Part shown: positions 1-64,000 of the stretch, one piece after another | Layout: every line of letters starts with the position of its first letter | Position numbering within the stretch: position 1 is the first letter of the stretch | Sequence record: OR352946.1 | Length of the DNA: 64,000 bases | Strand: one strand, 5' to 3' | DNA from: Escherichia phage AV116 | Notes under the pieces: model-generated | Databases searched by the model: none | The model's input: only the letters and a program-made list of their open reading frames with translations | What the model was told of the DNA's origin: nothing | Program-made: the position numbers and the translations under genes

Positions 1-68
1 CGAAAGGCCACCGGGCAAAATTACTTAATGCACATGACGGCCACTTAAAATTGCTTCTTATTTCTAAT

Positions 69-287
69 TCAGACATCTTTAACACTTATAATTTCAATAT
101 CAGCCCAATGACCGTATCCAGGTATACGGTCTTCGATAGATAAATTTCCGTCATTTTTAGGCATTTTAATTGACGTAACGTATGGTTCTAGACGGTTTTC
201 TGCATAATACGGAAAAACGTCTGTTACACGATAAGTAACTTCGATCATTTCTGTACCCAACAATTTCTGAATTAATTTCTTTAACAT
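69..287 (-). CDS. hypothetical protein (gene 30.x-region small ORF)
   Basis: 72-aa ORF in the minus-strand early gene array; no recognisable domain. Confidence 0.4.
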   Translation of the reverse strand: MLKKLIQKLLGTEMIEVTYRVTDVFPYYAENRLEPYVTSIKMPKNDGNLSIEDRIPGYGHWADIEIISVKDV

Positions 288-288
288 A

Positions 289-483
289 TTATCCTCGCTT
301 TAAACATTTGATTACAGACAGTTCACCACCCATGCGAACGTCTTCAGTTCCATCGACCCATAGGACGGTGTAGGCTTCTTTAATAGTAGCATTACCTAAT
401 TTAAAAGCAGGTAAAACCTTTGAAATCATACCAGGAATACCTATACCTTTTAACTGGACAGTTTGTGATAAGAATAGATGCAT
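289..483 (-). CDS. hypothetical protein
   Basis: 64-aa ORF tightly packed with neighbours on the minus strand. Confidence 0.35.
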   Translation of the reverse strand: MHLFLSQTVQLKGIGIPGMISKVLPAFKLGNATIKEAYTVLWVDGTEDVRMGGELSVIKCLKRG

Positions 484-770
484 TAGAACCTCATCTGAAA
501 TCCGTGTGATTTAACATTACCGCCATAAATGTCAGAGGTATTGACTTCACGTGCGGCGCTAGGGTCGATGTTAATATCATGGTTGAGCTTAGTGATTGCT
601 AAGGTGTCACGACCGTTAACAGTACGGAATTCTACCGGGCACACATCATCAGCATAAGCCTTAATGGATTCATGAGTAGGTTGTTTGTCGACAGGAACGT
701 CTTTACCTGCTTTAGAGAAAACAACTTCACAGAAATTTTTACGGGTATCAAAATAAGTGGTCATAAACAT
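483..770 (-). CDS. hypothetical protein
   Basis: 95-aa ORF; AGGAGG-type RBS upstream; GC hairpin at 786..801 just upstream. Confidence 0.45.
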   Translation of the reverse strand: MFMTTYFDTRKNFCEVVFSKAGKDVPVDKQPTHESIKAYADDVCPVEFRTVNGRDTLAITKLNHDINIDPSAAREVNTSDIYGGNVKSHGFQMRF

Positions 771-785
771 AATATTTTCCTCAAA

Positions 786-801
786 GGAGGCCGAAGCCTC
801 C
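786..801. terminator. GC hairpin GGAGGC-CGAA-GCCTCC (stem-loop; T-run on plus strand)
   Basis: Perfect 6-bp stem with CGAA loop; lies between two minus-strand ORFs. Confidence 0.4.
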
Positions 802-811
802 TTTTTTAAGA

Positions 812-1177
812 TTAGATATCGAATTCGTTAAGAACTACATCAAAGATTGCTTCGAGATGTTCAGGTTTAGCTCGGTTACTCAGGATATGACGAATCCAAG
901 TTTTAACCAGAAGTTTACGATTAACACCGTTCCAGCAAGGATGAGTACCTAAATCACGTTGACGGAAATCATCATCTAATGCAATTTTGAAGTTGGAACC
1001 TTCCATCATGATTGAAACAGTAATGCCATTTTCAAATCGCATATAAACGTAATTAGGAGTCATATACTGCTCAATTTCACATACTGAACCATTTTTATGC
1101 TTCCACAAGCAAACCATGTCGATAGAACCAGCGATACCGTTAGAAACATATTTACGTTCGAAGTTGATGTAGTTCAT
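812..1177 (-). CDS. hypothetical protein
   Basis: 121-aa ORF with a T4-type early promoter immediately upstream (1215..1248). Confidence 0.5.
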   Translation of the reverse strand: MNYINFERKYVSNGIAGSIDMVCLWKHKNGSVCEIEQYMTPNYVYMRFENGITVSIMMEGSNFKIALDDDFRQRDLGTHPCWNGVNRKLLVKTWIRHILSNRAKPEHLEAIFDVVLNEFDI

Positions 1178-1214
1178 TTTATTCTCCGGATGTTTAAGTT
1201 GTTTGTTGGTACAA

Positions 1215-1248
1215 GTCTATAGTAACACATCCTACAGGAGAGTAAACA
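1215..1248 (-). promoter_or_regulatory. T4-type early promoter (GTTTAC... -10 TACTAT)
   Basis: Minus strand GTTTACTCTCCTGTAGGATGTGTTACTATAGAC; member of a family repeated more than 20 times before minus-strand ORFs. Confidence 0.55.
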
Positions 1249-1279
1249 TCTTTTTAAACTTTTTCTGCCCTAAACGCAC

Positions 1280-1301
1280 AAAAGGGAGACCGAAGTCTCC
1301 C
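1280..1301 (-). terminator. intrinsic terminator (GGGAGACCGAAGTCTCCC + U-run)
   Basis: 7-bp perfect stem with CGAAG-type loop followed by UUUU on the minus strand. Confidence 0.65.
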
Positions 1302-1306
1302 TAAAA

Positions 1307-1642
1307 TTATGCAACAACCTTTCCAAAACGAGAAGCATCATCTCGAAGAACTGCACGTGCTCTGCGCATGATCTTCTCAACTGTTTGATTAATACGAGAG
1401 TTCGACCCACGCTTGTATCCAGCGCGTTTAGAGGTACCATCAACTTTCTTTTCAACTGCTTTCTTTGCTTTAGCTTGTTTTGCCATTATAAATTTCTCTT
1501 TAAATGAAAATGCAGGACTTATTGACATTGCCTGCGCAAGCCCTCGAAGGGAACATAGGTTTTGGATATTTAACGACAGGATAACCATAAACCCGTCATC
1601 ATACCTACCATGACTTACACAGCTAACCTTTTGCTGACGCAT
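1307..1642 (-). CDS. small basic protein; true start probably the internal ATG near 1487 (about 60 aa)
   Basis: ORF ends just before the terminator hairpin at 1284..1301; Lys/Arg-rich C-terminal part MAKQAKAKKAVEKK... Confidence 0.35.
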   Translation of the reverse strand: MRQQKVSCVSHGRYDDGFMVILSLNIQNLCSLRGLAQAMSISPAFSFKEKFIMAKQAKAKKAVEKKVDGTSKRAGYKRGSNSRINQTVEKIMRRARAVLRDDASRFGKVVA

Positions 1643-1650
1643 GATAGCAA

Positions 1651-1899
1651 TTATTTCAAAGTAATAACAAAATGACGTACTGCTTTACGAGCTGCAGAAG
1701 CCAAAGGCTTAGCATATTTCAGTTCATCTTTTGCTTCCAGTTCAGAAGCCAAAGCTGCCTGGACCGGGTTCAGATGTTTGAAATAACGAAGGATTTCAAG
1801 AGCTTCGGCTTCAACATCAATAGATGCGCCATAGTTTTCATGACCATTATTCCATGCGTTTCGTTGCAGTTCAAGAGCGTGTTGTAATTGTTTAATCAT
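1651..1899 (-). CDS. rIII: lysis inhibition accessory protein rIII (probable)
   Basis: 82 aa, same length as T4 rIII and located directly downstream of gene 31 as in T4. Confidence 0.6.
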   Translation of the reverse strand: MIKQLQHALELQRNAWNNGHENYGASIDVEAEALEILRYFKHLNPVQAALASELEAKDELKYAKPLASAARKAVRHFVITLK

Positions 1900-2015
1900 T
1901 TTAAATTCTCAATTCGAGATAATATTTAGTAGCCACGTTCGTCTGAATTTCACCTTCTTTCGACAAGTCTCTCAGTTGTAGGCTACCGCTTAGAAGAGTG
2001 TTCTCTTCATATAGT

Positions 2016-2023
2016 TATTTATA
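2016..2023 (-). promoter_or_regulatory. late promoter TATAAATA (minus strand) upstream of rIII
   Basis: Exact TATAAATA on the minus strand. Confidence 0.5.
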
Positions 2024-2356
2024 TCACTTATAAAGACACGGAATAGCTTTATAGTGGCATGTTACGAATTTCTGTTTAATTTCTTTAGGTTGTTTAAGTC
2101 CTAAAGCCACAAATGGATGTGGAACATTTCGAATTTGTCCAACTGGTAGTGGAGTCAAATCACCGACTTCAACAAAACCTTCAGGAACATCAGGACCTAC
2201 AGAATGAACTACACATAGTTCAGGAACTTCACCTTGAACACGTTTACCAATCACAAGTCCTGATTCGGTAACTTCTTCATCACCTGCTTGAGCGGGTTCA
2301 GAAACCAGAATGACATATTCACCAACAGCACGAATTGGGAGTTGTACTTCAGACAT
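2024..2356 (-). CDS. 31: gp31 co-chaperonin (GroES analogue)
   Basis: 110 aa, [34 protein letters not shown]... matches recalled T4 gp31 nearly residue for residue. Confidence 0.85.
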
Positions 2357-2413
2357 CTTATTTCCTTGTTGTTTGACGATAGATTAATAATACCATACTA
2401 TTCGTAAAGCATA

Positions 2414-2722
2414 TTACATAAGAAGCAAACGTTCTACCGGAGTACCATCAACCGAAATTACTTTATCAAGGCGGAAAGAACGCCACTGACCTAACTTGGT
2501 ATCGAATGCTCGAACTGATTCACGAGGTTCAGAACGAACTTCTGTTGCTGGATTTCTATTTTCATATTTGACTTCAAGTTCATCACGGGAGGCAAACATC
2601 GTACGAACATCACCATTAGCCTTTTCAAATACAACACAATGAACACCTACAGACAGAATAGTTTTAATACGTTCACGAAGAACCATAGTTTCTTGTTCAG
2701 TTAAAATCATATTATTCACCAC
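2414..2722 (-). CDS. hypothetical protein
   Basis: 102-aa ORF between cd and 31. Confidence 0.45.
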   Translation of the reverse strand: MVNNMILTEQETMVLRERIKTILSVGVHCVVFEKANGDVRTMFASRDELEVKYENRNPATEVRSEPRESVRAFDTKLGQWRSFRLDKVISVDGTPVERLLLM

Positions 2723-3293
2723 AAAAGTTTCGAATTTGTTCCCAATTCAGAGAACGAAGATTATTACGAGAGTACTGAATTACTTCAATACCAGCTTGTT
2801 TTAGAATGTCTGCCCAATTTTCAGGAGACCGGTCATATAATTCTGCATATACAACCTTTTTAATGCCTGACTGTGTGATAGCTTTAGTGCAATCAGGACA
2901 TGGAGAAAGTGTCGTATATAACGTAGCACCTTCAATAGAATTACCTTTACGAGCTGCAAACAAAATTGCATTCAATTCCGCATGGATTTCGTTATTAGCA
3001 GACCATGCACTATGAGCAGCCCGATGTTCTTTAGCCAAAACAAAATTATCTGCCCGTCCAAATGCTGTAGTGCCTTCTTTATGTCCAGCAACGATGACCT
3101 GGCTTGGTTTATTCTTCAACCAGCCGTTTTCGGATGCATGTTCGCAACAGTTTGTACCACCTGAAGGAGAGCCATTATAACCTGTAGAAATAATGCGTCC
3201 ATCTTTTTCAATGACGGCACCAACTTTCCATGAACAACATTTTGATTCTTGAGAAATCAAATAAGCAATTTGAAGATATGTGCTAGCTTTCAT
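2712..3293 (-). CDS. cd: dCMP deaminase
   Basis: 193 aa; zinc-binding cytidine/dCMP deaminase motifs (HAE...PCxxC: CEHASENG, LSPCPDCTKA); same length as T4 Cd. Confidence 0.85.
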   Translation of the reverse strand: MKASTYLQIAYLISQESKCCSWKVGAVIEKDGRIISTGYNGSPSGGTNCCEHASENGWLKNKPSQVIVAGHKEGTTAFGRADNFVLAKEHRAAHSAWSANNEIHAELNAILFAARKGNSIEGATLYTTLSPCPDCTKAITQSGIKKVVYAELYDRSPENWADILKQAGIEVIQYSRNNLRSLNWEQIRNFCGE

Positions 3294-4285
3294 TATTGAA
3301 CCTTATTAATATAAGTTAACAGCTCTTTAGTTTGTTCCCAACTGATGCACGCATCGGTAACGGAAACGCCATAGGACATATTATCAGAAATTTTTTGATT
3401 TCCTTCATGTAGGAATGATTCTATCATAATTCCTTTGACCAAATCATTAGCTGCTAAATTTTTACCAATATCAATTTGATTGCTATAATGCCCAGCAGCG
3501 TTTGCATGGCTACAGTCAACCATTACATAATGATTCAGACCTACTGCCCTTGCTTTGTTAGAAGCTTCTTGAATATCAGAAGAATGATAGTTCGGGCCGT
3601 TAGTCCCGCCACGCAATACGATATGCGTATTCTGATTACCTTCAGCTTCAACAATGCCTACAGTACCATCGACGTCCATACCCATATACCGATGAGGCCG
3701 CGCGGCACTATACATCGCGTCTGTAGCTACTTTAATAGAACCATTGGTTGCGTTCTTGAAGCCTACGCACATCGGTAGACCTGAAGCAATTTCACGATGT
3801 GTCTGACTTTCAGTCGTACGGGCGCCAATAGCAACCCATGAGAAAATACCAGAAAGATACTTAATCGTGAATGGGTCTAATACTTCAGTTGCTAATGGAA
3901 GTCCCATACGTAGAAGTTTACGACACAATGTTCGTGCAACTATAAGACCGTGGTTCATATCAAAACTTCCGTCAAGATATGGATCATTTACAAGACCTTT
4001 CCAACCTACGGTAGTTCGAGGCTTTTCAAAATAAACGCGCATCACTAACAGAACATTAGGAAGACGAGTTTGAAGTTCAGCCAGACGTTTGCCGTATTCA
4101 ACAGCAGCAATAGGGTCATGAATTGAACAAGGACCTACAACAATAAGTTTGCGTGGGTCTTCACCGTTCATAATCGAATTAACTTGTTCGCGATGAGAAG
4201 CCACTTGTGATGCGTAAGCTTCCGACAAAGGAATAATCTCAGCCAGTTCTTTTGGAGAAATAAGTTTTCTGACGACAGGTAACAT
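3293..4285 (-). CDS. 3-deoxy-7-phosphoheptulonate (DAHP) synthase, class I AroG-like
   Basis: 330 aa; VMRVYFEKPRTTVGWKGLVNDP, WVAIGARTTESQTHRE and other blocks near-identical to E. coli AroG. Confidence 0.85.
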   Translation of the reverse strand: MLPVVRKLISPKELAEIIPLSEAYASQVASHREQVNSIMNGEDPRKLIVVGPCSIHDPIAAVEYGKRLAELQTRLPNVLLVMRVYFEKPRTTVGWKGLVNDPYLDGSFDMNHGLIVARTLCRKLLRMGLPLATEVLDPFTIKYLSGIFSWVAIGARTTESQTHREIASGLPMCVGFKNATNGSIKVATDAMYSAARPHRYMGMDVDGTVGIVEAEGNQNTHIVLRGGTNGPNYHSSDIQEASNKARAVGLNHYVMVDCSHANAAGHYSNQIDIGKNLAANDLVKGIMIESFLHEGNQKISDNMSYGVSVTDACISWEQTKELLTYINKVQ

Positions 4286-4405
4286 AACAATCCTTAGGAG
4301 ATATAAACAGATTCTGATTCAACAATACCTTTAACCGGATTAGACAGGCTAAGTTGGTAGTGCTCAGATTTATGACCATTCTCGATAGTAATGAGATAGC
4401 TCTCA

Positions 4406-4642
4406 TTATAGTGTTCCATATACTCGAGTTGCTTCAACAAGACCATCACTGCCTAATTTAAGATTAGTAATTTGGTCACCATCTTTAGGATTAACGATTA
4501 TGAGAAAAGAACGTGGAGATTCTTGAATAACTCGTAATGTTGCATCCTGGAAACGTTCAGACACTTTATTGATGAGTGCTTGAGCAAATTCTTTTACTTT
4601 AATCTGAAATTCGTGTACTGTAATTGGATTTTCACTTAGCAT
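4406..4642 (-). CDS. hypothetical protein
   Basis: 78-aa ORF; T4-type early promoter upstream at 4667..4698. Confidence 0.45.
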   Translation of the reverse strand: MLSENPITVHEFQIKVKEFAQALINKVSERFQDATLRVIQESPRSFLIIVNPKDGDQITNLKLGSDGLVEATRVYGTL

Positions 4643-4666
4643 TTCGATTTCCTCATTTTGGTAGAG

Positions 4667-4698
4667 TCATCATAACACAACTCTACAGTGTTGTAAAC
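4667..4698 (-). promoter_or_regulatory. T4-type early promoter
   Basis: GTTTACAACACTGTAGAGTTGTGTTATGATGAC on the minus strand. Confidence 0.5.
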
Positions 4699-4974
4699 TT
4701 AAATTGCAAAACATTTAATTTCTTGTGAATCGAAATCAACTTCACACTGAATTACTAGATCAGCATCAAGTCCAAACACAACAATCACATGAGCCGAGCT
4801 GGGCAACAACGTAACAGACACAGAATCCACTTGGTCAGGCACTAGTGTATTCAAAACGTAGAGTAGTTCAGAGTGGACCTTAAGCTCAGTAGCCGTATCC
4901 AGCTTATCAAAGAAATGATTTGCGATAATCTGACTAAAAACTACCTTTACAATTTCAGAATATTTAGGGAACAT
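4699..4974 (-). CDS. hypothetical protein
   Basis: 91-aa ORF. Confidence 0.4.
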   Translation of the reverse strand: MFPKYSEIVKVVFSQIIANHFFDKLDTATELKVHSELLYVLNTLVPDQVDSVSVTLLPSSAHVIVVFGLDADLVIQCEVDFDSQEIKCFAI

Positions 4975-4981
4975 AATTACC

Positions 4982-5206
4982 TCAGTGCACAGTATTTACT
5001 TTAACTCGAACAACAAATCGCTCGGTCGGTTCACCTACAGGAACAAACTCTACATGATATTCGCCTTTGTATCGAGTATTCAGGTCATTACGAATTCCCG
5101 CGAGTTTGTTGATTAATGTAGGACTCATATTAAGTCCAACTAGTTTACGAAGCATTTTGTATGCTTCATCTTCGATTTCATGATGTTTATCGTACATAGT
5201 TTTCAT
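4982..5206 (-). CDS. hypothetical protein
   Basis: 74-aa ORF. Confidence 0.4.
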   Translation of the reverse strand: MKTMYDKHHEIEDEAYKMLRKLVGLNMSPTLINKLAGIRNDLNTRYKGEYHVEFVPVGEPTERFVVRVKVNTVH

Positions 5207-5377
5207 TTAACCATTCAATTGCCTGGTCGACATTATCAAATATACCACCGTCCAAACGTTCTTCACGCTCATAGTCCATCACATCAATACCGAACTGTCC
5301 ATTTACTAAAGGCCAGGCTACAAACAAATATTCTTTATGATGTTCGATGGCCTCAATCACTTCATATAATCGTTTCA

Positions 5378-5378
<1 letters not shown>
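5187..5378 (-). CDS. hypothetical protein
   Basis: 63-aa ORF abutting pseT. Confidence 0.4.
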
Positions 5379-6464
<1,086 letters not shown>

Positions 6465-6465
<1 letters not shown>

Positions 6466-6764
6466 TATTTTATTCCTAAGAAAGTTTCAAGAATACGAAT
6501 GTTATGCTCGCGCCGGTCTTTATTAATTTCAGCAACGTTTTTATTGATTGACGTACTTCTAACGTTTGAAGAAATAAATTTAATCATATGACTTTTGAGT
6601 TGTTGCAAATCCAACCCTTTTTCTTTAGCAGCTTTACGAAGAGCTTTACCTGCTTCATCTAGTGCCTTTGCTGCATCTTTGTCATAATCGACAAGTGACA
6701 TTCCACGGCAGATATCAATATACTCATCAGACCGTTTGATGTAATTCTCTAGTATTGTTTTCAT
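6465..6764 (-). CDS. hypothetical protein (pseT.2 position)
   Basis: 99-aa ORF; early promoter at 6792..6822. Confidence 0.45.
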
Positions 6765-6791
6765 TTAGATTTCCTCAATTATCCATAGGAG

Positions 6792-6822
6792 CATTATACT
6801 CTGCTCCCGAGAGTTTGTAAAC
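6792..6822 (-). promoter_or_regulatory. T4-type early promoter
   Basis: GTTTACAAACTCTCGGGAGCAGAGTATAATGC on the minus strand. Confidence 0.55.
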
Positions 6823-7046
6823 TATTTTACTAAAGATTCAATATACTCATGAAGAGCTTTAGTCGCTACTGCCCACTTATTCTGATATTCATTTTTCAGA
6901 TTAGCACGAGACTGAACTAACAAGCGGTCATTAGTCGGAGGCAAAGATTCTAATCGTTGAATCTGGCGTCCATAAATCATAGCCGCCATTTCAGATTCAT
7001 AGATAAGCCCTTTAATGTATTCATGCTGTTCTTTAGTCATTGGCAT
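6822..7046 (-). CDS. hypothetical protein
   Basis: 74-aa ORF. Confidence 0.4.
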   Translation of the reverse strand: MPMTKEQHEYIKGLIYESEMAAMIYGRQIQRLESLPPTNDRLLVQSRANLKNEYQNKWAVATKALHEYIESLVK

Positions 7047-7327
7047 TTTTCCTCTTTTAAACCACTACGATAATAACATAACATAGTCTTCTGGTCATGT
7101 ATATATCTTTTTACGTCGTTTAACCAGATACGAAATTCTTGAGAGTCTTCAAATGGCATTCCAACCCACGGATTACCATCAATAACCTTTACTTGCCATT
7201 TCTGGTTGTATTCGGAAATAGGCGTAGGCCATGAAGGATGTAAAGTTTCTTTAGGGCTTACTGGCACATCCTGAGTACATCCAACTAGGAGACCAATAGA
7301 TAATACAGCCACAGTTAATTTAATCAT
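7037..7327 (-). CDS. putative lipoprotein
   Basis: 96 aa; signal peptide with lipobox LLVGC near N-terminus. Confidence 0.45.
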   Translation of the reverse strand: MIKLTVAVLSIGLLVGCTQDVPVSPKETLHPSWPTPISEYNQKWQVKVIDGNPWVGMPFEDSQEFRIWLNDVKRYIHDQKTMLCYYRSGLKEEKCQ

Positions 7328-7680
7328 TCTGAGAGCTTCCTGAGGTCTTCTGCAAAGGAATCGAAGGACCTGTTGATTTGTTTTTCGACCAATCCTGGCT
7401 TACTTGCCACCACGTTCTTCTTCTTCGAATCCTTACGGAGCTTTTCATTTTCGGCCTTAAGTTGGTCAACTAAAACACGGTTCTTATAAGTCATTTCTTC
7501 GATTGACTGATATTGAACCTTGAAGTCGTCTAATACTTTAGCATTGTTTTTAGCAGCCTCTTTGACAGAAGCTAATTCAGTATTCAACGAATCAACTTTG
7601 TTGTTTAAGACAACTATTGTTACAGTAGAAACTAGAGCAAAAGCGGCTACTATAGCGTAAATCGGATTTACTTTAAGCAT
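7324..7680 (-). CDS. hypothetical membrane-anchored coiled-coil protein
   Basis: 118 aa; N-terminal hydrophobic helix followed by K/E-rich heptad-like sequence. Confidence 0.4.
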   Translation of the reverse strand: MLKVNPIYAIVAAFALVSTVTIVVLNNKVDSLNTELASVKEAAKNNAKVLDDFKVQYQSIEEMTYKNRVLVDQLKAENEKLRKDSKKKNVVASKPGLVEKQINRSFDSFAEDLRKLSE

Positions 7681-8168
7681 GTTTTAATAATCTCAATGAT
7701 TTCATCTCGGGACAATCCATTGATAAGAACGGTTTTCAAACCATCGCACTGGATTTTGTATGATTCAAACAATACACACAACTCTTCTGCTGTATGATAC
7801 GGACTTGAAATTCCGAGGCGGTTGAATTTGTCGGTAAGAGGGTCGCAAATAATGTAGAATTTTATACCTGCGATATGTACGTTTGGTTGACTAATATTAA
7901 TGAACACATTAGCGTCGTATTTAGTCAAATTGTTTTGAAGAAATTCTACCATGGCATTAACTGCTTCCGGCATCGCTTCGCGTTTCTCTTCAGCGTATCG
8001 GGTGGAATACTCTTTTTGTTTTACTTTCTTTTTAAGATTTTTGGCCAGTGTAACACGTAGGTCGGTAAGATATCCAACTGGACGTCCTTTCTTAAAGACC
8101 CGGATTCCGTCTGTAGAATCACCAAATGCTGCTACAACCATATCGTTAGTAATCAATTGCATATTCAT
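7668..8168 (-). CDS. alc: Alc-like protein (inhibitor of host transcription), probable
   Basis: 166 aa ORF at the T4 alc position between pseT.x genes and rnlA; early promoter at 8197..8229. Confidence 0.55.
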   Translation of the reverse strand: MNMQLITNDMVVAAFGDSTDGIRVFKKGRPVGYLTDLRVTLAKNLKKKVKQKEYSTRYAEEKREAMPEAVNAMVEFLQNNLTKYDANVFINISQPNVHIAGIKFYIICDPLTDKFNRLGISSPYHTAEELCVLFESYKIQCDGLKTVLINGLSRDEIIEIIKTCLK

Positions 8169-8196
8169 AATTTTCTCCTCGTGTTATTGATAAAAG

Positions 8197-8229
8197 CCAT
8201 AGTAACACCATCCTTGGTGTTTGTAAACC
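8197..8229 (-). promoter_or_regulatory. T4-type early promoter (upstream of alc)
   Basis: GTTTACAAACACCAAGGATGGTGTTACTATGG on the minus strand. Confidence 0.55.
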
Positions 8230-8230
8230 A

Positions 8231-9364
<1,134 letters not shown>

Positions 9365-9382
9365 TCAGTTAGTTTTTTTTTA

Positions 9383-9413
9383 AATTGTACCACAATCCTT
9401 GTGGTATGTAAAC
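9383..9413 (-). promoter_or_regulatory. T4-type early promoter (upstream of rnlA)
   Basis: GTTTACATACCACAAGGATTGTGGTACAATT on the minus strand. Confidence 0.55.
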
Positions 9414-9823
9414 TACTTTTTCTTATGTTGGATATTCCAAGGCGGGTTGAACTTTTTGATAAAAAGTGGTTCTTCAAGGTCCATTGTTGCGATGGTCATT
9501 GAACCAAGTTCGTTGGTGACTGAAAGGTCAAAACATTGGCGGGCCCAGAATTCAACCTTTTTGCCTTGCATTAAGGCATCCAAAATCATAAGTGATTTTC
9601 TTGAATCTGAAGTCTGGTCTTTTCGATTTATGGCTGTTCGATAATAGTTAATGCGTTTCTTTAAATTCTTGGTTTTACCAATATACACAAGTTCGTCATC
9701 TATAGCAATAGCATATATAACATTTTTCTTATTAGGGGCATCAATGGTTTTAATTGTTGCATCTTCTAATAGCTCCAATTCTATATATTTAATAAAGGAA
9801 TATTCGGCGGCAATATCTTTCAT
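9413..9823 (-). CDS. denA: endonuclease II (GIY-YIG family)
   Basis: 136 aa, same as T4 EndoII; YAIAIDDELVYIGKT GIY-YIG-like motif. Confidence 0.75.
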   Translation of the reverse strand: MKDIAAEYSFIKYIELELLEDATIKTIDAPNKKNVIYAIAIDDELVYIGKTKNLKKRINYYRTAINRKDQTSDSRKSLMILDALMQGKKVEFWARQCFDLSVTNELGSMTIATMDLEEPLFIKKFNPPWNIQHKKK

Positions 9824-9831
9824 AATAAAGT

Positions 9832-9845
9832 GGGACCGAAGTCCC
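9832..9845. terminator. GC hairpin GGGAC-CGAA-GTCCC between nrdB and denA
   Basis: Perfect 5-bp stem with CGAA loop; weak U-tract. Confidence 0.35.
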
Positions 9846-9849
9846 GTCC

Positions 9850-10352
9850 TTAGAAATATTTTTTGTATGAATTGATTACATTTTGGTCTACATCATTATC
9901 AATTTGTGCGACAAGATAAGAACTGATTTCAACTTCCTGAGGAGCTGCTTGAACTAAATCAGAGTTCAGATATTCACGAATCCAAGGATAAGGATGTTTG
10001 GTCGGAGCATCAGTAATTGGACACGGCAAACCACACTGTTTCATACGAGACACAGTCAAGTAATCAACAAAAGCACACATACTCTGTGTATTGATACCTG
10101 GACATGTACCGTCTTTAAAGAGGTGTGCAGCCCATTCCTTCTCTTGACTATTTACTTCCATAAAAATGTCAACTGCTTCTTGTTCACATTCTTTAGCAAT
10201 TTGAACCCACTCATCACCATCAGTACCGGATTGAAGTTGACGGATAATGTACTGAGTACCCTTGAGATGGAGTTGTTCGTCACGAGCAATGAACTTCATA
10301 ATCTTTGCATTGCCTTCCATAATTTCCATATTCTTATGGAAATTAAATGTAC
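9850..10352 (-). CDS. nrdB: ribonucleotide reductase small subunit, exon 2
   Basis: ORF continues the RNR R2 fold; inferred 3' splice site after G at 10353 so that exon1 ...VSFA + C + TFNFHKNMEIMEGNAK reconstitutes the conserved FAC motif. Confidence 0.7.
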
Positions 10353-10944
10353 CGTTATGTTCGATTGAGCTCGCTAATTCTCAACCCGTTCTCTTATGAA
10401 CTGCTGCATATTACTATGCAGACCAGACTATATCACAATCCCGGAGGGATTCTCCCCATTTCGAGTCGCTTGACCCTACGTCCGAAGACTAGTCGTTGAA
10501 CCTTGCTTTGCAATTGTCGCCGTGCCATCGTTTATATGTCGATGGTGATAAATCTTTCTTTTCACAATATGGACAATTCAATTGAATTCTATTTGGATTT
10601 AATTTGCATCTGTCATTATGTTTTAGATAAAACCCAGGACCTTTACCAATGTGACCGCAGAAATCACATGTGATTTCTTTTTGTGCAGGATGGGTTCCGT
10701 TCTTAACCATTTCTAATGTTTTTGCTGATGTTCTTCCATCAGAATCTTTAGGTATAGGCCCGTTAGCATCCATCCAAATTTTTCTATAATTCAATTGTGC
10801 ATCCTCTTAAAAGTATAATCATATTTATTTTATAATATACTAATTAAAGGTGCAAGCAAAACCTTGGCTGCTAGTTTTCCTATAAAGGACTTTCCAGCAA
10901 TTAAAGGAGTTTTCGATAAACGTTACCGTTTAAAGGCGCATTTT
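10353..10944 (-). mobile_element. group I intron in nrdB (approx. 592 nt; boundaries inferred)
   Basis: Interrupts the conserved NrdB sequence exactly where T4 nrdB carries its intron; contains an endonuclease-like ORF. Confidence 0.65.
10489..10794 (-). CDS. truncated intron-encoded endonuclease (I-TevIII-like, zinc-finger containing)
   Basis: 101-aa ORF inside the nrdB intron with CxxC...CxxC pairs (CDFCGH, CPYCEK). Confidence 0.55.
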   Translation of the reverse strand: MNYRKIWMDANGPIPKDSDGRTSAKTLEMVKNGTHPAQKEITCDFCGHIGKGPGFYLKHNDRCKLNPNRIQLNCPYCEKKDLSPSTYKRWHGDNCKARFND

Positions 10945-11620
10945 ACGCAAAAGATACATAAAAACGAATAGCTTCCAATGCATTGATGACATGCAAACAA
11001 AGATAAAGAGATTTCATTAGGTCTCGTTTAGCTTCGGTCTCTTGTTTAATAGCTCGGTTTAAACGAAGGTCGGCATCAGGAGATTCTTTAGCTTGTTCTA
11101 CAAATTCTTTAGCATTTTCCCAATTACGAGTCTTGACTAGAACATCATCATAATATTTACCTATTGATTCAGCTCGTTTCATGATTGCTTCGTCTAATAC
11201 AATCTCATCAAATACTTTGGATGGATCGGTATAAAGATTTCGCATAATATGAGTATACGAACGAGAGTGAATAGTTTCACTGAATGTCCATGTTGCAACC
11301 CACGTATCTAATGAAGGGTCGGAAAGCAGTGCCATAAGTACCGCAGATGGGGCCCTGCCTTGGATAGAATCTAATAATGATTGATACTTAAGGTTGTTTG
11401 TAAAGATGTCCTGTTGGAACTGAGGAAGCTTATTGAACTGGGCCGAATCCAGCATCAGGTTTACTTCTTCTGGTCGCCAGAAAAACGACAATTGCTTTTC
11501 AATAAGTTCTTCAAAAACTTTATGTCGCTGAATATCATAACGTGCGAGGCCAAGACCAGAACCAAAGAACATTGGTTCATTCAAAACATCGACTTGTTGT
11601 GTGTTAAAAACTGTACTCAT
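10945..11620 (-). CDS. nrdB: ribonucleotide reductase small subunit, exon 1
   Basis: 225 codons of an R2-like protein (diiron ligand region ETIHSRSYTHI); apparent stop TAA belongs to the intron. Confidence 0.75.
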
Positions 11621-11675
11621 TATATTTTCTCACTTAGTTATTAACTCATCCATGAGTAAATTATAATCAAAAGTC

Positions 11676-13940
11676 TTAAAGCTTACAAGCAGAACAATCT
11701 TCAGCTTTAGGTGTTTCTAATTCATAGTCATCTGTACCTGACCCATCACGAGTGTTATGATAGTAGAGGTTTTTTCCGCCAAAGTACCAGAAGTAAAGCA
11801 GATCGTCAAGCATTACTGACATTGGCACTTTACCTTTCTCAAATACTGCAGGGTCATAGTAAGTATTAGCAGAAGCAGATTGGCACACCCATTTCAACAT
11901 GATAGCAACTTGGGTCAAATAAGGTTTATTACCTTTCTTAGCAAGTTTCCACGCGTAGTCGTAAAGACTCATGTTATGTTCTATATTAGGAACAACCTGT
12001 CGGAAGTTGCCTTCTTTAGATTCTTTAATACTTACAGGTCCACGAGGTGGTTCTATACCATTTGTGCTATTTGAGACTTGACTGCTTGACTCACAAGGCA
12101 TGAGTGCAGACAACGTTGAGTTACGAATTCCATGTTCTTTGAGTTCAGCTCGAAGTTCTTCCCAGTCACAGACATAGTTCGGGGCTGCGATTTGGTCAAT
12201 CTTTTTATTGTACCAGTCGATAGGTAATTCGCCTCTAGACCATTTAGTGTCTGAATAATACTCACAAGGTCCTTTTTCTTTGGCGAGTTTGATTGATGCT
12301 TTGATAAGGCCATATTGCAATCTCTCGAACAATTCATGGGTCAAATCGTTAGCGTCTTCATATGAAGCAAAGTTAGAAGCTAACCATGCAGCATAGTTCG
12401 TCACACCAACACCGAGATTTCGACGCTTTTTAGCTTTTAAAGCTTCTGGAACCGGATAATCTTGATAGTCTAACAGGTTATCAAGTGCACGTACTTGTAC
12501 TTCAGCAAGTTCATTAATTTTATCTTGGTCTTGCCAATCAAATTTATCTAATACAAAAGCAGATAATGTGCATAAACCAATTTCAGCATCAGGACCATTC
12601 ACATCATTAGTTGGAATAGCGATTTCACAACATAAGTTACTCTGACGAATTGGAGCTTTTTCACGAATAAACGGAGTGTAGTTATTCGTGTTATCAACAA
12701 ACTGTGGATAAATTCGAGCAGTGCCAGAACGTTCAGTCATGAACAATTCAAAGAGTTCTAGTGCTTTGATTCTTTTCTTTCTGATTGTTGGGTCTTTTTC
12801 AGCTTTCTCATAAAGCTCACGGAATTTATCTTGATCTTCAAAGAACGAGTAGTATAGTTCACCTGACATTTCGTGAGGGCTAAATAAAGTAATATAATCA
12901 TTTTTACCAAGGCGTTCCATCATAAGGTCATTAATCTGAATTCCGTAGTCCATATGTCGAATACGGTTTTCATCCACGCCTTTGTTATTTTTCAGAACTA
13001 ATAGGTTCTCTACTTCTAAGTGCCACATCGGATAATACGCTGTAGCAGCACCACCACGAATACCACCTTGAGAACAAGATTTTACTGCAGTTTGGAAATG
13101 TTTCCAGAATGGAATAACACCTGTATGTCGAACTTCACCCGTACCGATCTTAGAACCTTCTGCACGAAGCATACCAACGTTGATACCGATACCAGCTCGT
13201 TTAGAAATATATTCAATAATTGATGCTGAAGTTTTGTTAATAGATTTTAACGAATCACCTGCTTCAATAACTACACAACTAGAGAACTGGCGAGTTGGAG
13301 TACGAGCACCTGCCATAATTGGGGTTGGCAATGAAACTTGATGAGTAGAAACGGCATCATAAAAACGAATAATATGTTTCAAACGGTCATGAGTTTCGTC
13401 TTGGTGTAAGGCCATGCCAATAGCCATGATAGCAAACTGGGGAGTTTCATAAATCTTCCCAGTTGTTTTATCTTTAACTAGATATTTTTCTTTAAGCTGC
13501 ATAGCACCAGCATAAGTCAGGTCAAAGTCTCGTTCATGTTTAATCTGTGAATCGAGATAAATGATTTCTTCTGCTGAATATTGAGACAACAGCTCAGGGT
13601 CATATTTGCCTTCATTAACACAGTAAGAAATATGGTCTATAAAAGCAGGCGGTTCAAACTGCCCATATACATCTTTACGAAGTGCAAACATTAGCCCTTT
13701 GGCGGCGACATACTGATAATCAGGTTCTTCGACAGAAATCAAGTTAGCTGCAACTTTAATACAAATCTTCTGAATATCTTTGGTGCTCATCCCGTCGACA
13801 AGATGGGTCTTAATTTCTTCATACAATTCGTATGGGTCGATTTGTGTTCCTTCACACTGCCAAGTTAATACTTGAATAATTTTCTGTGCATCAAAATTTT
13901 GGGATACACCTGAATTTTTCACTACTTTAAAATTATACAT
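11676..13940 (-). CDS. nrdA: ribonucleotide reductase large subunit
   Basis: 754 aa (same as T4 NrdA); ATP-cone N-terminus and class Ia RNR catalytic core with NLCCEI active-site region. Confidence 0.9.
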   Translation of the reverse strand: MYNFKVVKNSGVSQNFDAQKIIQVLTWQCEGTQIDPYELYEEIKTHLVDGMSTKDIQKICIKVAANLISVEEPDYQYVAAKGLMFALRKDVYGQFEPPAFIDHISYCVNEGKYDPELLSQYSAEEIIYLDSQIKHERDFDLTYAGAMQLKEKYLVKDKTTGKIYETPQFAIMAIGMALHQDETHDRLKHIIRFYDAVSTHQVSLPTPIMAGARTPTRQFSSCVVIEAGDSLKSINKTSASIIEYISKRAGIGINVGMLRAEGSKIGTGEVRHTGVIPFWKHFQTAVKSCSQGGIRGGAATAYYPMWHLEVENLLVLKNNKGVDENRIRHMDYGIQINDLMMERLGKNDYITLFSPHEMSGELYYSFFEDQDKFRELYEKAEKDPTIRKKRIKALELFELFMTERSGTARIYPQFVDNTNNYTPFIREKAPIRQSNLCCEIAIPTNDVNGPDAEIGLCTLSAFVLDKFDWQDQDKINELAEVQVRALDNLLDYQDYPVPEALKAKKRRNLGVGVTNYAAWLASNFASYEDANDLTHELFERLQYGLIKASIKLAKEKGPCEYYSDTKWSRGELPIDWYNKKIDQIAAPNYVCDWEELRAELKEHGIRNSTLSALMPCESSSQVSNSTNGIEPPRGPVSIKESKEGNFRQVVPNIEHNMSLYDYAWKLAKKGNKPYLTQVAIMLKWVCQSASANTYYDPAVFEKGKVPMSVMLDDLLYFWYFGGKNLYYHNTRDGSGTDDYELETPKAEDCSACKL

Positions 13941-14580
13941 AATAATTCCATGTTGGATAATTTGATGATTTTAGACGGCGTCTAACCGTTTGGGTGCTCA
14001 TAGATAAAATTATTGACGCTTCATTTAATGTATCATATATTACGTCGTTTATAATTACTTTCTTTGCAAATGGATTCTTAGCTCCTATCATAGCGTTAGA
14101 AATAGCTTGCTTAGTTGATTCTTTTAATGGGACTCCTTTAGAAATTTTTGTTTTAATTTTTATATTGTATTGTCCGCGTTTTTTACCTAATAAAGAATTT
14201 CGTATCTTTTCTTTAGTCTCTTCAGATTTAACATGTCCTAGTTTGGAACGAGATATTTTATCTTTTGTTTTTTGGTCTAATTTTCGCCCTTTAAGCAAAT
14301 CAACCATTTTTGCTCTAGCCCATCCAAATTCTTTATTATTTCTAGAACTCATTAAATTAACCGCGGTTGCTAAACCTAAATTGTTCGGATATATTTTTAA
14401 TAAAAGAAGATGAGCCAAATAATGTTCTGAATATGTTAATTTAACTAGATTGTATGACTCATTGGTGCCACCTAAACATTTTGGGATTATATGATGCCAT
14501 TCACCATCGATATCTTCAAAATTTCTTTCTTTATTTACTAAGTTTTTATATATTTTTAAATAATCCATAGTATAATCCAC
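13933..14580 (-). CDS. free-standing HNH homing endonuclease (Mob-like); likely start at internal Met near 14568
   Basis: HHIIPK...GG...N...EH HNH motif; paralogous to ORF 41091..41903; overlaps nrdA start by 8 nt. Confidence 0.7.
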   Translation of the reverse strand: MDYTMDYLKIYKNLVNKERNFEDIDGEWHHIIPKCLGGTNESYNLVKLTYSEHYLAHLLLLKIYPNNLGLATAVNLMSSRNNKEFGWARAKMVDLLKGRKLDQKTKDKISRSKLGHVKSEETKEKIRNSLLGKKRGQYNIKIKTKISKGVPLKESTKQAISNAMIGAKNPFAKKVIINDVIYDTLNEASIILSMSTQTVRRRLKSSNYPTWNYYV

Positions 14581-14643
14581 TTTGTAGTATCAACGGGATA
14601 GTATTTATCCCGTTAATTTATTATACACTTTTAAACTGAAGCG

Positions 14644-14898
14644 TTAATTATCCTCAGCAATAATTTCTTCGTATTCTTTAGGTGTCAAGACCGTGATATT
14701 GAAATAAACCAACGGTTCTTTTTCCACACCGTAACCACCACAGAATTCACGATATTCATAAATTCGTTCATGTGAATAACAAATGAATCGTTCACCTTTA
14801 ACTATGATTTCACTATTCGGTGAAGGGATATCTAGTTCGGTAGGATTTTTCATTTCAAAAATTGTGGTGCCATATGAATTAATAAAACGTAAAATCAT
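14644..14898 (-). CDS. hypothetical protein (nrdA.1/td-adjacent small ORF)
   Basis: 84-aa ORF immediately downstream of td exon 2. Confidence 0.45.
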   Translation of the reverse strand: MILRFINSYGTTIFEMKNPTELDIPSPNSEIIVKGERFICYSHERIYEYREFCGGYGVEKEPLVYFNITVLTPKEYEEIIAEDN

Positions 14899-14899
14899 T

Positions 14900-15211
14900 T
14901 TATACCGCCATTTTAGCTTTGATAGCTGGATGTGATTCGTAATTTTTAAGAACGAAATCAGAATGTGTCATCGTTCCGGTAACCCAGTCCATTTGGATTT
15001 TTGTAGGCCAATTCTCAAAATTACTAGGCCAATTAATTTCAAGAGAACATAACTCTTTAGGTTCACGACGAAGAACTTCTTTGCATTGTTCTACATGATT
15101 GCTGTAGATATGCGTGTTGCCGCCTGAGAACACTAAATCACCTGGGATAAGGTTACACATCTTCGCTACAATATGTGTCAAGGCAGCGTACGAGGCGATG
15201 TTGAACGGTAG
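14900..15211 (-). CDS. td: thymidylate synthase, exon 2
   Basis: LPFNIASYAALTHIVAKMCNLIPGD... TS C-terminal region; the ORF's ATG is the last three nt of the intron (ends ...AATG). Confidence 0.85.
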   Translation of the reverse strand, partial: LPFNIASYAALTHIVAKMCNLIPGDLVFSGGNTHIYSNHVEQCKEVLRREPKELCSLEINWPSNFENWPTKIQMDWVTGTMTHSDFVLKNYESHPAIKAKMAV

Positions 15212-16227
15212 CATTATGTTCAGATAAGGTCGTTAATCTTATCCCGGAATTATATCCAGCTGCATGTCACCATGCAGAGCAGACTATATCTCCAACTTGT
15301 TAAAGCAAGTTGTCTATCGTTTCGAGTCACTTGACCCTACTCCCTAAAGGGATAGTCGTTAGGCATTTATGTAGAACCAATTCCACTTATCAGATTTTAC
15401 ACGGTAAGTAACTAATCCTGATGAAATTTCAAAATGTCTAGCCGCATCGGCTGCACATTCAAAAATAATCCCATCGCATGAAATCTTTTTGATGTTAGCT
15501 GGCTTTTTGCCTTTCATCTTTTCAGATAGTTTAGTTTTAGTTTTTTCTGAATGTTTGTGATTAAAGAACGGGTTATTTTCACCTGAACGTTTTCGGCACT
15601 TTCCACAAGTATCGGCCGAAGATGGTATGCGAACACCGCATTTACAAAACTTGTGGTTTTCTGGATTCCATCGGCCATTTTTACTTCCGTGTTTACCATA
15701 AAGAGCTTTCCGACCATCAGGACCAAGCTTAAGCATCTTAGCTTTAACAGTTTCAGCTCGTTTCTTAGCAATTTCTTCTTTTAATGGATGATTTGAAAGC
15801 ACATCGCCAAAAGACGCATCAGCAATATTATATCCATTAATTTTAGAATTTAGCTCTTTAATCCAAAAATTTTCTCGTTCAATAATCAAATCTTTCTCAT
15901 ATGGAATTTCTTCCAGTATAGAGCATTCAAAAACATTACCATGTTTATTAAAAGACCTTTGAAATTTTATAGAAGAGTGAACACCGTTTTCAAGGTCTTT
16001 AAAATGTCTCTTCCATCTTTTCTCAAAATCTTTAGCACTTCCAACATACACTTTACCGTTTAAAGTGTTTTTAATCTGATAAATTCCGCTTTTCATAAAC
16101 ACCTCTTTTTATATAGAAGTATTTATTAAAGGGTAGTCCTACAATTTAGCACGGGATTGTCTACTAGAGAGGTCCCCCGTTTAGATAGATTACAAGTATA
16201 AGTCACCTTATACCTAGGCCTAAATTA
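15212..16227 (-). mobile_element. td group I intron (1016 nt)
   Basis: 5' end TAATTTAGGCCTAGGTATAAGGTGACTTATACTTGTAATCTATCTAAACGGGG... matches the T4 td intron as recalled; length 1016 nt equals T4 td intron. Confidence 0.85.
15359..16102 (-). CDS. intron-encoded GIY-YIG homing endonuclease I-TevI
   Basis: 247 aa; SGIYQIKNTLNGKVYVGSA GIY-YIG motif, zinc finger CKCG...CGKC; matches recalled I-TevI (245 aa). Confidence 0.85.
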   Translation of the reverse strand: MFMKSGIYQIKNTLNGKVYVGSAKDFEKRWKRHFKDLENGVHSSIKFQRSFNKHGNVFECSILEEIPYEKDLIIERENFWIKELNSKINGYNIADASFGDVLSNHPLKEEIAKKRAETVKAKMLKLGPDGRKALYGKHGSKNGRWNPENHKFCKCGVRIPSSADTCGKCRKRSGENNPFFNHKHSEKTKTKLSEKMKGKKPANIKKISCDGIIFECAADAARHFEISSGLVTYRVKSDKWNWFYINA

Positions 16228-16776
16228 ACCTAAGAAAACATCTACACTGCGTTGATACCATTGTAAATCAAGATGACCATTACGCACATTGAACTGATAG
16301 AACATATGGCAAGGAGGAAGAGCCATTTGATTTATTTCAGCCGGATTCCAGGCAGAAACAATTTGACGACGATCAGTTGGTAATTTTTTAATACGGTCGA
16401 TTGTTTCAACTAATTGGTCTACACCACCAAAATCACGCCATTGCTTACCATAAATAGGACCAAGTTCGCCGCTATGATATCCAAGGTCTTTTGCCTGATT
16501 TTCATAGTTGTCGTCCCAAATAGTTTTACCTTGAATAAGACTACCATGAGTACGAATACGCAAATCATTAACATTGGTAGAACCAGACATGAACCACAGT
16601 AACTCGGCAATACAAGCTTTCCATGCTAATTTCTTAGTTGTTACTGCAGGAAATCCTTTAGTAAGGTCCCAACGTAATTTAGTTCCGAACAGGGCAATAG
16701 TGCCGGTACCTGTACGGTCGTCTGTTTCGTAGCCATTTTCTAAGATATCTTTAATCAGGTATTGGTATTGTTTCAT
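16228..16776 (-). CDS. td: thymidylate synthase, exon 1
   Basis: 183 codons ending ...QRSVDVFLG immediately before the intron; the apparent stop TAA is the first codon-length of the intron. Confidence 0.85.
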
Positions 16777-17360
16777 TTATATACGCTCTCAGTAATTTCG
16801 GTGAGTTCATCGATTCTGTAGTAATGAGATTCTACCATAGAACGTTGAAGCATAATATCTTGGACGAAATCTTTATCAAGTTGAACATCGGAATTAACAT
16901 GACATTTCTTAATGATTTTAGTCATCACGATTTCATCGGCATAAGGCAGTGCTTGTTTTAATAGAGCAGGGCCACCAATAATAGATACATCAACATGTTC
17001 AGTAGAAAGTTTAAACGGTACGTCAGTTGCAGGGCTAAACAGGTTAATTTCACCACCCGTTACCAAGGTAATAAATTCTGCTTGGGTGATATAGAACCGT
17101 GCAAGTTCGTTGGTTTTGGTCCTAGGCAGTTTTCTGGCCATATCAGTGACAACCACATGAGTACGATCCTGGAGTAGACGAGGTAATGATGCAAAAGTCT
17201 TAGCACCCATAACCATTACAGTGTTTTTAGTGCGAGCAACAAAGTTACTCATATCTTGTTTGATATGCTTCCATGGAAGTCCATCACCTAATCCAAAAGC
17301 ATATTCCAGTTTATCATCAACTGTTTTAGTCGGAGCGCATGCGAATACTAATTTAAGCAT
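16773..17360 (-). CDS. frd: dihydrofolate reductase
   Basis: 195 aa; MLKLVFACAP...GLGDGLPW DHFR N-terminal signature; overlaps td start by 4 nt as in T4. Confidence 0.85.
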   Translation of the reverse strand: MLKLVFACAPTKTVDDKLEYAFGLGDGLPWKHIKQDMSNFVARTKNTVMVMGAKTFASLPRLLQDRTHVVVTDMARKLPRTKTNELARFYITQAEFITLVTGGEINLFSPATDVPFKLSTEHVDVSIIGGPALLKQALPYADEIVMTKIIKKCHVNSDVQLDKDFVQDIMLQRSMVESHYYRIDELTEITESVYK

Positions 17361-17363
17361 TTT

Positions 17364-17675
17364 TTATTTCCTCAGATTTTTCTTAACAACTTTCCAATCA
17401 GCTTTAAACGATTCAACATCAGAGTGGTGAATCCAGAATCCTGCACTTTCACCATCTTCGTAGAGTGGACATCCATCGCATTCTTCGTTCCAACCCATTT
17501 CACGTAAAGCTTCTTCAGCTTGTTCAAGGAGTTCAGCGTCTTTACCAACGATGTTGAAGTACCATTTACCTCTAACTTCAGAATCTTTGATGCTCTGGCG
17601 TTGCAATCTCATTTTATTCTCCTTCACTTTTGATTTGATAGGGCTACTATAACATAACCCTATCTGATTATACAC
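17364..17675 (-). CDS. hypothetical protein (frd.1 position); true start probably Met at 17612
   Basis: An early promoter (17642..17680) lies inside the annotated 5' end; a GAAGGAG RBS precedes the internal ATG. Confidence 0.45.
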   Translation of the reverse strand: MYNQIGLCYSSPIKSKVKENKMRLQRQSIKDSEVRGKWYFNIVGKDAELLEQAEEALREMGWNEECDGCPLYEDGESAGFWIHHSDVESFKADWKVVKKNLRK

Positions 17676-18067
17676 TACTTTTTAAAAGTTTTTTGCAAAA
17701 GTTTGATGATTTCGTCGACGTTGGTTTCATCTACGATACAATGGATTTTTGTTACACCTAAAGTTATACCTTCGTTAGTAGGTTGAGGCTTTACTAAATC
17801 TACTTCAATAAAGTATTTGAACTCGTCAGGATAAATCTCGAAATAAGTTTCAATTTCACCACCGGCAGAACATACAGTACCGTCTTCCATAGTTACACTT
17901 ACTACGTTTGACGTATCGCTATCATAATCAGGTTCCATTCCGTTTACAACAAAACTAGGCCCGTGGAGTTCAATCAATTTTAACATCTTAGCGTTATTGT
18001 GTGGTGCTTCTTGAACAAAGTCGTCTTTAAATAAAGGGTTAATGATATAAGATTTTCCGATTTCCAT
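17675..18067 (-). CDS. hypothetical protein (frd.2/frd.3 position)
   Basis: 130-aa ORF with early promoter at 18093..18125. Confidence 0.45.
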   Translation of the reverse strand: MEIGKSYIINPLFKDDFVQEAPHNNAKMLKLIELHGPSFVVNGMEPDYDSDTSNVVSVTMEDGTVCSAGGEIETYFEIYPDEFKYFIEVDLVKPQPTNEGITLGVTKIHCIVDETNVDEIIKLLQKTFKK

Positions 18068-18092
18068 TTTGATTTCCTCATGTTGTTGATAG

Positions 18093-18125
18093 GTCTATAC
18101 TAACACATCCAGGTAAGAAGTAAAC
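18093..18125 (-). promoter_or_regulatory. T4-type early promoter
   Basis: GTTTACTTCTTACCTGGATGTGTTAGTATAGACC on the minus strand. Confidence 0.55.
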
Positions 18126-18152
18126 AACTTTTTCGGCAATTTACAGATACTC

Positions 18153-18174
18153 AAAAGGGAGACCGAAGTCTCCC
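18153..18174 (-). terminator. intrinsic terminator downstream of gene 32
   Basis: GGGAGACCGAAGTCTCCC hairpin followed by UUUU on the minus strand. Confidence 0.7.
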
Positions 18175-18180
18175 AATTTA

Positions 18181-19080
18181 TTATAGACCAGCTAACAGGT
18201 CATCGAGGTCACCATCGTCAGAAGACGAGGAACTCATGAAGTCATCTTCAGTTTTTGCAGAACCAAAGGCTTCCATGTCTTTATCAAAATCGTCAAGGTC
18301 AGAAGCAACTTTATCTGCAACAGAAGCTGCTGCGGCTGCTGCACCACCAAGAGCGGCAGTACCAAGAACTTGATTAAATTTAGTATTCAATTCTTCAAAC
18401 GATTTGAACTTATCTTTAGAAGTCATTTCAGAAAGGTCGACCATTTGTTCGAACAATTCTTTCTGGAAAGATTCATCATCAATGTTTGGAATCGCAGATT
18501 GATTCAGGAATTTAGATTCGTCGTAGTTACTGAAACCAGAAACCTGTTTAACTTTCAGCACAAAGTTAGCACCTTCCCACGGGCAAGTTACATCAACAGG
18601 AGTTTCACCCATTTCAGTATCGACTGCAATCATTGCATTGATTTTGTCCCAAATCTTTTTACCGAAACGATATTTGAATACTTTACCTTCATTATCTGGA
18701 GCTTGAGGGTCTTTAACAACCAGAATATTAGCCCAATAAGAAGTTTTACGTTTCAGTTGAGAATATTCAGTTTTGTTGGTATTGTACAGGTCATTTTTAC
18801 TAATGTACTGACATACAGGACAAGAGTCATAATCGCCGTGTGTAGATGAACAGGTTTCAATATACCATTTACCATTTTTCTTGAACCCGTGGTTAACAAG
18901 AATTGTAAACGGAAGTGCGTCATCTGTTTTTGCCGGCAGGAAACGAATTACCGCTTGACCATTACCGGATGCATCGAGTTTCAGCTTCCATTCACCTTTA
19001 TCTTCTGAAGAGAAACCTTTGTTACCATTCAGTTTAGCCATCTGAGCTGCGAGGTCTGCGGTACTTTTACGTTTAAACAT
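18181..19080 (-). CDS. 32: single-stranded DNA-binding protein gp32
   Basis: 299 aa; [36 protein letters not shown]... and acidic C-terminal tail match T4-type gp32. Confidence 0.9.
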
Positions 19081-19160
19081 TTTATTTGCCTTTATTTAGA
19101 TTATTAATTAAATTTTACAGTTGGTTGCTACGACACTTATACCTCGTAGCTGGTATGATT

Positions 19161-19168
19161 TATTTATA
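19161..19168 (-). promoter_or_regulatory. late promoter TATAAATA upstream of gene 32
   Basis: Exact TATAAATA on the minus strand about 80 nt upstream of the gene 32 ATG. Confidence 0.55.
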
Positions 19169-19197
19169 AAGTAATTTTAACACACAAGAAATAAAGC

Positions 19198-19851
19198 TTA
19201 ATACTTACATGATTTGATTGTTTCTATGAACAATTTCTTAGCAGCATTTCTATCGATTTGAAGTATTTTTCGATATGCCTTTAATTTGGTAGAATAATTT
19301 TGCCAGACTAAGTTATCGGTGAGTTCGTCGTGCTTATCTATAATATTCAAAAACGAGTCCAACAATAAGAAAGTCTCAAATGAAATTATATTGCTTTGTA
19401 GCAATTTGAATATGTAGCTCGACTGAACGTTGCTATTATAATCAAATATCTCTTGAAGCGCACTAACTTCAACTTTCTTACTGAAATAGTAGATGTTACG
19501 TACGTCTTCAGCAAACGTCTCCTTGGCTTGTTTGAGACGTCCAATATATTCCCTATAGAAAACTAATGCATCAGCGTCTGATATCTCACCAATCCATGCG
19601 TCTTGGTTAGCAACTAAGTTGCTTATGAATATCAAGGTGAGTTCCTTCAATTTATATTTCTCTGCTAGTTTTTCAAAGAAATATTTATCTCGGCGTTTTT
19701 GATACGCATTATCCGAAACACGCATGCACCAGTTATATTTGATTACGTCATACCGACCACCAAAGTGGTTTTTGCACATCAAGTATAGTTTATATACTGA
19801 TTTTCCATTAATATAACGTTCTCCGTCAGGAGGCATGCGTATTTTAATCAT
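19198..19851 (-). CDS. 59: helicase loader gp59
   Basis: 217 aa, same as T4 gp59; long blocks identical to recalled T4 sequence (KYNWCMRVSD, IFISNLVANQDAWIG). Confidence 0.85.
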   Translation of the reverse strand: MIKIRMPPDGERYINGKSVYKLYLMCKNHFGGRYDVIKYNWCMRVSDNAYQKRRDKYFFEKLAEKYKLKELTLIFISNLVANQDAWIGEISDADALVFYREYIGRLKQAKETFAEDVRNIYYFSKKVEVSALQEIFDYNSNVQSSYIFKLLQSNIISFETFLLLDSFLNIIDKHDELTDNLVWQNYSTKLKAYRKILQIDRNAAKKLFIETIKSCKY

Positions 19852-20528
19852 AGTTCCATCCAGGCCATTTTGAAGATTTAAGTCTATATGTAACTAAAGA
19901 CGCAGAAATATTAAAAACATTTGAAACTTCTTTACACGAGGCGTATTTTATACCATCAATAATTATAGGTTTTTGTTTTTTAATAGTTCTTTCTTTAGAA
20001 TGCGGCTTTGAATTTGCTATTCTAAGAGCTTCTTTGGTTGAATCAGGCATCGGCTTATTCGTTTTTCGCCCTTTTCGGACTTTACTCAAGGCCAATTTGT
20101 GAGCTTCAGATAGTTTCTTACCCTTATTAGGTGACGGTATTTTTCTTTCTAGTCTTGTTTTAGATACTTTAGCCTTAGTCTCTTCAGATCTAGGTTTACC
20201 TAATTTAGAAAGTGAAATAGGACCTTTTAGCTTCATCACTTTGTTTTTTACCAGGACCACCTTTACCACCGGGAACTAAGTTATAAGTATCATCTCGCAA
20301 AACAAAATCTTCATTAACCAATTCTGCTTCTTTTTTATAGGCGTCCTTGTCATTATCATATTCATAAAGAATTTCGGTATAAAAATTTTTTAGTCCATAT
20401 TTAGCTTTGGCCGCTAATATAGCGCGGCCTGATCCAATATACCAATCTTTCTCTTTATGTTTTTTGTGTACGCCTATATAAATTTTACCATTTATTTTAT
20501 TGGTAGTTTTATACACAACGTATTTCAT
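19844..20528 (-). pseudogene. GIY-YIG homing endonuclease (seg-like) split into two overlapping frames by a frameshift in an A6 run
   Basis: N-terminal ORF (107 aa) has VVYKTTNKINGKIYIGV GIY-YIG motif; C-terminal ORF (141 aa) carries the basic DNA-binding tail; frames overlap at 20205..20269. Confidence 0.6.
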
Positions 20529-20863
20529 AATAAGAAATCTAACGTATTAGTTTTTTCACCACGAGCAACTGATGGGCGAAGCATGTTTTCGTCAATTGCT
20601 TCGCTTGTAATTTTTTCAACAATTCCTGTAGGAATAAATTTAGCAAATTGTGTTTCTGGAATAGAATTTTCTTCCAAGAAAGCAGTTGTTGCTTCTAAAT
20701 AAGACATACCAAATTGTTCAACCATGGATTCGATAATGAATCCGTTTTCTTGTCGGTCAAGCAATTTAGCGATATCATCTTTATCGTGTTTTACTGCTAA
20801 TTCTTGTTCAGATAAACCGGCCTCATCAACCGGTTTAATATCACTTAGTGAAAACTGTGTCAT
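20525..20863 (-). CDS. 33: late transcription co-activator gp33
   Basis: 112 aa, same as T4 gp33; position between 59 and dsbA. Confidence 0.7.
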   Translation of the reverse strand: MTQFSLSDIKPVDEAGLSEQELAVKHDKDDIAKLLDRQENGFIIESMVEQFGMSYLEATTAFLEENSIPETQFAKFIPTGIVEKITSEAIDENMLRPSVARGEKTNTLDFLL

Positions 20864-21110
20864 AAAGCTCGACTACCTCTTCGTTTTCAGCTTCAAATTG
20901 GTCACGAGCGTCTTTATGATAAAGAGCTAACAAACGATTAAACATTTTTCCATCGACGCCAAGCTCTTCTTTAGCACGAGTACGAATGTCTTTAATCAGT
21001 TCATTATAACCAGAAATTTTAAGTTTGTTATCGGAAGCTTCTTTGACTAGTTTAGCCAGTTCTTCACCATGCACATCTTGATTAAATTCAACTGCTTCTT
21101 TCTTAGCCAT
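20841..21110 (-). CDS. dsbA: dsDNA-binding protein DsbA (late transcription enhancer); start taken at MAKKEAV
   Basis: MAKKEAVEFNQDVHGEELAKLVKEASDNKLKISGYNELIKD... matches recalled T4 DsbA (89 aa). Confidence 0.75.
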   Translation of the reverse strand: MAKKEAVEFNQDVHGEELAKLVKEASDNKLKISGYNELIKDIRTRAKEELGVDGKMFNRLLALYHKDARDQFEAENEEVVELYDTVFTK

Positions 21111-21117
21111 GTTTACC

Positions 21118-22035
21118 TCAGAATTCATTAATTACACTTGTTAATTTAGAAAGACCAGATTTTACAAAGTATGAATAAATCTTGCCTTTAGGTTGTGGTT
21201 TATATGAGTTATAATACTCTATAATGGTTGAAGCAATATTATCAGGGATATAATCAAAATCAATGAGAACCAAATTTTCTTGATACCGTTTATATTCTTC
21301 TGCACTTAATAATACTTCAGCTTGAGAACGGTCATTAGCAATTGCTTCAATAATCGTTGTTTTCATGCTCGGAGTTCGTTCACCATCAACTCTGGTAAAC
21401 CAGAAGTCACCACGAACTCGAACAGATGCAACGCCGTCTTTACGGTCACCTTTAAGAATTTTAGTCATGCAATCAATTTCAGCAGAACCGTTCTTAATTT
21501 TAACCCATTTTTTCTGTGGTGGCGACCACTGTTTAACGTTAGGATATTTGTGTAATTGTGTAAAGTCACCATCTGATGCAACAATACATACCTTATGACC
21601 GGCTAATGACAAATATTTAGTTAATACACCGATATGGTCATCCGCTTCATACTTGTCAATATCCATTACAACGTATGGCATGTATTTCTTAATCTCATCA
21701 ACAACTTGATGGAGTGCAGTAAAATATCCTTCCCAATCCCACTTTGAAGCTTCACGATCGGTTTTACGATTTTTCTTGTAATAGTAAGCAAAATCACGTC
21801 GCCAATAACCTGAAGTAGCATTATCCATACACAATACAAATTTTGTATAGCCTTGCTTACGGAACATCACTACGTTTTTACGAATTGAATTCAAGATTAC
21901 ATGGCGAACCATCGGAACAGTAATTTTATCGCCGTCTTCAAAGTTGTTTAATGCGGCTGCCAATGCAATGTTACTAAAGTCGGCAAGTGCAATACCTTCT
22001 TTGTAATCTTCATCCAACATCATTTCTAAATCCAT
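21118..22035 (-). CDS. rnh: RNase H (5'-3' exonuclease, FEN family)
   Basis: 305 aa, same as T4 RNase H; MDLEMMLDEDYKEG... and C-terminal ...KIYSYFVKSGLSKLTSVINEF match. Confidence 0.9.
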   Translation of the reverse strand: MDLEMMLDEDYKEGIALADFSNIALAAALNNFEDGDKITVPMVRHVILNSIRKNVVMFRKQGYTKFVLCMDNATSGYWRRDFAYYYKKNRKTDREASKWDWEGYFTALHQVVDEIKKYMPYVVMDIDKYEADDHIGVLTKYLSLAGHKVCIVASDGDFTQLHKYPNVKQWSPPQKKWVKIKNGSAEIDCMTKILKGDRKDGVASVRVRGDFWFTRVDGERTPSMKTTIIEAIANDRSQAEVLLSAEEYKRYQENLVLIDFDYIPDNIASTIIEYYNSYKPQPKGKIYSYFVKSGLSKLTSVINEF

Positions 22036-22063
22036 ATGAACCTCTTGTTCAGTTAGTCAACTT

Positions 22064-22097
22064 GTCTATAGTAACACACTCATTTGAAAGCGTAAAC
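22064..22097 (-). promoter_or_regulatory. T4-type early promoter (upstream of rnh)
   Basis: GTTTACGCTTTCAAATGAGTGTGTTACTATAGAC on the minus strand; back-to-back with the gene 34 late promoter. Confidence 0.55.
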
Positions 22098-22100
22098 TGG

Positions 22101-22108
22101 TATAAATA
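22101..22108 (+). promoter_or_regulatory. late promoter TATAAATA for gene 34
   Basis: Exact TATAAATA about 30 nt upstream of the gene 34 ATG. Confidence 0.65.
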
Positions 22109-22138
22109 AGTATTATTGAAACAATAAAGGAAAAACGA

Positions 22139-25100
22139 ATGGCCGACATCAAACGTAAGTTCAGAGCCGAAGACGGTCTGGACGCCGGTGGCGACAAGAT
22201 TGTTAACGTAGCATTAGCCGACCGTACAGTAGGTACTGATGGCGTAAACGTTGACTTCCTGGTACAAGAAAACACCGTTCAAGTATATGATTCTACGCGT
22301 GGATATAACAAAGGATTTGTTGTTCTTTATGACAACCGTTTATATCAAGCAATAAATGATATCGTGTCTCCTTCCGGGGCATTTAACCTTTTACAATGGC
22401 GTGCAGTTCGTACCGATGCACAATGGATAACTGTCGCTTCTGGGACTTATCAACTTTCTTCGGGTGAATCGATTTCGGTTAACACTGGTGCCGGCAATGA
22501 TATGGTTTTCACGTTGCCAAATACTCCTGTTGATGGTGATACTGTTGTTTTGGCTGATATTGGTGGAAGAACCGGGACAGTTAAAGTACAGATTAACGCG
22601 TCTGTACAGAGTATTTTAAACTTTAGAGGTGAACAAGTTCGTACGGTTTTAATGACGCGTCCGCGTTCACAACTATTGTTTGTGTTTAGTAATCGTTTGT
22701 GGCAGATGTATATTACCGATTATGGTAAAGAATCAATCACTGTTACACCTGCGACACCATATCAAGCACAAGCAAATGATTTTATCGTTCGTCGTTTTAC
22801 TAGTGCAGCACCAATCAACATTACACTTCCACGTAATGCTAACAATGGTGATATAATCCACCTAGTTGATTTAGATAAATTAAACCCACTGTATCATACA
22901 ATTGTTAAAACATTTGATGATACAACGTCTATTGGTGAAGTCGGGACTCATATTGCCGAAGGCAGAAATGACTCTGACGCGTTTTTTGTTTTTGATGCTG
23001 CAAATAGTTTATGGCGTATATGGGAAGGCGACCAGAAATCGCGTCTTCGTATTATCCGTGCGGATTCAAATATTCGTCCAAATGAAGAAGTTCTTATTTT
23101 TGGCACAAATAACGCTACAACCGGAACTATTAATCTTACGCTGCCTTCCGGAATTTTGTGTGGTGACACTGTTAAAATTTCAATGAACTACATGCGTAAA
23201 GGACAAACAGTAAAAATTAAAGCTGCCGAAGGTGATACAATTGCTTCTTCTGTTGCATTGCTTCAGTTCCCTAAACGTTCTGAATATCCACCTGATGCTC
23301 AATGGGTCTCTGTTACTGAACTAGAATTCAATGGCACTACTTCATATGTTCCTGTATTAGAATTAGCGTATATCGAAGACACCGTTGCTGGTACACGTTA
23401 TTGGGTTGTTCAACAAAACGTCCCAACTGTAGAACGTGTTGATGCTGGAACTGATGCTACACGAGCTCGTTTAGGTGTTATTGCTCTTGCTACTCAAGCG
23501 CAAGCAAATGTTGATTTAGAGAATACTCCAGCTAAAGAAGTGGCTATTACTCCTGAAACGTTGGCAAATCGTACAGCAACTGAAGCTCGACGTGGTATCG
23601 CTAAAATTGCTACAACAGCACAAGTTAACCAGAATTCCACAGCATCATTTGTGGACGATACTATTGTTACGCCTAAAAAACTAAATGAGCGTACAGCAAC
23701 TGAAACTCGTCGCGGTCTTGCAGAAATTGCTACTCAGGCCGAAACCGATGCTGGTCTTGATGACACAACGATTATTACACCTAAGAAATTGCAGGCACGT
23801 CAGGGTTCTGAAACACTATCGGGTATAGTTAAATATGTATCAACTACTTCTGCTACTCCTGCTGAAACTCGTGGGGCTGCAGGCACTAACGTTTATAATA
23901 AAACCGTAAATAATTTAACTATTTCTCCTAAAGCCCTTGACCAATATAAAGCAACTTATGCTCAACAAGGTGCAGTAATTTTAGCTGTTGAAAGTGAAGT
24001 AATTGCTGGTCAATCCCAAGCAGGTTATTCTCACGCTGTAGTAACTCCTGAAACACTACATAAGAAAACTTCTACTGATGGACGTATTGGTTTAATTGAA
24101 ATTGCTACGCAAGCAGAAACTAATGCTGGGACTGATTATACACGTGCAGTAACGCCTAAGACGTTAAATGATAGGAAAGCTACGGAAGGATTATCCGGCA
24201 TAGCCGAACTTGCTACGCAAGTCGAATTTGATACTGGAACTGATGATACTCGTATCTCGACTCCACTGAAAATTAAAACTCATTTTGATTCTTCTGACCG
24301 TACCAGTGTTAATTCTGATTCCGGACTTATTGAAGAAGGAACCTTGTGGAACCATTATACTCTTGATATTTCTAAAGCAAATGAAACACAACGTGGTACA
24401 CTTCGCGTAGCGACCCAGGCAGAATCTAATGCAGGAACTTTAGATGATGTTCTTATTACTCCTAAAAAGCTTTTAGGGACTAAGTCCACTGAAACGTCTG
24501 AAGGCGTAATTAAGGTTGCTACTCAGGCTGAAACTGTAACAGGAACTTCTGCTAATACTGCTGTATCTCCTAAGAATTTAAAATGGATTGTCCAGAAAGA
24601 ACCAACATGGGCTGCTACTACAGCAATTCGCGGATTCGTTAAAACTTCATCCGGTTCTATTACATTCGTTGGTAATGATACAGTCGGTTCTACCCAAGAT
24701 TTAGAACTGTATGAGAAAAATAGCTATGCAGTATCACCATATGAATTAAACCGTGTATTGGCAAATTATTTGCCGTTAAAAGCAAAAGCCGTAGATAGTA
24801 ATTTATTGGATGGTCTAGATTCATCTCAGTTCATTCGTAGGGACATCGCCCAGTCAGTTAATGGTTCACTAACCTTAACCCAACAAACGAATCTGAGTGC
24901 CCCTCTTGTATCATCTAGTACTGCTACGTTTGGTGGTTCAGTTTCGGCAAATAGTACATTAACTATTTCTAACTCTGGAACAGCTACTCGTCTGATTTTT
25001 GAAAAAGGACCTCAGTCCGGAACTAACCCAACACAGACGATGACTATCAGAGTTTGGGGAAATGAATTTGGTGGTGGTTCAGATACAACACGTTCTACTG

Positions 25101-26014
25101 TATTTGAAGTCGGTGATGAAACATCTAATCACTTTTATTCTCAACGTAATAAAGCCGGGAATATAACGTTTAGTATCAATGGTACTGTGATGCCAATAAA
25201 TGTTAACGCTTCAGGCACGTTAAATGCGAATGGTGTAGCAACATTTGGTCGTTCAGTTACAGCCAATGGTGAATTCATTAGCAAGTCTGCAAATGCTTTT
25301 AGAGCAATAAACGGTGATTATGGATTCTTTATTCGTAATGATGCCTCTAATACCTATTTTTTGCTCACTGCAGCCGGTGATCAGACTGGTGGTTTTAATG
25401 GATTACGCCCATTATTAATTAATAATCAATCCGGACAGATTACAATTGGTGAAGGCTTAATCATCGCCAAAGGTGTTACTATAAATTCAGGCGGTTTGAC
25501 TGTTAACTCGAGAATTCGTTCTCAGGGTATTAAAACATCTGATTTATATACTCGTGCGCCAACATCTGATACTGTAGGATTCTGGTCAATCGATATTAAC
25601 GATTCAGCCACTTATAACCAGTTCCCGGGTTATTTTAAAATGGTTGAAAAAACTAATGAAGTGACTGGGCTTCCATACTTAGAACGTGGCGAAGAAGTTA
25701 AATCTCCTGGTACATTGACTCAGTTTGGTAATACACTTGATTCACTTTACCAAGATTGGATTACTTATCCAACAACTCCAGAAGCACGTACAACCCGTTG
25801 GACTCGTACATGGCAGAAAACTAAAAATTCTTGGTCAAGTTTTGTTCAGGTATTTGATGGTGGAAACCCTCCTCAACCTTCTGATATTGGTGCTTTACCT
25901 TCTGATAATGCAACAATCGGAAACTTGACAATAAGGGATTTCTTAAGGATTGGTAATGTCCGCATTATTCCAGACCCTGTGAATAAATCTGTTAAATTCG
26001 AGTGGATTGAATAA
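22139..26014 (+). CDS. 34: long tail fibre proximal subunit gp34
   Basis: 1291 aa (T4 gp34 about 1289); preceded by TATAAATA late promoter and RBS; first gene of the 34-38 block. Confidence 0.85.
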   Translation: MADIKRKFRAEDGLDAGGDKIVNVALADRTVGTDGVNVDFLVQENTVQVYDSTRGYNKGFVVLYDNRLYQAINDIVSPSGAFNLLQWRAVRTDAQWITVASGTYQLSSGESISVNTGAGNDMVFTLPNTPVDGDTVVLADIGGRTGTVKVQINASVQSILNFRGEQVRTVLMTRPRSQLLFVFSNRLWQMYITDYGKESITVTPATPYQAQANDFIVRRFTSAAPINITLPRNANNGDIIHLVDLDKLNPLYHTIVKTFDDTTSIGEVGTHIAEGRNDSDAFFVFDAANSLWRIWEGDQKSRLRIIRADSNIRPNEEVLIFGTNNATTGTINLTLPSGILCGDTVKISMNYMRKGQTVKIKAAEGDTIASSVALLQFPKRSEYPPDAQWVSVTELEFNGTTSYVPVLELAYIEDTVAGTRYWVVQQNVPTVERVDAGTDATRARLGVIALATQAQANVDLENTPAKEVAITPETLANRTATEARRGIAKIATTAQVNQNSTASFVDDTIVTPKKLNERTATETRRGLAEIATQAETDAGLDDTTIITPKKLQARQGSETLSGIVKYVSTTSATPAETRGAAGTNVYNKTVNNLTISPKALDQYKATYAQQGAVILAVESEVIAGQSQAGYSHAVVTPETLHKKTSTDGRIGLIEIATQAETNAGTDYTRAVTPKTLNDRKATEGLSGIAELATQVEFDTGTDDTRISTPLKIKTHFDSSDRTSVNSDSGLIEEGTLWNHYTLDISKANETQRGTLRVATQAESNAGTLDDVLITPKKLLGTKSTETSEGVIKVATQAETVTGTSANTAVSPKNLKWIVQKEPTWAATTAIRGFVKTSSGSITFVGNDTVGSTQDLELYEKNSYAVSPYELNRVLANYLPLKAKAVDSNLLDGLDSSQFIRRDIAQSVNGSLTLTQQTNLSAPLVSSSTATFGGSVSANSTLTISNSGTATRLIFEKGPQSGTNPTQTMTIRVWGNEFGGGSDTTRSTVFEVGDETSNHFYSQRNKAGNITFSINGTVMPINVNASGTLNANGVATFGRSVTANGEFISKSANAFRAINGDYGFFIRNDASNTYFLLTAAGDQTGGFNGLRPLLINNQSGQITIGEGLIIAKGVTINSGGLTVNSRIRSQGIKTSDLYTRAPTSDTVGFWSIDINDSATYNQFPGYFKMVEKTNEVTGLPYLERGEEVKSPGTLTQFGNTLDSLYQDWITYPTTPEARTTRWTRTWQKTKNSWSSFVQVFDGGNPPQPSDIGALPSDNATIGNLTIRDFLRIGNVRIIPDPVNKSVKFEWIE

Positions 26015-26022
26015 GAGGTATT

Positions 26023-27150
26023 ATGGAAAAATTTATGGCTAAGTTTGGACAAGGATACGTCCAAACGCCATTTTTATCGGAAAGCAATTCAGTACGGTTT
26101 AAATTAAGCATAGCGGGCTCTTGCCCGCTATCAACATCTCCTGCTTATATTAAGTTCCAGGATAATCCGCTTGGGTCCCAGGTTTTTTCCGTTGGATTAA
26201 ACGTTCGTGTAATAAATCCTACAACAGGTGCAGTAGTTGAATCTAAGTCATATAATTTCTCTACTGAAAACGACGCCACGTCAAGTGCATTTGTTACTTT
26301 CATGGACACATATGCTTCTAATTTTATATTTGCTCTTGTTACTAACGCTAAGACAAACTTTCCACCAGAAGTTCTCACATGGTTTACTAAAGCTGGGAGT
26401 TCTGTTATTCCATTAGCTCAACAAGTTTTAAATATAGTGGACATTTCTTATTCTGCATTTTATATTTCTGGTAAGAATGCTATAGCACTAGAACATATTA
26501 AGTATAGTAATAAGAAAACTTCAACCGACTATAGTACACCACTTGATGTTGTGTACGACACTATCGATGATATTGGTGCTACCGGCTTCCCTAGTCGTAC
26601 GTACGAATCGACAGACACATTTTTATCTGCCATTGGAGGTACTAATAATGAAATTAAAAGGATGCCTACAACATCCATTATTACACCTCTCGCTGGGTAT
26701 AAATTGAAGCCTGGAGATTTCCTTTATATGAAATTCCAACTAATGGCCGATGCTGATTTGTTAGCACAAGGGACGACACGACTCTCTATTCGTTTCTTTA
26801 AATCTCCTTCTACTTCACCTATTTCATTTAAGGATATAAACTTTGATGGGGCTGCAGGTGAATGGAAGATATATGAAGACTACATAGAAATTCCTGCTGG
26901 TGCTGACGGGTTCACGATTTATTGTTATCGTACAGCTCCAGTCGGGCAAGGTGGATTAAGAAACGTTATATTCACTGAAGTATCATGTAATGGAAGCGTT
27001 TCAAAACCTGCTGAGTTTGGTATAAATGGTATTCGTGTAAATTATGTTTCAGAATCTTTAAGTGCCCCAGACATAATGACATTACCTACTCAATCTTCAA
27101 CTGATACCGGTAAGGTATTTGGACAAGAATTTAAAGAAGCATCAGAATAA
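26023..27150 (+). CDS. 35: long tail fibre hinge protein gp35
   Basis: 375 aa at the gp35 position, followed by terminator hairpin. Confidence 0.75.
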   Translation: MEKFMAKFGQGYVQTPFLSESNSVRFKLSIAGSCPLSTSPAYIKFQDNPLGSQVFSVGLNVRVINPTTGAVVESKSYNFSTENDATSSAFVTFMDTYASNFIFALVTNAKTNFPPEVLTWFTKAGSSVIPLAQQVLNIVDISYSAFYISGKNAIALEHIKYSNKKTSTDYSTPLDVVYDTIDDIGATGFPSRTYESTDTFLSAIGGTNNEIKRMPTTSIITPLAGYKLKPGDFLYMKFQLMADADLLAQGTTRLSIRFFKSPSTSPISFKDINFDGAAGEWKIYEDYIEIPAGADGFTIYCYRTAPVGQGGLRNVIFTEVSCNGSVSKPAEFGINGIRVNYVSESLSAPDIMTLPTQSSTDTGKVFGQEFKEASE

Positions 27151-27155
27151 ATTTA

Positions 27156-27180
27156 GGGAGACCGAAGTCTCCCATTTTTG
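27156..27180 (+). terminator. intrinsic terminator downstream of gene 35
   Basis: GGGAGACCGAAGTCTCCC hairpin followed by ATTTTT on the plus strand. Confidence 0.7.
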
Positions 27181-27188
27181 TATAAATA
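27181..27188 (+). promoter_or_regulatory. late promoter TATAAATA for gene 36
   Basis: Exact TATAAATA between the gp35 terminator and the gp36 RBS. Confidence 0.65.
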
Positions 27189-27212
27189 TGGTATACATAT
27201 AAGGAGACAACT

Positions 27213-27875
27213 ATGGCCGATTTAAAAGCTGGTAGTACAACTGGCGGTGCCGTTATATGGCATCAAGGTAATTTCCCTTTAATGCCAGCAGGTGATGACG
27301 TCCTGTATAAAACGTTTAAACTCTATTCAGAATATAATAAACCACAAGCTGCTGATAATGATTTCGTTTCTAAAGCTAATGGTGGTACTTACGCTGCAAC
27401 TGTTCGATTTAACGGAGGCGTACATGTTCCTACTGTAGGTAGTAGTCAACAGTGTGGTGTTTATCCAGGTAACGGTGATGCAGCTACTTTTGATATGGCA
27501 AATATTGACATCGTTTCGTGGAATGGTATTGGTTTTAAGTCATCACAAGGTTCAGCAGACCGAACTGTTGTTATTAACGCTCGTAATGGTGATATTAGTA
27601 CAAAAGGCGTTGTGACAGCAGTAGGTCAAGTAAGAAGCGATGCGACTTCTCCTATAGCAGCGAATGATCTCACAAGAAAAGATTATGTTGATGGACGAAT
27701 AAATATTGTTACGGATAACGCAAATTCCCGTGTATTGCGTAAAGGCGATACCATGACTGGTACTTTAACAGCACCAAACTTTTTCTCACAGAATCCGGCG
27801 TCTGAGGCTAATCATGTTCCTCGTTTCGACCAGATTGTAATTAAAGATTCTGTTCAAGATTTCGGCTATTATTAA
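27213..27875 (+). CDS. 36: long tail fibre distal connector gp36
   Basis: 220 aa; own TATAAATA late promoter at 27181..27188. Confidence 0.75.
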
Positions 27876-27883
27876 GAGGACTT

Positions 27884-30800
27884 ATGGCTACTTTAAAACA
27901 AATACAATTTAAAAGAAGCAAAACCGCAGGTGCACGTCCTGCTGCTTCAGTATTAGCCGAAGGTGAATTGGCTATAAACTTAAAAGATAGAACACTTTTT
28001 ACTAAAGATGATTCAGGAAATATCATTGATTTAAGCATTTCTGCTGGTGGTAATATCAGTGGAAACGTGACTATTGATGGAACTTTACGCGTCAATGGAC
28101 CAATAAACAATTTTGGAAATTTTTCCACAAGTGGCCAGATTACCGCTGGTAGTAGTATTTCAGCTCAAGTTTTTAGAGCATTGCAAGGTTCGTTTTATTC
28201 AAGAGCTTCAACCGGTGAAACAGCAAATGCCCATTTATGGTTTGAAAATGCCGATGGCACTGAACGAGGCGTTATATATGCTCGTCCTCAAACTACAACT
28301 GATGGTGAAATACGTCTTAGAGTTAGACAAGGAACAGGAAGCACCGTTAATAGCGAATTCTATTTCCGTTCTATAAACGGCGGTGAATTTCAAGCCAACC
28401 GTATTTTAGCATCAGATTCGTTAGTAACTAAACGCATTGCAGCTGATACAGTTATCCACGGTGGCAAAGCCTTTGGTGTATATGATACAGATTCATTAGT
28501 TAATTATGTATATCCAGGCACCGGCGAAACGAATGGTGTAAACTATCTTCGTAAAGTGCGAGCTAAATCCGGTGGTACAATGTATCATGAAATTGTTACT
28601 GCACAAACAGACCAGGCTGATGAAGTTTCTTGGTGGACTGGTAATACACCATCATTTAAATTATATGGTATTCGTAATGACGGCCGAATGATCGTCCGCA
28701 ATAGCATAGCCATCGGGACCGTGACTGCAGGATACCCGTCAAGCGACTATGGTAATGGTGCCGCTTTAGGATTCGGTGTTTATTTAGCTCTAGGCGATAA
28801 CGGGACGGGGCTATCATACAAAAAAACCGGTGTTTATGATTTAGTTGGTTCAGGGAATTCTGTCGCATCTATTACTCCTGATAGTTTCCGTAGTACCCGT
28901 AAAGCGATTTTTGGTCGTTCCGAGGACCAAGGTACAACATGGATTATGCCTGGAACCAACGCCGCATTTTTATCAGTTCAAACACAGGCTGATGAAAATA
29001 CTGCTGGAGACGGCCAGACGCATATTGGATATAATTCTGGCGGGAAAATGTCCCACTATTTCCGCGGTAAAGGCCAAACCAACATTAATACACAAGAAGG
29101 TATGGAAGTTAACCCTGGTATTTTGAAATTGGTAACTGGTTCTAATAACGTACAGTTTTATGCCGACGGAACAGTATCTTCAATACAAAGAATTAAATTT
29201 GATAACGGATTAGTTCTTACTGGTGCTAGACCCGACGGTATTCAACTTGACGCTCCTACAACAACAGATGGCACTAAAACTATACTGTGGGCCGGTGGTA
29301 CTCGCGAAGGTCAGAATAAAAATTATGTATCTATCAAAGCATGGGGTAATGCCTTTAACGCATCTGGTGATCGTTCCCGTGAAACAGTTTTTGAGGTAGG
29401 TGATGGCCAAGGTTATTATTTTTATGCGCAGCGTGTAGCTCCTGCAACAGGTTCGACTATCGGGTCAATTCAACTCCGTATTGGAGGCGCTTTATTAACT
29501 TCTGGTGGTATTACATCGTCTGGTTCTATTGTTACAGAATCTAGCCTGGTTGCAAATAACGGAATGTCTGTAAACGGCCAGGCTAAATTTGGCGGAACAG
29601 CAAATGCATTGAGAATTTGGAACGCCGAATATGGCGCTATTTTCCGTCGTTCAGAAACAGCATTGCACATTATTCCTACTCTTAAAGACCAAGGAGAAAA
29701 TGGTGAAATAGGTAATCTTCGTCCATTGAGCATCTCACTTCATAACGGTATGGTTCAAATGCGTCATTCTGTCACGTTAGGCGATGATGGTGCCGGCGGT
29801 AATATGATTACTGTAGACAACGATAACAAACTTGTTGTTGTTACTAGTAATAGTCGAATTTCTCCTAATTTCAGAATGCAGATAGGTCGGTCGGCATACA
29901 TTGATGCAGAATGTACTGATAGAGTACGGCCGGCTGGAGCGGGTTCTTTTGCTTCCCAAAATAATGAAAATGTACGTGCGCCGTTCTATATGAATATTGA
30001 TAGAACTGATATTAGTACATATGTTCCTATTTTTAAACAACGTTATGTTCAAGGAAATAGCTGTTATTCTTTAGGAACTCTAATTAATGGTGGTAACTTT
30101 AGAGTTCATTATCATGAAGGTGGTGATAATGATTCGACGGGCCCTTTAATTAAGAACTTCGCGTGGGAATTCAATAGAACAGGCGATTTTATTTCCCCTG
30201 GTAAATTGGGAGCTGGTACAGTTCGTATTGGTACTGATGGTAATATCACCGGTGGTTCTGGCAACTTTGCTAACTTGAATACCACAATAAATAACCTTAA
30301 GACGGATATTGTCTCAAGTTATCCTATTGGTGCTCCGATTCCTTGGCCTACTGATACACCTCCTGAAGGTTATGCCATCATGGAAGGTCAAACATTTGAT
30401 AAGTCTGCATACCCAAAATTGGCTATGGCTTACCCATCCGGCGTAATTCCTGATATGCGTGGTCAAACTATCAAGGGTAAACCATCTGGGCGTGCTGTAT
30501 TAAGTACAGAAGCAGATGGTGTTAAGTCACATAGCCATAGTGCAAGTGCATCAAGCACAGATTTGGGTACTAAAAACACATCAAGTTTTGATTATGGTAC
30601 TAAAACCTCTTCAAGCTTTGATTATGGTACGAAGACCAGTAATACCACTGGTGCTCATACGCATAGTTTGAGCGGTTCCACAAACACCACCGGTGCGCAT
30701 ACCCACTCAATGCAATTTGTTTCAGGTGGAACCAGCGGTACTCCAGGAAGTGGATCACCTGACTATTCTAAATACAATGCCAACACTTCTTCTGCGGGCG

Positions 30801-31015
30801 CTCATTCGCACTCTATATCTGGTACTGCTGCAAGCGCAGGCGCTCACGCACATACTGTCGGTATTGGTGCCCATACACATACTGTAGGTATAGGTGCTCA
30901 CACTCATACTGTAGCGATTGGTTCTCACGGACATACTATCACTGTAAATAATACAGGTAATACAGAAAACACGGTTAAAAACATTGCTTTTAACTATATC
31001 GTTCGTTTAGCATAA
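27884..31015 (+). CDS. 37: long tail fibre distal subunit / receptor-recognising tip gp37
   Basis: 1043 aa; C-terminal His-x-His boxes ([28 protein letters not shown]) and terminal ...[11 protein letters not shown] as in T4 gp37. Confidence 0.85.
30560..30960 (+). repeat. in-frame tandem repeats in the gp37 tip region (SFDYGTKT repeat and His-x-His boxes)
   Basis: Near-identical 24-nt unit repeated (TCAAGTTTTGATTATGGTACTAAAAC...), followed by reiterated GGTGCxCAxACxCA units encoding GAHTHT. Confidence 0.7.
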
Positions 31016-31020
31016 GGAGA

Positions 31021-31041
31021 AGGGACTTCGGTCCCTTTTTA
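31021..31041 (+). terminator. intrinsic terminator downstream of gene 37
   Basis: AGGGACTTCGGTCCCT hairpin followed by TTTTT. Confidence 0.7.
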
Positions 31042-31045
31042 TAAT

Positions 31046-31597
31046 ATGAAACTCTATCATTATTATTTTGACACTAAAGAATTTTACAAAGAAGAAAATT
31101 ATAAACCATTAAAAGGCGTAGGATTTCCGGCTCATTCAACACCAAAAAAACCTTTAGACCCTAAAGAAGGTTACGCTGTTGTATTTGACGAACGTGAACA
31201 AGAATGGGTATATATTGAAGACCATCGTGGAAAAACAGTATGGACTTATGATAAGCAAAAAATTGTTATTGACACTCCAGGTGCTCTTCAAAATGTTACT
31301 ACAGAAGAACCTGGTGAATTTGACATTTGGACCGACGACGGGTGGAAGGAAGATGAAGCGTATAAGCGGGTAGTTCAACGTGATAAGAAAATTCATGAAC
31401 TCTATAAATTATTCAGTGTTTTAAGTTCTCTTATTGATGCAGAGGTTGCTAATAGAGAAGAAAAACGAAAATTTAAAGAGCTCAAAAAATTCTTTGCCCT
31501 TTTAGAAAAACATGAACATCTTGGTGGTGAATTCCCTAAATTCCCTGACCTTGAAAACAAATCTATTTTCAAAGCGATTATAAATATCTTTAAGTAA
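31046..31597 (+). CDS. 38: tail fibre assembly chaperone gp38 (T4 type)
   Basis: 183 aa; MKLYHYYFDTKEFYKEENYKP... close match to recalled T4 gp38. Confidence 0.8.
   Translation: MKLYHYYFDTKEFYKEENYKPLKGVGFPAHSTPKKPLDPKEGYAVVFDEREQEWVYIEDHRGKTVWTYDKQKIVIDTPGALQNVTTEEPGEFDIWTDDGWKEDEAYKRVVQRDKKIHELYKLFSVLSSLIDAEVANREEKRKFKELKKFFALLEKHEHLGGEFPKFPDLENKSIFKAIINIFK
31579..31586 (+). promoter_or_regulatory. late promoter TATAAATA for holin gene t
   Basis: Exact TATAAATA about 20 nt upstream of the t ATG, inside the 3' end of gene 38. Confidence 0.6.
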
Positions 31598-31606
31598 GGA
31601 GGTATT

Positions 31607-32266
31607 ATGGCAACACCAAAAGTATCATTTTCACTTAGTGATATTCTATTTGGGTTGCTAGATCGTATTTTCAAAGATAACGCTACTGGAAAGGTTTTAA
31701 TGTCCCGAGTAGCGGTAATTATTCTTTTGTTCCTAATGGCACTAATATGGTACAAAGGAAGTATTTTGCTGGATTATTATGTAAGAGCTAAGTATGATAC
31801 TTATACCGAAATAATCCAAAAAGAACGAGCTTTACGTTTTGAATCTGCGGCTCTAGAACAACTGCAAATAGTTCATATCTCATCTGGTGCAGATTTTAGT
31901 GCTGTGTATTCTTTCAGACCTAAAAACTTAAATTATTTTGTCGACCTTATAGCTTATGAAGGCAAACTACCTAGCACAATTTCTGAAAAGTCCCTTGGCG
32001 GATTCCCAGTGGATAAAACGGCCAATGAATATATAATTCATTTAAGTGGCCGTCATTTCTCATCTAAATCAGAATTTGCATTTTTGCCTACAAAATCTAA
32101 GACTGCCGAACTTTCTTATATGTATAGTTGTCCATACTTTAATTTGGATAACATCTATGCTGGAACTGTGACGATGTATTGGTATAAGGGGAGTAATATA
32201 CTTGAGGAAGATCGCTTAGCGGCTATATGCAACCAAGCGATCCGAATACTAGGAAGGGCTAAATAA
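31607..32266 (+). CDS. t: holin (lysis/lysis-inhibition protein t)
   Basis: 219 aa; single N-terminal TM helix and long periplasmic domain; late promoter TATAAATA at 31579..31586. Confidence 0.85.
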   Translation: MATPKVSFSLSDILFGLLDRIFKDNATGKVLMSRVAVIILLFLMALIWYKGSILLDYYVRAKYDTYTEIIQKERALRFESAALEQLQIVHISSGADFSAVYSFRPKNLNYFVDLIAYEGKLPSTISEKSLGGFPVDKTANEYIIHLSGRHFSSKSEFAFLPTKSKTAELSYMYSCPYFNLDNIYAGTVTMYWYKGSNILEEDRLAAICNQAIRILGRAK

Positions 32267-32539
32267 TTAGTTGTTAGAATACATCGCTAAATGACGATAA
32301 ATATTTTCAAAACCTTCATTGAATTCACTAATCAGTGTTTTCTTTTCTTCGGCAGTTAAATTTGTAATTAGTTTTCTGAACGAATTCTGATTTAGCTGCC
32401 GACCATCTTTTTTAATTCCAATCTCATTCAAGAATCCGATGAAACTTGCTCGGTCTTCAACAATATCTTCCCTAGAGAATTTAATCAAAATAGAAGCAAT
32501 AGTAATAATTTCACGTACGATTTCAATGTCTTTATTCAT
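32267..32539 (-). CDS. asiA: anti-sigma-70 protein AsiA (start taken at MNKDIEIV...)
   Basis: REIITIASILIKFSREDIVEDRASFIGFLNEIG... matches T4 AsiA (90 aa); the longer ORF 32267..32584 has extra N-terminal residues. Confidence 0.8.
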   Translation of the reverse strand: MNKDIEIVREIITIASILIKFSREDIVEDRASFIGFLNEIGIKKDGRQLNQNSFRKLITNLTAEEKKTLISEFNEGFENIYRHLAMYSNN

Positions 32540-32586
32540 AACGTTTTTATTCATTCCACTTAATTGATAGGAGTATAGTACCATTA

Positions 32587-32802
32587 TCAGTGTTGATTGT
32601 AAACGGCTTTTTCTACGCTTTTAACGTAATTGGTATAGTCTTCCTGTTCGTACGAGTTTAAGGCTAAGAACAAAGCTAATAGTTCATTATAGACTAAAGC
32701 CTCACGCTCACGTTCGGCTTCTACTACGTTCTGAAGATTATGGCTCATATTGTTCCTTATAACTATCAATGTAGTCCTGTATGTCAAAGAATGACATTTC
32801 AT
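32587..32802 (-). CDS. hypothetical protein
   Basis: 71-aa ORF. Confidence 0.4.
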   Translation of the reverse strand: MKCHSLTYRTTLIVIRNNMSHNLQNVVEAEREREALVYNELLALFLALNSYEQEDYTNYVKSVEKAVYNQH

Positions 32803-33124
32803 ATTCTAGGACATTAAGAGCCTGTTCTTCAGTGTAGTCAGAACCAAATACGATAGTGATTTCACCGGGTTTAGAATGACTGAAATCAACACTAAACTCA
32901 ATTCGAGAACAGACTTCATCTTCCATATCTACGATAACACTACGACACACTTCTCGGTTAACCTGATAAAGCTCTGCAAGTTCTTCACATCGAATAACAA
33001 GTTCAGTGGCAGGATTTTCTTTGATTTTAGTAAGCATAGTCTTTACCCTTATGTTTTTGTTTGCGTTTAGATTGAAGTTCTGATTTCTTCTTGTCCTTAT
33101 GGACAGAAGCCTTATTGAAATCAT
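32738..33124 (-). CDS. hypothetical acidic protein (arn-region; possibly starts at internal Met)
   Basis: Strongly acidic C-terminal half; position equivalent to T4 arn/arn.x. Confidence 0.35.
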   Translation of the reverse strand: MISIRLLSIRTRRNQNFNLNANKNIRVKTMLTKIKENPATELVIRCEELAELYQVNREVCRSVIVDMEDEVCSRIEFSVDFSHSKPGEITIVFGSDYTEEQALNVLEYEMSFFDIQDYIDSYKEQYEP

Positions 33125-33339
33125 GTTTTGCTACAAGATTGTTCATAATGCTTTATAACCTCGTTTAAACATTTATCGGTAAAAGAAAACTTTTTAGCCA
33201 CAGAACATTCGATAATGTGCTCTTTCAAATCTTTAGAGTCGGTATATCCCATCTCAGTAATAAAGTGGCGAATTAAAGCTTTATTCTTATCATTAACAGA
33301 ATTAAAATAATCTGCTTTAGAATCAATTATTCTCATCAT
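33121..33339 (-). CDS. hypothetical protein
   Basis: 72-aa ORF. Confidence 0.4.
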   Translation of the reverse strand: MMRIIDSKADYFNSVNDKNKALIRHFITEMGYTDSKDLKEHIIECSVAKKFSFTDKCLNEVIKHYEQSCSKT

Positions 33340-33604
33340 CTAATTTCCTTAATTGATATTGCAACGAGCTAATAATTTCTTCGTTCATTTTAATATACAT
33401 GTCACGCAAGAAAGGTTTTAACCCATCACGAATAATTGCTAACGTATCACCTTTACATAAATTAACCAAATAAGGATGGTCTAAAGCGTCCCAACCAGGC
33501 TGATTAGCATACATACCATAGTTTTCTTCCATCATATGATTAAGACGTTTGATATCTTGGATACGTGATTCAATAGCATCTTTCTGGAGTTGTTTAATAT
33601 TCAT
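33323..33604 (-). CDS. hypothetical protein
   Basis: 93-aa ORF. Confidence 0.4.
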   Translation of the reverse strand: MNIKQLQKDAIESRIQDIKRLNHMMEENYGMYANQPGWDALDHPYLVNLCKGDTLAIIRDGLKPFLRDMYIKMNEEIISSLQYQLRKLDDENN

Positions 33605-34065
33605 TAATAAAGGTCCTCTGAATAAAGTTCTTTCTCACTTCCACCACGTTCAATACGTACCTGTCCAGCATACGTTGCAATAATCATTGCTTCTTCACGC
33701 GTCCAGTAATTAGAGTATTGGTCAATAAAGCCTTGGTCGTCACCACAAACTTGTTGCGAGACTAATTGAGGACCAACTATATCAAGTACTTCAGCCATAT
33801 CTTTAGAGTAATGACGAACTCCAGGAATAACTAGAGTTCCACCACTCTTCAATTTAAACCTATTAGCCGCACATACTATAACACGTTGAACTTTTTGGTC
33901 ATTATTCCAATAGCACGTTTGCCAACAGATTTCAGGAACTTCATTCATTATATCATCAGCAGAATAATTATAACCGTAGGACTGGAATTTTTCTGCTAGA
34001 CTTTCAGGAGTCTCACGAGACAAGGCCAAATCTAATAGCTCTAAACGTTCTTTAAATGATTTCAT
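33604..34065 (-). CDS. hypothetical protein
   Basis: 153-aa ORF. Confidence 0.4.
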
Positions 34066-34391
34066 TTAAACCATTCCTTAATACGTTGCCAAATAGATTT
34101 TTGTGCTTGTTTATTTACACCAATCGAACGAATAATCGGTTGTGACTGCTGATATTCTTTATAATCTTCTTTATAGATTTCGTAAGCGGCATCAACAAAT
34201 GAACTGATCGCTGCCATGTAGTTTTTACGAAGGCCAAATGGAGCGTCATTATTTTCACGAATAACCGTATATTGGCCTGCTTTAATCTTTACAATTGTCC
34301 CTAAATAAGCCCCGTGGTACCAAATATCCCATCCTTCCTGAGTAGGTTCTGCACATTTACGAAGTTCGTTAATAATATTCAGCTTATTCAT
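34062..34391 (-). CDS. hypothetical protein
   Basis: 109-aa ORF. Confidence 0.4.
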
Positions 34392-34401
34392 TATGTATTC
34401 C

Positions 34402-35034
34402 TCACAGTACGTTAGTTACAAGGGTAATGATTTCTTTGGACACATTAGGGAAGTCAATGTAAGTATATTTACCACCGATCTTAATCTTAACATCATTTTC
34501 AAGAGAAGTAAACAGCTTTGATTCAGTTTCTGACATGTTGTATGCAAAGATTCTAAGAGAACCATCTCGACGAATTTCGATCTGACGAATACCTAGAACT
34601 CGTTTTGCAAATCGAACTTCCAAGTTACTACGGTTTTCACCGATTTCTTTAACTTCAACTTTATCTTTAATATTTTCAAAAACAAAGTTTGCTAGTTCAT
34701 GCATTTCAGGAGTAACTCCACGTGCTTTTCTGGTGTTACGTTTCTGAAGAAGTTCTGGAGCATTTTCTTGAGCAAATAGGTCTGCAGCTTTTTGGATAAT
34801 ATCCATTGCTTCGCCTGTTGCTATAAGTCCATCACCAGATTTTTCGACTAAACCTTTCTTAATCAATACACCAATGTTAGAGTTAACAACCGATGCATTG
34901 TATTCTGCTTCCAGAGCTTCACGGACATTGGCAGCAGTGGTGAAGTTGTTCTTAATGATATAAACCATTATTGCAGCAGTTTTTTCATTCAGAGCGTTTT
35001 CAGAAGCTTTGATGATGTAAGTAACTTTAGACAT
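34402..35034 (-). CDS. motA: middle-transcription activator MotA
   Basis: 210 aa; MSKVTYIIKASENALNEKTAAI...VLIKKGLVEKSGDGLI matches T4 MotA (211 aa). Confidence 0.85.
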   Translation of the reverse strand: MSKVTYIIKASENALNEKTAAIMVYIIKNNFTTAANVREALEAEYNASVVNSNIGVLIKKGLVEKSGDGLIATGEAMDIIQKAADLFAQENAPELLQKRNTRKARGVTPEMHELANFVFENIKDKVEVKEIGENRSNLEVRFAKRVLGIRQIEIRRDGSLRIFAYNMSETESKLFTSLENDVKIKIGGKYTYIDFPNVSKEIITLVTNVL

Positions 35035-35070
35035 TTTATTTCTCCAATTTGGTTGTTTTGTTTTGATAGG

Positions 35071-35102
35071 TCTATAATATCATGTTTGAAGCATATGTAA
35101 AC
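35071..35102 (-). promoter_or_regulatory. T4-type early promoter (upstream of motA)
   Basis: GTTTACATATGCTTCAAACATGATATTATAGACC on the minus strand. Confidence 0.55.
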
Positions 35103-35123
35103 TGTTTTGTGAGAAAAATGCAC

Positions 35124-35143
35124 AAAAGGGAGCCGAAGCTCCC
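35124..35143 (-). terminator. intrinsic terminator downstream of gene 52
   Basis: GGGAGCCGAAGCTCCC hairpin followed by UUUU on the minus strand. Confidence 0.65.
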
Positions 35144-35219
35144 TAATCATGTTTGTCCAACCAATACAGCCAAATCACTAGTGCAGCTATTGCGCCGAGA
35201 AATCCTAAGGCTATGGCAC

Positions 35220-36545
35220 TCAAAGTGCCTCCAAGTCTTTAGTGTACTCTGTCACAACATCAGTAGACTTCCAATACTCATTTTCTTCTTTCTTAGCTTT
35301 AGCTTCTTCTGCTAGTTTACGTGCTTCATCGGAAGTGATATGGAAGATGTTAAGACCTACCAGTTTATCGACATGTTCTTTATACATTTCGATTTGTGCG
35401 AGCTCTTCAGTCAAAGCTTTACGAGTCTTGCCCTGAATCACAATTTCGCCGTTGATAACTTTTTTGATGAAGTGTGCCTTAGCAAAAGCCAGTTTAAATG
35501 CTTTTTCAGATTCAAGGATTTTGTTGTCAATACGTTTCTGAACGTAAGTCTTACGGACTTCAACAAAATCTTTGATTAAGTCCACTACGTTATCGTAGAC
35601 AGCTAATTTACCCTTTTCATTAATCACTGTGATGTTTTGTGAACGACGTTCGATGAGACTAAAATCTTTCATGATTTTTTCATGACGTAGCTCTTCATCA
35701 TCAGGAAGCGAGTACTCTTTACGGAACTTCACCTTAAACCCAAAGCCGTGTTCACCGCAATCATCTTCCCATGAGATTAGACCTTTGTCTTCCAACGGGT
35801 CAAGAACCTTACTCACATACGTTTCACGGTCGAATTTATATGGGATTTCAGTTATCTGCATTTGAGTGCGAGATGTGAACTTATATGTTCCGTGAATCTC
35901 ATAGCGCCCATCAACTTCATGTACTTCACCACGGAATTCCGGGAATTCAACTTTTGGCTTAGTGACATTTTTACCTTGAAGAGCTTGTAATACAGCCTTT
36001 TTGACTGATTTAAAACTATGAGGCAGAATATTTGTTGCGTAACCGGTTGCAATACCAGAGACGCCATTCAAAAGAACTGTCGGAATAATAGGAAGATAGA
36101 ATTTTGGTGGAATGTGTTCTTTATCTTCATGAGCTGGAGCATATTCAGTATCTTTATATACGTTATAGAAATTTTTACTTACACGAGCAAAAATATAACG
36201 AGATGCTGCAGCTTTTTGGACTGTTCTAGAACCAAAGTTGCCTTGGCCATCTAACAGTGGATAGTTGTTGTTCCATGTGTTAGCCATTAATGCACCTGCA
36301 TCTTGTGCAGAAGATTCACCATGGTGATAACCTAAATCTGCAACACCGCCTGCAATTGACGCAAGTTTATGAAATTTTTCTTTATTACCACGAGCCAAAT
36401 CTAACGCACGATGAACCACAAAACGTTGAACCGGCTTAAATCCATCAATCATGTTTGGGATTGCACGGTTTTCAACGGTGTACATAGCATATGCTAAGGC
36501 TTCGTTATCAATAATACTTTTTAGATTACGAGAATTCAATTGCAT
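35220..36545 (-). CDS. 52: DNA topoisomerase II medium subunit gp52
   Basis: 441 aa; GyrA-like active-site region (ASRYIFARVS); close match to recalled T4 gp52. Confidence 0.9.
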   Translation of the reverse strand: MQLNSRNLKSIIDNEALAYAMYTVENRAIPNMIDGFKPVQRFVVHRALDLARGNKEKFHKLASIAGGVADLGYHHGESSAQDAGALMANTWNNNYPLLDGQGNFGSRTVQKAAASRYIFARVSKNFYNVYKDTEYAPAHEDKEHIPPKFYLPIIPTVLLNGVSGIATGYATNILPHSFKSVKKAVLQALQGKNVTKPKVEFPEFRGEVHEVDGRYEIHGTYKFTSRTQMQITEIPYKFDRETYVSKVLDPLEDKGLISWEDDCGEHGFGFKVKFRKEYSLPDDEELRHEKIMKDFSLIERRSQNITVINEKGKLAVYDNVVDLIKDFVEVRKTYVQKRIDNKILESEKAFKLAFAKAHFIKKVINGEIVIQGKTRKALTEELAQIEMYKEHVDKLVGLNIFHITSDEARKLAEEAKAKKEENEYWKSTDVVTEYTKDLEAL

Positions 36546-36549
36546 ATTT

Positions 36550-36690
36550 TCACCATATTAATGAACGAATAACCATTATAACATCTGAAATGAAAAGCAC
36601 TACTTTGATTAGTCCAAACATCACACCGTAGTACAGAACCGTAAGCAACAACAAGAGCCCTAAGGCTCCTGCTAAGATTTTCTTAATCAT
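36550..36690 (-). CDS. small hydrophobic membrane protein (ac/52.1-like position)
   Basis: 46 codons, not in the supplied track (below its length cutoff); MIKKILAGALGLLLLLTVLYYGVMFGLIKVV...; TAATG overlap with upstream ORF. Confidence 0.35.
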   Translation of the reverse strand: MIKKILAGALGLLLLLTVLYYGVMFGLIKVVLFISDVIMVIRSLIW

Positions 36691-36834
36691 TACTCGCCTT
36701 TTAATACGTTAAGAAGAGCTAAGACCGCTAAGGTACCTTGTGATACGGCCTGTTGAAATACTGTTGTTTCGCCTGTAACTAAAGTGTTAACGAATAAAAA
36801 CGACCAACACAACAATGCAATAATCCATGCTACC
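36690..36834 (-). CDS. small hydrophobic membrane protein (ac/52.1-like position)
   Basis: 48 codons MVAWIIALLCWSFLFVNTLVTGETTVFQQAVSQGTLAVLALLNVLKGE; not in the supplied track. Confidence 0.35.
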
Positions 36835-36888
36835 ATTTTAATTACCTCAAAAATAAATTAAAGGCCCAACTTAATAGGCCTGTATAAA

Positions 36889-37335
36889 TTAGTAACTCTG
36901 CAGAATGAATTTGAAATTATCTGCCAGAAGACGGTTCATTTCAGTGAGTGTTTGATATTCTGATGTATGGTTGCGAGTGAATGCCAGAGCCAATTGTCCT
37001 TTACCATAACCAGTAGTCAGTGGTTTCATGTTCTTAGCTGCAACAAAGATTACATCATATTCAATATTGTTAGTGCCCATGGTACGGGCTAGTTGTGAAC
37101 GGCCTTGACGAATGTGAGAAAGAATTGCATCCAACCCTTGTTTAGAACGTTGACGTCCTACAAAGAATCGTGCTGCTACTTGTCGCCAATCAGATGAACC
37201 TTTAACAAAGAAGTAAAAACCTTCACGAGAACGAAACTCTTTAGAAACTTCAGAACCGTATTCACCATTACGAACTACTGCAACAACTTCACCGCCAACG
37301 GCCAGAAGGTCTTTACGAGTTAAATATTTGGACAT
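36889..37335 (-). CDS. ndd: nucleoid disruption protein Ndd
   Basis: 148 aa; ...[32 protein letters not shown]...[38 protein letters not shown] matches recalled T4 Ndd. Confidence 0.8.
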
Positions 37336-37377
37336 GCTAATTTCCTCAATTGATTAATGTTTTTGTAATCCATGAGA

Positions 37378-37409
37378 GCATTATACTCTGCTCTCAAGAG
37401 TTTGTACAA
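37378..37409 (-). promoter_or_regulatory. T4-type early promoter (upstream of ndd)
   Basis: TTGTACAAACTCTTGAGAGCAGAGTATAATGC on the minus strand. Confidence 0.5.
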
Positions 37410-37411
37410 TT

Positions 37412-37612
37412 TTATTCGGTTATATCAGAACGTTCAAAAAGCTCTTCAACAGTTAAACATTCAGTGTCATCTTCAATAAAGAATCGAGTCCAACACGTTG
37501 GGGCGATGCAGTTGTGAGTTTGTCCGGCTATAGAAGCTACACGAATAAGTTGCTGACCATTATTCAGGACAAATTTTTCACCAATTTCAACATCTTTAAA
37601 AAGCTTAGCCAT
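37412..37612 (-). CDS. hypothetical protein (ndd.x)
   Basis: 66-aa ORF with early promoter at 37639..37670. Confidence 0.45.
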   Translation of the reverse strand: MAKLFKDVEIGEKFVLNNGQQLIRVASIAGQTHNCIAPTCWTRFFIEDDTECLTVEELFERSDITE

Positions 37613-37638
37613 TTTGTGTTCCTCATGTTTCAGTAGGA

Positions 37639-37670
37639 CTACTATACCATAATCCTACCGTGATGTAAAC
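37639..37670 (-). promoter_or_regulatory. T4-type early promoter
   Basis: GTTTACATCACGGTAGGATTATGGTATAGTAG on the minus strand. Confidence 0.5.
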
Positions 37671-37862
37671 AATTAAATTACATTAAAATATGTTAAAGCC
37701 AACCATGTTCCAGTGAACGAACATGCAATGTAAAAACCAGTATCACAAATTGTTCTTAGTACAATAAGAAGTGCATTTTTCATAAGTACCTCAATGCAAT
37801 TGAAAATATTATACAAATCATAGGGATACTAAGCAACCATATTCCGATCCACATTTTAGAGC

Positions 37863-38126
37863 TCATATCTCAACTTCCGCGAGTTCCATATATCCTTTGT
37901 TGATAACCTCTTTAAGGTCTTTAGAAAGAATAACACCAAAATGGTCGTTCATATGTCCATTAACTAAACGAGTTATTTCGGCTTCAGATGACATATAAGG
38001 CACGTCTGAGTCCCAATGAGATAGTCCCAAATGGGTATAAATCATCCCTTCGTCATCTGCAGTGTTGTACATTGAAACAAATTCGCCTGTTACTTTATGT
38101 TTTGCGTAGAAAAATTTAAATTTCAT
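37863..38126 (-). CDS. hypothetical protein (ndd.x)
   Basis: 87-aa ORF with early promoter at 38148..38182. Confidence 0.45.
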   Translation of the reverse strand: MKFKFFYAKHKVTGEFVSMYNTADDEGMIYTHLGLSHWDSDVPYMSSEAEITRLVNGHMNDHFGVILSKDLKEVINKGYMELAEVEI

Positions 38127-38147
38127 GATGTTATCCTCTTTTAGATA

Positions 38148-38182
38148 GGACTACTATATCATAGTCCTACTTAGTTGTAAAC
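38148..38182 (-). promoter_or_regulatory. T4-type early promoter
   Basis: GTTTACAACTAAGTAGGACTATGATATAGTAGTCC on the minus strand. Confidence 0.5.
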
Positions 38183-38194
38183 ACTTTTATGAAA

Positions 38195-38815
38195 TTAAAG
38201 ATGAAGATACCACCCGTTGTAGTTGCTCTTGCGGACGATTTTCTTTAGGTCTTCATGGTCTCCCACGAACTTTATAGAATAAGAGAAGACGTCAGGTGAG
38301 GTTTCTTTGACATCTAATATAATAATGCAATCTGCGACTCGATGGTTCAAGAAGGGCCCTATATTGATTCCATTACCACCAGGATAATCACCACTGTATC
38401 CTGTGGTAACCGAAATCCATTTAGAATCTATCTGGTGCGTCTTGACTTCGACACGCAACCCGCAGTATTTAGGATGAGCTAACACGTCCCATGCATACGT
38501 GTACGGGTCTTCTACGTCTTCATTACCTTTATTAACATATCCGTCTAGCCAATTTGCTACTACATACTCTGCAAAGACTGCAACCTTACAACGTCGAACA
38601 ACGTCTTCTTTTATTTGACCTGGATCTTGTTTCAACGAGTACCGAGCAGTGTCAGCAATCTTCACCTTCATTTCACTAGTCAAAAACTCATTCGACAGGA
38701 TAAATGTCGGAAGATTCTTCAGCCTCAACAGCCCCAAGTTCGTCTTTACCATAGATACCTCTGATGTGTAGTTCGCCAAAATAAATGCGGTCACCTTCTT
38801 CAAGATATTCTGCAT
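38195..38815 (-). CDS. hypothetical protein; possibly the distal part of a disrupted rII-region gene (rIIB C-terminal part or denB)
   Basis: 206-aa ORF in a third frame directly downstream of the rIIA-like fragment; in-frame TAG immediately before its ATG. Confidence 0.4.
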   Translation of the reverse strand: MQNILKKVTAFILANYTSEVSMVKTNLGLLRLKNLPTFILSNEFLTSEMKVKIADTARYSLKQDPGQIKEDVVRRCKVAVFAEYVVANWLDGYVNKGNEDVEDPYTYAWDVLAHPKYCGLRVEVKTHQIDSKWISVTTGYSGDYPGGNGINIGPFLNHRVADCIIILDVKETSPDVFSYSIKFVGDHEDLKKIVRKSNYNGWYLHL

Positions 38816-38832
38816 CTACAGGCGGAATTTCA

Positions 38833-39642
38833 TTAACAACTTCGTCGCATTCTAACCAGCCGTAGTGTGCATCGCGTCATCATCCATGTTTGTTCTTTAA
38901 TAACACTTCCGATTGGATATACAATACCACCATAAACAGCCATGATATTACCACGTTCACCCCATGGAGCTTCCTTGGCCAAATATACATCGTCAAATTC
39001 TGGGAAGTATTTAATATCTTTAACACCACGAACTTCTGCAATATCACCTAGAGGACGCATAACATAAGCAATTTCGGATGCGAACTTTTCAAAATCTTCT
39101 GGGTTAACAGGCACAACTACTTCAACGCCGGTCCGGTCATCAGGACCCATCTTATCTACGAAGGTTGGCTTAATCTGTGGACCCGTGTCATCTTGGTAGA
39201 TTACGTAACCACGAACTTCACCGTTGTGATAAGACGTAAGGTTAAACGTATCGGTATATGCTAATGGAGCTTTAGAGCCGAGTCCGAATCCACCAATGAA
39301 ATCGTTACTCGATGTTTTAGTTGAAGCAAAATATGAGTTATAGATTCCTGGCTCTTCGTCATTACCTCGAATGGTGAAATCACTCATACCAGGACCAAAG
39401 TCTCGAACTACAAAACGTGGGTCTAAACGACCTGGAGCCTGAACAATAAACTTATCAGTGCAACCATTAAGAATTTGTCCATCGATACAGTTTGTGATTA
39501 ATTCACGTACACAAGCCAATTCTTTGTTTGTATAAAGGTCATTAGACAAAATCTTATAAACTTTGCTATTGCCTTGAATAGTAAATGCTGTGCTCTTACC
39601 GCCTGAACCAATAATCGTTTCTTTAGCCGTTTCGATAATCAT
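38833..39642 (-). pseudogene. rIIA: rIIA-like protein, N-terminal GHKL-ATPase region only (premature stop / frame change)
   Basis: Bergerat-fold motifs [27 protein letters not shown]; ORF stops after 269 codons and protein-like sequence continues in the +1 frame (38691..38876). Confidence 0.5.
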
Positions 39643-39654
39643 GTTTTTCTCTCA

Positions 39655-39885
39655 TCACAAGTTACGTTTAAAAATTTCTGCCACTTCGAGAAGTTCTTCT
39701 TTAGTAGCTGTGTCGGTTTGTATTTTATATCGAATTTCCTTAAAGCGTTCTTTAAAGGCTTCAGCTGATTCGATATCAAAAAATCTTTGGATAAGCCGGA
39801 ATTCCCGGAGCACTGCTTTATCAAAAAGTTCCAAGTCCACGTTATATGTTCTCATAATATTCTCTTCAGTAGATTCCTGAGGCAC
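39655..39885 (-). CDS. hypothetical protein (rIIA.1 position)
   Basis: 76-aa ORF immediately upstream of the rIIA-like ORF. Confidence 0.4.
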   Translation of the reverse strand: MPQESTEENIMRTYNVDLELFDKAVLREFRLIQRFFDIESAEAFKERFKEIRYKIQTDTATKEELLEVAEIFKRNL

Positions 39886-39947
39886 TATTACTAAAGACCA
39901 TATAATCTATCATCTTATGTGTAATAGTGCCTCAGGCGATTCAGGAT

Positions 39948-41048
39948 TTACGCTGTGAAGATTTTATCCCACATCGCAACAACTGCATCTCGATTATACT
40001 TCTTCCATACTGCTTCAGCACGTTTAACTCGAGCTTCGTATGTGTCAGTGAATTCTAATACAGCTTTTGTGTAAAGCGCAACTACTTCTTTCTTAGGAGT
40101 AGAGGAATCAATTTCTACACGCACAGTATCTGGGTCGTATTCGAATGTCGCATGAGGATAATCCTTAAAAACTAACTGGATTACAGGGACACCTTTAGAG
40201 ATGGCTTCAATAGAACTATTCTCTACCGTACCTGTGTCAGGACACGTATTAATAAGTGCTTTAGCTGTTTTAAGACGTTCCATGATTTCACTATGTGGAG
40301 CATCAATAATAACAGGATACTTAGCCGGTGGTGCCCATTTACTAGGACAGTATCCTGCACCATTTTCGCCTAGTGCTTTAATCGCTTCAAGAGCAACATC
40401 AGTGCGACGCATTTTAGTGTCATAACGTTGGGCACTAATAATCAAATCAGTTGCTGGGAGAACTTCTGGCTTTTCGGTCAAACAAATAACCGGGTAGTCA
40501 TCATGTTCAAATAATGGATTTTCACGCCAGTAATCATAATCAATGCTATCAGTAAGAGCTGAAGTCATATGGCAATATTTACGTTCAAATTCACGGAATG
40601 CTTTAGTAGGAGCATAGCTCTTACCACCGTATTTGTGGGTAAGAATAGTTTGTTTCCAAATTTCTACAATACCGCGAGATACAGGCTCAAATGGAGTTGC
40701 CATAAAATTTCTATGAACACTGGATAAACCGGCATCTTTAATTGCGTTAACAGTTAGTTTAGTCGGTTCCATAGTAACAACAAAATCGTATTCATGGATG
40801 CCGGCTAGTTCAACAATCTTACGAGCCATAGTATAACTCATACCTAGACTGAATTTAGTCAGATGACCAACAGGATGATGATTAACTTTCCAGTCACCAA
40901 ACGTGTCATTATCAAAGCCGATATAATCAATATCAGCACCGATGGACACAAGATATTTCAACACATTTAAATGTACTGCTTCAAGGCCACCTTGTACACG
41001 GTCAGGATTAAATGGGACTGCACGAGATGGGATAAACATAACTTTCAT
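39948..41048 (-). CDS. putative GT-B fold glycosyltransferase
   Basis: 366 aa; C-terminal ENSSIEAISKGVPVIQ resembles the GT-B E-x(n)-E/A-x-x-G-x-PV donor-binding motif; no counterpart at this position in T4. Confidence 0.5.
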   Translation of the reverse strand: MKVMFIPSRAVPFNPDRVQGGLEAVHLNVLKYLVSIGADIDYIGFDNDTFGDWKVNHHPVGHLTKFSLGMSYTMARKIVELAGIHEYDFVVTMEPTKLTVNAIKDAGLSSVHRNFMATPFEPVSRGIVEIWKQTILTHKYGGKSYAPTKAFREFERKYCHMTSALTDSIDYDYWRENPLFEHDDYPVICLTEKPEVLPATDLIISAQRYDTKMRRTDVALEAIKALGENGAGYCPSKWAPPAKYPVIIDAPHSEIMERLKTAKALINTCPDTGTVENSSIEAISKGVPVIQLVFKDYPHATFEYDPDTVRVEIDSSTPKKEVVALYTKAVLEFTDTYEARVKRAEAVWKKYNRDAVVAMWDKIFTA

Positions 41049-41059
41049 AATTAAGCCTT

Positions 41060-41092
41060 ATTAAAATTAAAATGAAGCTCCCGAAGGAGCTT
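41060..41092 (-). terminator. intrinsic terminator downstream of HNH endonuclease gene
   Basis: AAGCTCCTTCGGGAGCTT hairpin followed by U-rich tract on the minus strand. Confidence 0.55.
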
Positions 41093-41888
41093 AGGACATC
41101 CAACACATTTTATAACCTTTGCAGGTTCTGTTAGGATTATTTAATGCTTTCAATATATTAGAAGACCCTATATCTAAATACTCCCTTAATTCATAAAGAT
41201 AGTTAAAATCAATAGTTTCACCTGTTTTTACACTTGTGATTCTTATAGGCCTTCTTTCATATTTAGATTTATACAACTCTCTAGTCTTAGCTTTAGTTTC
41301 TTCTGACCTAGGAGTGTATGGTTTAAATCCTTTTGTTTTAAATGTTTCCATTCTTGATTTAGTTATTTTATCCTGGTGTTCTTTTGTTTTTACAGGTGCT
41401 TTTCGCCCATTCTCCCAAGATAACTTGTTGGCCTGTATTATTTTATCTATTGCTTCTTGCGTATGAGTTTTACCATAAAATGGATTTAATTCGCCTATAC
41501 GTTGTGAAGCAATATGTGACATTAATTCTCTTGTTGCTTTAGTATGTTTTTTACCTTTAAATGGATTGCCATTTTTAGCAATCCATTCTTTCATAAATCT
41601 AGAGTGCTCTTTAGAGAATTCTTGTTTAAGCCAATCATAATCTCTAGAATTTCTAGCTCCCATGTAAAAAGCTCTAATAGCCATAAGCATAGAACGGTTC
41701 TTATGAATTTTATAAAGCAATAAATGGGCGATAAAATGCTCTCTAGGGGTCATTTTAACTAGATTTGATTTAGCATTACTCCCACCCATAGATTTAGGCA
41801 AAATATGGTGAGTTTCAGTATAATTAGGAATAGTGCTGCGGTTTTTAGCCGCAGCGATAAGTTTATCATAAATTTTACGATAATTCAT
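41091..41888 (-). CDS. HNH homing endonuclease (MobA-like); start taken at MNYRKIY, TAATG-coupled to gene 39 stop
   Basis: THHILPKSMGG...N...REHFIAH HNH motif; paralogue of ORF 13933..14568. Confidence 0.7.
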   Translation of the reverse strand: MNYRKIYDKLIAAAKNRSTIPNYTETHHILPKSMGGSNAKSNLVKMTPREHFIAHLLLYKIHKNRSMLMAIRAFYMGARNSRDYDWLKQEFSKEHSRFMKEWIAKNGNPFKGKKHTKATRELMSHIASQRIGELNPFYGKTHTQEAIDKIIQANKLSWENGRKAPVKTKEHQDKITKSRMETFKTKGFKPYTPRSEETKAKTRELYKSKYERRPIRITSVKTGETIDFNYLYELREYLDIGSSNILKALNNPNRTCKGYKMCWMS

Positions 41889-43711
41889 TATCCTAGCATC
41901 CAATCTTTACGGAGTTCAGGGTCGTTACCCATGAGCATTTCAAATAGTTCTTTCCAATTTTCAGGAAGTTTAACTACGTCGTACACAGGGTTTTGAATCA
42001 TTTCTTTATATTCATCCCGCTGAAGTGAGCCCAATCCCTTGATGTATCGAATACTATGCTTAGGCAGTGTATCTTTAACTTCTTCATACTCAGCTACAGT
42101 ATAAAACCATTTTTGAGTTTTGCCAATTTGTGCAATAATTACAGGCGTTTTAACAAAGCGAATACGTCCTTGTTCAAACAATTCAGGCCAATTACTAAAG
42201 AAAGCAAGCAAAGCCGGATAAATACTTCCAAGGCCGTCATGATCGGCATCGGTCATAATTGCAATATTACGGTAGTTCGTATTCTCTGCCTTTTCACCAA
42301 GAATAAGACCCGTGATAGCACAGATATCAAAGAGCTCTTTGTTCTTCATCATATCGGCATATGACATACCCCAGCTATTCATCACCTTACCACGTAATGG
42401 GAATCCGCCGTGTAGTTCACGGTCACGAACATCAATGAGATAACCAATTGCCGAATCACCTTCTGTTAAAAACAATGTCGTATCTGCATCTTTACCACAT
42501 TGGTTAGCTTTAATATGCTTATGAACCTTAGCTTTAGTTGCCTTTTTAGCTGCTTTAGTTTCTGCAGCCTTTTCTGCTGCCAATTTACGAGCTAATGCGG
42601 CTTCAATTATAGGCATTAAAACTGCGTCAGAATTCAAAATATTTTTTGCCAATTTTTTTGTATCTAATTTAATATGCGTCCGAATTTCGCCATAAGGACT
42701 TGTTAAACGCTCTTTGGTTTGGGAATCAAAACGAAGGTTCTTCATTCCACGAACGAACATTAAGAGAGTGAGACATTCCTTGATTCGCGCTTTAGTCACG
42801 TCGATTTTATATTTGCGTTTAATAGCCGGAATTAATTCTTCGCTAATGTCGTCCATCACACATTCAATGTGATGACCACCGTTTTTGGTATGGATGTTAT
42901 TCACATAAGTTAAATGACGGAAGCCATCTGGTGACCGTCCAATGGCAATAGAGCATCCGTCTTGTTCTTGAATGATGGTCTCTTCATCAAATTGTTTAGC
43001 AAACTTCTTAAAGTTACCTTGAATCTTTTTGCCATTAAATTTAAATTCAATACCAGGATAAACGACCGCCAATGTTTGGAGCCGGTCTATAGTAATATCT
43101 TGGTATATTTTTTCAAATTGATTCATTTCAAAATGTGAGAAATCAGGAATAAACTCGACCTTAGTACCGTTGTTTTTAGACGGCTTAGATTTCCAAGAAA
43201 TATTATCAGCGTTATTAGAACAATTAACGGTCAATTCATTTTTACCATCTGAAGTAGTGCCAACAAAAGAGACAGAAAAAATATTTGTTAATGAAGAACC
43301 GACACCGTTTTGTCCACCCGTAACACGTTCTTTGTCGTCACCAAAGTTGCCACCGGCTTTTGTACGTGTCCACGCCGCAACTGGTCCTGGAATTTCTTCT
43401 CCTTCAGGAGTAATAACTGTTTCTTGAGGAATACCTCGACCATTATCTTCAACAGTCACTTTATTAGAATTTAAATCAATACTAACGGAAATTTTATTAG
43501 CATATTTGAAATTGGTTCGAATAGCTTCGTCTACTGAGTTGTCAATAATTTCATCAATTAATTTGAGAACACCTGCAACATATTTAACCTTTTTAAATTC
43601 ACCGAATAGGAAACGTTCTTGTTCTTCATTGGCAACACTTCCAATATACATGCCAGGACGCTTCAAACAATGCTCTTTATCAGATAGCATTTCAATTTTA
43701 TTATCAATCAT
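41888..43711 (-). CDS. 39: DNA topoisomerase II large subunit gp39, unsplit (includes the region encoded by T4 gene 60)
   Basis: GHKL ATPase motifs (LIDEIIDNSVDE, DNGRGIP) plus C-terminal TOPRIM region IMTDADHDGLGSIYPALLAFFSNWPELFEQGRIRFVKTP matching recalled T4 gp60. Confidence 0.85.
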   Translation of the reverse strand: MIDNKIEMLSDKEHCLKRPGMYIGSVANEEQERFLFGEFKKVKYVAGVLKLIDEIIDNSVDEAIRTNFKYANKISVSIDLNSNKVTVEDNGRGIPQETVITPEGEEIPGPVAAWTRTKAGGNFGDDKERVTGGQNGVGSSLTNIFSVSFVGTTSDGKNELTVNCSNNADNISWKSKPSKNNGTKVEFIPDFSHFEMNQFEKIYQDITIDRLQTLAVVYPGIEFKFNGKKIQGNFKKFAKQFDEETIIQEQDGCSIAIGRSPDGFRHLTYVNNIHTKNGGHHIECVMDDISEELIPAIKRKYKIDVTKARIKECLTLLMFVRGMKNLRFDSQTKERLTSPYGEIRTHIKLDTKKLAKNILNSDAVLMPIIEAALARKLAAEKAAETKAAKKATKAKVHKHIKANQCGKDADTTLFLTEGDSAIGYLIDVRDRELHGGFPLRGKVMNSWGMSYADMMKNKELFDICAITGLILGEKAENTNYRNIAIMTDADHDGLGSIYPALLAFFSNWPELFEQGRIRFVKTPVIIAQIGKTQKWFYTVAEYEEVKDTLPKHSIRYIKGLGSLQRDEYKEMIQNPVYDVVKLPENWKELFEMLMGNDPELRKDWMLG

Positions 43712-44387
43712 TAGATTTTCTCTCAAATTGCATGACTATATTTTTGTATGAACCTTCCGGAAATCCACGTTTAATGCTTTCTTTAGCAAATTTCCCAACC
43801 TTTGGTTTATCCAATTCTAACCATAATTTATATAAAGCAGATTCATATTCCCATACAGGACTTTTACGATTTTTAAGCCCACACTTTATAAGCGCTTCCT
43901 TTGTATGTTTCTTATTATAAAATGGATTGTTTTTGCCACTCATTGCTTTAGAATGTTCCGGGCGCTTAATTCCATACATCGGATTAAGATCGCCTTTCTT
44001 GATAACGGATTGTAGTTCAATAGTTTCTTCAGAGTGATTGTGTCCATAAAATGGATTTAACTCTTTTGAAACATCCATACCAAAGCACCCATCGACTGTG
44101 GCATAAGACATGTTGAAAAATTTTTCAGATTTAACCACATTATGCAATTTCTGGTAATACAACTCACAAAACGTCGCTTCTTCCCGTGTATCAAATTCGC
44201 CAATAATACATGAATCAAATAAATGAGGATTATCTTTTATCTCTTTATCATAAATTTGTTTATATTTTTTCGACTTTACCGTACCATGATAGTGATTGTT
44301 TGTATGTTTATCAAGATAAGTAGACCCTATATAAAACGGTGGCAACTTATCGCCTGTGTATATTGTTAAGTATGTTATGTATTTCAT
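43704..44387 (-). CDS. GIY-YIG homing endonuclease (Seg-like)
   Basis: 227 aa; YITYLTIYTGDKLPPFYIGST motif and three NPFYG/NPMYG repeats typical of Seg/I-TevI DNA-binding modules; overlaps gene 39 start. Confidence 0.65.
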   Translation of the reverse strand: MKYITYLTIYTGDKLPPFYIGSTYLDKHTNNHYHGTVKSKKYKQIYDKEIKDNPHLFDSCIIGEFDTREEATFCELYYQKLHNVVKSEKFFNMSYATVDGCFGMDVSKELNPFYGHNHSEETIELQSVIKKGDLNPMYGIKRPEHSKAMSGKNNPFYNKKHTKEALIKCGLKNRKSPVWEYESALYKLWLELDKPKVGKFAKESIKRGFPEGSYKNIVMQFERKSND

Positions 44388-44416
44388 AAAGGTATTCTAT
44401 CATCCGAAATCTAAAG

Positions 44417-44435
44417 CAAAAAGGGCCGAAGCCCT
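44417..44435 (-). terminator. intrinsic terminator
   Basis: AGGGCTTCGGCCCT hairpin followed by UUUUU on the minus strand. Confidence 0.6.
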
Positions 44436-44857
44436 TATTTAAATTTAATTTTCTGAAGTGCATCAATTGCAGCCAAACGCCCTTGTTCACTTTTAACTGT
44501 AACGACCACATCGCCTGATACGATCACCGAACCATCAACAAATTCTATAGAGCCTTTTTTGAAATCGACAGCTGTATCTGGTTCCGGAACTTCTTCAAAG
44601 AATTTAAATTCTGCACCATAAAGCAGAATATCACCTTGCATACTAATGATTGTACGTCCAGGTCCATCGGTTTCAGCGGCAATAATCGAAACGCCGTAAC
44701 CAATCATCTCTTCCACAATAAAATCTTTGGACAATAAAGTAGTATGCAGATTAGTATTAAGACGTTTACCAGTCGTATTAAGAATTCTCAAGAAATTATC
44801 TTCCTGTCCTTTGATAATACGATATTTCTTACCAACTTCAAAACCTTTAAAAGCCAT
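44435..44857 (-). CDS. hypothetical protein
   Basis: 140-aa ORF followed by terminator hairpin 44422..44435. Confidence 0.45.
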   Translation of the reverse strand: MAFKGFEVGKKYRIIKGQEDNFLRILNTTGKRLNTNLHTTLLSKDFIVEEMIGYGVSIIAAETDGPGRTIISMQGDILLYGAEFKFFEEVPEPDTAVDFKKGSIEFVDGSVIVSGDVVVTVKSEQGRLAAIDALQKIKFK

Positions 44858-44859
44858 AA

Positions 44860-45039
44860 TTAACCCTTCTTAAGTAAGTCGTAAAAACCACCGTTCACAT
44901 GTTTAGGAGCAGAAACCCGACGAGTAGACAGACGATGACATTCAGGGCAAACATCGGTTTCTCGTTCAGAAATTCTTTTAATTTTTTCATATTCATGACC
45001 ACAATCTTCAGATTGGCATTTATAGTCGTATAACGGCAT
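44860..45039 (-). CDS. small zinc-ribbon protein (FmdB-like)
   Basis: 59 codons [18 protein letters not shown]...DVCPECHRLSTRRV with two Cys pairs; TAATG overlap with upstream ORF; not in the supplied track. Confidence 0.5.
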   Translation of the reverse strand: MPLYDYKCQSEDCGHEYEKIKRISERETDVCPECHRLSTRRVSAPKHVNGGFYDLLKKG

Positions 45040-45470
45040 TATTGTTCCTTAAAGCGAGCTTTCAACATTTGATACAAAGACCATGCCTGGTCGTTATTTT
45101 CGATAGTAATCGTCATCACCGGAAATTCAGACAATTCGTCAAGTTCACCAGAATCTTGCTCTTCGGACTCTTGATATGGATTTCCAACTTCGTCAAAGAA
45201 CTCTGCTTCATTCGTGGAGAGCCAGATAAAGTTTTCATCAAGGATATCACCGCCTGTTGCGTATCCAACCGTGCCAGTAGATGTCACAATTTTAGTAGGA
45301 CGACCAAGATGGTCAACATCTAATACTTTAAATGGTTCCATGCCAAGACGTCGTGCATAAATCCCATTATCAGTGTGGTTTTTAATAAACTCTTCTTGGG
45401 CACGTTTATCTTTAAATTGGTACCATGAGTTAACGTGGAATTTATTAGCCATTAGTAAGTTTCCTTCCAA
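45039..45470 (-). CDS. hypothetical protein
   Basis: 143-aa ORF. Confidence 0.45.
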
Positions 45471-45679
45471 TAAGTTGTACCGTTTTCAGTGATTTCACGG
45501 AAGATACCATAGATAGGCATTTCATCGCCGAGTTTTTCGTAAACGTAAACCACTTCGGTGTAGCATAAAAATTCGGTCCAGTTTTTCTGTACAACAACTA
45601 AATCAGGATTAAACAGAACATCTTCAAACTCATCGATGTTTGAATCAGTAGTTACGTTTTTAATGATTTGACGTTTCAT
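45452..45679 (-). CDS. hypothetical protein (start moved to internal Met after early promoter)
   Basis: Early promoter 45703..45736 lies inside the longer ORF; AAGAGGAG RBS precedes the ATG at 45679. Confidence 0.45.
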
Positions 45680-45736
45680 AATATTCTCCTCTTGTTTTGA
45701 TAGGTCTATAGTATCATAGACCATAGTTGTTGTACA

Positions 45737-46261
45737 TCATTTTAGCAAAATAAAATCAACTTGTTCTGCCAATGAACGTCTAAACATTAATTGACAACTT
45801 CCGAGGATGAAATCAGGTGCTTCATAGACCGCGATGTAGTATCCTTTAGCTTTCAAGAGTTCAACATCCACCTGGTCATCAAACCATGCATAAACCGCAT
45901 CAACACTTTCAAATCCAAAATAGAACCCTTGAGCCCAATCTTCGTTCAATTCAAATGTGTGCTCAATTCTATAGTATCTTAAGATATTTTGTTCAAGGAG
46001 TTTGTCTTCATTTACTGTAGGACGATTAGGGACATTATAGTTGTCGCCGTGATGGTAGAAGTTACCTGAGAGTATTCCATGCTTATCAAGGAACTCCCAT
46101 GTTTCTTCAGAGTTGTCGGTGCCCGACCAACCGTATGGCGAGCGAGGTTCTTTATTCCAAGAGGTTTCCCAAATTCTGACGGCTTTACCATCTTCGATAG
46201 CAATTCCTGGTAATGATTCACGTTGAGTACAAAAACTACGTTCTACGCGATAAACTAACAT
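45737..46261 (-). CDS. hypothetical protein
   Basis: 174-aa ORF with early promoter at 46284..46316. Confidence 0.45.
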   Translation of the reverse strand: MLVYRVERSFCTQRESLPGIAIEDGKAVRIWETSWNKEPRSPYGWSGTDNSEETWEFLDKHGILSGNFYHHGDNYNVPNRPTVNEDKLLEQNILRYYRIEHTFELNEDWAQGFYFGFESVDAVYAWFDDQVDVELLKAKGYYIAVYEAPDFILGSCQLMFRRSLAEQVDFILLK

Positions 46262-46283
46262 ATTATTCTCCTCTGGTTGATAT

Positions 46284-46316
46284 GGTTATAATATCAAAAC
46301 CAAAGGAGAAGTAAAC
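46284..46316 (-). promoter_or_regulatory. T4-type early promoter
   Basis: GTTTACTTCTCCTTTGGTTTTGATATTATAACC on the minus strand. Confidence 0.5.
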
Positions 46317-46320
46317 AATT

Positions 46321-46740
46321 TTATGCGAAAGCAACTGGGCTATATTTTTTAATTTGGAATTCAGGAACTACCATGAACTGACCAGCGAAAACGATGTTAT
46401 AAAGCTTAATACCGTCTTCTACCCAACGGTCGCTAATAAATCCGGCGATTTGCTTAGTTTTCCACGGTGTTCCATCAGTTGCCGCAGCAATAGTGAATTC
46501 ATGGTCTTTTTCAACAGAAACTGATCTGCATAGTCCCCATTTGAACGCTTTTTCTTCCGGTTCAATGAATTGGCTTTTAACGTAACCAATGTTACCATCG
46601 GCGTCACGAACTTTAACTTCGTTACGTCCAAAAACCGGATCACTCACAGAAAGAACTTCAACCAACTTCCCGGCAACTTTAGAGCGAGAAGCAACAGATA
46701 CATATACGTAATCACCTGTAGAGAGATTTACAATATTCAT
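46321..46740 (-). CDS. MotB-like protein, paralogue 2
   Basis: 139 aa; shares SxASRSKxAGKLVEV and ISDxWVEDGxKLYNIVFxG blocks with the adjacent ORF. Confidence 0.5.
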   Translation of the reverse strand: MNIVNLSTGDYVYVSVASRSKVAGKLVEVLSVSDPVFGRNEVKVRDADGNIGYVKSQFIEPEEKAFKWGLCRSVSVEKDHEFTIAAATDGTPWKTKQIAGFISDRWVEDGIKLYNIVFAGQFMVVPEFQIKKYSPVAFA

Positions 46741-46749
46741 AATAATTCC

Positions 46750-47214
46750 TTAAGCTTTACGAGGAGACACATAGCGAGTGATTTCAGATTCTTTAACAAC
46801 TCGGAAGTCACCTAAGAATACGATATTGTATAACTTTTCACCATCTTCAACCCATTGGTCACTAATGAAGCCACACATGGTATCAGTTGTGCTTGGATAA
46901 CCGTATTCGTCGATGTAATCAAATTCTTTATCGGTTATAAATTCAACGCCTTTGCAAAGGGCCCATTTGAACTGTGTAGTAGGCTCAACGATATCGCTTG
47001 AAGCAAAGTGGGCACTTACACGAGTTTCCAAGAATTTAGGACTTACATAGGCGAACTGAGTTTCAGTTTTTCCAGAACTAGGAATGATTCGAACTTTAAC
47101 TTCTTTAATACGGCCCATGCCATTAGTACGAAGTCCTACTACTTCAACCAGCTTTCCTGCAGCTTTAGAACGAGACGCTGTCGATACACGTTTAATTTCA
47201 CCAATATTAATCAT
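46750..47214 (-). CDS. motB: MotB-like protein (start at internal Met after early promoter)
   Basis: Position corresponds to T4 motB next to dexA; early promoter 47245..47274; RBS AAAGAGAG before the ATG at 47214. Confidence 0.5.
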   Translation of the reverse strand: MINIGEIKRVSTASRSKAAGKLVEVVGLRTNGMGRIKEVKVRIIPSSGKTETQFAYVSPKFLETRVSAHFASSDIVEPTTQFKWALCKGVEFITDKEFDYIDEYGYPSTTDTMCGFISDQWVEDGEKLYNIVFLGDFRVVKESEITRYVSPRKA

Positions 47215-47244
47215 ATTTTTTCTCTCTTTGTTTAAGTTAAATTC

Positions 47245-47274
47245 ATTATACTCCAACCATCCTTGGTTGTAAAC
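47245..47274 (-). promoter_or_regulatory. T4-type early promoter (motB-like gene)
   Basis: GTTTACAACCAAGGATGGTTGGAGTATAATGA on the minus strand. Confidence 0.5.
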
Positions 47275-47279
47275 TGGTT

Positions 47280-47957
47280 TTATCGCTGTTTTACACTTAA
47301 CGGGTCAGGATTCTCAGGTACATCTTCAAGGCCAAGCGCATAACGCTGAGCATATTTTAACATCAAAATATCTTTAGCACAATCATGAATACTATCATGG
47401 GCAACGAATCCTTTTAGCGTACCCATCGGTAATGGACACATACTTAATCCTCGTGTCAACGAGTAAGCTTCGATTGCCGTACGAATATCGCGATGAGCCC
47501 AGAATTTAACCGGTTCTAATTTATCAGTATCAATATCTGGTTCAAGAACACCTTCATCACGATAGAGGTCACGAATCAAATCGACCAATATCGGGAAGTC
47601 AAAGCTCATACCACGGCACCACATCTGTGATTTCCGTTGGTCAACTTTATTAGCTCGGCAATAATCTAAAAAGATTTTAATGCCTTCAAGCGTAGTGACA
47701 TCGTCTTCAGACGGAGCCAAGTTTTTACGTGCTTCAGCTGATTGTTCTTTCCACCATTTCATAGTGGATTTAGCGAAAACTCGCTTCCCTTTCTGAGAAG
47801 CTAAATTAAATTTAATTCGCTTACCTCGTTGAACAAGTTCTTCAAACGATTCAACAACTTCAGGGTCTGAATTATATGCAATAACCGCAAGGTCAATAAC
47901 AGCCGCTTTTGATGTATTGCCGAATGTTTCAAAATCTATAATAACATCAGTGCTCAT
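47280..47957 (-). CDS. dexA: exonuclease A (DnaQ-like 3'-5' exonuclease)
   Basis: 225 aa; DEDDh-type motifs (IIDFETFG, HDSIHDCAKD); position next to dda. Confidence 0.8.
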   Translation of the reverse strand: MSTDVIIDFETFGNTSKAAVIDLAVIAYNSDPEVVESFEELVQRGKRIKFNLASQKGKRVFAKSTMKWWKEQSAEARKNLAPSEDDVTTLEGIKIFLDYCRANKVDQRKSQMWCRGMSFDFPILVDLIRDLYRDEGVLEPDIDTDKLEPVKFWAHRDIRTAIEAYSLTRGLSMCPLPMGTLKGFVAHDSIHDCAKDILMLKYAQRYALGLEDVPENPDPLSVKQR

Positions 47958-47966
47958 AATTTTCTC

Positions 47967-49280
47967 TCAAATAAAATGGACGTCAAAACGACCACGAGTT
48001 GTGCCGACATACAATAACTGTTTAGCTAGTTCTGAATCGGCATAATGGATACACGGTGTATAAACAAAGGCAGTGTCAACAGACATACCCTGGGCCTTAT
48101 GGAAGGTTGATACTGGTAGTGCCTTCACCTTAGTGAACATACGTTTAGCATCCCAGAATTCGCTCCATGGAGCTTTACCACCTTTATTCCAGAATTTGTA
48201 TGTTTCTGCGGTCTTAGCCAAAAACAAATTGAATTTATAAAGCTCTTCTTCAGAAGAAATAACCTTTATATCTTCGCGGATGTATTCTTCATCATCCCCA
48301 TATGTTTCTACTGTAAGATTCCAGTATCGTATCATATATTCGCCTGAAACACCACGTGCTTTAACGAATGTAGACGTTTCTACAGCATCTCGAATACGAA
48401 CGAATTGCCCATTATTGAAAAGCATTTCGGTCATATTTTTACCATCTAGCTTATATGTCTTAGTAAACGGCTCTTGTAGAACAATGACTTCGTCTTTAAT
48501 AAATGGTTTTTCTGTTTCAAGAAGTTTTCGGCGAATAATTGAATTTAACTTGTCCACCGACTTATTTGTGAATGCCATCATTCGATTTTCAAAAAGGTCT
48601 TCAGGAGTTTTAACGACATTAAAATAGTTCGTCATATACGATTTAAGGTCTGTATATCCATGAACACCATGTCCGTCAACTACTTTATCGTAAATCCATT
48701 TGCCATTACGAATATCAGTTGCAACATCAATAATTGGTGCATTGCTACGTTTAACTTCTGTAAGGTTGCATTGCACAAAGTCTTTGTGAGTGAAGAAAGG
48801 ACTTAGATACGCGGTTGATTCGCCTAGGTCTACCGGACGAATCTGGCATCGGTCGCCGATTCCAATTACTGTGCACCATTTAGGGATACTAGCTAACATT
48901 ATTTTAAACAGAGAACGGTCGCACATTGACGCTTCATCAAATAACAGTACACGACACAAGGCTAAGTCGGGAACCTTTTTCTGTTCAAACAATACGTTTT
49001 CTTCGTATGTAGTTGGGTTGATTTTAAGAATGCTATGAATAGTCGATGCTTCTTGACCGGCAAGTTTGCTTAGAACCTTTTTAGCGGCATGTGTTGGTGC
49101 TGCTAAAATAATACCTGATTCTCCAGAAGAAATAAGAGCTTCAACGATAAATCTAGTAAGGGTTGTTTTACCTGTACCGGCAGGCCCATTAATAGTTACG
49201 TGATGTTTCTTTTCTTTAATAGCTTTCATAACAACGTTGAAGGCGTTTTTCTGGCCTTCAGTCAAATCATCAAATGTCAT
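47967..49280 (-). CDS. dda: DNA helicase Dda (SF1B)
   Basis: 437 aa; Walker A GPAGTGKTT, Walker B LLFDEASM. Confidence 0.9.
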   Translation of the reverse strand: MTFDDLTEGQKNAFNVVMKAIKEKKHHVTINGPAGTGKTTLTRFIVEALISSGESGIILAAPTHAAKKVLSKLAGQEASTIHSILKINPTTYEENVLFEQKKVPDLALCRVLLFDEASMCDRSLFKIMLASIPKWCTVIGIGDRCQIRPVDLGESTAYLSPFFTHKDFVQCNLTEVKRSNAPIIDVATDIRNGKWIYDKVVDGHGVHGYTDLKSYMTNYFNVVKTPEDLFENRMMAFTNKSVDKLNSIIRRKLLETEKPFIKDEVIVLQEPFTKTYKLDGKNMTEMLFNNGQFVRIRDAVETSTFVKARGVSGEYMIRYWNLTVETYGDDEEYIREDIKVISSEEELYKFNLFLAKTAETYKFWNKGGKAPWSEFWDAKRMFTKVKALPVSTFHKAQGMSVDTAFVYTPCIHYADSELAKQLLYVGTTRGRFDVHFI

Positions 49281-49588
49281 CGTAAAGTCCCTGCAATTGG
49301 AATACTAACAATACGGCCTGTGTCCAGGATTCGTTGATACAATCTTTGTGTCTCCGCATCTAGTTTAACGTGTTTCATTTCAAGCTTATTAAACCAGAAC
49401 TTACGCGGAGTTTCGACCATTCTTAGAACTCCCATTTTTAAATCTGTTTTATACTGTGTTTTCAAAGTATCGAAAACTTTATCTGCAATATCCTTTCTAA
49501 AAAATACTGCAGGACGATGCTCATCAAGTGGAACCGGGACAGTAAATCCTTCCATATCTCGATAAACTATTGCATATACATAAACCAT
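49277..49588 (-). CDS. hypothetical protein (dda.1 position)
   Basis: 103-aa ORF overlapping dda start by 4 nt. Confidence 0.45.
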   Translation of the reverse strand: MVYVYAIVYRDMEGFTVPVPLDEHRPAVFFRKDIADKVFDTLKTQYKTDLKMGVLRMVETPRKFWFNKLEMKHVKLDAETQRLYQRILDTGRIVSIPIAGTLR

Positions 49589-49590
49589 AA

Positions 49591-50337
49591 TTAACCTTTA
49601 ATCAGTTGGAATAATGATGCGCTAAGTGGTAAGCCACGTTTCAATTTTAATTTACCAATGAAACCAATCTTTTCAAAACGTTGCAGACCTTGGATAACTT
49701 TATCATATGTATCGAAAAGCGATTCAGCGTCAGTTAATTTAGTTTTAGTTTTCCAGTCAGAGCCTTTAAGAAGAACGTTGAGTTTAGTAAGTTCATGGCC
49801 TTCTGCTTGATGTGAGCCATTAATGCGTGCTTTCAAAGCAACAATTCTAAGTTTAGACTCATTAGATAAAGGTTGATTTTTCATCATGTTCGCCATATGC
49901 TTAACACGGTTTTCACGTTTTGCTCGGATTTTTAAAATAGTACCATAAACCTTTTTAATTTGGGCCCATTTCTTCTCGTCGAGATTAAGTTTCTCTACTT
50001 TACGAGCAGAAGGATTAGCGATACGTCTTGCAATAGCATCACGTTTCTCAATAAGTTCTTCTAATGTTAAATCAGAACGAGCCGTGTTATATTTTTTCTT
50101 AACTGGGATAACATTACCTTTAATGTAGCCTATATCATTATTAAAACGTTCTAAGGATAATTTCTCACCTTCAACAGAGTTATTAAAAGATTCACCTGAG
50201 TAAGCGCAGACCTTTTGATCAAGAATGTTTTTAATGTAATTAAAGTCTAAGTTAAAATCCTTAGAGCGTCTCTTCGCAGAAGCTCTGGTGTGGTCAAGAC
50301 GACGATTGATTTTGTTAATTTTATTATTTGATAACAT
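49591..50337 (-). CDS. srd: Srd-like protein (sigma decoy), probable
   Basis: 248-aa ORF at the T4 srd position between dda.1 and modA; early promoter 50382..50414. Confidence 0.55.
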   Translation of the reverse strand: MLSNNKINKINRRLDHTRASAKRRSKDFNLDFNYIKNILDQKVCAYSGESFNNSVEGEKLSLERFNNDIGYIKGNVIPVKKKYNTARSDLTLEELIEKRDAIARRIANPSARKVEKLNLDEKKWAQIKKVYGTILKIRAKRENRVKHMANMMKNQPLSNESKLRIVALKARINGSHQAEGHELTKLNVLLKGSDWKTKTKLTDAESLFDTYDKVIQGLQRFEKIGFIGKLKLKRGLPLSASLFQLIKG

Positions 50338-50381
50338 AATATTTTCCTCTGTCTTACGGACGTTAGGTCATTTAGCTGATA

Positions 50382-50414
50382 AGCTTATAATATCATGCCC
50401 TCAGGTAGTGTACA
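50382..50414 (-). promoter_or_regulatory. T4-type early promoter (upstream of srd)
   Basis: GTGTACACTACCTGAGGGCATGATATTATAAGC on the minus strand. Confidence 0.5.
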
Positions 50415-50489
50415 CTCTTTTTTCATAAAATGCTTTAATTTTTTATGTGTTATAATGGTTCTGAGTTCCATCCGGTTATTCCAATTCAG

Positions 50490-51098
50490 TCAGTAACTGA
50501 CAATAGACAGATTCCAGATTGTATAACGTCCATCTTGAATAATAGAATCTACACGCAGTGTAGTCCCTATAGGGAGCATAAATTCACATTCGTCAGATAT
50601 AAGTCTAGCATTAGACCGTCTTGTCGCTTCAGGGAAAGCTCCATTGAACTCACAAGATGGCGCAGCCAGAATCATGTTAAGCATATGTTCACGGAAGTTG
50701 AAAGCAAATGGTGCATCTTTGATGCAGAACATATTAAATGTTCCGTAAAAATTATACGAAGCAAAGTTACGTGCTACACCGAACACTGGGCTGAAGCTCA
50801 TTACTCTGTCAAATTTAATAATACTACCAATGCCTTTATCATCGAGTGTGGCCATAGTTTTCTTAGAGATTCCACGATACATTGTCTCAGGAACAGAAGA
50901 CGACCAATTTCTACGAACAATTGCACTTAAATCTTGTTGGATGCTATCGGGCTTGTTTTCCATACACTGCCACAGTACACTTTGTTCAATGTCGCTGAAT
51001 TGCTCATCGATTTTGTACTGAAGCATATCTTGATAATCTGGGCATTGAGCACGACGAACCATTTCTTCAATTTCACACTCGTTATACGGCATAAACAT
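50490..51098 (-). CDS. modA: ADP-ribosyltransferase ModA
   Basis: 202 aa; YRGIS...S...E arrangement typical of R-S-E ADP-ribosyltransferases; paralogous to next ORF. Confidence 0.7.
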   Translation of the reverse strand: MFMPYNECEIEEMVRRAQCPDYQDMLQYKIDEQFSDIEQSVLWQCMENKPDSIQQDLSAIVRRNWSSSVPETMYRGISKKTMATLDDKGIGSIIKFDRVMSFSPVFGVARNFASYNFYGTFNMFCIKDAPFAFNFREHMLNMILAAPSCEFNGAFPEATRRSNARLISDECEFMLPIGTTLRVDSIIQDGRYTIWNLSIVSY

Positions 51099-51123
51099 TT
51101 AGGTTTCTCCTGTGGTTGATAAA

Positions 51124-51156
51124 GGTATAGTATCATCATCGGAAGAGTTTGTACAC
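51124..51156 (-). promoter_or_regulatory. T4-type early promoter (upstream of modA)
   Basis: GTGTACAAACTCTTCCGATGATGATACTATACC on the minus strand. Confidence 0.5.
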
Positions 51157-51737
51157 TAAAAATTCAACATTTTTAAATGAATGATTTTGTATAATCGAGA
51201 TAAAGGGTCATATTCTAAGTCTTCAATTTCCACAATCTCAAATCTAGAGATACCTGAGACCATATACTCTTGTTCAGATTCAATCATATCTAGGACGTCA
51301 ACACGCGTTTCTTCCATAACATGCTTAGGGTTCTTTCCGGCAAGTACAATGTTAACCATGTTTTGGTAGTAATCAAAAATGAATGGAGCATTCCTGAGAC
51401 TAAGAATAGTGTACGTCTGATATTCCCATCTCCCGGAGAATTGACGAGCTGTACTGAAATCAGTTGTGAACGATGTTACTCGTCCAGGAGACCAATGACA
51501 TCCAACAGAAAGAAGGGAAAGACGTTCTACTTCTTCTGGAGTTACACCACGGTAGAGTTCTACTGGTACTGTAGAAGTCATATGCTTACGAACAAGATGG
51601 TCTAATTCATAGTGGAAATCCGGGTCTTCCTTAGAATCGGTGCAAGCCCAGAGAATGTTTTGTTCTTGGCGGGTGAATTTGCTATCAATCAGATTTGTTA
51701 GGTATTCACGTTCTTGAAGTTCAGATTGACATGTCAT
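51156..51737 (-). CDS. modB: ADP-ribosyltransferase ModB
   Basis: 193 aa; YRGVT motif; tandem paralogue of modA; early promoter 51761..51793. Confidence 0.7.
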   Translation of the reverse strand: MTCQSELQEREYLTNLIDSKFTRQEQNILWACTDSKEDPDFHYELDHLVRKHMTSTVPVELYRGVTPEEVERLSLLSVGCHWSPGRVTSFTTDFSTARQFSGRWEYQTYTILSLRNAPFIFDYYQNMVNIVLAGKNPKHVMEETRVDVLDMIESEQEYMVSGISRFEIVEIEDLEYDPLSRLYKIIHLKMLNF

Positions 51738-51760
51738 GATAGACCTCCATTTAAAGATAA

Positions 51761-51793
51761 GCCTATCATAACACGAGAGGAGGGAATGTAAAC
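51761..51793 (-). promoter_or_regulatory. T4-type early promoter (upstream of modB)
   Basis: GTTTACATTCCCTCCTCTCGTGTTATGATAGG on the minus strand. Confidence 0.5.
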
Positions 51794-51953
51794 TACTTTT
51801 TAAGCTTTCCTGCTAAAGGTCCATCAGGACCAGGTTGTTCTAACATGAATAACGATGCTTTAAAAAGCAATGTCAACCCTTTCACCATTCGATACCATGT
51901 CTCAAAGTCTTTTTCCTTGATTTCTAGTAAGAATTTCTCTTTCAATTTCTCTT

Positions 51954-52142
51954 TCATTTCCAAGGACTCCATGGTGGAGGGTCGTCATAATAAGAGGCAA
52001 GGTCTTTCAGGGCTTCAACAGGTAAACTAAAGCCGTGTCGTTGTATAATACTATCTAGTTCATCAACAAGTTCACTACGATGCACTTTAGGAGCCTCAAC
52101 TTCAGGCTCGTCAAACATACTCATAAGGTCCATATTATTCAC
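51954..52142 (-). CDS. hypothetical acidic protein
   Basis: 62-aa ORF. Confidence 0.4.
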   Translation of the reverse strand: MNNMDLMSMFDEPEVEAPKVHRSELVDELDSIIQRHGFSLPVEALKDLASYYDDPPPWSPWK

Positions 52143-52599
52143 CTAAATAAAAACTAGGCTGCTCGGAGAATGTTTCTAGCGCTACACCTTTTGTCTTAAA
52201 AAATTTCCAAATAGCTCGTTGCAAATGGATTAAATCTGCTAATGATGTAATAAAGTATTTTTTGGCAAAATACTTATGGTCTCGCTTTTCAAACAAGTCT
52301 AAACGCTTTTCAGGATTCACATAAACTGCATTTTCCGTAGATTCATAACCTAAGTCCTTTATGCCTTCTTCAAGACTAAACGGAGAATTTTTAGAACGAG
52401 TAATAGCTCCAACTCGCTCTACACGAATTTTGTAACCTTTAGGAATCTGCAATTTGCAGAATTCTTCTATGATATATTGCGGATTATTTAGACTTTTGTT
52501 AATGAGAATAGCTATTTCTAGTGGAGTCTTATCTTCCACTGGTATATGTTTAAATGACTTGGCTTCAAGCAAATACATTTTAAATAACATAGCATCCAT
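52135..52599 (-). CDS. hypothetical protein (mrh-region)
   Basis: 154-aa ORF. Confidence 0.4.
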   Translation of the reverse strand: MDAMLFKMYLLEAKSFKHIPVEDKTPLEIAILINKSLNNPQYIIEEFCKLQIPKGYKIRVERVGAITRSKNSPFSLEEGIKDLGYESTENAVYVNPEKRLDLFEKRDHKYFAKKYFITSLADLIHLQRAIWKFFKTKGVALETFSEQPSFYLGE

Positions 52600-52805
52600 T
52601 ATAATTTCCTCGATGGTTCACCCATATAAAGTTTTACAATATGTTCGCCTTCATCTTCGACGAGCTTTTCTTCATGTTTCTGGAATTCTTTAGCCATATT
52701 CTCTTCAAGAACATCCAGCCAATCTTCTGGACCGACACCATCGTCCCAGCTTTTAAACCATTTAACTATCTTGTTCATTCGCAGCTCCCTGAGCTTGAAC
52801 CACAA
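52599..52805 (-). CDS. hypothetical protein
   Basis: 68-aa ORF. Confidence 0.4.
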   Translation of the reverse strand: MWFKLRELRMNKIVKWFKSWDDGVGPEDWLDVLEENMAKEFQKHEEKLVEDEGEHIVKLYMGEPSRKL

Positions 52806-53086
52806 TCAGAATAACTTGACCCAGAATCACCAGGCCAAGACGATACGTATGAATGATTATAATCGGAAGAGCTTGAAGCAGACTTAGGACGAATAACTTC
52901 TTCCATCATGCCGTCACCAATGTATTCCCAACTTTTTTCGTGTGTATCAGGAATAGGCATCATACCTTCGCCTGGTTTAACAGCAAACAACTTCTTCAGC
53001 ATCGTAAGCATTAATTGTTCCTCGAACAAAACGAACACCACCGTCATCCCAACGGATTTCGACATTAAATTTGACGTCTTCACCAT
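52775..53086 (-). CDS. hypothetical protein with Ser/Gly/Cys-rich C-terminal tail
   Basis: 103-aa ORF; low-complexity tail SASSSSDYNHSYVSSWPGDSGSSYSDCGSSSGSCE. Confidence 0.35.
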   Translation of the reverse strand: MVKTSNLMSKSVGMTVVFVLFEEQLMLTMLKKLFAVKPGEGMMPIPDTHEKSWEYIGDGMMEEVIRPKSASSSSDYNHSYVSSWPGDSGSSYSDCGSSSGSCE

Positions 53087-53204
53087 CCATCATGAATGAG
53101 TGTACGACTACATCATCGTAATATCCAAGACCGTATTTCAACGAAACTTCTTGAGCAATCAAAGCACCTAATGTGTTATTAGGTTTAATCCAACGATTTA
53201 ACAT
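52977..53204 (-). CDS. hypothetical protein (start moved to internal Met)
   Basis: Early promoter 53231..53262 lies inside the longer ORF; AAGAGGAG RBS precedes the ATG at 53204. Confidence 0.4.
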   Translation of the reverse strand: MLNRWIKPNNTLGALIAQEVSLKYGLGYYDDVVVHSFMMDGEDVKFNVEIRWDDGGVRFVRGTINAYDAEEVVCC

Positions 53205-53270
53205 ATTGTTCTCCTCTTGAGTAAGTAAGAATATCTTAACACAGTTTTTAGTGGTTGTAAACTGTAGAAA

Positions 53271-53297
53271 CAAAAAAAGGAATCCCGAAGGATTCCT
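53271..53297 (-). terminator. intrinsic terminator downstream of soc
   Basis: AGGAATCCTTCGGGATTCCT hairpin followed by UUUUUUU on the minus strand. Confidence 0.7.
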
Positions 53298-53305
53298 TAA
53301 ATTAT

Positions 53306-53542
53306 TTAACCACTTACTGATGTAGGGGTAAACATTGCAGCGTTCTTAGTTTTCCAAGTTGCTGCATCAGAAACGACATCAGAATAAGCTGCCTTTTCTG
53401 ACGGAAAGATTTGGTAATGAGAATCTGCAATCCGATGTTCGTTTGAATAAATCTCAAACGGTACAGAAACTTCCATACCTTTGACTTCTTTGCCTTCACC
53501 AGCCGGACGTGTAAAGGTTTTGATATTAACGTAACCACCCAT
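53306..53542 (-). CDS. soc: small outer capsid protein Soc
   Basis: 78 aa; GYVNIKTF and YQIFPSEKAAYS blocks match recalled T4 Soc; TATAAATA late promoter at 53574..53581; terminator downstream. Confidence 0.8.
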   Translation of the reverse strand: MGGYVNIKTFTRPAGEGKEVKGMEVSVPFEIYSNEHRIADSHYQIFPSEKAAYSDVVSDAATWKTKNAAMFTPTSVSG

Positions 53543-53573
53543 AATTAACTCCTTTGTTGTTTAATTACAGGTG

Positions 53574-53581
53574 TATTTATA
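53574..53581 (-). promoter_or_regulatory. late promoter TATAAATA upstream of soc
   Basis: Exact TATAAATA on the minus strand about 30 nt upstream of the soc ATG. Confidence 0.6.
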
Positions 53582-53587
53582 ACTTAA

Positions 53588-54109
53588 TCAGTAACCATTA
53601 TCCTGACGTTCAAAGTTGTGTTGGTTTTTCAAGTAGTAAAGTTTAAAGATTTCTTCAGCGGAAAGACCCAAACCTTGGAACATATTCAGAACAAAGTGGA
53701 GAATATCAATCATCTCGAATTTAATTTCAAGCTGGTCTTCAGGAGACAGTTCATCGATACGACGATTACGATATTCAGCATGTTGTGCTTTCCATGGCTT
53801 CCACACAGAGCTGGCAGCTTTTTCACCGTTGGACATACCACCGAGTGAAGTCAGCAGTTCACGGAATTCATCATCAATATAATCTTTCTGATTACGCAGC
53901 CAATCAACAACATCACCGGCAGTAGCCAATTCATCAGGATGTTTGTTATGTTCAGGCTTGTCATTTGCCAGACGAACCTGTAAAGATTTCTGCATATCAA
54001 GCATTACCTGCAGTGGGTCTTTATCTTCGTGAATCAGAGCATTAAAATAAGCTTCTTCTGCTTTATCAACACCAGAAATAAGTTGTGAACATTCGTTAAA
54101 GTGTGCCAT
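53588..54109 (-). CDS. 56: dCTP pyrophosphatase gp56 (MazG-like); start at MAHFNECSQL
   Basis: MAHFNECSQLISGVDKAEEAY...SPEDQLEIKFEMIDILHFVLNMF matches recalled T4 gp56. Confidence 0.8.
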   Translation of the reverse strand: MAHFNECSQLISGVDKAEEAYFNALIHEDKDPLQVMLDMQKSLQVRLANDKPEHNKHPDELATAGDVVDWLRNQKDYIDDEFRELLTSLGGMSNGEKAASSVWKPWKAQHAEYRNRRIDELSPEDQLEIKFEMIDILHFVLNMFQGLGLSAEEIFKLYYLKNQHNFERQDNGY

Positions 54110-54198
54110 TATTTTTCCTTTCAATTCAGTATAAGAGAGTTAATTCTAACATTAATTTTATAAAGCGTAATAAATAATAAGGTAACTAAGGAGATATT

Positions 54199-54396
54199 AT
54201 GTTTAAACTTCCATCGTTAATCAACGCTATTAAAGGCAATAAAAAGAAAACTGCTATCGCTGCAATAGTTGTAGGTGGCATTATTTCATGGAACTTCGGG
54301 ATTGCACCATTGTTAGTTGCCAATGGTATTATAGTTCCTTCTGTTCCATTGGATACTGTAGTTGATTTGGCCTTTGCTATTATAGGGCTTGTTTAA
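54199..54396 (+). CDS. small hydrophobic protein on the opposite strand between genes 56 and 61
   Basis: 65 codons; strong RBS TAAGGAGATATTATG; predicted TM segments (IAAIVVGGIISWNFGIAPLLVANGIIV). Confidence 0.4.
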   Translation: MFKLPSLINAIKGNKKKTAIAAIVVGGIISWNFGIAPLLVANGIIVPSVPLDTVVDLAFAIIGLV

Positions 54397-55415
54397 ATCT
54401 TCGAATAACGAGATAATCTCATTTTAGCATGCAACCCACTTGAAATATTCTGTTTCATATATTCTAAAATTTCTTGTGGTGTTGCATTTTCTTTCATTAC
54501 CATATCATTCACATCCTTTGAACTCCATGGAGCTCGGTCCCAGAACATGACACGTTCGCCTGCATCAACTAATCGCTTCATGCGAGCTATAGTATCCGGA
54601 TGCCTAGGTTCATTATCCATTACCCATACCCGACGTTCTTTAAATGGTACCACATCTAAATCTATCGAGCCGCCTGTAATAGCGATTGCATTGGGTATGA
54701 ATAAACTATCAATAGGGCCTTCCATTACCCAGACGTCCCCTTCCTTAACACGTTCAACACCATAAATTTTTGTTGCAGACTCAAACGCTTTAATAGTGAT
54801 ATATTTCTGAGGAGCATCTTTACGAAGTGCACGTCCTTGGAATGACTCGGCCTTCCCATCTTTATTAAAAATAGGAATAACTAAACGTGGTTCGGGAATC
54901 TCTTTCTTATACGTACCAGGTTGAATCTTGTTGACCAATTTGGGCCATTCTAATGTGAACCATAATCTGTTCCATGATTCTTTAGGAATACACCGAGACT
55001 TAACATATTTCACAATAGGATGCTCTTCAGGCAACTTGTCTAGACGAGAACAAGACGGCAAAGAATTTATAGTCTTTTTCTCCGGTTCTGGTTTATGTTC
55101 AGGAACCTTTTCAATCTTTGGTTCCATTCTAGCTTTTTCTTTACGAACTTCCATTAGATATTCGCGATAAAGCTCTTCATCATACTCTTTTAAGTATCCG
55201 GAAATTGTATTATGGTATTGACAGTTATAGCAATGTACATTACCAGGAGTACCGCCATAATACCAACCGCGAGCTTTCATTGCATCTGTCTGAGAGTCGC
55301 CACAAACTGGACATCGAAATGTTAATTTAAATGTGCTTGAATTATTGATTTGTCTAAAACGAGGTAGGTGAGAAAACGCACGATAAGCAAATTCATTATC
55401 TATCCATTCAGCCAT
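54393..55415 (-). CDS. 61: DNA primase gp61
   Basis: 340 aa; N-terminal zinc ribbon CPVCGDS...CYNC; close match to recalled T4 gp61. Confidence 0.9.
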   Translation of the reverse strand: MAEWIDNEFAYRAFSHLPRFRQINNSSTFKLTFRCPVCGDSQTDAMKARGWYYGGTPGNVHCYNCQYHNTISGYLKEYDEELYREYLMEVRKEKARMEPKIEKVPEHKPEPEKKTINSLPSCSRLDKLPEEHPIVKYVKSRCIPKESWNRLWFTLEWPKLVNKIQPGTYKKEIPEPRLVIPIFNKDGKAESFQGRALRKDAPQKYITIKAFESATKIYGVERVKEGDVWVMEGPIDSLFIPNAIAITGGSIDLDVVPFKERRVWVMDNEPRHPDTIARMKRLVDAGERVMFWDRAPWSSKDVNDMVMKENATPQEILEYMKQNISSGLHAKMRLSRYSKI

Positions 55416-55454
55416 AGTATTCTCCAGAGGCCTTAAATTAATAAGGCCATCTTA

Positions 55455-55949
55455 TCACAACTTATTAATATTTACTTTAATTCGCTTTCTTTTCTTGGAA
55501 GGAATTTGTTCTGGACCTTTATTTACGACTGCACCTGTAGTAGTTCCTGATGCAATAGCTTGAGGGCTGCCACCTGAATCACCAGCAACCATATCCTCAA
55601 ATAAAGGGAGTTCTTTAAATATTTCTTTCTGTTGTTCTTCAGTAATGTTATAGCGTGAAGCTACAGCACTCCAAGCAGACATCATTGAGGCCATTCCATT
55701 AAGACCCGGAACAGTGCTCATCATTCGCTTCATTGAACGAACTGAAGCATGAAAAGGTGTATAAGCCGCTTTCTCTTCAGGAGTAGAAGGACGTTTAAGA
55801 ACACTTCCACGTTCATCGATGATTTTGGCTTCGTATGCTTTCCATTCGGTAAAAGGTTTTTGCATTAGTCGAATAAACTTATATGCATAAACAGAATCTA
55901 TTGCAGTGTTAATAATACCCATAGGTACCTCCTGAGTATATTTAATCAA
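55455..55949 (-). CDS. hypothetical protein (61.1 position)
   Basis: 164-aa ORF. Confidence 0.45.
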   Translation of the reverse strand: MIKYTQEVPMGIINTAIDSVYAYKFIRLMQKPFTEWKAYEAKIIDERGSVLKRPSTPEEKAAYTPFHASVRSMKRMMSTVPGLNGMASMMSAWSAVASRYNITEEQQKEIFKELPLFEDMVAGDSGGSPQAIASGTTTGAVVNKGPEQIPSKKRKRIKVNINKL

Positions 55950-56139
55950 TTACAAAGATTGCTTTGTCACCATTTATATCTGTGACTTCATATGTAGTGC
56001 CTTCATACTGTGGAATATTCCAAATTACACCGTCATTAGCTTTTACGCTAATATGGCATTGGTGTTTTGAAACAACTTCATAATCTTCAAAACTTGTAAA
56101 AACACTAATTTTAGAACCAGTGCAAATTGCAGTAGTCAT
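55942..56139 (-). CDS. hypothetical protein
   Basis: 65-aa ORF. Confidence 0.4.
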   Translation of the reverse strand: MTTAICTGSKISVFTSFEDYEVVSKHQCHISVKANDGVIWNIPQYEGTTYEVTDINGDKAIFVID

Positions 56140-56140
56140 T

Positions 56141-56800
56141 TTAACCTCGATTCATAAATGCATTAAATATTTGGTCATCAACAGAAATTTCTAATTCGAC
56201 TTCAATTGCTTCAGCCTTTTCTTCAGGTGGTAATTCGTATCCACACACTACAATTTTTTCATCGATATCAAAATATACAGAAGCAATACGATTAATGTTA
56301 TTTTCAGTTAAGTCTAAATCAACATCAACATCTTTTTGATCTACACTTAAAGGATAACTAATACGGGTTATTTTATTATCTTTAACAAAGAGTCCGCCAA
56401 CGTACTCTGTACTACGTTTGAAGTTTACACGTTTCCGAATTGAAAGATATGATACATCTTTACCGTGAGCTCGGCTCATAGGACATAATGAATAGCTAGA
56501 ATAAGAGATGTCAAATCCTACACCTTCAATATGAGCCAACGTGTCATGATTAAACCAATTATAATCATATGCCAAATCCATTATATTGTAATATGTGAAA
56601 GGCACAGGATTAACATCATATGTTGTACCTTTAAAATCTGCCCAGGCAACGATTTCGTTATCTTTAACAATTACAAAAATTACACCAATATGGTATCCGT
56701 TATTATTTTCATTCGGCGTTATATTATAACATTGTGCATTAGGAAATTTACCATATTTAAATGGCGCATTTTTGTGCATATAATAAATCATATTATTCAC
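56141..56800 (-). CDS. hypothetical protein
   Basis: 219-aa ORF. Confidence 0.45.
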   Translation of the reverse strand: MNNMIYYMHKNAPFKYGKFPNAQCYNITPNENNNGYHIGVIFVIVKDNEIVAWADFKGTTYDVNPVPFTYYNIMDLAYDYNWFNHDTLAHIEGVGFDISYSSYSLCPMSRAHGKDVSYLSIRKRVNFKRSTEYVGGLFVKDNKITRISYPLSVDQKDVDVDLDLTENNINRIASVYFDIDEKIVVCGYELPPEEKAEAIEVELEISVDDQIFNAFMNRG

Positions 56801-57086
56801 CTGTGATTTCGGTTACGATATCTTTGTTATCGAAATTAGGGTCACAATACAAAACATAGTTGTACTGCATGATACCGCCAGACTTAAGTTGTTCAACAAC
56901 TTTATTAACCATATTAGGACGGTCTCGTTTAGTGATGTTCATGATATCAGAGAAGATTTGTTGTTCAACATCTTCTTGATTTGCAGTCATTGACCACTCA
57001 CAGAGGTCTTTATCATAACCTGCCGTAACTGGAGCCGGTGCACATGATACTGCAAGTAAGATTGCTGCCAATGATAACTTTTTCAT
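56793..57086 (-). CDS. sp: spackle periplasmic protein (superinfection exclusion, inhibitor of gp5 lysozyme)
   Basis: 97 aa with signal peptide; AGYDKDLCEWSMTA...KRDRP...LKSGG.MQYNYVLYCD matches recalled T4 Sp. Confidence 0.75.
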   Translation of the reverse strand: MKKLSLAAILLAVSCAPAPVTAGYDKDLCEWSMTANQEDVEQQIFSDIMNITKRDRPNMVNKVVEQLKSGGIMQYNYVLYCDPNFDNKDIVTEITGE

Positions 57087-57111
57087 TTTAACTCCTTAGT
57101 TGATTTGATAG

Positions 57112-57145
57112 GACTACTATACTATAGTCCATCTATAATGTAAAC
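57112..57145 (-). promoter_or_regulatory. T4-type early promoter (upstream of sp)
   Basis: GTTTACATTATAGATGGACTATAGTATAGTAG on the minus strand. Confidence 0.5.
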
Positions 57146-57149
57146 AAGT

Positions 57150-57398
57150 TTATTCTTTTTCGCGAATAATAATTACTTGTTGAGGCTGCTGAGCAGATTT
57201 CTTTTCGGCAACGATAGACCAAATTAAAGTTCCAATCCAACCAATCATCGTCCAGTTAAAGAGTAAAGATACAAAGAAGATTGCTGTTGTGCTTTTTGTG
57301 CCACGAATAAGTGCTATTACCCAAGGCAACATGTAAATGATGATTGAACCAATACCTGCGATTAAAACTGCTACTGAACTAGCTACGAATAATTCCAT
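57150..57398 (-). CDS. superinfection-immunity (Imm) family membrane protein
   Basis: 82 aa, two TM helices; YMLPWVIALIRGTK...LFNWTMIGWIGTLIWSI resembles the Imm_superinfect family consensus. Confidence 0.55.
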   Translation of the reverse strand: MELFVASSVAVLIAGIGSIIIYMLPWVIALIRGTKSTTAIFFVSLLFNWTMIGWIGTLIWSIVAEKKSAQQPQQVIIIREKE

Positions 57399-57402
57399 GT
57401 TA

Positions 57403-57436
57403 ATTTCCTCTTGATTTGTTATGTTTATAGTATCTT
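57403..57436 (-). promoter_or_regulatory. T4-type early promoter (upstream of imm-like gene)
   Basis: GTTTACACCAAAGTTAAAACAAGATACTATAAAC on the minus strand. Confidence 0.5.
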
Positions 57437-57459
57437 GTTTTAACTTTGGTGTAAACCAA

Positions 57460-57828
57460 TTAATTAAATTTGTTTAAACGTTCAATACACTGGACGTAGT
57501 TATTCGCGATTTGTTTCTGGGTAGGCTCTTTACCAGTTGTTTCAACATAGCGAATGAATGCGATTTCAGTAGCCTGTAAACAATGCTCTTTAACACGTTG
57601 TTCTTTTGACATAGCTACAGTATCAGAATCACGATAACGTTGAGCATGAGCATCAGCTTGAATCATTCGATTACCTACAGTAACCGGGTCTTCCACTTCA
57701 ACTTTAGGTTGGTCGTACTGTTTAACATTCGGATTGTAAATCAGTTGGCCGACGTTATTAGGGATAAAGCCATGAGCACCACATCCGGTTAATCCAAATA
57801 CCATTGCTAAAGCGATTAATTTTTTCAT
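57460..57828 (-). CDS. putative lipoprotein
   Basis: 122 aa; signal peptide with lipobox LTGC. Confidence 0.5.
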   Translation of the reverse strand: MKKLIALAMVFGLTGCGAHGFIPNNVGQLIYNPNVKQYDQPKVEVEDPVTVGNRMIQADAHAQRYRDSDTVAMSKEQRVKEHCLQATEIAFIRYVETTGKEPTQKQIANNYVQCIERLNKFN

Positions 57829-57853
57829 TTCAATTTCCTCTGTAGTTGATAGA

Positions 57854-57886
57854 AAGATAGTAACACAGTATGTGGGGCTTGTAAAC
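57854..57886 (-). promoter_or_regulatory. T4-type early promoter
   Basis: GTTTACAAGCCCCACATACTGTGTTACTATCTT on the minus strand. Confidence 0.5.
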
Positions 57887-57899
57887 AGTTATTTTAAAA

Positions 57900-58088
57900 T
57901 TATCGAAAATCTGCTTCGAAAACTTTCTCATCATTAACAAATGCTTTAACTAATGCGTTGTTCACTTCAGCAAGTTGTACCGCAACCCACTCGATTTCTT
58001 CACGATCACCTGATAACATGATATCTTTAGTGAACATCTCGCCGCTTTTAAACCAACCGATAAAAGTAACTTTAGTTAATTTGCTCAT
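57900..58088 (-). CDS. dmd: Dmd antitoxin (discriminator of mRNA degradation); start at MSKLTKV
   Basis: VTFIGWFKSGEMFTKDIM...AEVNNALVKAFVNDEKV matches recalled T4 Dmd (60 aa). Confidence 0.65.
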   Translation of the reverse strand: MSKLTKVTFIGWFKSGEMFTKDIMLSGDREEIEWVAVQLAEVNNALVKAFVNDEKVFEADFR

Positions 58089-58402
58089 ATTTCCTCGCAA
58101 AATGCCCATTCAGCGTGATAAACTGTAGCACCTTTAGTGTCATTCATTTGAACTACATCTACCGGAGAAATTACTCGATAGAGACGTGGTTCACCTCCAT
58201 AAGAGCGTGCTGCTCGTCCTGCATAAATCTTTGCTAAACCGATATCTTCAGTAAAGAATACACGATCCAAGTTTTTCTTACGTCCAGTTTCAGACAGAAC
58301 TCCTGTTTCTTCAGGAGGACAAAGCATGTTTTCGATGTTAGCTGAACTACTTGAACCGTGATAAAAAATCTTAAATTCTGCTTTACAATCGATGGTTTTC
58401 AT
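58085..58402 (-). CDS. hypothetical protein
   Basis: 105-aa ORF with early promoter 58423..58457. Confidence 0.45.
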   Translation of the reverse strand: MKTIDCKAEFKIFYHGSSSSANIENMLCPPEETGVLSETGRKKNLDRVFFTEDIGLAKIYAGRAARSYGGEPRLYRVISPVDVVQMNDTKGATVYHAEWAFCEEI

Positions 58403-58422
58403 TTTGTTCTCCAGTAGTTGAT

Positions 58423-58457
58423 AGGTCTATAATAACACAACTACTGGAGAAGTAAAC
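58423..58457 (-). promoter_or_regulatory. T4-type early promoter
   Basis: GTTTACTTCTCCAGTAGTTGTGTTATTATAGACC on the minus strand. Confidence 0.5.
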
Positions 58458-58832
58458 TTAAAAACGTAATTTAGATATATCTGCGTTGATTTCGTTTTGG
58501 TTTGCGTCGTATGCAATTAAACGAACCGCTTTAGATGGGTCATTCAATGCATAGAAATGATGGAACATTGCTCGAACGATATCACCATTTACGAGTTCTA
58601 CCTGGATAGGAGAACCTTTTTCGAGTTGGAAATGTTCATAAGCTTTGATGGTTCGTAGATAATCAAGTTTTTGATTTCCGGCTCCAACTATTTGTACGAT
58701 ACGTTTGCCCATGTTTTCCATACGAGATACAATAGTTTTAGGAGCAAGAATAACGTAGGTTGCCAGCGGAGAAACTACTTCAACAGTTGTGTTTTCGGTG
58801 ATTGCAGTAAAAATTGCTTGAGACATATTCAT
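58458..58832 (-). CDS. hypothetical protein
   Basis: 124-aa ORF with early promoter 58858..58891. Confidence 0.45.
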   Translation of the reverse strand: MNMSQAIFTAITENTTVEVVSPLATYVILAPKTIVSRMENMGKRIVQIVGAGNQKLDYLRTIKAYEHFQLEKGSPIQVELVNGDIVRAMFHHFYALNDPSKAVRLIAYDANQNEINADISKLRF

Positions 58833-58897
58833 AATGTTTTCCTCTTGGTTGGTGTAAGTACATCATATCATGCCTAGAGGAAGATGTAAACCCCGAA

Positions 58898-58915
58898 AGG
58901 AGACCGAAGTCTCCT
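58898..58915. terminator. GC hairpin AGGAGACCGAAGTCTCCT immediately downstream of gene 41
   Basis: Same hairpin family; U-run is stronger on the plus strand, so orientation of function is ambiguous. Confidence 0.45.
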
Positions 58916-58920
58916 TTTTA

Positions 58921-60363
58921 TTAAAATTTTAACTCGTTGGCTAAGCTATCTAGGTCAGCACGTGTTGCTTTGGCTTTACCTACGCGTTCCGTACGATTCA
59001 CCTCTGCCTGACGCATCTGAGCACCTGCGTTTTCATTTACTGTGTTAGGTGTGTTCATGCCTTCTTGCTCAATCTCAACCCATTTCTGATTGCCTTTACG
59101 TACACCCATCAGGAATTTATTCCACTTATTCTTATCACCATATCGTGATTTGATTTGTTTGATAAGTTGTTGTTCAGCTTGTGCAAGTTCTTCGGTTTCA
59201 ATTACGGCCAACATGAAATCTGCCGTTGCTGGTAAACCTGCTGATTCTGCAATATCACTCATGTTCATGTCTGAAGCATCCCATGCTGCACGTCCTACTT
59301 GAGCTGCAGTCCATAGAACTGTTTCAGATTCTACTGCTAATGCACGAAGTTCTTCTGCGATAGCTTTAACTAATGTGTAGCTATTTTCAGTGTAAACTCT
59401 GATACGACAAGACCCACAAATACCTAAGTAATCAACCATGATTACAGATGGCACAAAGTTCTTCTTGAGTTTCAATTCATTAAGCAATGCACGGAATGTA
59501 TTAGCATTAGCTCCGCCAGTAGGATACTGTTTAACTACTAAACGTCCTAATGTGGATTTTGAACGCCATTTTTCCATCTTGGCTTTATATTCAGCATAAG
59601 ATACGTTACCATCATCAATATCATCGAGCGATACGTCAAGCATGTTTGCATCTATACGCTTAGCACAAACTTCTTCAGCCATTTCCATAGAAATATAAAG
59701 AACATTATGACCTGTTTGAAGATAATCTGCAGCAAGTGAACAAAGGCCTAAAGATTTACCAACGTTAACACCGGCCATTAAAACATTCAGTGTACCGGTT
59801 TCAGCACCACCTTTAGTGATTTTATTCAAAATGTTTAATTTGAACGGGACCTTACGTGCTTTGTTCAGATAAGAAAGCCAGCGTGCTTCATAGTCTTCCA
59901 TCCAGTCATGTCCAACATAACTATCGAACGAAATTGAAAGTGCTTGACGCATAATATCAGGAATAGCTCCTACGTCAGGCATTTTCTTGTTACGTTGTTC
60001 TGGAGGTAGTTCAGCATTAGACTGAATCTCAATGATTTTGGACGTAGCATTATACATCGCTTTTTGCTGGACATATTTCTCAGTTTCTTTAACCAACCAT
60101 TCATGGTCTTCAGGAATATCAGCCAATTTTTCAATTAGGTCTGAAGTTCCTTTATATTCGGCTTCAGTTAAAGAACTGTTATCTAAAGCCACCTTTAATG
60201 CATTGATAGATGGCATTGCATTATATTCATTAACGTGGCTCTTTATAATTTTAAAGACGTTTTTTGCCGGTCCACGCTCAAAATACTCAGAATCCATATA
60301 AGGCCATACCTTAGAAAAATAAGCCTGGTCGTATACTAGATGAGACAAAATAATTTCTACCAC
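58921..60363 (-). CDS. 41: replicative DNA helicase gp41 (DnaB family)
   Basis: 480 aa; Walker A GVNVGKS; matches recalled T4 gp41. Confidence 0.9.
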   Translation of the reverse strand: MVEIILSHLVYDQAYFSKVWPYMDSEYFERGPAKNVFKIIKSHVNEYNAMPSINALKVALDNSSLTEAEYKGTSDLIEKLADIPEDHEWLVKETEKYVQQKAMYNATSKIIEIQSNAELPPEQRNKKMPDVGAIPDIMRQALSISFDSYVGHDWMEDYEARWLSYLNKARKVPFKLNILNKITKGGAETGTLNVLMAGVNVGKSLGLCSLAADYLQTGHNVLYISMEMAEEVCAKRIDANMLDVSLDDIDDGNVSYAEYKAKMEKWRSKSTLGRLVVKQYPTGGANANTFRALLNELKLKKNFVPSVIMVDYLGICGSCRIRVYTENSYTLVKAIAEELRALAVESETVLWTAAQVGRAAWDASDMNMSDIAESAGLPATADFMLAVIETEELAQAEQQLIKQIKSRYGDKNKWNKFLMGVRKGNQKWVEIEQEGMNTPNTVNENAGAQMRQAEVNRTERVGKAKATRADLDSLANELKF

Positions 60364-60372
60364 GATAACTCC

Positions 60373-60735
60373 TTAAAAGAATTTAAATTTTTTCTTGGTT
60401 CGTTCATTAAAAGCTTGTTGTACTTGCATTGTAACACATTTTTCAACATGTGGTGCAAGTTCTGCTTTTCTGTCCTGGTCAAGAACTGCAAAGTCCATTA
60501 CGATTTTACCATCAACCCAGTCTAGTTTTGTAATATAGACTATATGATGGGAACCGTCTTCAAGTGTAATCAGAATCTCTTGAATGACATTTTCCATTGC
60601 TGAACGGATAATTTTAAGAGATTCATTAAACACTCGTTCTTTGCGAATGTCCTCCCCTTCCGAAGAAGGGGATTCATCAACGATTTCTAGATTTAAATCA
60701 TCGAGATTATTCATCGAAATCTTCCATTTCGTCAA
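60373..60735 (-). CDS. 40: gp40-like protein (head assembly accessory), probable
   Basis: 120-aa ORF between uvsX and 41 as in T4. Confidence 0.55.
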   Translation of the reverse strand: MTKWKISMNNLDDLNLEIVDESPSSEGEDIRKERVFNESLKIIRSAMENVIQEILITLEDGSHHIVYITKLDWVDGKIVMDFAVLDQDRKAELAPHVEKCVTMQVQQAFNERTKKKFKFF

Positions 60736-61879
60736 GGTCGTTTTCTATATCTGCTGCAGACGGAGCATCAGAAGTTTTAACCGGAACTTTAGTTGTTGCT
60801 TTGCAATTAATAAGGTCGTTAACAGCGTCATCAACTTCTTTAATAGAAGAGATAGCACCTAGTTTATATTTAGTTTCAATTGCATCTCGGAAAGGTTTGT
60901 GTTTAAACAAAGGTCCCCAGAATTCTACACAATCAGTAGCTTTAGCACGCCATGATTTTTCTTCACGAATCATTTCACCTGTTTCTTCGTCAAGGAATTC
61001 ACGAGCATACCAACCGGCTTTAGGCTTAACTACAAAACCAATTTCAGTTGCCATTTCTAACAAGCCACTGAATGGGTCAATACCGCCATCAAAATTAACC
61101 GTGATCGGGAAAGTAGATTTCTCTTTAACTGTACGAGATTTTTCCGCTTTCAACGTGAAGTCATAACCGGTCAATTCTGTACCTTCTTTAACCTGACGTT
61201 TAGAGATAAAAAATACCGTGTTGGCAGAATAAAGAATACCTGTACCACCGCCCATAATCTCTTTAGGATACAATCCGCCGATTTCCATTGCTGTATGGTT
61301 AATTGCAACACATGGAATATCTTTAATAGTCAGATAAGGAGTCACAATGCGGAACAGAGATTTAAGTGCCTTAGCACGAGACATATCACCTACAACTTTC
61401 TCGTTCAACGCATCTTCGGTTTCTTTCTTAGATGCAGTATTACCGATTGAATCGATAAAGATAATAACTTTATCACCGCGTTCAATAGCGTCAAGCTGAT
61501 TAGTCATATCAACTTTAAGTTGTTCGACAGATTGAATCGGAGTATGAACTACACGGTCTAAATCAACACCCATTGAACGAAAATAAGATTCTGAAGCACC
61601 GAATTCTGAGTCATAAAACAAACAGATTGCATCTTTATATTTCTTCATATACGCTGCAACCATAGTTAGTCCAAACAACGTTTTAAAGTGTTTAGAAGGA
61701 GCAGCAAAAATAGTTAAGCCTGATTGCAATCCTGCATTCAGAGCACCACCTAATGCAATATTCAACATCGGAATACGAGTAGGGACTTCATCACGATTAT
61801 TAAACAGCTTAGACTTAGTCAAGTCTGCAGTCATTTTAGAAGTAGAAGCTTTAATCAGACGAGATTTTAAATCAGACAT
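60707..61879 (-). CDS. uvsX: recombinase UvsX (RecA/Rad51 family)
   Basis: 390 aa; MSDLKSRLIKASTSKMTADL... and RecA-fold core match T4 UvsX (391 aa). Confidence 0.9.
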   Translation of the reverse strand: MSDLKSRLIKASTSKMTADLTKSKLFNNRDEVPTRIPMLNIALGGALNAGLQSGLTIFAAPSKHFKTLFGLTMVAAYMKKYKDAICLFYDSEFGASESYFRSMGVDLDRVVHTPIQSVEQLKVDMTNQLDAIERGDKVIIFIDSIGNTASKKETEDALNEKVVGDMSRAKALKSLFRIVTPYLTIKDIPCVAINHTAMEIGGLYPKEIMGGGTGILYSANTVFFISKRQVKEGTELTGYDFTLKAEKSRTVKEKSTFPITVNFDGGIDPFSGLLEMATEIGFVVKPKAGWYAREFLDEETGEMIREEKSWRAKATDCVEFWGPLFKHKPFRDAIETKYKLGAISSIKEVDDAVNDLINCKATTKVPVKTSDAPSAADIENDLDEMEDFDE

Positions 61880-61932
61880 TGTATTTTTCCATAGGCATCA
61901 TTATATTTTACTCATGTTTAAAAGATAAGATG

Positions 61933-61960
61933 ATTATATACTAAGGGTTATACAGCATTT
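61933..61960 (-). promoter_or_regulatory. candidate MotA-dependent middle promoter upstream of uvsX
   Basis: Minus strand AAATGCTGTATAACCCTTAGTATATAATC: MotA-box-like TGCTGTA about 12 nt before a TATAAT -10. Confidence 0.35.
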
Positions 61961-61977
61961 AAAACTTTAAATGGCTC

Positions 61978-62526
61978 TTAACGAGCCCATTTGATAATTT
62001 CTGTAATCAAATAATTACGTTCGCTTGCATTAAATCCTATAACTTTGTTAGCACCATCATGATTAAGTAATTGATACGTTTGGATTTTGTTATGAATTGC
62101 AAACTCTTCAAAATGTGAAATGACTGTATTAAAACCGAATGAAGACAAAGTAATAAGGTCGTCTTCAAAACTTTCAGTCATTTCGTTACGTGTTAAAATA
62201 ATTGTGAACACATCATGGTTTTGGCAAAGACGAACATAATCCTGTTCATAAACGTCAAGAACCGAGTCCGCATCTTGTCGAATACGTCCATAAACCCAGT
62301 TACTAATATATCCACGGTCTAATAGATAAATCTTAGTAGGGTCTAAATAATTCAACATTGTTTCGAAACAGCCAACTTCATTTCGAGACTTAACATCGAA
62401 ACGTCCATCAACCGTTCGTTTAGGGAAATCAATCTTTACATATCTTTCACTAATTTCCATTATGTCATTAATGAAAGTTGTTTTACCAGCATTATCTGGG
62501 CCATCTACTAAAATAATTTTAGCCAT
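61978..62526 (-). CDS. P-loop nucleotide/nucleoside kinase-like protein
   Basis: 182 aa; Walker A DGPDNAGKTT at N-terminus and LDRGY motif reminiscent of thymidylate/deoxynucleoside kinases. Confidence 0.5.
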   Translation of the reverse strand: MAKIILVDGPDNAGKTTFINDIMEISERYVKIDFPKRTVDGRFDVKSRNEVGCFETMLNYLDPTKIYLLDRGYISNWVYGRIRQDADSVLDVYEQDYVRLCQNHDVFTIILTRNEMTESFEDDLITLSSFGFNTVISHFEEFAIHNKIQTYQLLNHDGANKVIGFNASERNYLITEIIKWAR

Positions 62527-62527
62527 T

Positions 62528-63427
62528 TTATTCCTCGATTACGACATCTTCGTATTTAGGTATATTATACGGTGAAGAAATTAAAGCGTTAAAGTAGATG
62601 AACTCACCAAGACCTGGATGGAATACTTCTTCAGGATTTTCGAAATATTGAATCTTCGGACGTCCTTTAAGAATTTGATAGTACTCAGTTTTAGTTGGTT
62701 TAAAAATTCGAATCAACGCTTCTTCAGGATACTTATTTCTGTCGAAGCTATTATTTGGATCGGTTATATAAAGCGGTTGGCCTAATTGAATTGCACATTC
62801 AACCACTTGTTCAAAACGATAGCACGGGTCACTAATTCGAAATGGATGAAAAATACCATCTAGATGAATAGGAGCCAAATCACCTACAAGACGCTGCATG
62901 ATGGAAGGACGTATAACTTTCTGCGTTACGATAATCTTATTACCATCTGCACCTGCGTTAACCAGCACTTCTTTTTGACGTTCATTCAACACAGTAGTTT
63001 GAAGTGAACGATTAACCGACAACATATCAGTTTTTAAGAATTCGTCAATATAAAAACGTGGTTTATTAGGGTCTGCAGTGATATTGAAATTGAATTCTAC
63101 ATCAAAAGCGCCGTCATATCCAGTGATATCTGTGATTAGAAAATCACAATCATAATAAGCAATTAATGAATCAACCACAAATTCATTTTCAGACCAGAAA
63201 TATTTACGAGTGTTATACGCGTTATCTTTATACCATAATGGAACAAACTTAAATTCTGGAAAAAGACGTTCGCATTCTTTAATATCAGATGCATTACGTG
63301 GATATGTAATCACATCACCCGGATTAGCACGGTGCAAATGAAGTTGGAAGTTGCCATCCTTAAGGATAGCATACTGTCCAGTTTCATAAGACCGCATACT
63401 CAAGATAGGTACGCGGAAAATAGCCAT
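62528..63427 (-). CDS. hypothetical protein occupying the locus where T4 has beta-glucosyltransferase
   Basis: 299-aa ORF between uvsX and gene 42; no similarity to recalled T4 Bgt. Confidence 0.45.
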   Translation of the reverse strand: MAIFRVPILSMRSYETGQYAILKDGNFQLHLHRANPGDVITYPRNASDIKECERLFPEFKFVPLWYKDNAYNTRKYFWSENEFVVDSLIAYYDCDFLITDITGYDGAFDVEFNFNITADPNKPRFYIDEFLKTDMLSVNRSLQTTVLNERQKEVLVNAGADGNKIIVTQKVIRPSIMQRLVGDLAPIHLDGIFHPFRISDPCYRFEQVVECAIQLGQPLYITDPNNSFDRNKYPEEALIRIFKPTKTEYYQILKGRPKIQYFENPEEVFHPGLGEFIYFNALISSPYNIPKYEDVVIEE

Positions 63428-64000
63428 TAGTCAAGGAATCCTTTAACATAATCAAAATCACGTTCAAACACATGGGCACTTACCATGGTATGAGTATAAT
63501 CACCAACTTCTACACCACATTCGTTAGCGATATAATGAAGTAATTTTCCTTGGAGATAAAAATCCAACTGCATAACAACAGCACAGTTCTGGGAACGCAT
63601 ATGACAGTGGGTATAAAGCTTACCGTCACGAATATAATAGGTCACTGAGTCAGTACATGGATATTCAAGCGTTTCGTCTGAATCAAGCAAAGCCTGATCA
63701 GAACTTTCTAGAATTTGGAACACAACTCTTCGGGAGTTAGGCTTCTCTTTAAGTTCTTTTAGAAGAGCTGGTAATTGAGCCGCAATGCGAGGACCATAGA
63801 AAGTGTTGAAGTTCGCCGGCAAAACATCTGATTTTGGTTTAGAAATAAATTTAGCGACATTAGGATATGCCTTAAACGCTTCTTCTGCATTGGTACCACC
63901 AGAAATCATAAACTTCCAGAAGTCTTCGGCATATTCATAAGAGATGCGGTTAATACGTGGGTCGGTCATTTTGAATGATGATGGAGTGTCAACAACTACT
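63427..64000 (-). CDS. 42: dCMP hydroxymethylase gp42 (3' portion; ORF runs off the window end)
   Basis: Thymidylate synthase-family motifs RRVVFQ and YPCTDSVTYYIRDGKLYTHCHMRSQN; reading frame stays open to position 64000. Confidence 0.7.
   Translation of the reverse strand, partial: VVVDTPSSFKMTDPRINRISYEYAEDFWKFMISGGTNAEEAFKAYPNVAKFISKPKSDVLPANFNTFYGPRIAAQLPALLKELKEKPNSRRVVFQILESSDQALLDSDETLEYPCTDSVTYYIRDGKLYTHCHMRSQNCAVVMQLDFYLQGKLLHYIANECGVEVGDYTHTMVSAHVFERDFDYVKGFLD

Follow-up and report, generated by a model that had tools for sequence, protein, structure and literature searches.

Free-standing GIY-YIG and HNH homing endonuclease genes at the two ends of an unsplit topoisomerase gene 39 in a Mosigvirus

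The GIY-YIG enzymes of phage T4, that is the free-standing Seg endonucleases (SegA-G) and I-TevI, combine a GIY-YIG domain with DNA-binding modules of the NUMOD3/I-TevI type. Around SegF (genes 56/69) and SegG (gene 32), markers are excluded locally and the adjacent gene is co-converted. Among the HNH genes of the Mob family, MobE is free-standing between nrdA and nrdB and targets nrdB, an activity tested experimentally (PMC2790892). The topoisomerase large-subunit gene is in turn the host of the MobA element, for which we used the definition drawn from Manning & Atkins (10.1101/2022.08.31.505936) and the Edgell review: an insertion at Topo2L nt 1399-1419 with CTE and NTE tails, a HomR patch and a 50-nt bypass, located at one site in all clades (Manning & Atkins, bioRxiv 10.1101/2022.08.31.505936).

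The sequence analyzed here (the window) is a stretch of 64,000 nt from Escherichia phage AV116 (OR352946.1), a Mosigvirus (RB69-like) nearly identical to phages AV109 and AV114. Its minus strand, on which all features given below lie, carries a free-standing GIY-YIG homing endonuclease gene (HEG) of 227 aa (43704-44387; ORF, domain and structure evidence), gene 39, coding for an unsplit topoisomerase II large subunit of 607 codons (41888-43711; ORF, Pfam and T4 alignment), and a free-standing Mob-type HNH homing endonuclease gene of 265 aa (41091-41888; ORF, domain and homologue comparison). The GIY stop codon (TGA, 43706-43704) falls inside gene 39, giving an overlap of 8 nt, and the sequence TAATG at 41890-41886 contains the overlapping gene 39 stop and HNH start. 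Both junctions, which a first-pass annotation of this DNA had pointed out, are annotated identically in AV109; Dhakavirus Bp7 has the 8-nt overlap as well, and the 1-nt overlap between gene 39 and the HNH gene is annotated in all seven HNH-carrying records examined for annotation (AV109, phi25-307, fPS-90, F1, BYEP01, phiC120 and a20). The arrangement of the cassette is conserved and is not a chance pattern of ORFs. According to the gene map and the junctions both endonuclease genes are placed between host genes, neither of them being in an intron or intein, and both have a GC content of 0.32, versus 0.40 in the 3' part of gene 39 and 0.375 in the whole window.

Two terminator-like hairpins enclose the three genes. 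The sequence and a hairpin scan revealed GGGCTTCGGCCC followed by a T run (44421-44436), which closes the upstream gene, is the same in GIY-carrying and GIY-less genomes and bounds the gene 39 transcription unit on its upstream side; the second hairpin, AAGCTCC-TTCG-GGAGCTT with a T-rich tail (41075-41092), is located just past the HNH stop and matches the one found after gene 39 in HNH-less genomes. By the T4 middle promoter consensus, a likely T4-type middle promoter was read from the sequence at 44394-44420, with a MotA-box-like TTTGCTTTA (44420-44412), a 12-nt gap and the -10 element TAGAAT (44399-44394); the annotation of fPS-90 includes a predicted middle promoter at the equivalent place. 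In GIY-less phages this promoter likely serves gene 39, and in the window the GIY ATG is only 6 nt past the putative -10 element. The GIY gene also swaps the strong Shine-Dalgarno of gene 39, GAGGAG, for GAGAG; placed between promoter and gene 39 and replacing this sequence, it must therefore alter gene 39 translation. A sigma-70 promoter scan returned 13 sites versus 14.4 expected by chance, thus we claim no internal promoter for either HEG.

Gene 39 runs from the ATG at 43711 to the TAA at 41888, that is 607 codons, or 612 if an upstream TTG is used. Its product aligns unbroken with T4 gp39 residues 1-475 (76%) and then with T4 gp60 (85%), reading ...IMTDADHDG-LGSIYP... across the T4 split point without gaps; since this alignment is continuous, the gene has neither split nor bypass, in agreement with the first-pass annotation. 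Pfam domains HATPase_c, DNA_gyraseB, Toprim and TOPRIM_C were detected, and the single ORF comprises the ATPase, the transducer and a complete TOPRIM, in which EGDSA stands at residue 417 and DADHDG at 488. The unsplit state is the norm and nothing special: gene 39 of T2 and T6 is also unsplit, among 500 matching phage records, mostly of Tequatrovirus type, no more than 42 had the mobA insert, and there is no essential difference from gp39 of T2, T6, RB32 ('60plus39') and the RB69-like phages, which is likewise a single polypeptide of ~605 aa including the gene 60 region. The window allele is a three-part mosaic: its 5' block is linked to the GIY gene, its core is that of a Mosigvirus, and its 3' end is linked to the HNH gene.

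The GIY protein begins with a GIY-YIG domain (~residues 1-96), followed by NUMOD3 repeats; its C-terminal domain is helical and is conserved solely in copies adjoining gene 39. Its predicted fold matches I-TevI, UvrC and EndoII, the catalytic domain of I-TevI being structurally the nearest, and the motifs Y10, Y19-I20-G21, E75 and N92 are conserved, as is K/R27; the position equivalent to Arg27 of I-TevI is Lys in this protein and K or R across the family, in a residue mapping made by eye, without superposition. On the predicted structure, the catalytic core appears intact. The Pfam GIY-YIG model gave E = 0.09 for the window protein, which is below the Pfam cutoff, and 16 of 40 relatives do match; a single-sequence search against PDB sequences returned no match, the family profile had as its sole PDB match the NUMOD3 part of I-TevI, and hhalign against the window's own I-TevI aligned the NUMOD3 region alone. 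Since sequence and profile searches reach only the NUMOD3 part, the GIY-YIG assignment rests on the predicted structure and the motifs. NUMOD3 was found by Pfam in both endonucleases (E = 5e-9 and 9e-12), and the profiles of both families match the DNA-binding domain of I-TevI (1i3j). This architecture is shared with the T4 Seg enzymes and I-TevI; however, the best identity to an annotated SegA is at most 27%, tblastn against T4 positions 1-9000 gave no match, the protein scores below the Pfam GIY-YIG threshold, and it belongs to a separate lineage, whose full-length members precede the topoisomerase gene in at least seven of the listed records. Databases label these proteins as 'homing endonuclease' or 'hypothetical protein'; the label 'HNH endonuclease', also in use, is wrong for the GIY-YIG gene.

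In the HNH protein the nuclease domain (residues 1-71) is followed by NUMOD3 and by a distinct region at the C-terminus. Its family profile matches HNH domains in the PDB, and residues E25, H27, H28, N42, H51 and H55 are invariant across 34 homologues; the catalytic core is intact. The Mob-type HNH and Seg-type GIY-YIG identities originally proposed are right, and the catalytic residues, which had been named as the check, are present in both proteins. Comparison with HNH-less genomes delimits an 800-nt insert (41097-41896), bordered by the repeat TGGATG and located two codons ahead of the ancestral gene 39 stop. The element supplies a new gene 39 end, CTA GGA TAA (L, G, stop; 41888-41896), which bears the Shine-Dalgarno-like AGGA and overlaps the HNH ATG. 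The HNH ORF, for its part, ends on what used to be the final gene 39 codons and stop, TGGATGTCCTAA (41091-41102), the same as the gene 39 end in HNH-less HX01. Across 27 records the HNH gene shows at least 98.6% identity and adjoins gene 39 in every one, its ORF being full length in 26 of them; the AV118 copy appears frameshifted. In metagenomic T4-like contigs, homologues of only 45% identity likewise follow directly on an unsplit gene 39; as they share this position at the 3' end, the window HNH gene is an old lineage with its own site.

MobE and the gene 39 HNH gene are both free-standing Mob HNH genes beside, and overlapping, a conserved essential gene, which apparently act on the neighbouring gene at a distance and mobilise flanking DNA. 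However, the host gene and the DNA-binding region are different, and the gene 39 enzyme is a predicted one whereas MobE has been tested. The window also has its own MobE-like gene at nrdA, and the gene 39 HNH protein is 34% identical to this nrdA-linked copy over 144 aa.

Four states of the two genes were observed within Mosigvirus, the empty sites being clean: both genes in AV109, AV114, AV115 and AV118, GIY only in HX01, JM10 and G2285, HNH only in phi25-307, p000v, phiC120 and others, and neither in FL18 and OLB35. In genome comparisons flanking gene 39 markers travel with both HEGs, a pattern of co-conversion. On the GIY side, identity to GIY-less Mosigviruses marks the first ~1.1 kb of gene 39 (42604-43711) as a foreign block, being 61-81% up to an abrupt change to 99% near 42604. 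GIY-carrying genomes have this 5' block in common, their flanks are 97-100% identical to GIY-less relatives, and 100% identity reaches right up to the GIY start codon, so the mosaic edge is the HEG edge. Outside Mosigvirus the nearest relatives of the block are GIY-carrying phages of other genera, which have the gp39 N-terminus MIDNKIEML in common with the window; no close donor was found in the database, where the best match is 78.5%.

On the other side, the HNH gene is accompanied by a distinct gene 39 3' end and is 99-100% identical in Tequatrovirus phages, whose gene 39 otherwise shows 55-89% identity to the window. In the Tequatrovirus fPS-90, the HNH gene together with ~400 nt of upstream gene 39 and ~90 nt downstream is 99-100% identical to the window, versus 55-89% for the remaining gene 39, which is 93-99% T4-like. 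The first 49 nt of the 366-aa gene after the cassette (41000-41048) were transferred along with it; the last 10 nt of the shared stretch (41000-41009) are the site of the downstream joint, a microhomology of 9/10 nt, and 26 nt from the original gene end of the recipient remain. The left edge of the imported tract is not the same in fPS-90, F1 and BYEP01. As to whether the fPS-90 ancestor was mobA-split or unsplit, its 5' identity is ~96-98% to both T4 and RB32 and is uninformative. The neighbouring 366-aa gene also contains, at ~40400-40800 of the window, a mosaic block unlinked to any HEG. HNH-less SP21535 bears donor-type patches, a case of conversion without gain of the gene, and OLB35-type genomes retain HNH-type flanks plus an 18-nt footprint, an apparent loss of the HNH gene. 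These comparisons indicate that both HEGs have recently spread between phages, dragging pieces of gene 39 along.

One of the patches carried by SP21535 is block A, a stretch of 22 nt with 11 differences (42005-42026) defined by allele comparison. The block A peptide is LQRDEYKE in each of the HNH-linked alleles examined and LEKSEYRE in the naive ones of Mosigvirus and Tequatrovirus, and the patch separates every HNH-linked allele examined from every naive one; the seeming absence of block A from the HNH carriers phiC120 and a20, unmatched in a 42-nt search, was discarded, both having the same peptide with one synonymous change. We propose block A as a candidate target or immunity site of the HNH enzyme; it is physically linked to the HNH gene, and the perfect association could be hitch-hiking and not immunity.

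With a probability of about 85%, we consider that two unrelated free-standing HEGs independently colonised both ends of an intact gene 39 and spread by homing. A Seg-type GIY-YIG/NUMOD3 gene is inserted between the likely gene 39 middle promoter and the start codon, and a Mob-type HNH/NUMOD3 gene two codons before the ancestral stop. The new L-G-stop codons of the latter also serve as its ribosome-binding site and start, while its ORF terminates in the former end of gene 39; both HEGs ride in the gene 39 transcription unit, between the two hairpin terminators. Where a co-infecting phage lacks a HEG, the matching enzyme, which we predict to be active, would attack the naive gene 39 allele by cleavage or nicking. 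The GIY enzyme would do so at some point in the 5' part; for the HNH enzyme a site close to block A, ~120-140 nt upstream of the insertion point, is probable. Recombinational repair would copy the HEG and adjoining gene 39 sequence from the donor, and HEG-carrying alleles would be protected by their diverged flanks, so that block A and the 5' block may have a role in immunity.

The first-pass annotation had suggested that this locus may be a precursor or alternative state of the cassette that split 39/60 in T4, meaning that the HNH gene would be a MobA residing at the end of gene 39, either prior to a move into TOPRIM or in place of one. The likeness is real in that both are Mob-family HNH genes tied to the topoisomerase large-subunit gene, promoter-less ORFs that overlap the host ORF, replace host codons and spread with flanking sequence; both proteins are in PHROG 655, the HNH protein is 61% identical to the intact MobA of phage G50 over residues 1-71, and the left crossover of fPS-90, at gene 39 nt ~1408-1410, adjoins the MobA insertion site. 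However, the identity is confined to this 71-aa nuclease domain, residues 72-265, the presumed DNA-binding part and C-terminal two-thirds of the protein, having no similarity to MobA of G50. MobA splits the gene in the TOPRIM-coding region, whereas the HNH element leaves it whole, Topo2L nt 1399-1419 being uninterrupted and the insert lying ~400 nt further downstream; CTE, NTE, HomR and the 50-nt bypass were sought in the window gene 39 and none was found, DADHDG running straight into LGSIYP. Moreover, the 45%-identical homologues sit in the same 3'-end slot while the MobA element is always at its one site, the crossovers of F1 and BYEP01 lie elsewhere, and that of fPS-90 falls beside the MobA site because TOPRIM-coding DNA is highly conserved. 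A MobA origin is thus very improbable and the precursor reading is already largely refuted; "alternative state" holds loosely, as different selfish endonuclease genes colonise one host gene, but the parts that define the MobA element are absent. A rather unlikely extension is that the HNH element and MobA-bypass compete for gene 39, and that homing into Tequatroviruses may have overwritten the MobA target or a resident insert; two observations hint at it, namely that the fPS-90 crossover adjoins the MobA site, and that the TOPRIM codons GAC GCA GAT CAC of F1, BYEP01 and SP21535 equal the T4 element-encoded HomR at three variant positions.

The HEGs could also be passive cargo, with mosaics arising from ordinary T-even recombination and endonucleases that are inactive or irrelevant to their own spread. 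T-even phages recombine at very high frequency, and the HEG-unlinked mosaic block of the 366-aa gene and the frameshifted appearance of the AV118 copy fit this account, which we nevertheless find quite unlikely: mosaic boundaries coincide exactly with HEG edges, with 100% identity up to the GIY start codon, and the HNH gene crossed a genus boundary by an illegitimate microhomology joint on the side lacking homology, which fits break repair rather than a simple crossover. Furthermore, the HNH coding sequence is conserved at 98.6% or above with intact length in nearly all records, the catalytic residues are invariant, and the site is specific across homologues diverged to 45%. Alternatively, the endonucleases may be kept mainly as inter-phage weapons or regulators of benefit to the phage, for instance by excluding rival gene 39 alleles or modulating topoisomerase expression. 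The altered Shine-Dalgarno and translation of gene 39 downstream of the GIY gene would agree with this, and HEGs that help phage competition are reported in other systems; yet many close relatives are without one or both genes, apparent losses of the OLB35 type occur, and the sequence gives no sign of a function beyond homing, making this reading unlikely. Homing of two independent HEGs is preferred here.

The two endonucleases are new, uncharacterised examples of a known phenomenon and not the forerunner of the T4 split 39/60, and an unsplit gene 39 beside an HNH gene says nothing on the origin of the T4 gene 60 bypass. If the competition between the HNH element and MobA were true, gene 39 would show selfish endonucleases succeeding and excluding one another on a single essential gene in natural populations, and block A would be a defined, testable case of target-site immunity written into protein-coding sequence. 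The public genomes constitute a natural experiment, in which there are donors and naive recipients, a transfer between genera that kept both junctions, conversion without gain and loss footprints. This makes the locus convenient for mapping a new HNH target, for testing whether an essential gene can encode target-site immunity, and for measuring how HEGs reshuffle a core replication gene across phage genera.

Positions 41091-44387 of the window are filled by three successive ORFs, all on the minus strand. Gene 39 runs from an ATG at 43711 to a TAA at 41888 (607 codons, or 612 with an upstream TTG start); the upstream ORF (43704-44387, 227 aa), here the GIY gene, has its TGA stop 8 nt within gene 39, and the downstream ORF (265 aa), the HNH gene, starts at the gene 39 stop (TAATG, the A being common to TAA and ATG) and ends at 41091. 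The gene 39 product contains the Pfam domains HATPase_c, DNA_gyraseB, Toprim and TOPRIM_C and aligns without a break to T4 gp39 residues 1-475 (76%) and then to gp60 (85%), DADHDG-LGSIYP being read straight through where T4 carries the 50-nt bypass. The first-pass annotation had described one continuous gene including TOPRIM, with no gene 60 split or bypass and an overlap at both junctions, and all of this is borne out. The segment 40900-44600 is nearly identical to Escherichia phages AV109 (a single mismatch) and AV114, both Mosigvirus, i.e. RB69-like; the AV109 annotation calls the GIY gene product a hypothetical protein, that of gene 39 the DNA topoisomerase large subunit and that of the HNH gene a homing endonuclease.

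The HNH protein falls in PHROG 655 ('homing endonuclease'), and when 34 homologs are aligned, E25, H27, H28, G36, N42, H51 and H55 do not vary; the PDB matches of its family profile are HNH domains of a group II intron maturase, McrA and Cas8f-HNH fusions. The sole Pfam domain found in the GIY protein was NUMOD3, a DNA-binding module of I-TevI type which is also present in the HNH protein; its N-terminal domain matched Pfam GIY-YIG at E = 0.09 only, a domain matched by 16 of 40 family members. The AlphaFold model, built with 40 homologs, is confident, with a mean pLDDT of 87 (>94 across residues 1-90, save 86 at residues 31-40), and each of its three best Foldseek matches is to the catalytic domain of I-TevI (probability 1.00, 0.99 and 0.87). 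Y10, Y19-I20-G21, K/R27, E75 and N92 are kept across the family. Catalytic residues were thus found in both ORFs, with the caveat that the GIY protein has Lys where the domain usually has Arg. The RefSeq records of HX01, Bp7, IME281 and TG1 call the GIY gene an 'HNH endonuclease', as does PHROG 10820; the structural prediction shows it as a GIY-YIG enzyme. Both flanking genes are uncharacterised members of well-known classes of homing endonuclease genes (HEGs).

Terminator-like hairpins border the unit upstream (44421-44436) and downstream (41075-41092). A MotA-box-like TTTGCTTTA, 12 nt and TAGAAT precede the GIY ATG with a gap of only 6 nt, and GIY-less phages have the same likely promoter followed by a 5' leader with GAGGAG ahead of gene 39. 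Both HEGs would thus lack a promoter of their own and ride as passengers whose translation starts are weak or overlapping, a situation also reported for several HEGs of T4 (Edgell review).

We consider it very probable (about 0.85) that gene 39 is flanked by two separate HEGs, both of them recently mobile. All four HEG states are present among Mosigvirus genomes: both genes (AV109, AV114, AV115, AV118), GIY only (HX01, JM10, G2285), HNH only (phi25-307, p000v, phiC120, a20 and others) and neither (FL18, OLB35 and others). The HNH copy of AV118 (OR352948.1, 74886-75684) is 799 nt long instead of 798 and its protein is matched in two pieces, either a frameshifted pseudogene or a sequencing error.

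At the empty site of HX01, gene 39 closes with GAA TGG ATG TCC TAA, after which comes a hairpin; its end in the window reads GAT TGG ATG CTA GGA TAA-TG, while the HNH ORF ends in TGT TGG ATG TCC TAA followed by the same hairpin. An 800-nt insert (41097-41896) with a TGGATG repeat on both sides has thus come in two codons ahead of the gene 39 stop. The insert brought a new gene end (L-G-stop) holding an AGGA motif and the overlapping HNH start, and the former gene 39 end now closes the HNH ORF. HNH-carrying and naive alleles (those without the HEG) are 88-89% identical over the final ~140 nt of gene 39 and 97-100% farther upstream, the differences being concentrated in the last ~40 nt and in a 22-nt patch, block A (42005-42026; 11 of 22 nt). 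Block A encodes LQRDEYKE in all seven HNH-carrying genomes examined, from two genera, and LEKSEYRE in naive Mosigvirus (HX01, FL18) and Tequatrovirus (RB32, T4 gene 60). OLB35-type genomes have no HNH gene, yet their block A is of the HNH type, their gene 39 still ends in L-G-stop, and a remnant of 18 nt lies ahead of TCCTAA; this block A occurs without the HNH gene in eight Mosigvirus records and in SP21535. Since EWMS-stop is common to naive Mosigvirus and Bp7, with EWMSQ-stop in Tequatrovirus, it is the ancestral end, and the best explanation of the OLB35 type is that it arose by deletion.

Across 27 records the HNH gene keeps at least 98.6% identity and adjoins gene 39 without exception. 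The Tequatrovirus phages fPS-90, F1 and BYEP01 are among them; the phages FN, FL12 and CJY920 have the gene too. Gene 39 of fPS-90 is T4-like (93-99%) as far as nt ~1408 and from there on 99-100% identical to the window, across the HNH gene and 49 nt of the 366-aa gene that comes next in the window. The right joint shows a 9/10-nt microhomology (AATCCTGACC vs AATGCTGACC), beyond which stands TTCGTAAAGAATGGATGAGCCAGTAG, the final 26 nt of a topoisomerase gene end of T4 type. So ~1.3 kb passed from a Mosigvirus-like donor to a Tequatrovirus, by a crossover with homology at its left side and an illegitimate joint at its right, where no counterpart of the 366-aa gene is seen in the Tequatrovirus loci examined. 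F1 and BYEP01 have left edges of the imported tract unlike that of fPS-90. SP21535 has donor-type patches including block A and retains the naive Tequatrovirus 3' end, a pattern that a conversion tract starting near block A and ending short of the HNH gene would leave. Mainly because of this pattern, the HNH enzyme likely cuts near block A and not at the insertion point; block A itself as the target is a tentative candidate, somewhat short of an even chance.

On the other side of gene 39, the sequence ahead of the GIY start codon is 100% identical in all four Mosigvirus types; over the GIY gene and the first ~1.1 kb of gene 39, identity between GIY-carrying and GIY-less genomes is only 61-81%, with a sharp change to 99% at about 42604. 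Outside the GIY-carrying Mosigviruses, this block is most similar to that of GIY-carrying phages from other genera (Bp7/FB 78.5%, IME281 76.9%, Yersinia TG1 75.3%), which come closer to it than GIY-less Mosigviruses do. The gp39 N-terminus MIDNKIEML...KRPGMYIGSV is common to GIY-carrying genomes of two genera, the first 26 nt of gene 39 being identical in the window and Bp7, and MIKNEIK[V/I]L...KRSGMYIGSS to GIY-less genomes of two genera. Klebsiella, Proteus, Providencia, Enterobacter and Dhakavirus phages have full-length GIY homologs (65-78%) upstream of their topoisomerase gene, and Yersinia phage TG1 also has a GIY-YIG gene beside it; homologs at other loci have the nuclease domain alone in common. 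The GIY gene and the 5' block therefore came in as one piece from a lineage not yet sampled, and the enzyme probably has its target in the 5' part of naive gene 39.

It had also been proposed that the locus may be a precursor or alternative state of the cassette that split genes 39 and 60 in T4. The ~1.1 kb MobA element has its insertion site at Topo2L nt 1399-1419 and brings with it CTE, NTE, HomR and the bypass (bioRxiv 10.1101/2022.08.31.505936); none of these parts, nor an insertion at that site, was found in the gene 39 locus of the window. Compared with the intact 272-aa MobA of phage G50, the HNH protein is 61% identical at residues 1-71 and unrelated in the rest. Unsplit gene 39 is common, being found in T2 and T6, and the mobA insert occurs in only 42 of 500 matching phage records (mostly Tequatrovirus-type); in metagenomic T4-like contigs, HNH homologs of 45% identity likewise follow on an unsplit gene 39. 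The precursor proposal is thus not sustained, and this host gene has been colonised separately in the two cases. One of these contigs (SRR21291448) has an Endonuclease_7-family gene (1144-1851, 235 aa) directly upstream of unsplit gene 39, and a distant HNH homolog downstream, so that a third class of endonuclease is also found in the upstream slot. F1, BYEP01 and SP21535 have GAC GCA GAT CAC in the TOPRIM DxD codons (gene 39 nt ~1461-1479), fitting the HomR of T4's MobA element at three variant third positions, unlike RB32 or the window, and the fPS-90 crossover adjoins the MobA insertion site; taken together, these hint weakly that the MobA element was once active or in competition here.

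Other features of the window were also noted. The 366-aa gene after the cassette (39948-41048) is named 'DNA alpha-glucosyltransferase' in the HX01 RefSeq record and falls in PHROG 8302 (unknown function); its ~40400-40800 portion is a separate mosaic block, 80-88% identical to other Mosigviruses, which are 93-100% identical among themselves there. The rIIA ORF (38833-39642) is shortened to 269 aa (junction ~38830-38875) and directly adjoins a denB-like gene; ~2.5 kb present in AV109, comprising the whole rIIB and the C-terminal two-thirds of rIIA, are absent. FL18, with neither HEG and ~3% diverged here, matches the window unbroken over this junction, with rIIA likewise shortened beside the denB-like gene and no rIIB annotated, apparently an rII deletion in natural circulation. 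A near-canonical I-TevI gene (247 aa, MKSGIYQIKNTLNGKVYVGSAKDFEKRWKRH...) at 14900-16102, minus strand, upstream of a td exon-2-like ORF, suggests a td group I intron in this Mosigvirus, complete with the GIY-YIG endonuclease of the intron. A second Mob-type HNH gene (13933-14580, minus strand, 215 aa) overlaps the nrdA start by 8 nt (nrdA 11676-13940); its position is MobE-like, and over 144 aa its product shares 34% identity with the HNH protein from beside gene 39.

The gene 39 locus gives unusually clear comparative evidence of recent HEG mobility, together with a testable candidate target site.

What the first reader, a model, noticed from the sequence alone, without database searches (positions are those of the whole stretch)
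54199..54396. Lone plus-strand small membrane-protein ORF with a strong RBS inside the minus-strand early region
Between genes 56 and 61 a 65-codon ORF reads on the opposite strand. It has a near-consensus Shine-Dalgarno (TAAGGAGATATTATG) and a hydrophobic, probably two-TM product. An AATAAATA element lies about 25 nt upstream, which is close to, but not exactly, the late promoter consensus. Its 3' end overlaps the stop of gene 61. It could be a late-expressed small membrane protein or an antisense regulator of 61/56.
Basis: seen in the sequence. Interest (0 to 1): 0.45.

Follow-up and report, generated by a model that had tools for sequence, protein, structure and literature searches.

The report
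Conserved late small membrane-protein gene
The lone plus-strand ORF is a real, conserved gene of T4-type phages that has no annotation in the T4 RefSeq record NC_000866. It is most likely switched on late and makes a 65-residue inner-membrane protein that distantly resembles the membrane core of a known holin family, but its function is untested.

Summary
At 54199-54396 (+) there is a 65-codon ORF with a TAAGGAG ribosome-binding site and an AATAAATA box 22 nt upstream of the ATG. It overlaps the 3' end of gene 61 by 4 nt. The window is an RB69-like Mosigvirus, and the ORF is RB69ORF029w (phrog_2024, function unknown).

Homologues sit in the same 56/61 slot and orientation in eight Tevenvirinae genera. 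T4 has one too, but NC_000866 does not annotate it (17738-17938). All 19 loci keep ATAAATA 12-26 nt upstream of the ATG plus a GGAGG-type SD. Within-clade dN/dS is 0.08-0.47, and W31, N32, P37 and G43 are invariant. A(-13) is the commonest natural variant of the T4 late promoter.

The product has a basic N-terminus, one robust transmembrane helix and a hydrophobic acidic C-terminal helix. Profile comparison links the family to the C-terminal membrane region of PF11351 (GTA-type 3TM holins): hhalign gives 90.6% probability and score 39.5, against shuffle controls of 10.5±2. The ORF fails Pfam's threshold, lacks the N-terminal ~70 residues and is not in a lysis cassette.

An antisense-regulator role is not supported. 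The gene is real and probably late. A lysis-accessory role is inferred only.

The parts
54169..54176 (+). AATAAATA, a T4-type late-promoter box (gp55-dependent type; the A(-13) variant of TATAAATA)
   Evidence: Sequence. It is one of only 16 ATAAATA sites in the window. ATAAATA is present 12-26 nt upstream of the ATG in all 19 homologous loci. The A(-13) variant occurs at 9 of 50 listed T4 late promoters (PMC2988020). Activity was not measured.
54182..54182 (+). Predicted transcription start, the 6th nt after the box (inferred, not mapped)
   Evidence: Inferred from the box position at -13..-6 stated in PMC1524935. This gives a leader of about 17 nt.
54187..54193 (+). Shine-Dalgarno TAAGGAG, 5 nt before the ATG
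   Evidence: Sequence. A GGAG/GGAGG SD is conserved in all homologous loci.
54199..54396 (+). CDS of 65 aa (RB69ORF029w homologue, phrog_2024): a small inner-membrane protein
   Evidence: dN/dS is 0.08-0.47 within clades. W31, N32, P37 and G43 are invariant across the T4-type members.
54250..54321 (+). Codons 18-41: the main transmembrane helix, containing the invariant WN(F/L/Y)xxxP motif
   Evidence: Hydropathy analysis. AF2 helix 15-41 with pLDDT about 88-90. Aligns to the WxFLLxP helix of PF11351 holins.
54322..54348 (+). Codons 42-50: conserved Pro-rich loop (N/H)G..(V/L)P.VP
   Evidence: Aligns to the G..VP.LP.LD loop of PF11351 holins.
54349..54384 (+). Codons 51-62: C-terminal hydrophobic/acidic helix, either a second membrane helix or a periplasmic amphipathic helix
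   Evidence: AF2 helix 51-62. It scores poorly as an independent TM, with summed Hessa dG about +6.5 to +11 kcal/mol across the nine representatives scored. Aligns to the last helix of PF11351 holins.
54135..54176 (-). Divergent MotA-type middle promoter for gene 56, back-to-back with the late box
   Evidence: Counterpart of RB69 Pm:16038 (score 21.6) in the supplement of PMC1524935. The sequence reads ...TACGCTTTA-12 nt-TAGAAT on the minus strand. Coordinates were transferred from RB69 by inference.
53588..54109 (-). Flanking gene 56 (dCTPase/dUTPase)
54393..55415 (-). Flanking gene 61 (DNA primase), convergent with the ORF, with a 4-nt 3' overlap

Best explanation
This is a genuine protein-coding gene of Tevenvirinae phages, the same gene as RB69ORF029w. 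T4 has it too, but its RefSeq record does not annotate it. It is most likely transcribed only late, by gp55-RNA polymerase from the AATAAATA box at 54169-54176. That start would give a leader of about 17 nt with a strong SD. The 65-residue product inserts into the inner membrane with its basic N-terminus in the cytoplasm and one firm TM helix (about residues 18-41). A short Pro-rich periplasmic loop follows, then a C-terminal hydrophobic/acidic helix that either re-enters the membrane as a hairpin or lies on its periplasmic face. The protein is a short-form remote relative of the last two hydrophobic helices of the PF11351 '3TM / GTA-type' holins. It lacks their N-terminal ~70 residues. These phages already lyse through the unrelated holin T, which is present in this window at 31607-32266. 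I therefore infer that the protein is an accessory membrane-active factor acting at the time of lysis, such as a lysis-timing modulator or an auxiliary holin/antiholin-like protein, and not an autonomous holin. Shown here: the ORF, its conservation, coding constraint, conserved promoter-type box and SD, membrane character and the profile similarity. Inferred: late transcription, topology and any lysis role. My rough sub-confidences are: real gene 0.95, late 0.85, membrane 0.9, homology to the PF11351 core 0.7, lysis-related role 0.35.
For: Anatomy is confirmed. The ORF is identical or near-identical in over 150 Mosigvirus records and about 50% identical in more than 500 Tequatrovirus records; 685 of 692 matching records cover at least 80% of it. 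The same slot between 56 and 61, and the same orientation, is seen in T4, RB69, JK45, CJ20, Mineola, Q7622, KIT01 and PM2, and in metagenomic T4-likes. Within-clade dN/dS is 0.08-0.47. W31, N32, P37 and G43 are invariant across the T4-type members; once the most remote relatives are added, only P37 stays strictly invariant, with N32 and G43 in at least 90%. ATAAATA plus GGAGG lies upstream in all 19 loci, although flanking sequence is unrelated between clades; the first base is A, G, C or T. Only 16 ATAAATA sites occur in the window, and other sites precede known late genes: soc, t and gene 36. A(-13) is the commonest natural late-promoter variant, and early/middle transcription uses only the other strand (PMC2988020). 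T at -13 is poorly conserved in T4-like phages (PMC1524935). Hydropathy and charge favour an N-in orientation. The AF2 model has pLDDT 81 with helices 4-13, 15-41 and 51-62. For the holin link: remote members hit PF11351 at E 0.03-0.1 and phrog_3427 'holin' at 5e-4. hhalign of family A4 against six bona fide PF11351 holins that sit in lysis cassettes (five directly next to an annotated endolysin or cell-wall hydrolase gene) gives probability 90.6% and score 39.5 over 56 columns; with T4-type members only it gives 56.7% and score 29.5. Column-shuffle controls average 10.5 with sd 2 and maximum 20.8, and reversed alignments score about 12. The holin HMM ranks family members as its seven best non-self hits among 1418 ORF segments. 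The 81-aa Pan1 'GTA-like holin' bridges both profiles (9.5e-8 and 1.5e-6). One remote member lies three genes upstream of a T4-type lysozyme.
Against: No expression data were found or generated. The window protein has no Pfam or NCBIfam hit, and the family HMM reaches full-length PF11351 holins only at noise level (E 0.008-0.04; an unrelated soluble ORF scores 0.044). It lacks the N-terminal third of PF11351 proteins. It is not next to an endolysin in T4-type phages. From established T4 genetics (my own knowledge), t-defective T4 does not lyse, so this protein cannot be a sufficient holin. Contexts of remote relatives are ambiguous, since they sit next to a pair of soluble basic proteins with weak 'minor tail protein' similarity. 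Nolan et al. did not predict a late promoter here in RB69. In Mineola and PM2 the nearest box is only 12-13 nt from the ATG, which would leave the SD at the very 5' end of the transcript.
Confidence: 0.45

Rival explanations
1. It is a real, late-made small inner-membrane protein, but its job is unrelated to lysis. Possibilities include late superinfection exclusion, a membrane step of assembly, or counter-defence. On this reading the PF11351 resemblance reflects only a shared membrane-hairpin ancestry or architecture.
For: All the evidence for a real gene, late expression and membrane location applies equally. The ORF is not in a lysis cassette in T4-type phages. In siphovirus-like contigs, remote relatives follow the tail-tip and endonuclease VII genes and precede two soluble proteins with weak 'minor tail' similarity. 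The lysis set of these phages is regarded as complete without it (own knowledge). The protein evolves faster than its neighbours: 52% identity to T4 against 72-74% for gp56 and gp61. That pattern is typical of host-interaction accessory genes.
Against: The only similarity to anything with an assigned function is to holins. One remote lineage has a lysozyme three genes downstream.
Confidence: 0.35
2. It is an autonomous second holin, able to trigger lysis with the phage endolysin.
For: Remote similarity to the PF11351 holin membrane core. A UniProt entry for a Tequatrovirus homologue is named 'Holin'. The size and hydrophobic character resemble small holins.
Against: T4 t mutants fail to lyse although this gene is present in T4 (own knowledge; T4 copy shown). 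The N-terminal third of PF11351 holins is missing. The Pfam threshold is not met. No endolysin gene is adjacent. The second helix scores poorly as a TM.
Confidence: 0.05
3. The functional product is an antisense RNA against gene 61, made late, and the ORF is incidental.
For: In the window, in T4 and in RB69, the ORF abuts gene 61 with no terminator between them, so a + strand transcript should read antisense into gene 61.
Against: Coding constraint and invariant residues are present in the + frame. A strong SD is conserved. The overlap is not conserved: CJ20 has a 118-nt spacer with a hairpin of -23.2 kcal/mol (z -6.8) plus a U-run, and Mineola has an 18-nt spacer with only a weak GC hairpin (-10.6 kcal/mol, z -0.89). 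There is no unusual RNA structure (z -0.78) and no meaningful Rfam match. The transcript cannot be antisense to gene 56, because it runs away from it.
Confidence: 0.04
4. It is a chance ORF in a promoter-bearing intergenic spacer and is not a gene.
For: The ORF is short. By my own estimate from the window's base composition, a 65-codon open frame has a chance probability of about 1.4% per frame. The T4 RefSeq does not annotate it. The region carries a minus-strand middle promoter. Two laboratory T4 derivatives carry frameshifts in it.
Against: The ORF is intact in about 99% of 692 phage records. It is conserved across eight genera with length kept at 63-69 aa, synonymous changes in excess, and invariant W, N, P and G residues. 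It forms a recognised family (phrog_2024, E 1.4e-26). The minus-strand antisense ORF is not conserved in T4.
Confidence: 0.02

Closest known systems
RB69ORF029w / PHROG phrog_2024 (conserved hypothetical protein of Tevenvirinae)
   Same: It is the same gene: 97% identical to RB69ORF029w, with a full-length match to phrog_2024 (E 1.4e-26), the same slot between genes 56 and 61, and the same strand. Nolan et al. 2006 listed it as a 'novel ORF' with a predicted TM at residues 21-41.
   Different: Nothing differs structurally. What is added here: a T4 homologue exists but is unannotated in NC_000866, so the ORF is not 'novel to RB69'; a late-promoter-type box is conserved; and there is a remote link to a holin family.
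PF11351 GTA_holin_3TM (holins of RcGTA-type and many marine and alphaproteobacterial phages)
   Same: Shared motif order over about 56 columns: W-x-F-x-x-x-P helix, G-x-x-(V/L)-P-x-(L/V)-P-x-(L/M)-(D/E) loop, and a final hydrophobic helix ending in (I/L)GL. hhalign gives 90.6% probability and score 39.5, far above shuffled controls.
   Different: It does not reach Pfam's gathering score. It is 65 aa against about 133-152 aa, and lacks the N-terminal hydrophobic segment, the long charged helix and the conserved GWRP motif. It lacks the basic C-terminal tail (RT.EK). It is not in a lysis cassette. Its phage uses holin T.
Pseudanabaena phage Pan1 / Dinoroseobacter phage R5C 81-aa 'GTA-like holin'
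   Same: This is also a short form with the same architecture, and it matches both the family profile (1.5e-6) and the PF11351-type holin profile (9.5e-8).
   Different: It has a different phage lineage and context. It is also below Pfam's threshold (E 0.041), and its function is likewise untested.
T4 holin T with antiholins RI and RIII (the canonical lysis and lysis-inhibition system of these phages)
   Same: They are made late, are membrane-located, and are read from a TATAAATA-type promoter. The t gene in this window has a perfect box at 31579.
   Different: No sequence relation was found. T is 219 aa with a large periplasmic domain (PF11031). The roles of T, RI and RIII are experimentally established (own knowledge), whereas this protein's role is not.
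soc: a late gene embedded in the early region next door
   Same: It is a small late gene with its own late promoter inside a block of early and middle genes. soc is at 53306-53542 with TATAAATA at 53581, and Nolan's Pl:15279 in RB69 corresponds to it.
   Different: soc lies on the minus strand and encodes a soluble capsid decoration protein. The ORF here is on the plus strand and encodes a membrane protein.

Membership tests
phrog_2024 / RB69ORF029w family | Significant full-length match to the family profile | tested here: met
   E 1.4e-26, residues 1-65 against profile positions 1-65 of 65. 97% identity to RB69ORF029w.
phrog_2024 / RB69ORF029w family | Conserved position between genes 56 (or dam) and 61, convergent with 61 | tested here: met
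T4-type late gene (gp55-dependent) | TATAAATA-type box about one helical turn upstream of the transcription start, close to the gene | tested here: met
   AATAAATA at 54169-54176, which is the A(-13) variant present at 9 of 50 listed T4 late promoters. The ATAAATA core is conserved in 19 of 19 loci. This is a sequence criterion only.
T4-type late gene (gp55-dependent) | Transcript appears late and depends on gp55, gp33 and gp45 | not testable with these tools
   No expression data were available, and literature searches found none for this ORF.
PF11351 GTA_holin_3TM | Score at or above Pfam's gathering threshold (24.8 bits) | tested here: not met
   The window protein has no Pfam hit at E up to 0.1. 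Remote family members reach only 13.6-15.3 bits.
PF11351 GTA_holin_3TM | Profile-level homology to the family's membrane core | tested here: met
   hhalign 90.6% probability, score 39.5. With T4-type members only: 56.7%, score 29.5. Shuffle null 10.5±2 with maximum 20.8; reversed about 12. Rank enrichment and the Pan1 bridge support it. The E-values are pairwise and not database-calibrated.
PF11351 GTA_holin_3TM | Full architecture: N-terminal hydrophobic segment, long charged helix, GWRP motif and two C-terminal hydrophobic helices (about 130-150 aa) | tested here: not met
   The alignment covers only holin columns 75-137. The 65-aa protein starts just before the WxF helix.
PF11351 GTA_holin_3TM | Gene located in a lysis cassette next to an endolysin | tested here: not met
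   It lies between dCTPase and primase. Of the six reference holins, five have an annotated endolysin or cell-wall hydrolase gene directly adjacent (ParMal1, ZRG1, MEP301, ct3Oc712) or one gene away (CRP-823, M15 peptidase); none is annotated near the Vibrio phage 1.208.B holin. One remote short-form relative is three genes from a lysozyme.
PF11351 GTA_holin_3TM | Hole formation or lysis activity | not testable with these tools
   This needs expression and complementation assays.
cis-antisense regulatory RNA | Conserved overlap with the target, no coding constraint, and conserved RNA structure | tested here: not met
   The overlap with gene 61 is lost in CJ20 and Mineola; CJ20 carries a strong terminator hairpin in the spacer. 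dN/dS is below 0.5. Fold z-score is -0.78, and no Rfam family reaches its gathering score.

The most novel reading that the evidence does not exclude
T4-type phages, including T4 itself, carry a previously unstudied late gene for a truncated holin-family membrane hairpin. On this reading it works alongside the unrelated holin T, for example by tuning the lysis clock or lysis inhibition, or by pre-depolarising the membrane. That would mean the textbook T4 lysis system (T, E, RI, RIII and the spanins) is missing a component.
Probability: 0.25. Interest if true: 0.65.

Novelty: new variant of a known kind. Interest (0 to 1): 0.4.

Why it matters
T4 is one of the best-annotated genomes, yet its reference record has a 309-bp gap between dam and gene 61. 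That gap holds a gene conserved across at least eight genera of its relatives. Because T4 lacked the annotation, the RB69 copy was classified in 2006 as having no T4 counterpart. Recognising the gene corrects that. It also adds a late transcription unit inside the early region, placed back-to-back with a middle promoter. The remote link to a holin family gives a concrete hypothesis that can be tested with a simple T4 knockout. If the protein modulates lysis or lysis inhibition, a classical system would gain a new component. If it does not, this remains a routine small accessory membrane protein.

Tried and rejected
- Pfam, NCBIfam and PDB: direct searches with the window protein found nothing.
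- Viral fold search: it returned only family members, one of them named 'Holin' in UniProt.
- afdb50 fold library: not available.
- Word-indexed protein searches: these returned only family members, all unnamed or 'hypothetical', plus two obvious mis-namings. None carried PF11351.
- Exhaustive HMM search of 1.84 billion representatives: only 17 clusters, so the family is small.
- Family HMM against full-length PF11351 holins: hits are at noise level. An equally scoring hit in the window is a soluble ORF. I therefore rest the homology claim on the profile-profile result with its controls, on rank enrichment, and on the Pan1 bridge.
- Context of remote relatives: the ~180-aa and ~106-aa neighbours are soluble and basic, not spanins, so a 'lysis cassette' reading of those loci was not adopted.
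- Structured RNA or an Rfam family: rejected.
- Sigma-70 promoter and terminator scans around the ORF: uninformative.
- Literature searches: searches for ORF029w, T4 ribosome profiling, T4 transcription-start mapping and the phage OE5505 found nothing about this gene.
- Minus-strand 45-aa ORF inside the region: rejected, because it has a TTG start and is not conserved in T4.

Full report
**1. Observation**

An ATG at 54199 opens a 65-codon frame ending at TAA 54394-54396. It is preceded by TAAGGAG (54187-54193) with a 5-nt spacer. AATAAATA sits at 54169-54176, so its last base is 22 nt before the ATG. Gene 56 (dCTPase, 53588-54109) and gene 61 (primase, 54393-55415) lie on the minus strand on either side. 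The ORF overlaps the 3' end of gene 61 by 4 nt (TTAA).

**2. Identity of the window and the ORF**

The region is 99.9% identical to Escherichia phage AV118 and 97-98% identical to many RB69-like phages. In RB69 the ORF is annotated as RB69ORF029w, a hypothetical protein. It matches PHROG phrog_2024 (unknown function) end to end at E 1.4e-26. It has no Pfam or NCBIfam match.

Nolan et al. 2006 listed RB69ORF029w among ORFs without a T4 counterpart and gave it a predicted TM at residues 21-41. They predicted a strong MotA-type middle promoter (Pm:16038, minus strand) exactly here, but no late promoter (PMC1524935).

**3. Conservation**

- tblastn finds the protein in 692 phage records, and 685 of them cover at least 80% of it.
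- It occupies the same slot (between 56, or dam, and 61) on the same strand, convergent with 61, in eight genera:
  - T4 (Tequatrovirus)
  - RB69 and JK45 (Mosigvirus-like)
  - CJ20 (Gaprivervirus)
  - KIT01 (Dhakavirus)
  - Mineola (Jiaodavirus)
  - Q7622 (Kanagawavirus)
  - PM2 (Mosugukvirus)
  - metagenomic T4-likes
- T4 RefSeq NC_000866 has no feature in the 309-bp interval between dam and 61. A 66-aa homologue (52% identical) lies there at 17738-17938, with an AAAGGAGG SD and the same TTAA overlap with gene 61. RB69ORF029w is therefore not 'novel to RB69'. The T4 copy was simply never annotated.
- The family is small: 119 clusters at 90% identity and only 17 representative clusters at 50% identity among 1.84 billion proteins. 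Members are 33-99 aa.

**4. Is it coding?**

- Within-clade comparisons give dN/dS of 0.08-0.47 in nine pairs.
- Length is held at 63-69 aa across genera.
- W31, N32, P37 and G43 are invariant and A39 and P47 nearly so, although overall identity falls to about 15-25%.
- The protein evolves faster than its neighbours: 52% identity to T4 against 72-74% for gp56 and gp61.
- The antisense 45-aa ORF is not conserved.
- The RNA is not unusually structured (z -0.78), and no Rfam family reaches its gathering score; the only hit at E up to 1 is a chance SNORD37 match in gene 56.

I regard the gene as real.

**5. When is it expressed?**

This step is inferred, not measured.

- All 19 loci carry ATAAATA 12-26 nt upstream of the ATG plus a GGAG/GGAGG SD. 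This holds even where the surrounding sequence is unrelated, for example in Tequatrovirus genomes with and without dam. The preceding base is A, G, C or, in Q7622, T, which gives a perfect TATAAATA.
- In the 64-kb window ATAAATA occurs only 16 times on both strands. Other copies sit in front of known late genes: soc, holin t and tail-fibre gene 36.
- Geiduschek and Kassavetis report that 32 of the 50 listed T4 late promoters are perfect and 9 carry A at -13. [quoted passage not shown]
- Nolan et al. note that T(-13) is poorly conserved in T4 relatives.

A plus-strand gene with this box is therefore most simply a late gene. The predicted start is near 54182, giving a leader of about 17 nt. The box is back-to-back with the minus-strand middle promoter of gene 56.

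Two caveats apply. In Mineola and PM2 the proximal box is only 12-13 nt from the ATG, although Mineola has a second box further upstream. No transcript data for this ORF were found.

**6. The antisense idea**

A transcript from this promoter runs away from gene 56, so it cannot be antisense to it. In the window, T4 and RB69 it would read into gene 61, since no terminator was found. That arrangement is not conserved. CJ20 has a 118-nt spacer with a -23.2 kcal/mol hairpin (z -6.8) followed by a U-run. Mineola has an 18-nt spacer with only a weak GC hairpin (-10.6 kcal/mol, z -0.89). Antisense transcription of gene 61 late in infection is probably a by-product.

**7. The protein**

- The N-terminal 17 residues are basic, with net charge +2 to +7 in all but one of the representatives scored.
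- Residues about 18-41 form the one robust TM segment.
- A conserved Pro-rich loop, (N/H/Q)G..(V/L)P.V, follows.
- The last ~15 residues are hydrophobic but carry one or two acidic residues and score poorly as an independent TM.
- AlphaFold2 with a 36-sequence alignment gives pLDDT 81 and helices 4-13, 15-41 and 51-62.

The topology is either N-in/C-out or a hairpin, so 'two-TM' is possible but not established.

**8. Remote relationship to a holin family**

- Three distant family members hit Pfam PF11351 (GTA_holin_3TM) below threshold, always over profile positions about 66-117 of 123. One also hits phrog_3427 'holin' at 5e-4.
- I collected six phage holins of 133-152 aa that score 59-90 bits on PF11351. 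Five have an annotated endolysin or cell-wall hydrolase gene adjacent or one gene away.
- Profile-profile comparison of the family (A4) with these holins (A5) gives 90.6% probability and score 39.5 over 56 columns. With T4-type members only (A3) it gives 56.7% and score 29.5.
- 200 column shuffles average 10.5 (sd 2, maximum 20.8). Reversed alignments score about 12.
- The aligned motifs are:
  - W-x-F-x-x-x-P
  - G-x-x-(V/L)-P-x-(L/V)-P-x-(L/M)-(D/E)
  - a final helix ending in (I/L)GL
- In a database of 1418 ORF segments, the holin HMM ranks family members as its seven best non-self hits.
- An 81-aa 'GTA-like holin' of cyanophage Pan1 is hit significantly by both profiles (9.5e-8 and 1.5e-6).
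- The family HMM reaches the full-length holins only at noise level.

I conclude, with about 70% confidence, that this is a short-form relative of the last two hydrophobic helices of PF11351 holins. It is not a member by Pfam's criterion. It lacks the N-terminal ~70 residues and the basic C-tail, and it is not in a lysis cassette.

**9. Function**

The window carries the canonical holin t (31607-32266, PF11031 at 1.3e-90, perfect TATAAATA at 31579). From established T4 genetics (my own knowledge), t mutants do not lyse, so this protein is not a sufficient holin.

Contexts of the most remote relatives are mixed. One lineage has a T4-type lysozyme three genes downstream. All of the siphovirus-like contexts are followed by a pair of soluble basic proteins with weak 'minor tail protein' similarity.

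Two laboratory T4 derivatives carry frameshifts in the ORF. This hints that the gene is dispensable in the laboratory, unless the frameshifts are sequencing errors.

My best reading is an accessory, late, membrane-active protein of holin ancestry that acts around lysis, for example in timing or modulation. The probability of a lysis-related role is about 0.35. A non-lysis membrane role is nearly as likely.

**10. Verdict**

The 'late small membrane protein' interpretation is supported comparatively, and the 'antisense regulator' interpretation is not. The gene was already known as a conserved hypothetical ORF. What is new here is the unannotated T4 copy, the conserved late-promoter-type box, and the remote link to the PF11351 holin core. 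Interest is moderate.

Noticed in passing
L002 3239-3439 (T4 NC_000866 17738-17938, + strand): T4 RefSeq has no annotated feature in the 309-bp dam-61 interval. The interval holds a 66-aa homologue of the window ORF, with an AAAGGAGG SD and a GATAAATA box.
   Followed up: yes
window 54135-54176 (-): This is the counterpart of RB69 Pm:16038, a high-scoring MotA-type middle promoter for gene 56. Its upstream edge overlaps the plus-strand AATAAATA box, so a middle and a late promoter sit back-to-back.
   Followed up: partly
window 53581 (-), upstream of soc 53306-53542: A perfect TATAAATA lies 31 nt upstream of the soc start codon. It matches Nolan's predicted RB69 late promoter Pl:15279.
   Followed up: partly
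window 55455-55949 (-): A single 164-aa ORF (phrog_2086 plus phrog_1823) lies upstream of gene 61. JK45 also has one ORF here, but RB69 RefSeq splits it into gp61.1 and RB69ORF032c. This could be a frameshift or an annotation difference in RB69.
   Followed up: no
L033 (T4_ev240) and L034 (T4 clone T4_583L): Two laboratory-derived T4 genomes carry frameshifts in the ORF. T4_ev240 has a 1-nt deletion in an A-run. T4_583L has a 2-nt deletion plus a 4-nt deletion between the SD and the ATG. These hint at dispensability but may be sequencing errors.
   Followed up: partly
L004 2748-2800 (CJ20, Gaprivervirus): A strong hairpin (-23.2 kcal/mol, z -6.8) followed by a U-run lies in the 118-nt spacer between the ORF and gene 61. 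It also folds on the opposite strand (-16.4 kcal/mol, z -4.25) and looks like a bidirectional terminator. The simple terminator scan did not report it.
   Followed up: yes
L029 6001-7610; L032 6001-7089; L036 4001-5082; L035 2980-4213: In siphovirus-like or prophage contigs, remote family members always accompany a conserved pair of soluble basic proteins (~180 aa and ~106 aa) of unknown function. In L029 a T4-type lysozyme follows the pair.
   Followed up: partly
L019 2471-2716 (Pseudanabaena phage Pan1): An 81-aa protein annotated 'GTA-like holin' is itself below Pfam's PF11351 threshold (E 0.041). It matches both the short family and the full-length holin profile, so it acts as a bridging sequence.
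   Followed up: yes
P0089, P0103: Some database entries for homologues carry evidently wrong names: 'DNA packaging ATPase' and 'dCTP pyrophosphatase'. One UniProt entry (A0A482MZV5) is named 'Holin'.
   Followed up: no
window 53588-55415 compared with T4 (L002): The window, like RB69, lacks dam and segF, which T4 has near gene 56 (segF beside 56, dam between 56 and 61). The gene order upstream of 61 also differs, with imm and imm.1 sitting near sp.
   Followed up: no

Follow-up and report, generated by a model that had tools for sequence, protein, structure and literature searches.

The window analysed here is a 64,000 nt stretch of the genome of Escherichia phage AV116 (OR352946.1). Its gene order from the helicase gene 41 towards the primase gene 61 is 41 - orf124 - orf105 - dmd - imm.1 - imm - sp - adfA (Table 1). 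A first-pass annotation of the window had placed four small genes between positions 56793 and 58088, encoding Sp, a member of the Imm family, a lipoprotein and Dmd. All four are present there, on the minus strand, and the identities given to Sp, the Imm-family protein and Dmd are correct, each matching its Pfam profile above the curated cut-off (27 bits for T4_Spackle, 27.9 for Imm_superinfect and 27 for Dmd; the cut-off for DUF5481, relevant to the lipoprotein, is also 27). NCBIfam provided names for none of the six proteins searched.

Table 1. Genes and spacers of the dmd-adfA region of the AV116 window.
Feature	Position	Strand	Description
adfA (T4 61.2)	56141..56791	-	anti-DarT factor; Pfam PF23813 AdfA, 3.7e-119
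sp	56793..57086	-	97 aa; spackle, periplasmic gp5 tail lysozyme inhibitor (predicted from T4)
imm-sp spacer	57087..57149	-	early-type promoter TTTACA-17-TATAGT at 57144-57116, and small hairpin GGACTA..TAGTCC
imm	57150..57398	-	82 aa; inner-membrane superinfection-immunity gene
imm.1-imm spacer	57399..57459	-	early-type promoter GTTTAC..TACTAT at 57456-57427
imm.1	57460..57828	-	122 aa; lipobox lipoprotein, DUF5481 / phrog_1754
dmd-imm.1 spacer	57829..57899	-	early-type promoter GTTTAC..TACTAT at 57886-57857
dmd	57900..58088	-	62 aa; antitoxin-like RnlA/LsoA inhibitor (predicted from T4)
orf105 (RB69ORF040c)	58085..58402	-	105-aa ORF, translationally coupled to dmd

Sp matches PF25676 (T4_Spackle) with a score of 145 bits (1.1e-42), covering profile positions 1-96 of 96, and is 66% identical to T4 Sp in a gap-free alignment. 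The N-terminus has a hydrophobic signal segment at residues 4-24, and comparison of the sequences identifies the same disulfide pair residues, Cys29 and Cys81, as in T4. Both the mechanism of T4 Sp and its contacts with the gp5-lysozyme have been described (PMC7677548); the contact residues S32, M33, T34, A35, Q37 and N76 are all kept in the AV116 protein, which, by analogy with T4, would be exported to the periplasm, where it would block the gp5 tail lysozyme of phages that arrive later. As adfA begins 1 bp downstream of sp, the two genes are likely to be co-transcribed; AdfA itself is 99% identical to the RB69 protein, and has an arginine at the R164 position.

Imm is 65% identical to T4 Imm across its full length (BLASTP E 3e-37), and matches phrog_1039, annotated as 'immunity to superinfection', at 1e-30. 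An HMM search for the Imm family, which the first-pass annotation had proposed as a check, finds a match to PF14373 (Imm_superinfect) above the curated cut-off (57.2 bits, 1.5e-15), and the superinfection-immunity-like motif originally picked out, LFNWTMIGWIGTLIWSI, falls inside this match, residues 21-62. The two transmembrane segments ascribed to the protein correspond to hydrophobic stretches at residues 1-34 and 40-59. Counterparts of R33 and W50, residues of functional importance in T4 Imm, are invariant in an alignment of Imm sequences from six genera; the same 2026 preprint that describes these residues reports that T4 Imm binds the tape-measure protein gp29 (bioRxiv 10.64898/2026.03.06.709160). 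By analogy, Imm in the inner membrane may bind gp29 of incoming phages, such that the DNA channel would stay shut.

The gene immediately upstream encodes the lipoprotein Imm.1, which is 32% identical to T4 Imm.1 (BLASTP E 1e-18) and the RB69 orthologue of which is annotated imm.1. It matches PF17578 (DUF5481; 37.4 bits, 3.6e-9) and phrog_1754 (9e-29). The lipobox recognised in the first pass is indeed present, a signal peptide being followed by the motif LTGC with its cysteine at position 16; the glycine at the +2 position suggests that the Lol system would sort the protein to the outer membrane. The lipobox cysteine is missing in two metagenomic variants. Homologues of Imm.1 numbered three in a first protein search and 18 in a profile search, and a literature search on imm.1 found nothing relevant. 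Structural modelling with AF2 was poor (pLDDT 60.6), with the C-terminal helices alone reaching values near 80, and a Foldseek search of the PDB with this poor model returned no match at E <= 0.001. Profile-profile alignment of DUF5481 (122 aa) with a group of 147 aa lipoproteins, using hhalign, aligned the signal peptide and nothing else; hence it is the phrog_1754 profile, which matches all the lipoproteins over its full length, that unites them as one family.

Dmd matches PF17587 (70.2 bits, 1.9e-19), is 54% identical to T4 Dmd and has no hydrophobic segment; it would be expected to bind the RnlA and LsoA toxins in the cytoplasm, as established for T4. Its start codon shares bases with the stop codon that ends orf105, the ORF before it (ATGA, a gap of -4), and the nearest promoter-like site upstream is at 58457-58429, in front of orf105. 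Hence dmd shares the predicted orf105 promoter and lies in the same putative transcription unit as that ORF, which falls beyond the coordinates given in the first-pass annotation. The product of orf105 is a putative small ADP-ribosyltransferase-fold protein: H15, Y60 and E103 are invariant, and may be the counterparts of a catalytic H-Y-E-type triad. The orf105 sequence had no match in Pfam, NCBIfam or the PDB. The possibility that orf105 is constantly linked to dmd elsewhere was considered and rejected, the neighbouring genes being different both in a contig from a Proteus phage and in the Vibrio phage henriette.

It had been claimed that each of the four small genes has its own early promoter, which is true of imm.1, imm and sp, but not of dmd. 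The sequence TTTACA-N17-TACTAT precedes both imm.1 (57885-57857) and imm (57455-57427), and TTTACA-N17-TATAGT precedes sp, promoters having been called as matches to the consensus. Sites of the form GTTTAC-N16-19-TANNAT occur 19 times in the window, against an expectation of 1.14, and 18 of these are on the minus strand. On the basis of these consensus matches, the host sigma-70 polymerase would fire such T4-type early promoters right after infection. A search for intrinsic terminators within the cluster produced a single match, inside orf105, which is no more than expected by chance.

This arrangement of genes is already known. The reference genome of RB69 (NC_004928) annotates dmd-61.4-imm.1-imm-sp, with sp, imm, imm.1, 61.4 and dmd corresponding to RB69p035-p039, and the genes shared with AV116 have the same order, strand and intergenic promoters, between flanks that are approximately 97% identical at the DNA level. 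The AV116 window differs in being without a 206 bp segment bearing 61.4/tifA, a clean difference located in the dmd-imm.1 spacer, and in that Dmd is one residue shorter at its end than the RB69 protein. The nearest full matches are phages AV115, AV114 and AV109 (99.3-99.4%). Coverage of the region reaches at least 80% in around 152 records, the identity is at least 95% in 155 of the 359 records that match, and the layout is common to approximately 150 Mosigvirus-type genomes at this same level of DNA identity (95% or above); tifA is found in 69 records, compared with 154 having the Mosigvirus-type Imm.1. We consider it very probable that the cluster is an ordinary early-gene block of RB69-like (Mosigvirus-type) T-even phages, in which imm.1 and imm have been relocated relative to T4 and are present as the sole copy, and the products of which act separately.

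Comparison with T4 shows both what is shared and what has changed. The T4 41-61 interval consists of dmd - 61.4 (tifA) - sp - 61.2 (adfA), of which the early genes dmd, sp and adfA are orthologous to those of AV116, with 54-66% identity, and are in the same order; however, T4 has tifA in the slot between dmd and sp that is occupied by imm.1-imm in AV116, and neither orf124 nor orf105 is found between its genes 41 and dmd. The statement in the first-pass annotation that T4 imm is at a different locus is borne out, the order there being 43 > imm.1 > imm > 42. The T4 pair belongs to these two families and is arranged in this order too, with an Imm.1 lipobox in both phages, but its members are separated by 11 bp, whereas in AV116 the gap is 61 bp and has its own promoter. 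As the lipoprotein is Imm.1, the neighbour of imm in T4, it is a two-gene cassette that appears to have moved. The order 43 > lipoprotein > imm > 42 is also found in Melville, KpV477 and one metagenomic contig, and imm directly follows 43 in VR26 and WG01 as well. In RB69, the 42-43 interval contains arabinose-related genes and a remnant annotated as 'similar to T4 42-imm intercistronic region'. By outgroup parsimony across six genera, as opposed to a rooted phylogeny, the 43-42 locus is probably ancestral and the dmd-sp locus derived; the imm.1-imm cassette would thus once have been situated between gene 43, which encodes the DNA polymerase, and gene 42, and would later have been transferred to its location between dmd and sp.

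The first-pass annotation regarded the cluster as a superinfection-exclusion and anti-defence island. The anti-defence element of this idea has already been published, dmd, tifA and adfA of T4 having been proposed as an 'anti-TA island' (PMC9391042). That sp and imm are adjacent in AV116 does not argue for a joint system, since in T4 their products function although the genes are at different loci. It is conceivable, although we do not favour it, that the four genes together with adfA and orf105 represent a selected island, in which clustering is adaptive through, for instance, co-transfer between co-infecting phages. The Mosigvirus version holds sp, imm and imm.1 in addition to the genes of the published island, and its gene content is polymorphic, as the difference in frequency between tifA and Imm.1 indicates, which is typical of accessory islands. 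However, imm still works in T4 despite being 6 kb away, and non-essential early genes of all kinds accumulate between 41 and 61, which is a hyperplastic region. Under the reading of an ordinary early-gene block, each product would function independently of the others, as its T4 equivalent does.

It is rather doubtful that imm.1 and imm themselves make up a two-component exclusion module, such that a mutual need, or action at the same step, would explain their travelling together. A phrog_1754 lipoprotein adjoins imm in all six of the Tevenvirinae genera sampled, being upstream in T4, the RB69/AV116 window, Melville, KpV477 and contig L008 and downstream in WG01 and VR26; furthermore, this adjacency has survived the change of locus, and sequence features mark both Imm and Imm.1 as envelope proteins. 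Against this, T4 imm alone on a plasmid reportedly excludes T4, a result attributed to Lu and Henning in 1989. Exclusion by Imm has also been measured from a plasmid without imm.1 in the 2026 preprint (bioRxiv 10.64898/2026.03.06.709160). The presence of a promoter dedicated to imm means that expression of the two genes is not strictly coupled, the lipoprotein groups align with one another only in the signal peptide, as described above, and the adjacency could be a matter of historical linkage.

Whether the Imm-family gene was a relocated or an additional copy had been left as alternatives in the first pass; the former stands, but the latter does not. Searching with T4 Imm by tblastn gave 920 places in 920 phage records, one per genome, and Imm.1 likewise gave 656 places in 656 records; local tblastn found no second copy of imm in the window, AV115, JK45 or RB69. 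The window ends inside gene 42 and so does not by itself reveal the canonical 42-43 locus, and a second copy lying there would make for two immunity genes of different specificities. This is most improbable given the one-to-one correspondence of records and places, and there is no Imm match across the 42-43 interval of either AV115, which is 99.4% identical, or RB69. That the 82 aa gene is simply T4 61.4 renamed, with no move having occurred, is almost certainly wrong: T4 61.4, at 85 aa, is close to it in length and is likewise located between dmd and sp, but it is TifA, a soluble ToxN inhibitor belonging to a different PHROG (phrog_2375), BLASTP gives no alignment of the two proteins at E <= 100, and RB69 has tifA and imm side by side. 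Hence the occupant of the T4 slot, gp61.4, has no similarity to Imm, and is not the same gene going by another name, an eventuality for which the first-pass annotation had allowed.

Relocation of a single imm.1-imm cassette may be explained by the promoters between these genes, which resemble the PeSL mobile promoter cassettes of T4-type phages (Arbiol 2010, PMC2839356; Comeau 2014, PMC4122927). They match the published consensus TTTACW-N17-TAYWAT, and flank small genes, with short repeats and hairpins. Direct repeats are found between the promoter regions, pairing 57835-57867 with 58407-58439 and 57105-57121 with 58418-58434; these are short (17-33 nt) and 76-82% identical. We infer the tie between such cassettes and the movement of imm.1-imm. 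Recombination between repeated promoter cassettes flanking early genes in the hyperplastic regions of T4-type phages is the most likely origin of the co-location, which is probably not a functional requirement.

The cluster itself is of little weight, as its arrangement is annotated in RB69 and the named genes have characterised T4 orthologues. However, the interval varies in anti-toxin content among close relatives, in the presence or absence of tifA and in having the Arg or His allele of AdfA, and this variation is relevant when one wishes to predict the host toxin-antitoxin defences that a T-even phage used in therapy can overcome. The travelling of imm with imm.1 points to a possible role for the conserved lipoprotein in T-even superinfection exclusion. 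We suggest, tentatively, that Imm.1 might be an unrecognised partner of Imm, a periplasmic or outer-membrane lipoprotein and an inner-membrane tape-measure-binding protein together forming a two-layer envelope module. If this were true, Imm.1 would supply a second step, either in superinfection exclusion or in protecting the cell against lysis from without, and the envelope module would have been maintained as a pair in six or more Tevenvirinae genera and relocated whole in the lineage of RB69.

The four genes lie consecutively on the minus strand, with short gaps between them, and all four products exceed the curated thresholds of Pfam (table below). Sp, Imm and Dmd are 66%, 65% and 54% identical to their T4 counterparts respectively, whilst the lipoprotein aligns with T4 Imm.1 over its full length at 32% identity (E 1e-18). 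These family matches and T4 identities show that the coordinates and gene identities proposed in the first-pass annotation are correct, including the assignment of the 82-aa hydrophobic protein to the Imm family.

Coordinates of the cluster genes, adfA (T4 61.2) and the tifA absence site in the window, and of lipoprotein genes at imm loci of other Tevenvirinae (L004-L008; L008 is a metagenomic contig)
Feature	Position	Strand	Description
adfA	56141-56791	-	
sp	56793-57086	-	97 aa; Pfam T4_Spackle 1.1e-42, full length
imm	57150-57398	-	82 aa, hydrophobic; Pfam Imm_superinfect 1.5e-15
imm.1	57460-57828	-	122-aa lipoprotein, lipobox LTGC; Pfam DUF5481 3.6e-9
tifA absence site	57829-57899		between dmd and imm.1; RB69 alignment
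dmd	57900-58088	-	62 aa; Pfam Dmd 1.9e-19
phrog_1754 gene beside imm	L004 2892-3395		
phrog_1754 gene beside imm	L005 2026-2472		
phrog_1754 gene beside imm	L006 2879-3379		
phrog_1754 gene beside imm	L007 2008-2454		
phrog_1754 gene beside imm	L008 5001-5372		

Over the surrounding 2.8 kb, the window shares 99.4% identity with Escherichia phage AV115. Matches spanning 80% or more of this region come from 152 phage records; 155 of the 359 records matching it do so at 95% identity or above. Both AV115 and RB69 are placed in Mosigvirus; the record of the close relative JK45 files it under Tequatrovirus. As the RB69 reference genome is annotated with the order 41 - ORF041c - ORF040c - dmd - 61.4 - imm.1 - imm - sp - 61.2 - ... 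- 61, the arrangement is the known norm of the genus, and the cluster layout is already the annotated standard of RB69-like phages. Nearby, one 155-164-aa ORF at 55455-55949 (minus strand), matching phrog_2086 and the short phrog_1823, spans two RB69 genes, gp61.1 (92 aa) and ORF032c (63 aa). Distant from the position of segA in T4, a short stretch at 20271-20516 resembles the SegA homing endonuclease of that phage (45% identity across 82 aa).

In T4, by contrast, this stretch reads 41 - dmd - 61.4 - sp - 61.2, and the imm.1-imm pair is found 6 kb from there, between genes 43 and 42. The first-pass annotation would have been refuted had T4 carried the same gene at this position under another name, but T4 gp61.4, which is the ToxN inhibitor TifA (PMC9391042), has no similarity to the 82-aa protein. 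The Imm gene had also been described as either relocated or additional: it is real and relocated, but it is the only copy. Searching 50,697 phage records by tblastn with T4 Imm gave 920 places in 920 records, hence one imm per genome, and the lipoprotein likewise gave 656 places in 656 records. Local tblastn found a single imm and a single imm.1 in the window, and no further copy of either across the 42-43 interval of AV115 or RB69. In RB69, that interval is occupied by arabinose-related genes and by a small ORF whose annotation notes similarity to the 42-imm intercistronic region of T4. The gene 42 homologue at the end of the window (63454-63864, minus strand), labelled merely 'similar to dCMP hydroxymethylase' in RB69, where the arabinose-related genes adjoin it, is only 25% identical to the T4 enzyme; neighbouring core genes are 68-86% identical.

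T4 Imm.1 is also a lipobox protein (LAGC) and aligns along its whole length with the window lipoprotein; therefore the latter is Imm.1, and it moved together with imm as a two-gene cassette. All the Tevenvirinae genera sampled have a phrog_1754 lipoprotein gene beside imm. This gene lies upstream of imm in T4 and RB69, and also in Melville (Gelderlandvirus), KpV477 (Jiaodavirus) and a metagenomic T4-like contig, which have the order 43 > lipoprotein (DUF5481 in the contig) > imm > 42; in WG01 (Dhakavirus) and VR26 (Gaprivervirus) imm follows 43 and the lipoprotein gene is immediately downstream. On grounds of parsimony, the position beside gene 43 is ancestral and that between dmd and sp a derived Mosigvirus state. 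The imm-adjacent lipoproteins match phrog_1754 at full length (E 6e-17 to 1e-51); when profiles of the 122-aa and 147-aa groups were compared directly with each other, the signal peptide alone aligned, so the PHROG profile is the basis for treating them as one family. Two variants from metagenomes (P0002 and P0019) have a signal-peptidase-I-type end in place of the lipobox cysteine. In Vibrio phage henriette 12B8 (L012 1523-1894), a 123-aa Imm_superinfect protein is followed, 1.1 kb downstream, by a homologue of orf105, the 105-aa ORF that overlaps the dmd start in the window.

Each of the four genes had been credited with its own early promoter, which holds for imm.1, imm and sp: the gaps 5' of these (71, 61 and 63 bp respectively) contain TTTACA-N17-TA(C/T)(T/A)(A/G)T, fitting the T4-type early/PeSL consensus TTTACW-N17-TAYWAT (PMC4122927). 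In the window, 19 sites fit the pattern GTTTAC-N16-19-TANNAT, 18 of them on the minus strand, where 1.14 would be expected in all. The claim does not hold for dmd, directly 5' of which there is no early-type site; its start codon overlaps the stop of orf105 (ATGA), which has a promoter-like site of its own at 58457-58429. Only 1 bp separates sp from adfA downstream, and the two are presumably co-transcribed.

Adjacency is not required for function, since Sp and Imm work from different loci in T4. Within the 41-61 interval, a variable early region, every gene has similar promoter cassettes on its flanks. There are direct repeats at 57835-57867 and 58407-58439 (33 nt, 76% identity) and at 57105-57121 and 58418-58434 (17 nt, 82% identity), and the orf105 promoter is overlapped by a 19-nt inverted repeat with arms at 58402-58420 and 58438-58456. 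These repeats at early promoters resemble the PeSL promoter cassettes of T4-type phages, which have been proposed to mediate modular shuffling (PMC2839356, PMC4122927); such shuffling may have moved imm.1-imm.

Aligned with RB69, the window shows a clean 206-bp absence, corresponding to tifA, after the dmd stop and before the promoter of imm.1; the flanks are about 97% identical, and no TifA-like sequence was found anywhere in the 64 kb. RB69-type TifA is present in only 69 phage records, against 154 with Mosigvirus-type Imm.1, hence tifA is polymorphic in the genus. AdfA is 99% identical to that of RB69 and retains arginine at the R164 position, where T4 has histidine; the arginine allele is reported not to neutralise DarT1, and the R164H change to enable this. 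Reading the cluster as an anti-defence island is reasonable but not new, as Srikant et al. have described the dmd-tifA-adfA region as an 'anti-TA island'.

Judging by homology, each product would have the activity of its T4 orthologue. In T4, mature Spackle forms a helical bundle in the periplasm and binds the lysozyme domain of gp5 (PMC7677548); Sp of the window retains C29/C81 and the contact residues S32-A35, Q37 and N76. A 2026 preprint describes a complex between T4 Imm and the helical-bundle domain of gp29, the tape-measure protein, and reports reduced exclusion by W50A and R33A; the equivalents of both residues are invariant in a six-genus alignment. Dmd would be expected to inhibit RnlA, as T4 Dmd does. 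The AF2 model of Imm.1 is poor (pLDDT 60.6), and Foldseek with it returned no PDB match at E <= 0.001. Glycine at the +2 residue suggests, under the E. coli sorting rule, an outer-membrane lipoprotein. That Imm.1 takes part in exclusion seems rather unlikely; if it proved to do so, the conserved pairing of imm with a lipoprotein gene would be of moderate interest.

Follow-up and report, generated by a model that had tools for sequence, protein, structure and literature searches.

T4 arranges its genes in the order uvsX - segA - b-gt - 42, so that the β-glucosyltransferase (Bgt) gene occupies the interval between uvsX and 42, and the question raised here is what the two genes do that fill the same interval in the window (the whole 64,000-nucleotide stretch of Escherichia phage AV116 analysed, OR352946.1), a Mosigvirus (RB69-like) genome segment with ~99% identity to many coliphages. 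The initial annotation had placed in it a P-loop kinase-like gene and a gene for a 299-aa protein of unknown kind, and had proposed that these, together with a glycosyltransferase (GT)-like gene at 39948..41048, could form an alternative DNA hypermodification module. The core of that idea proved right, while three of its details call for correction. With a probability of roughly 0.8, we consider the interval to be the nucleotide-proximal core of the arabinosyl-5-hydroxycytosine pathway, in which the kinase would act on 5-hydroxy-dCMP (5hodCMP) and the 299-aa GT would add the first arabinose.

Both ORFs have the positions, lengths and motifs first assigned to them (Table 1), with DGPDNAGKTT at residues 8-17 and LDRGY at residues 69-73 of the 182-aa product. 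The two are genuine genes rather than chance frames: at E ≤ 1e-3, 138 clusters of homologues exist for the 299-aa protein and 27 for the 182-aa protein, and by tblastn the former has matches in 348 phage records and the latter in 343. Immediately upstream, the frame of a thymidylate-synthase (ThyA) homologue with its stop at 63427 is still open at base 64000, its start lying beyond the window end. As read from the two junctions, the three genes are translationally coupled. They are also probably co-transcribed; a promoter and terminator scan found no terminator-like site in 61700-64000, including between the three genes, and promoter, terminator, Rfam and repeat searches of 61500-64000 returned background levels only.

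Table 1. Features of the interval and related genes, in window coordinates.
Feature	Coordinates	Strand	Orthologues and remarks
uvsX, 390 aa	60707..61879		directly downstream of the kinase gene
Kinase: 182-aa thymidylate-kinase-like (d)NMP kinase	61978..62526	(-)	RB69 gp45 (ORF045c), DLP3 gp78, Thanatos TH1_064
GT stop TAA, 1 spacer base, kinase ATG (TAAAATG); GAGGA Shine-Dalgarno within GT coding end	62524..62540	(-)	direct reading
GT: 299-aa compact GT-B glycosyltransferase	62528..63427	(-)	RB69 gp46:47 ('arabinosyltransferase 1'), DLP3 gp79, Thanatos TH1_063
TAATG, overlap of hydroxylase stop and GT start	63425..63429	(-)	direct sequence reading
dCMP 5-hydroxylase (5hodCMP synthase), thymidylate-synthase homologue, 3' part, ~190 codons	63427..64000	(-)	RB69 gp48
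Second glycosyltransferase, 366 aa	39948..41048	(-)	RB69 gp3; Aat in Bas46; between rIIA and topoisomerase gene 39

The identity of the upstream neighbour sets the chemistry of the locus, and here the earlier reading of it as gene 42 has to be abandoned. The gene matches Pfam Thymidylat_synt (E 1e-15) and is near-identical to PDB 9iqu/9iqc (E 2e-121 to these and to 9ir2). The signature of a 5hodCMP synthase is Asn at the position of Asp169 of E. coli ThyA together with Asp at that of Asn177 (PMC13326640). The window ORF contains HMRSQNCAVVMQLDF, the same in RB69 and HY126, in which MRSQN is the D169N signature and is joined by N177D; T4 gp42 reads MRSND, i.e. it keeps D169. Judged by this signature, the neighbour is a flavin-dependent dCMP 5-hydroxylase and no dCMP hydroxymethylase, and the modification is therefore an arabosyl-O-C5 one, based on 5-hydroxycytosine (5hoC) rather than on hydroxymethylcytosine (hmC) (PMC13326640). 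The 366-aa GT, encoded 21 kb away from the pair, matches PDB 9iqz/9ir0 'phage HY126 glycosyltransferase' over its full length (E 1e-241) and is annotated in Bas46 as a 'putative hmC-arabinosyltransferase'; its homologues occur in 211 phage records only, all of them from Mosigvirus or Acinetobacter phages. In RB69, ORF049c (79 aa) was also considered as a chorismate mutase, which its positional counterparts are; the candidate was dropped on finding neither a Pfam match nor BLAST similarity.

The absence of any likeness between the 299-aa protein and Bgt, noted in the initial annotation, is borne out: an hhalign comparison of a 48-member GT profile with T4 Bgt gave a probability of 0.2% over 29 aligned columns. 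Its status as unknown is not, as the predicted structure has two Rossmann-like domains with an interdomain cleft, i.e. a GT-B fold, and the protein is the published candidate for the first arabinosyltransferase. Structure prediction was the sole informative approach to this assignment and sequence-profile libraries were uninformative, with no Pfam GT family match (Glycos_transf_1, Glyco_trans_4 etc.) at E ≤ 1 for the protein or 48 relatives, and no match in NCBIfam and PDB sequence-profile searches; phrog_3891 covers residues 1-298 (E 3e-156). A structure search with the predicted model returned sucrose-phosphate synthase, BshA and PimA as best neighbours, and MshA has also been named for this family (PMC13326640). 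Compared with these retaining GT4-type GT-B enzymes (sucrose-phosphate synthase 6kih, BshA, MshA, PimA), the window GT is 8-12% identical and ~60-100 residues shorter, and an invariant S-M-R-S-Y replaces their glycine-rich N-terminal loop. Its presumed counterpart of the GT4-type, donor-binding E-x7-E region, matched by region rather than by residue-level superposition, reads H270-P-G-L-G-E275, and the family block H270-P271-G272-x-x-E275 is invariant and lies in the C-terminal domain, as do the invariant R197 and K246. Overall charge was rejected as a discriminator between DNA-acting and nucleotide-acting GTs: with a median pI of 5.2 the family is acidic, yet charge is uninformative because DLP3 gp76/gp77 and PS2 Bgt, which act on DNA, are likewise acidic to neutral (pI 5.7-7.2).

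For the 182-aa protein, the nearest fold matches of the predicted structure are nucleoside-monophosphate kinases, closest to thymidylate kinases (TMPKs), and the T4 gp1-type dNMP kinase (1dek/1del) is not the closest. PHROG and many GenBank records label it a thymidylate kinase, and profile libraries (Pfam, NCBIfam, PDB) give sub-threshold P-loop or TMPK matches only: in Pfam it has no PF02223 match (relatives reach 16-24 bits against a cutoff of 27), and in NCBIfam it scores 16 bits with TIGR00041 against a cutoff of 83. D11, K15 and F34-P35-K36-R37 align with D15, K19 and F42-P43-E44-R45 of human TMPK (hhalign probability 93.5%), and these motifs and D70-R71, the latter invariant in 25 kinase sequences down to 20% identity, agree with type I TMPK and its signatures G-x-D-x-x-G-K-S/T, F-P-x-R and D-R-Y/H. 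D15 and R45 of the human enzyme contact the 3'-OH and the 5'-phosphate of the acceptor deoxyribose. Relative to type I TMPKs (human, vaccinia 2v54) the window kinase is 13-19% identical and shorter, and in place of the TMPK LID its clade shares an invariant R113 and an F120-x-D122-D123 block that are peculiar to it. Because of the genomic context, a C5-modified dCMP rather than dTMP is the expected physiological substrate. By its fold and motifs the protein is a nucleotide kinase and no sugar kinase; the sugar donor, UDP-arabinofuranose, is made by other genes of the module, RB69 gp55, gp52:53 and gp51 (PMC13326640), whose counterparts lie beyond the window end.

How tightly the genes travel together was assessed in an IMG/VR scan seeded with the GT, in which a strong GT (E < 1e-100 and an intact flank) defined 42 loci. 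The kinase lies within 3.5 kb of the GT in 42/42, and a ThyA homologue of the MRS[QEN]N type stands immediately upstream in all, close relatives of the window among them, except one in which the contig ends within the upstream flank. In JS98 the order is permuted to kinase-ThyA-GT and is still contiguous; the trio recurs in one 356-kb and one 122-kb metagenomic contig; and linkage persists with a divergent kinase homologue (38-41% identity) while the GT is at 68-69%. Kinase and GT are found in the same phage genera in near-equal record numbers (343 vs 348). More distant kinase relatives with an EGPDNxGKTT P-loop adjoin ThyA homologues in which D169 is retained (MRSND, the T4 gp42 reading), without a GT. 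In PS2, a hydroxymethylase-type ThyA (MRSND) stands beside a distant GT homologue, a search of ~5 kb around them revealing no kinase, and one distant module (L057) combines a D169N ThyA, a HAD-GT fusion and sugar genes with no kinase within 6 kb. A further IMG/VR locus (L071) has a strong kinase match but neither GT nor ThyA within 7 kb; Morganella phage Rgz1, with a comparable degree of similarity, has the full trio. The L071 kinase is preceded, at very short distance, by an ORF of polymerase size.

The two GTs differ in distribution. Bas46 and RB69, which are di-arabinosylated, have both. Homologues of the 299-aa GT, and the kinase, are present in Thanatos, reported as mono-arabinosylated (PMC13326640), and in LC53, whose DNA contains 5-arabinose-hydroxy-cytosine (bioRxiv 10.64898/2025.12.19.695335); among the phage records for Serratia and Shewanella, by contrast, none has a 366-aa GT homologue. 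This phyletic pattern supports the 299-aa GT as a candidate for the first, base-proximal arabinosyltransferase, because it is the only GT found in the two mono-arabinosylated phages.

We propose the following order of events. The ThyA homologue, with flavin and O2, converts dCMP to 5-hydroxy-dCMP, as others have shown. The 182-aa kinase would phosphorylate this to the diphosphate as the hydroxylase's cognate kinase, beside the T4-type gp1 dNMP kinase, after which host NDP kinase and then the phage polymerase would bring 5hoC into DNA. The 299-aa GT may then move the first alpha-linked arabinofuranose from UDP-arabinofuranose to the 5-hydroxyl, most likely at the DNA level and following replication, and a second arabinose would, as proposed in the literature, be added by the 366-aa GT. 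The role as cognate 5-hydroxy-dCMP kinase is pointed to by the distant kinase relatives, since these are found beside ThyA homologues of the hydroxymethylase type in the absence of a GT. The step is shared with T4 gp1, which takes modified dNMPs to dNDPs in T-even supply, and the RB69 gp1 homologue gp159 phosphorylates 5hodCMP to 5hodCDP in vitro; a gp1-type kinase and the hydroxylase are enough to place 5hoC into E. coli DNA (PMC13326640). Because the gp1-type enzyme already handles 5hodCMP, a second kinase for it seems superfluous in T4-like phages, which nevertheless always keep it.

That retention is one of several observations that would fit a different order of events, possible but improbable in our view, in which the 299-aa GT arabinosylates free 5-hydroxy-dCMP and the 182-aa kinase, unlike gp1, accepts the bulky arabinosyl-5-hydroxy-dCMP, the triphosphate then being polymerised. 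The strict linkage of hydroxylase, GT and kinase, even under permuted order or kinase divergence, is consistent with it, as is the preference of the GT's best structural neighbours for small, mostly phosphorylated acceptors; moreover, DLP3 gp79, the GT orthologue, was negative on 5hoC-DNA in vitro, and Lee et al. could not decide between the mononucleotide and DNA as the acceptor of the first sugar (PMC13326640). Against it, the pairing of distant kinase relatives with ThyA in the absence of a GT implies that the kinase tracks the ThyA product and not the GT, the hmC-type phage PS2 has its distant GT homologue without a nearby kinase, and the overall charge of the GTs favours neither order. 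To our knowledge, all phage DNA glycosylations characterised so far are post-replicative, and a glycosylated dCTP analogue incorporated by the phage polymerase would be the first nucleotide-level glycosylation we know of to feed DNA synthesis. DLP3 gp76 and gp77 act on DNA, and in RL38JI the same trio occurs with a GT of different fold match and with galactose as the sugar (PMC13326640), which is simpler if the shared 5hodCMP is the kinase substrate.

Other readings reassign one of the two proteins. It is very unlikely that the 299-aa protein is a sugar-1-phosphate uridylyltransferase making the UDP-pentose donor, with no transfer to the base, as might be suggested by the purified Thanatos orthologue TH1_063, which with UTP, xylose-1-phosphate and pyrophosphatase gave an LC-MS/MS peak identified as UDP-xylose (PMC12838424). 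We give less credence still to the 182-aa protein as an ordinary dTMP kinase raising dTTP for an AT-rich genome beside accidental modification neighbours: fold, motifs and database labels agree with it, but the protein falls below every Pfam/NCBIfam TMPK threshold, co-occurs with the GT in records and strong loci alike, and is absent from the T4 uvsX-42 interval and the PS2 locus examined. T4-type phages, furthermore, already phosphorylate dTMP via gp1, and the clade-specific F120-x-D122-D123 would suit the amino group of cytosine better than O4 of thymine. Least credible of all is a kinase acting on a sugar or sugar phosphate for the donor, or one that phosphorylates the 5-hydroxyl within DNA, as 5-hmdU DNA kinases do in thymidine hypermodification. 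The position of a P-loop kinase within a sugar-modification module invites it, but its fold is best matched by nucleoside-monophosphate kinases, its P-loop Asp and FPxR motif align with D15 and R45 of human TMPK, and the sugar kinase step is attributed to gp52:53/AfhE, in its APH-like C-terminal domain (PMC13326640); the bridging oxygen of the product derives from 5hoC, so a phosphate leaving group on the base would be unneeded.

A 5-hydroxy-dCMP kinase next to a first arabinosyltransferase is thus the reading we retain, and it concerns the least characterised portion of a pathway whose product, arabinosyl-5-hydroxycytosine, protects the phages that carry it against the glycosylase Brig1, restriction enzymes and certain types of CRISPR-Cas (PMC13216743); Mosigviruses are frequent candidates for phage therapy. 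Our comparisons add that the trio is invariant in strong loci, that the 299-aa GT occurs without the second GT in mono-arabinosylated phages, and that the kinase family pairs with ThyA homologues generally. These additions leave the verdict unchanged: the gene pair is part of an already described arabinosylation module and is not new. The same pathway, with the 'Afh' genes of HY126, is reportedly treated by He et al. 2026 (Nat Chem Biol) and Mahler et al. 2025 (Cell Host Microbe).

Of the known systems, that of T4 is matched in position: the window GT sits in the Bgt slot between uvsX and a ThyA-family gene, and T4 Bgt likewise has GT-B architecture. The two have no sequence relation, and the kinase is absent from the T4 uvsX-42 interval and is not a conserved T4 ORF, but the job of the two GTs is presumably alike, the first sugar being placed onto the C5-oxygen of a modified cytosine; if the 299-aa GT acts as proposed, both its position and its role are those of Bgt. 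Lee et al. (NAR 2026) describe RB69-like phages that swap cytosine for arabinose-decorated 5-hydroxycytosine, list RB69 gp45, gp46:47 and gp48 as nucleotide kinase, arabinosyltransferase 1 and experimentally confirmed 5hodCMP synthase, and give DLP3 gp78, gp79 and gp80 as the corresponding trio, the kinase and GT orthologues having been named from predicted structure alone (PMC13326640). The window shares this gene order, with uvsX downstream, and its folds and top structural matches are as published. Its kinase is 98.9% and its GT 99.3% identical to those of RB69, the GT being compared with ORF047c plus ORF046c; identity to DLP3 is 46% (GT 45.9%) and that of the GT to Thanatos 47.5%, all GT values at a coverage of at least 98%. 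The GT gene is intact in the window, and its division into ORF046c and ORF047c in the RB69 GenBank record is due to a sequencing error; the window shows no substantive difference from the RB69 and DLP3 systems.

Reading along the minus strand, the partial thymidylate-synthase-family gene is followed by the 299-aa ORF, the 182-aa ORF, uvsX, gene 40 and then gene 41. The first stop overlaps the 299-aa start in a TAATG, and a single base lies between the 299-aa stop and the 182-aa start, which is preceded by a GAGGA Shine-Dalgarno. Inside the three genes upstream of uvsX, the terminator scan found no terminator-like hairpin, and promoter-like matches across them stayed at background level. Positions 61700-64000 share 98.6-99% identity with dozens of RB69-like coliphages, placing the window by sequence in Mosigvirus. 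The spacer 61880-61977 carries on its minus strand AAATGCTGTAT, then TATAAT about 12 nt on (read by eye; unflagged by the sigma-70 scan). Because this motif resembles a T4 MotA-dependent middle promoter, uvsX may have a promoter of its own here.

Coordinates of features in the window and at relatives' loci (L-numbered)
Feature	Location	Strand	Remark
Thymidylate-synthase-family gene, partial	start beyond base 64000, stop 63427	minus	from sequence
299-aa ORF	63427..62528	minus	from sequence
182-aa ORF	62526..61978	minus	from sequence
uvsX	61879..60707	minus	98-bp spacer from 182-aa ORF
366-aa glycosyltransferase (GT)	39948..41048	minus
270-aa HNH/NUMOD3 homing endonuclease	41091-41903	minus	NUMOD3 E 5e-9
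rIIA, stops after ~269 codons	38833..39642	minus
denB-like endonuclease	38195..38815	minus	next gene after rIIA
U32-family protein	L002 6837-8006		RB69 ORF050c
U32-family protein	L001 5723-6883
U32-family protein + chorismate mutase	L004 7462-8852		Thanatos TH1_065/066
U32-family protein + chorismate mutase	L108 5667-7400		Morganella phage Rgz1 gp36/gp34
299-aa GT homologue	L010 5001-5927		Serratia phage PS2 gp042
551-aa protein	L057 5452-7107		very AT-rich viral contig
Flavodoxin_2 / NADPH-dependent FMN reductase	L008 4739-5293, L057 4232-4702

The flanking gene had initially been annotated as 42. Its partial sequence (63427-64000) matches PDB 9iqu/9iqc/9ir2 at E 2e-121 and contains HMRSQN...LD, as in RB69 and HY126, with Asn at the position of E. 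coli ThyA Asp169 (D169N), the residue by which 5-hydroxy-dCMP synthases are recognised (Lee et al., PMC13326640). Given this signature and the PDB matches, we assign the gene as a flavin/O2-dependent dCMP 5-hydroxylase, which rules out a hydroxymethylase. In two distant metagenomic modules (L008 and L057), FMN-reductase genes directly adjoin the D169N ThyA homologue, an arrangement consistent with the flavin dependence published for this hydroxylase and hinting that certain phages carry the flavin reductase themselves. The 366-aa GT matches PDB 9iqz/9ir0 ('phage HY126 glycosyltransferase') over its full length (E 1e-241). In JK45 the match is split into two pieces across 1.6 kb, suggesting an insertion within the gene. 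Topoisomerase gene 39 and the 366-aa GT are separated by the homing-endonuclease gene, which shares 16 nt with the end of gene 39.

No Pfam or NCBIfam family was found for the 299-aa protein, GT families were reached by none of 48 diverse relatives, and profile searching against the complete set of PDB sequences gave no match. Its family, PHROG 3891, is labelled 'unknown function', and every one of its 138 homologue clusters is phage or metagenome. By hhalign it shows no sequence relation to T4 Bgt (probability 0.2%), bearing out the initial annotation on this point, or to the 366-aa GT (0.55%). The tblastn matches comprise RB69 ORF047c + ORF046c, found as two pieces (99.3% identity), DLP3 gp79 (45.9%) and Thanatos TH1_063 (47.5%). 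UDP-xylose formation has been reported for TH1_063 (PMC12838424), and DLP3 gp79 was inactive on 5hoC-DNA (Lee et al. 2026, PMC13326640).

The 182-aa protein contains both DGPDNAGKTT and LDRGY, as originally noted, and matches PHROG 761 ('thymidylate kinase') at 2e-45; Pfam and NCBIfam gave only sub-threshold P-loop and dTMP-kinase matches. Aligned by hhalign (probability 93.5%) with a human TMPK sequence, its G-P-D11-N-A-G-K15-T-T and F34-P-K-R37 fall opposite G-V-D15-R-A-G-K19-S-T and F42-P-E-R45, and D70-R71 is the counterpart of the DRY motif. In TMPK structures, these D and FPxR residues contact the acceptor 3'-OH and 5'-phosphate. Invariant over 25 relatives, with identity down to 20%, are G9, D11, K15, K36, D70, R71, S75, N76, Y79, R113, F120, D122, D123, F132 and N133. 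These TMPK-type motifs identify it as a predicted deoxynucleoside-monophosphate kinase and not a sugar kinase.

The 299-aa GT and the kinase occur by tblastn in 348 and 343 phage records with the same genus make-up, and the 366-aa GT in only 211, all Mosigvirus or Acinetobacter phages. LC53, whose DNA contains 5-arabinose-hydroxy-cytosine (bioRxiv 10.64898/2025.12.19.695335), and Thanatos, reported as mono-arabinosylated (PMC13326640), have the 299-aa GT and kinase and lack the 366-aa GT; di-arabinosylated Bas46 and RB69 have both GTs. This pattern fits the 299-aa enzyme being the first transferase.

An IMG/VR scan seeded with the 299-aa GT returned 52 loci. The kinase lay within 3.5 kb of the GT, usually overlapping its stop, in 42/42 loci whose GT match was strong (E<1e-100) and whose flank was intact, and a D169N ThyA homologue directly upstream in all 42 bar one ended by the contig end. 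The gene order is kinase-ThyA-GT in JS98-type phages; in some Klebsiella and Proteus phages a divergent kinase homologue lies 2-3 kb upstream, and the hydroxylase-GT-kinase trio recurs on 356-kb and 122-kb metagenomic contigs. In a kinase-seeded scan, the more distant relatives still carry the EGPDNxGKTT P-loop and adjoin Asp169-keeping ThyA homologues (MRSND/MRSCD) with no GT. In the hmC-type phage PS2, conversely, a distant GT homologue adjoins gp42 and Bgt, and no kinase was found within ~5 kb. As judged from gene neighbourhoods, the kinase thus tracks the ThyA-family enzyme and not the GT, which favours 5-hydroxy-dCMP, the product of the ThyA homologue, as the kinase's cognate substrate; the same pairing lowers the likelihood that the GT acts on the free nucleotide.

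PS2 gp042, the homologue in question, matches the 299-aa GT with an hhalign probability of 99.3% at 20% identity; its neighbours are hydroxymethylase-type gp42 on one side and two annotated glucosyltransferases on the other. Conservation does not extend to the C-terminal motifs that are invariant in arabinosyl-clade members (FPFRISD, TDPN, HPG), and the protein may be inactive or take another donor. At L057 the GT homologue forms the C-terminal part of the 551-aa protein, whose N-terminus reads as HAD-type sugar phosphatase-like, with no Pfam match; SIS-isomerase-like and AfhE-like NTP-transferase/kinase genes lie downstream, and no TMPK-like kinase was found within 6 kb.

Past the window's end (>64000), the arabinosylation module of relatives includes a Peptidase_U32-family protein (42-43 bits vs Pfam cutoff 22.4). 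Its gene directly adjoins a type II chorismate mutase in Thanatos (CM_2, 34.7 bits), where the protein ends in a C-x4-C-x3-C-x2-C cluster, and is separated from one by a small ORF in Rgz1 (46.1 bits); chorismate mutase was not detectable in RB69's small ORF049c. In E. coli 23S rRNA, 5-hydroxycytidine formation requires U32-family RlhA, Fe-S clusters and prephenate, the chorismate mutase product (PMC5727448). This parallel suggests a second, prephenate-dependent route to 5-hydroxycytosine beside the O2/flavin-dependent ThyA homologue, one that would be independent of O2. For RB69 gp50, Lee et al. use the label 'sugar or heterocycle reductase', and their paper makes no mention of U32, chorismate or prephenate (PMC13326640).

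Elsewhere, the rII region is deleted (38195-39642, minus strand). In the relative AV109, denB is followed by a small ORF, rIIB (927 nt), full rIIA (~2.4 kb) and then the 366-aa GT; about 2.7 kb is missing here, comprising the 3' portion of rIIA together with the whole of rIIB. Only phage FL18 (PP400780.1) spans the junction, where 166 other records break.

The arabinosylation module has already been described, the same structural matches included. Thomas et al. 2018 (PMC6024577) reported arabinose in RB69 DNA and pointed to a gene 43-uvsX module without T4 homologues. Lee et al. [quoted passage not shown] Others have shown that the ThyA homologue converts dCMP to 5hodCMP, that 5hoC can enter DNA once a gp1-type kinase phosphorylates 5hodCMP, that UDP-Araf arises through an isomerase, a bifunctional kinase/pyrophosphorylase and a phosphatase, and that DLP3 gp76+77 add later arabinoses on DNA. 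Here, as in the literature, the 182-aa kinase would phosphorylate 5hodCMP, the 299-aa GT-B enzyme would attach alpha-Araf to the 5-hydroxyl as the first sugar, probably at the DNA level, and the 366-aa GT would add the second. The initial observation is confirmed, and the accompanying proposal of an alternative hypermodification module including the 366-aa GT was essentially right, as was its positional comparison with T4, where the order is uvsX - segA - b-gt - 42 and gp42 reads MRSND, in contrast to MRSQN in the window's ThyA homologue.
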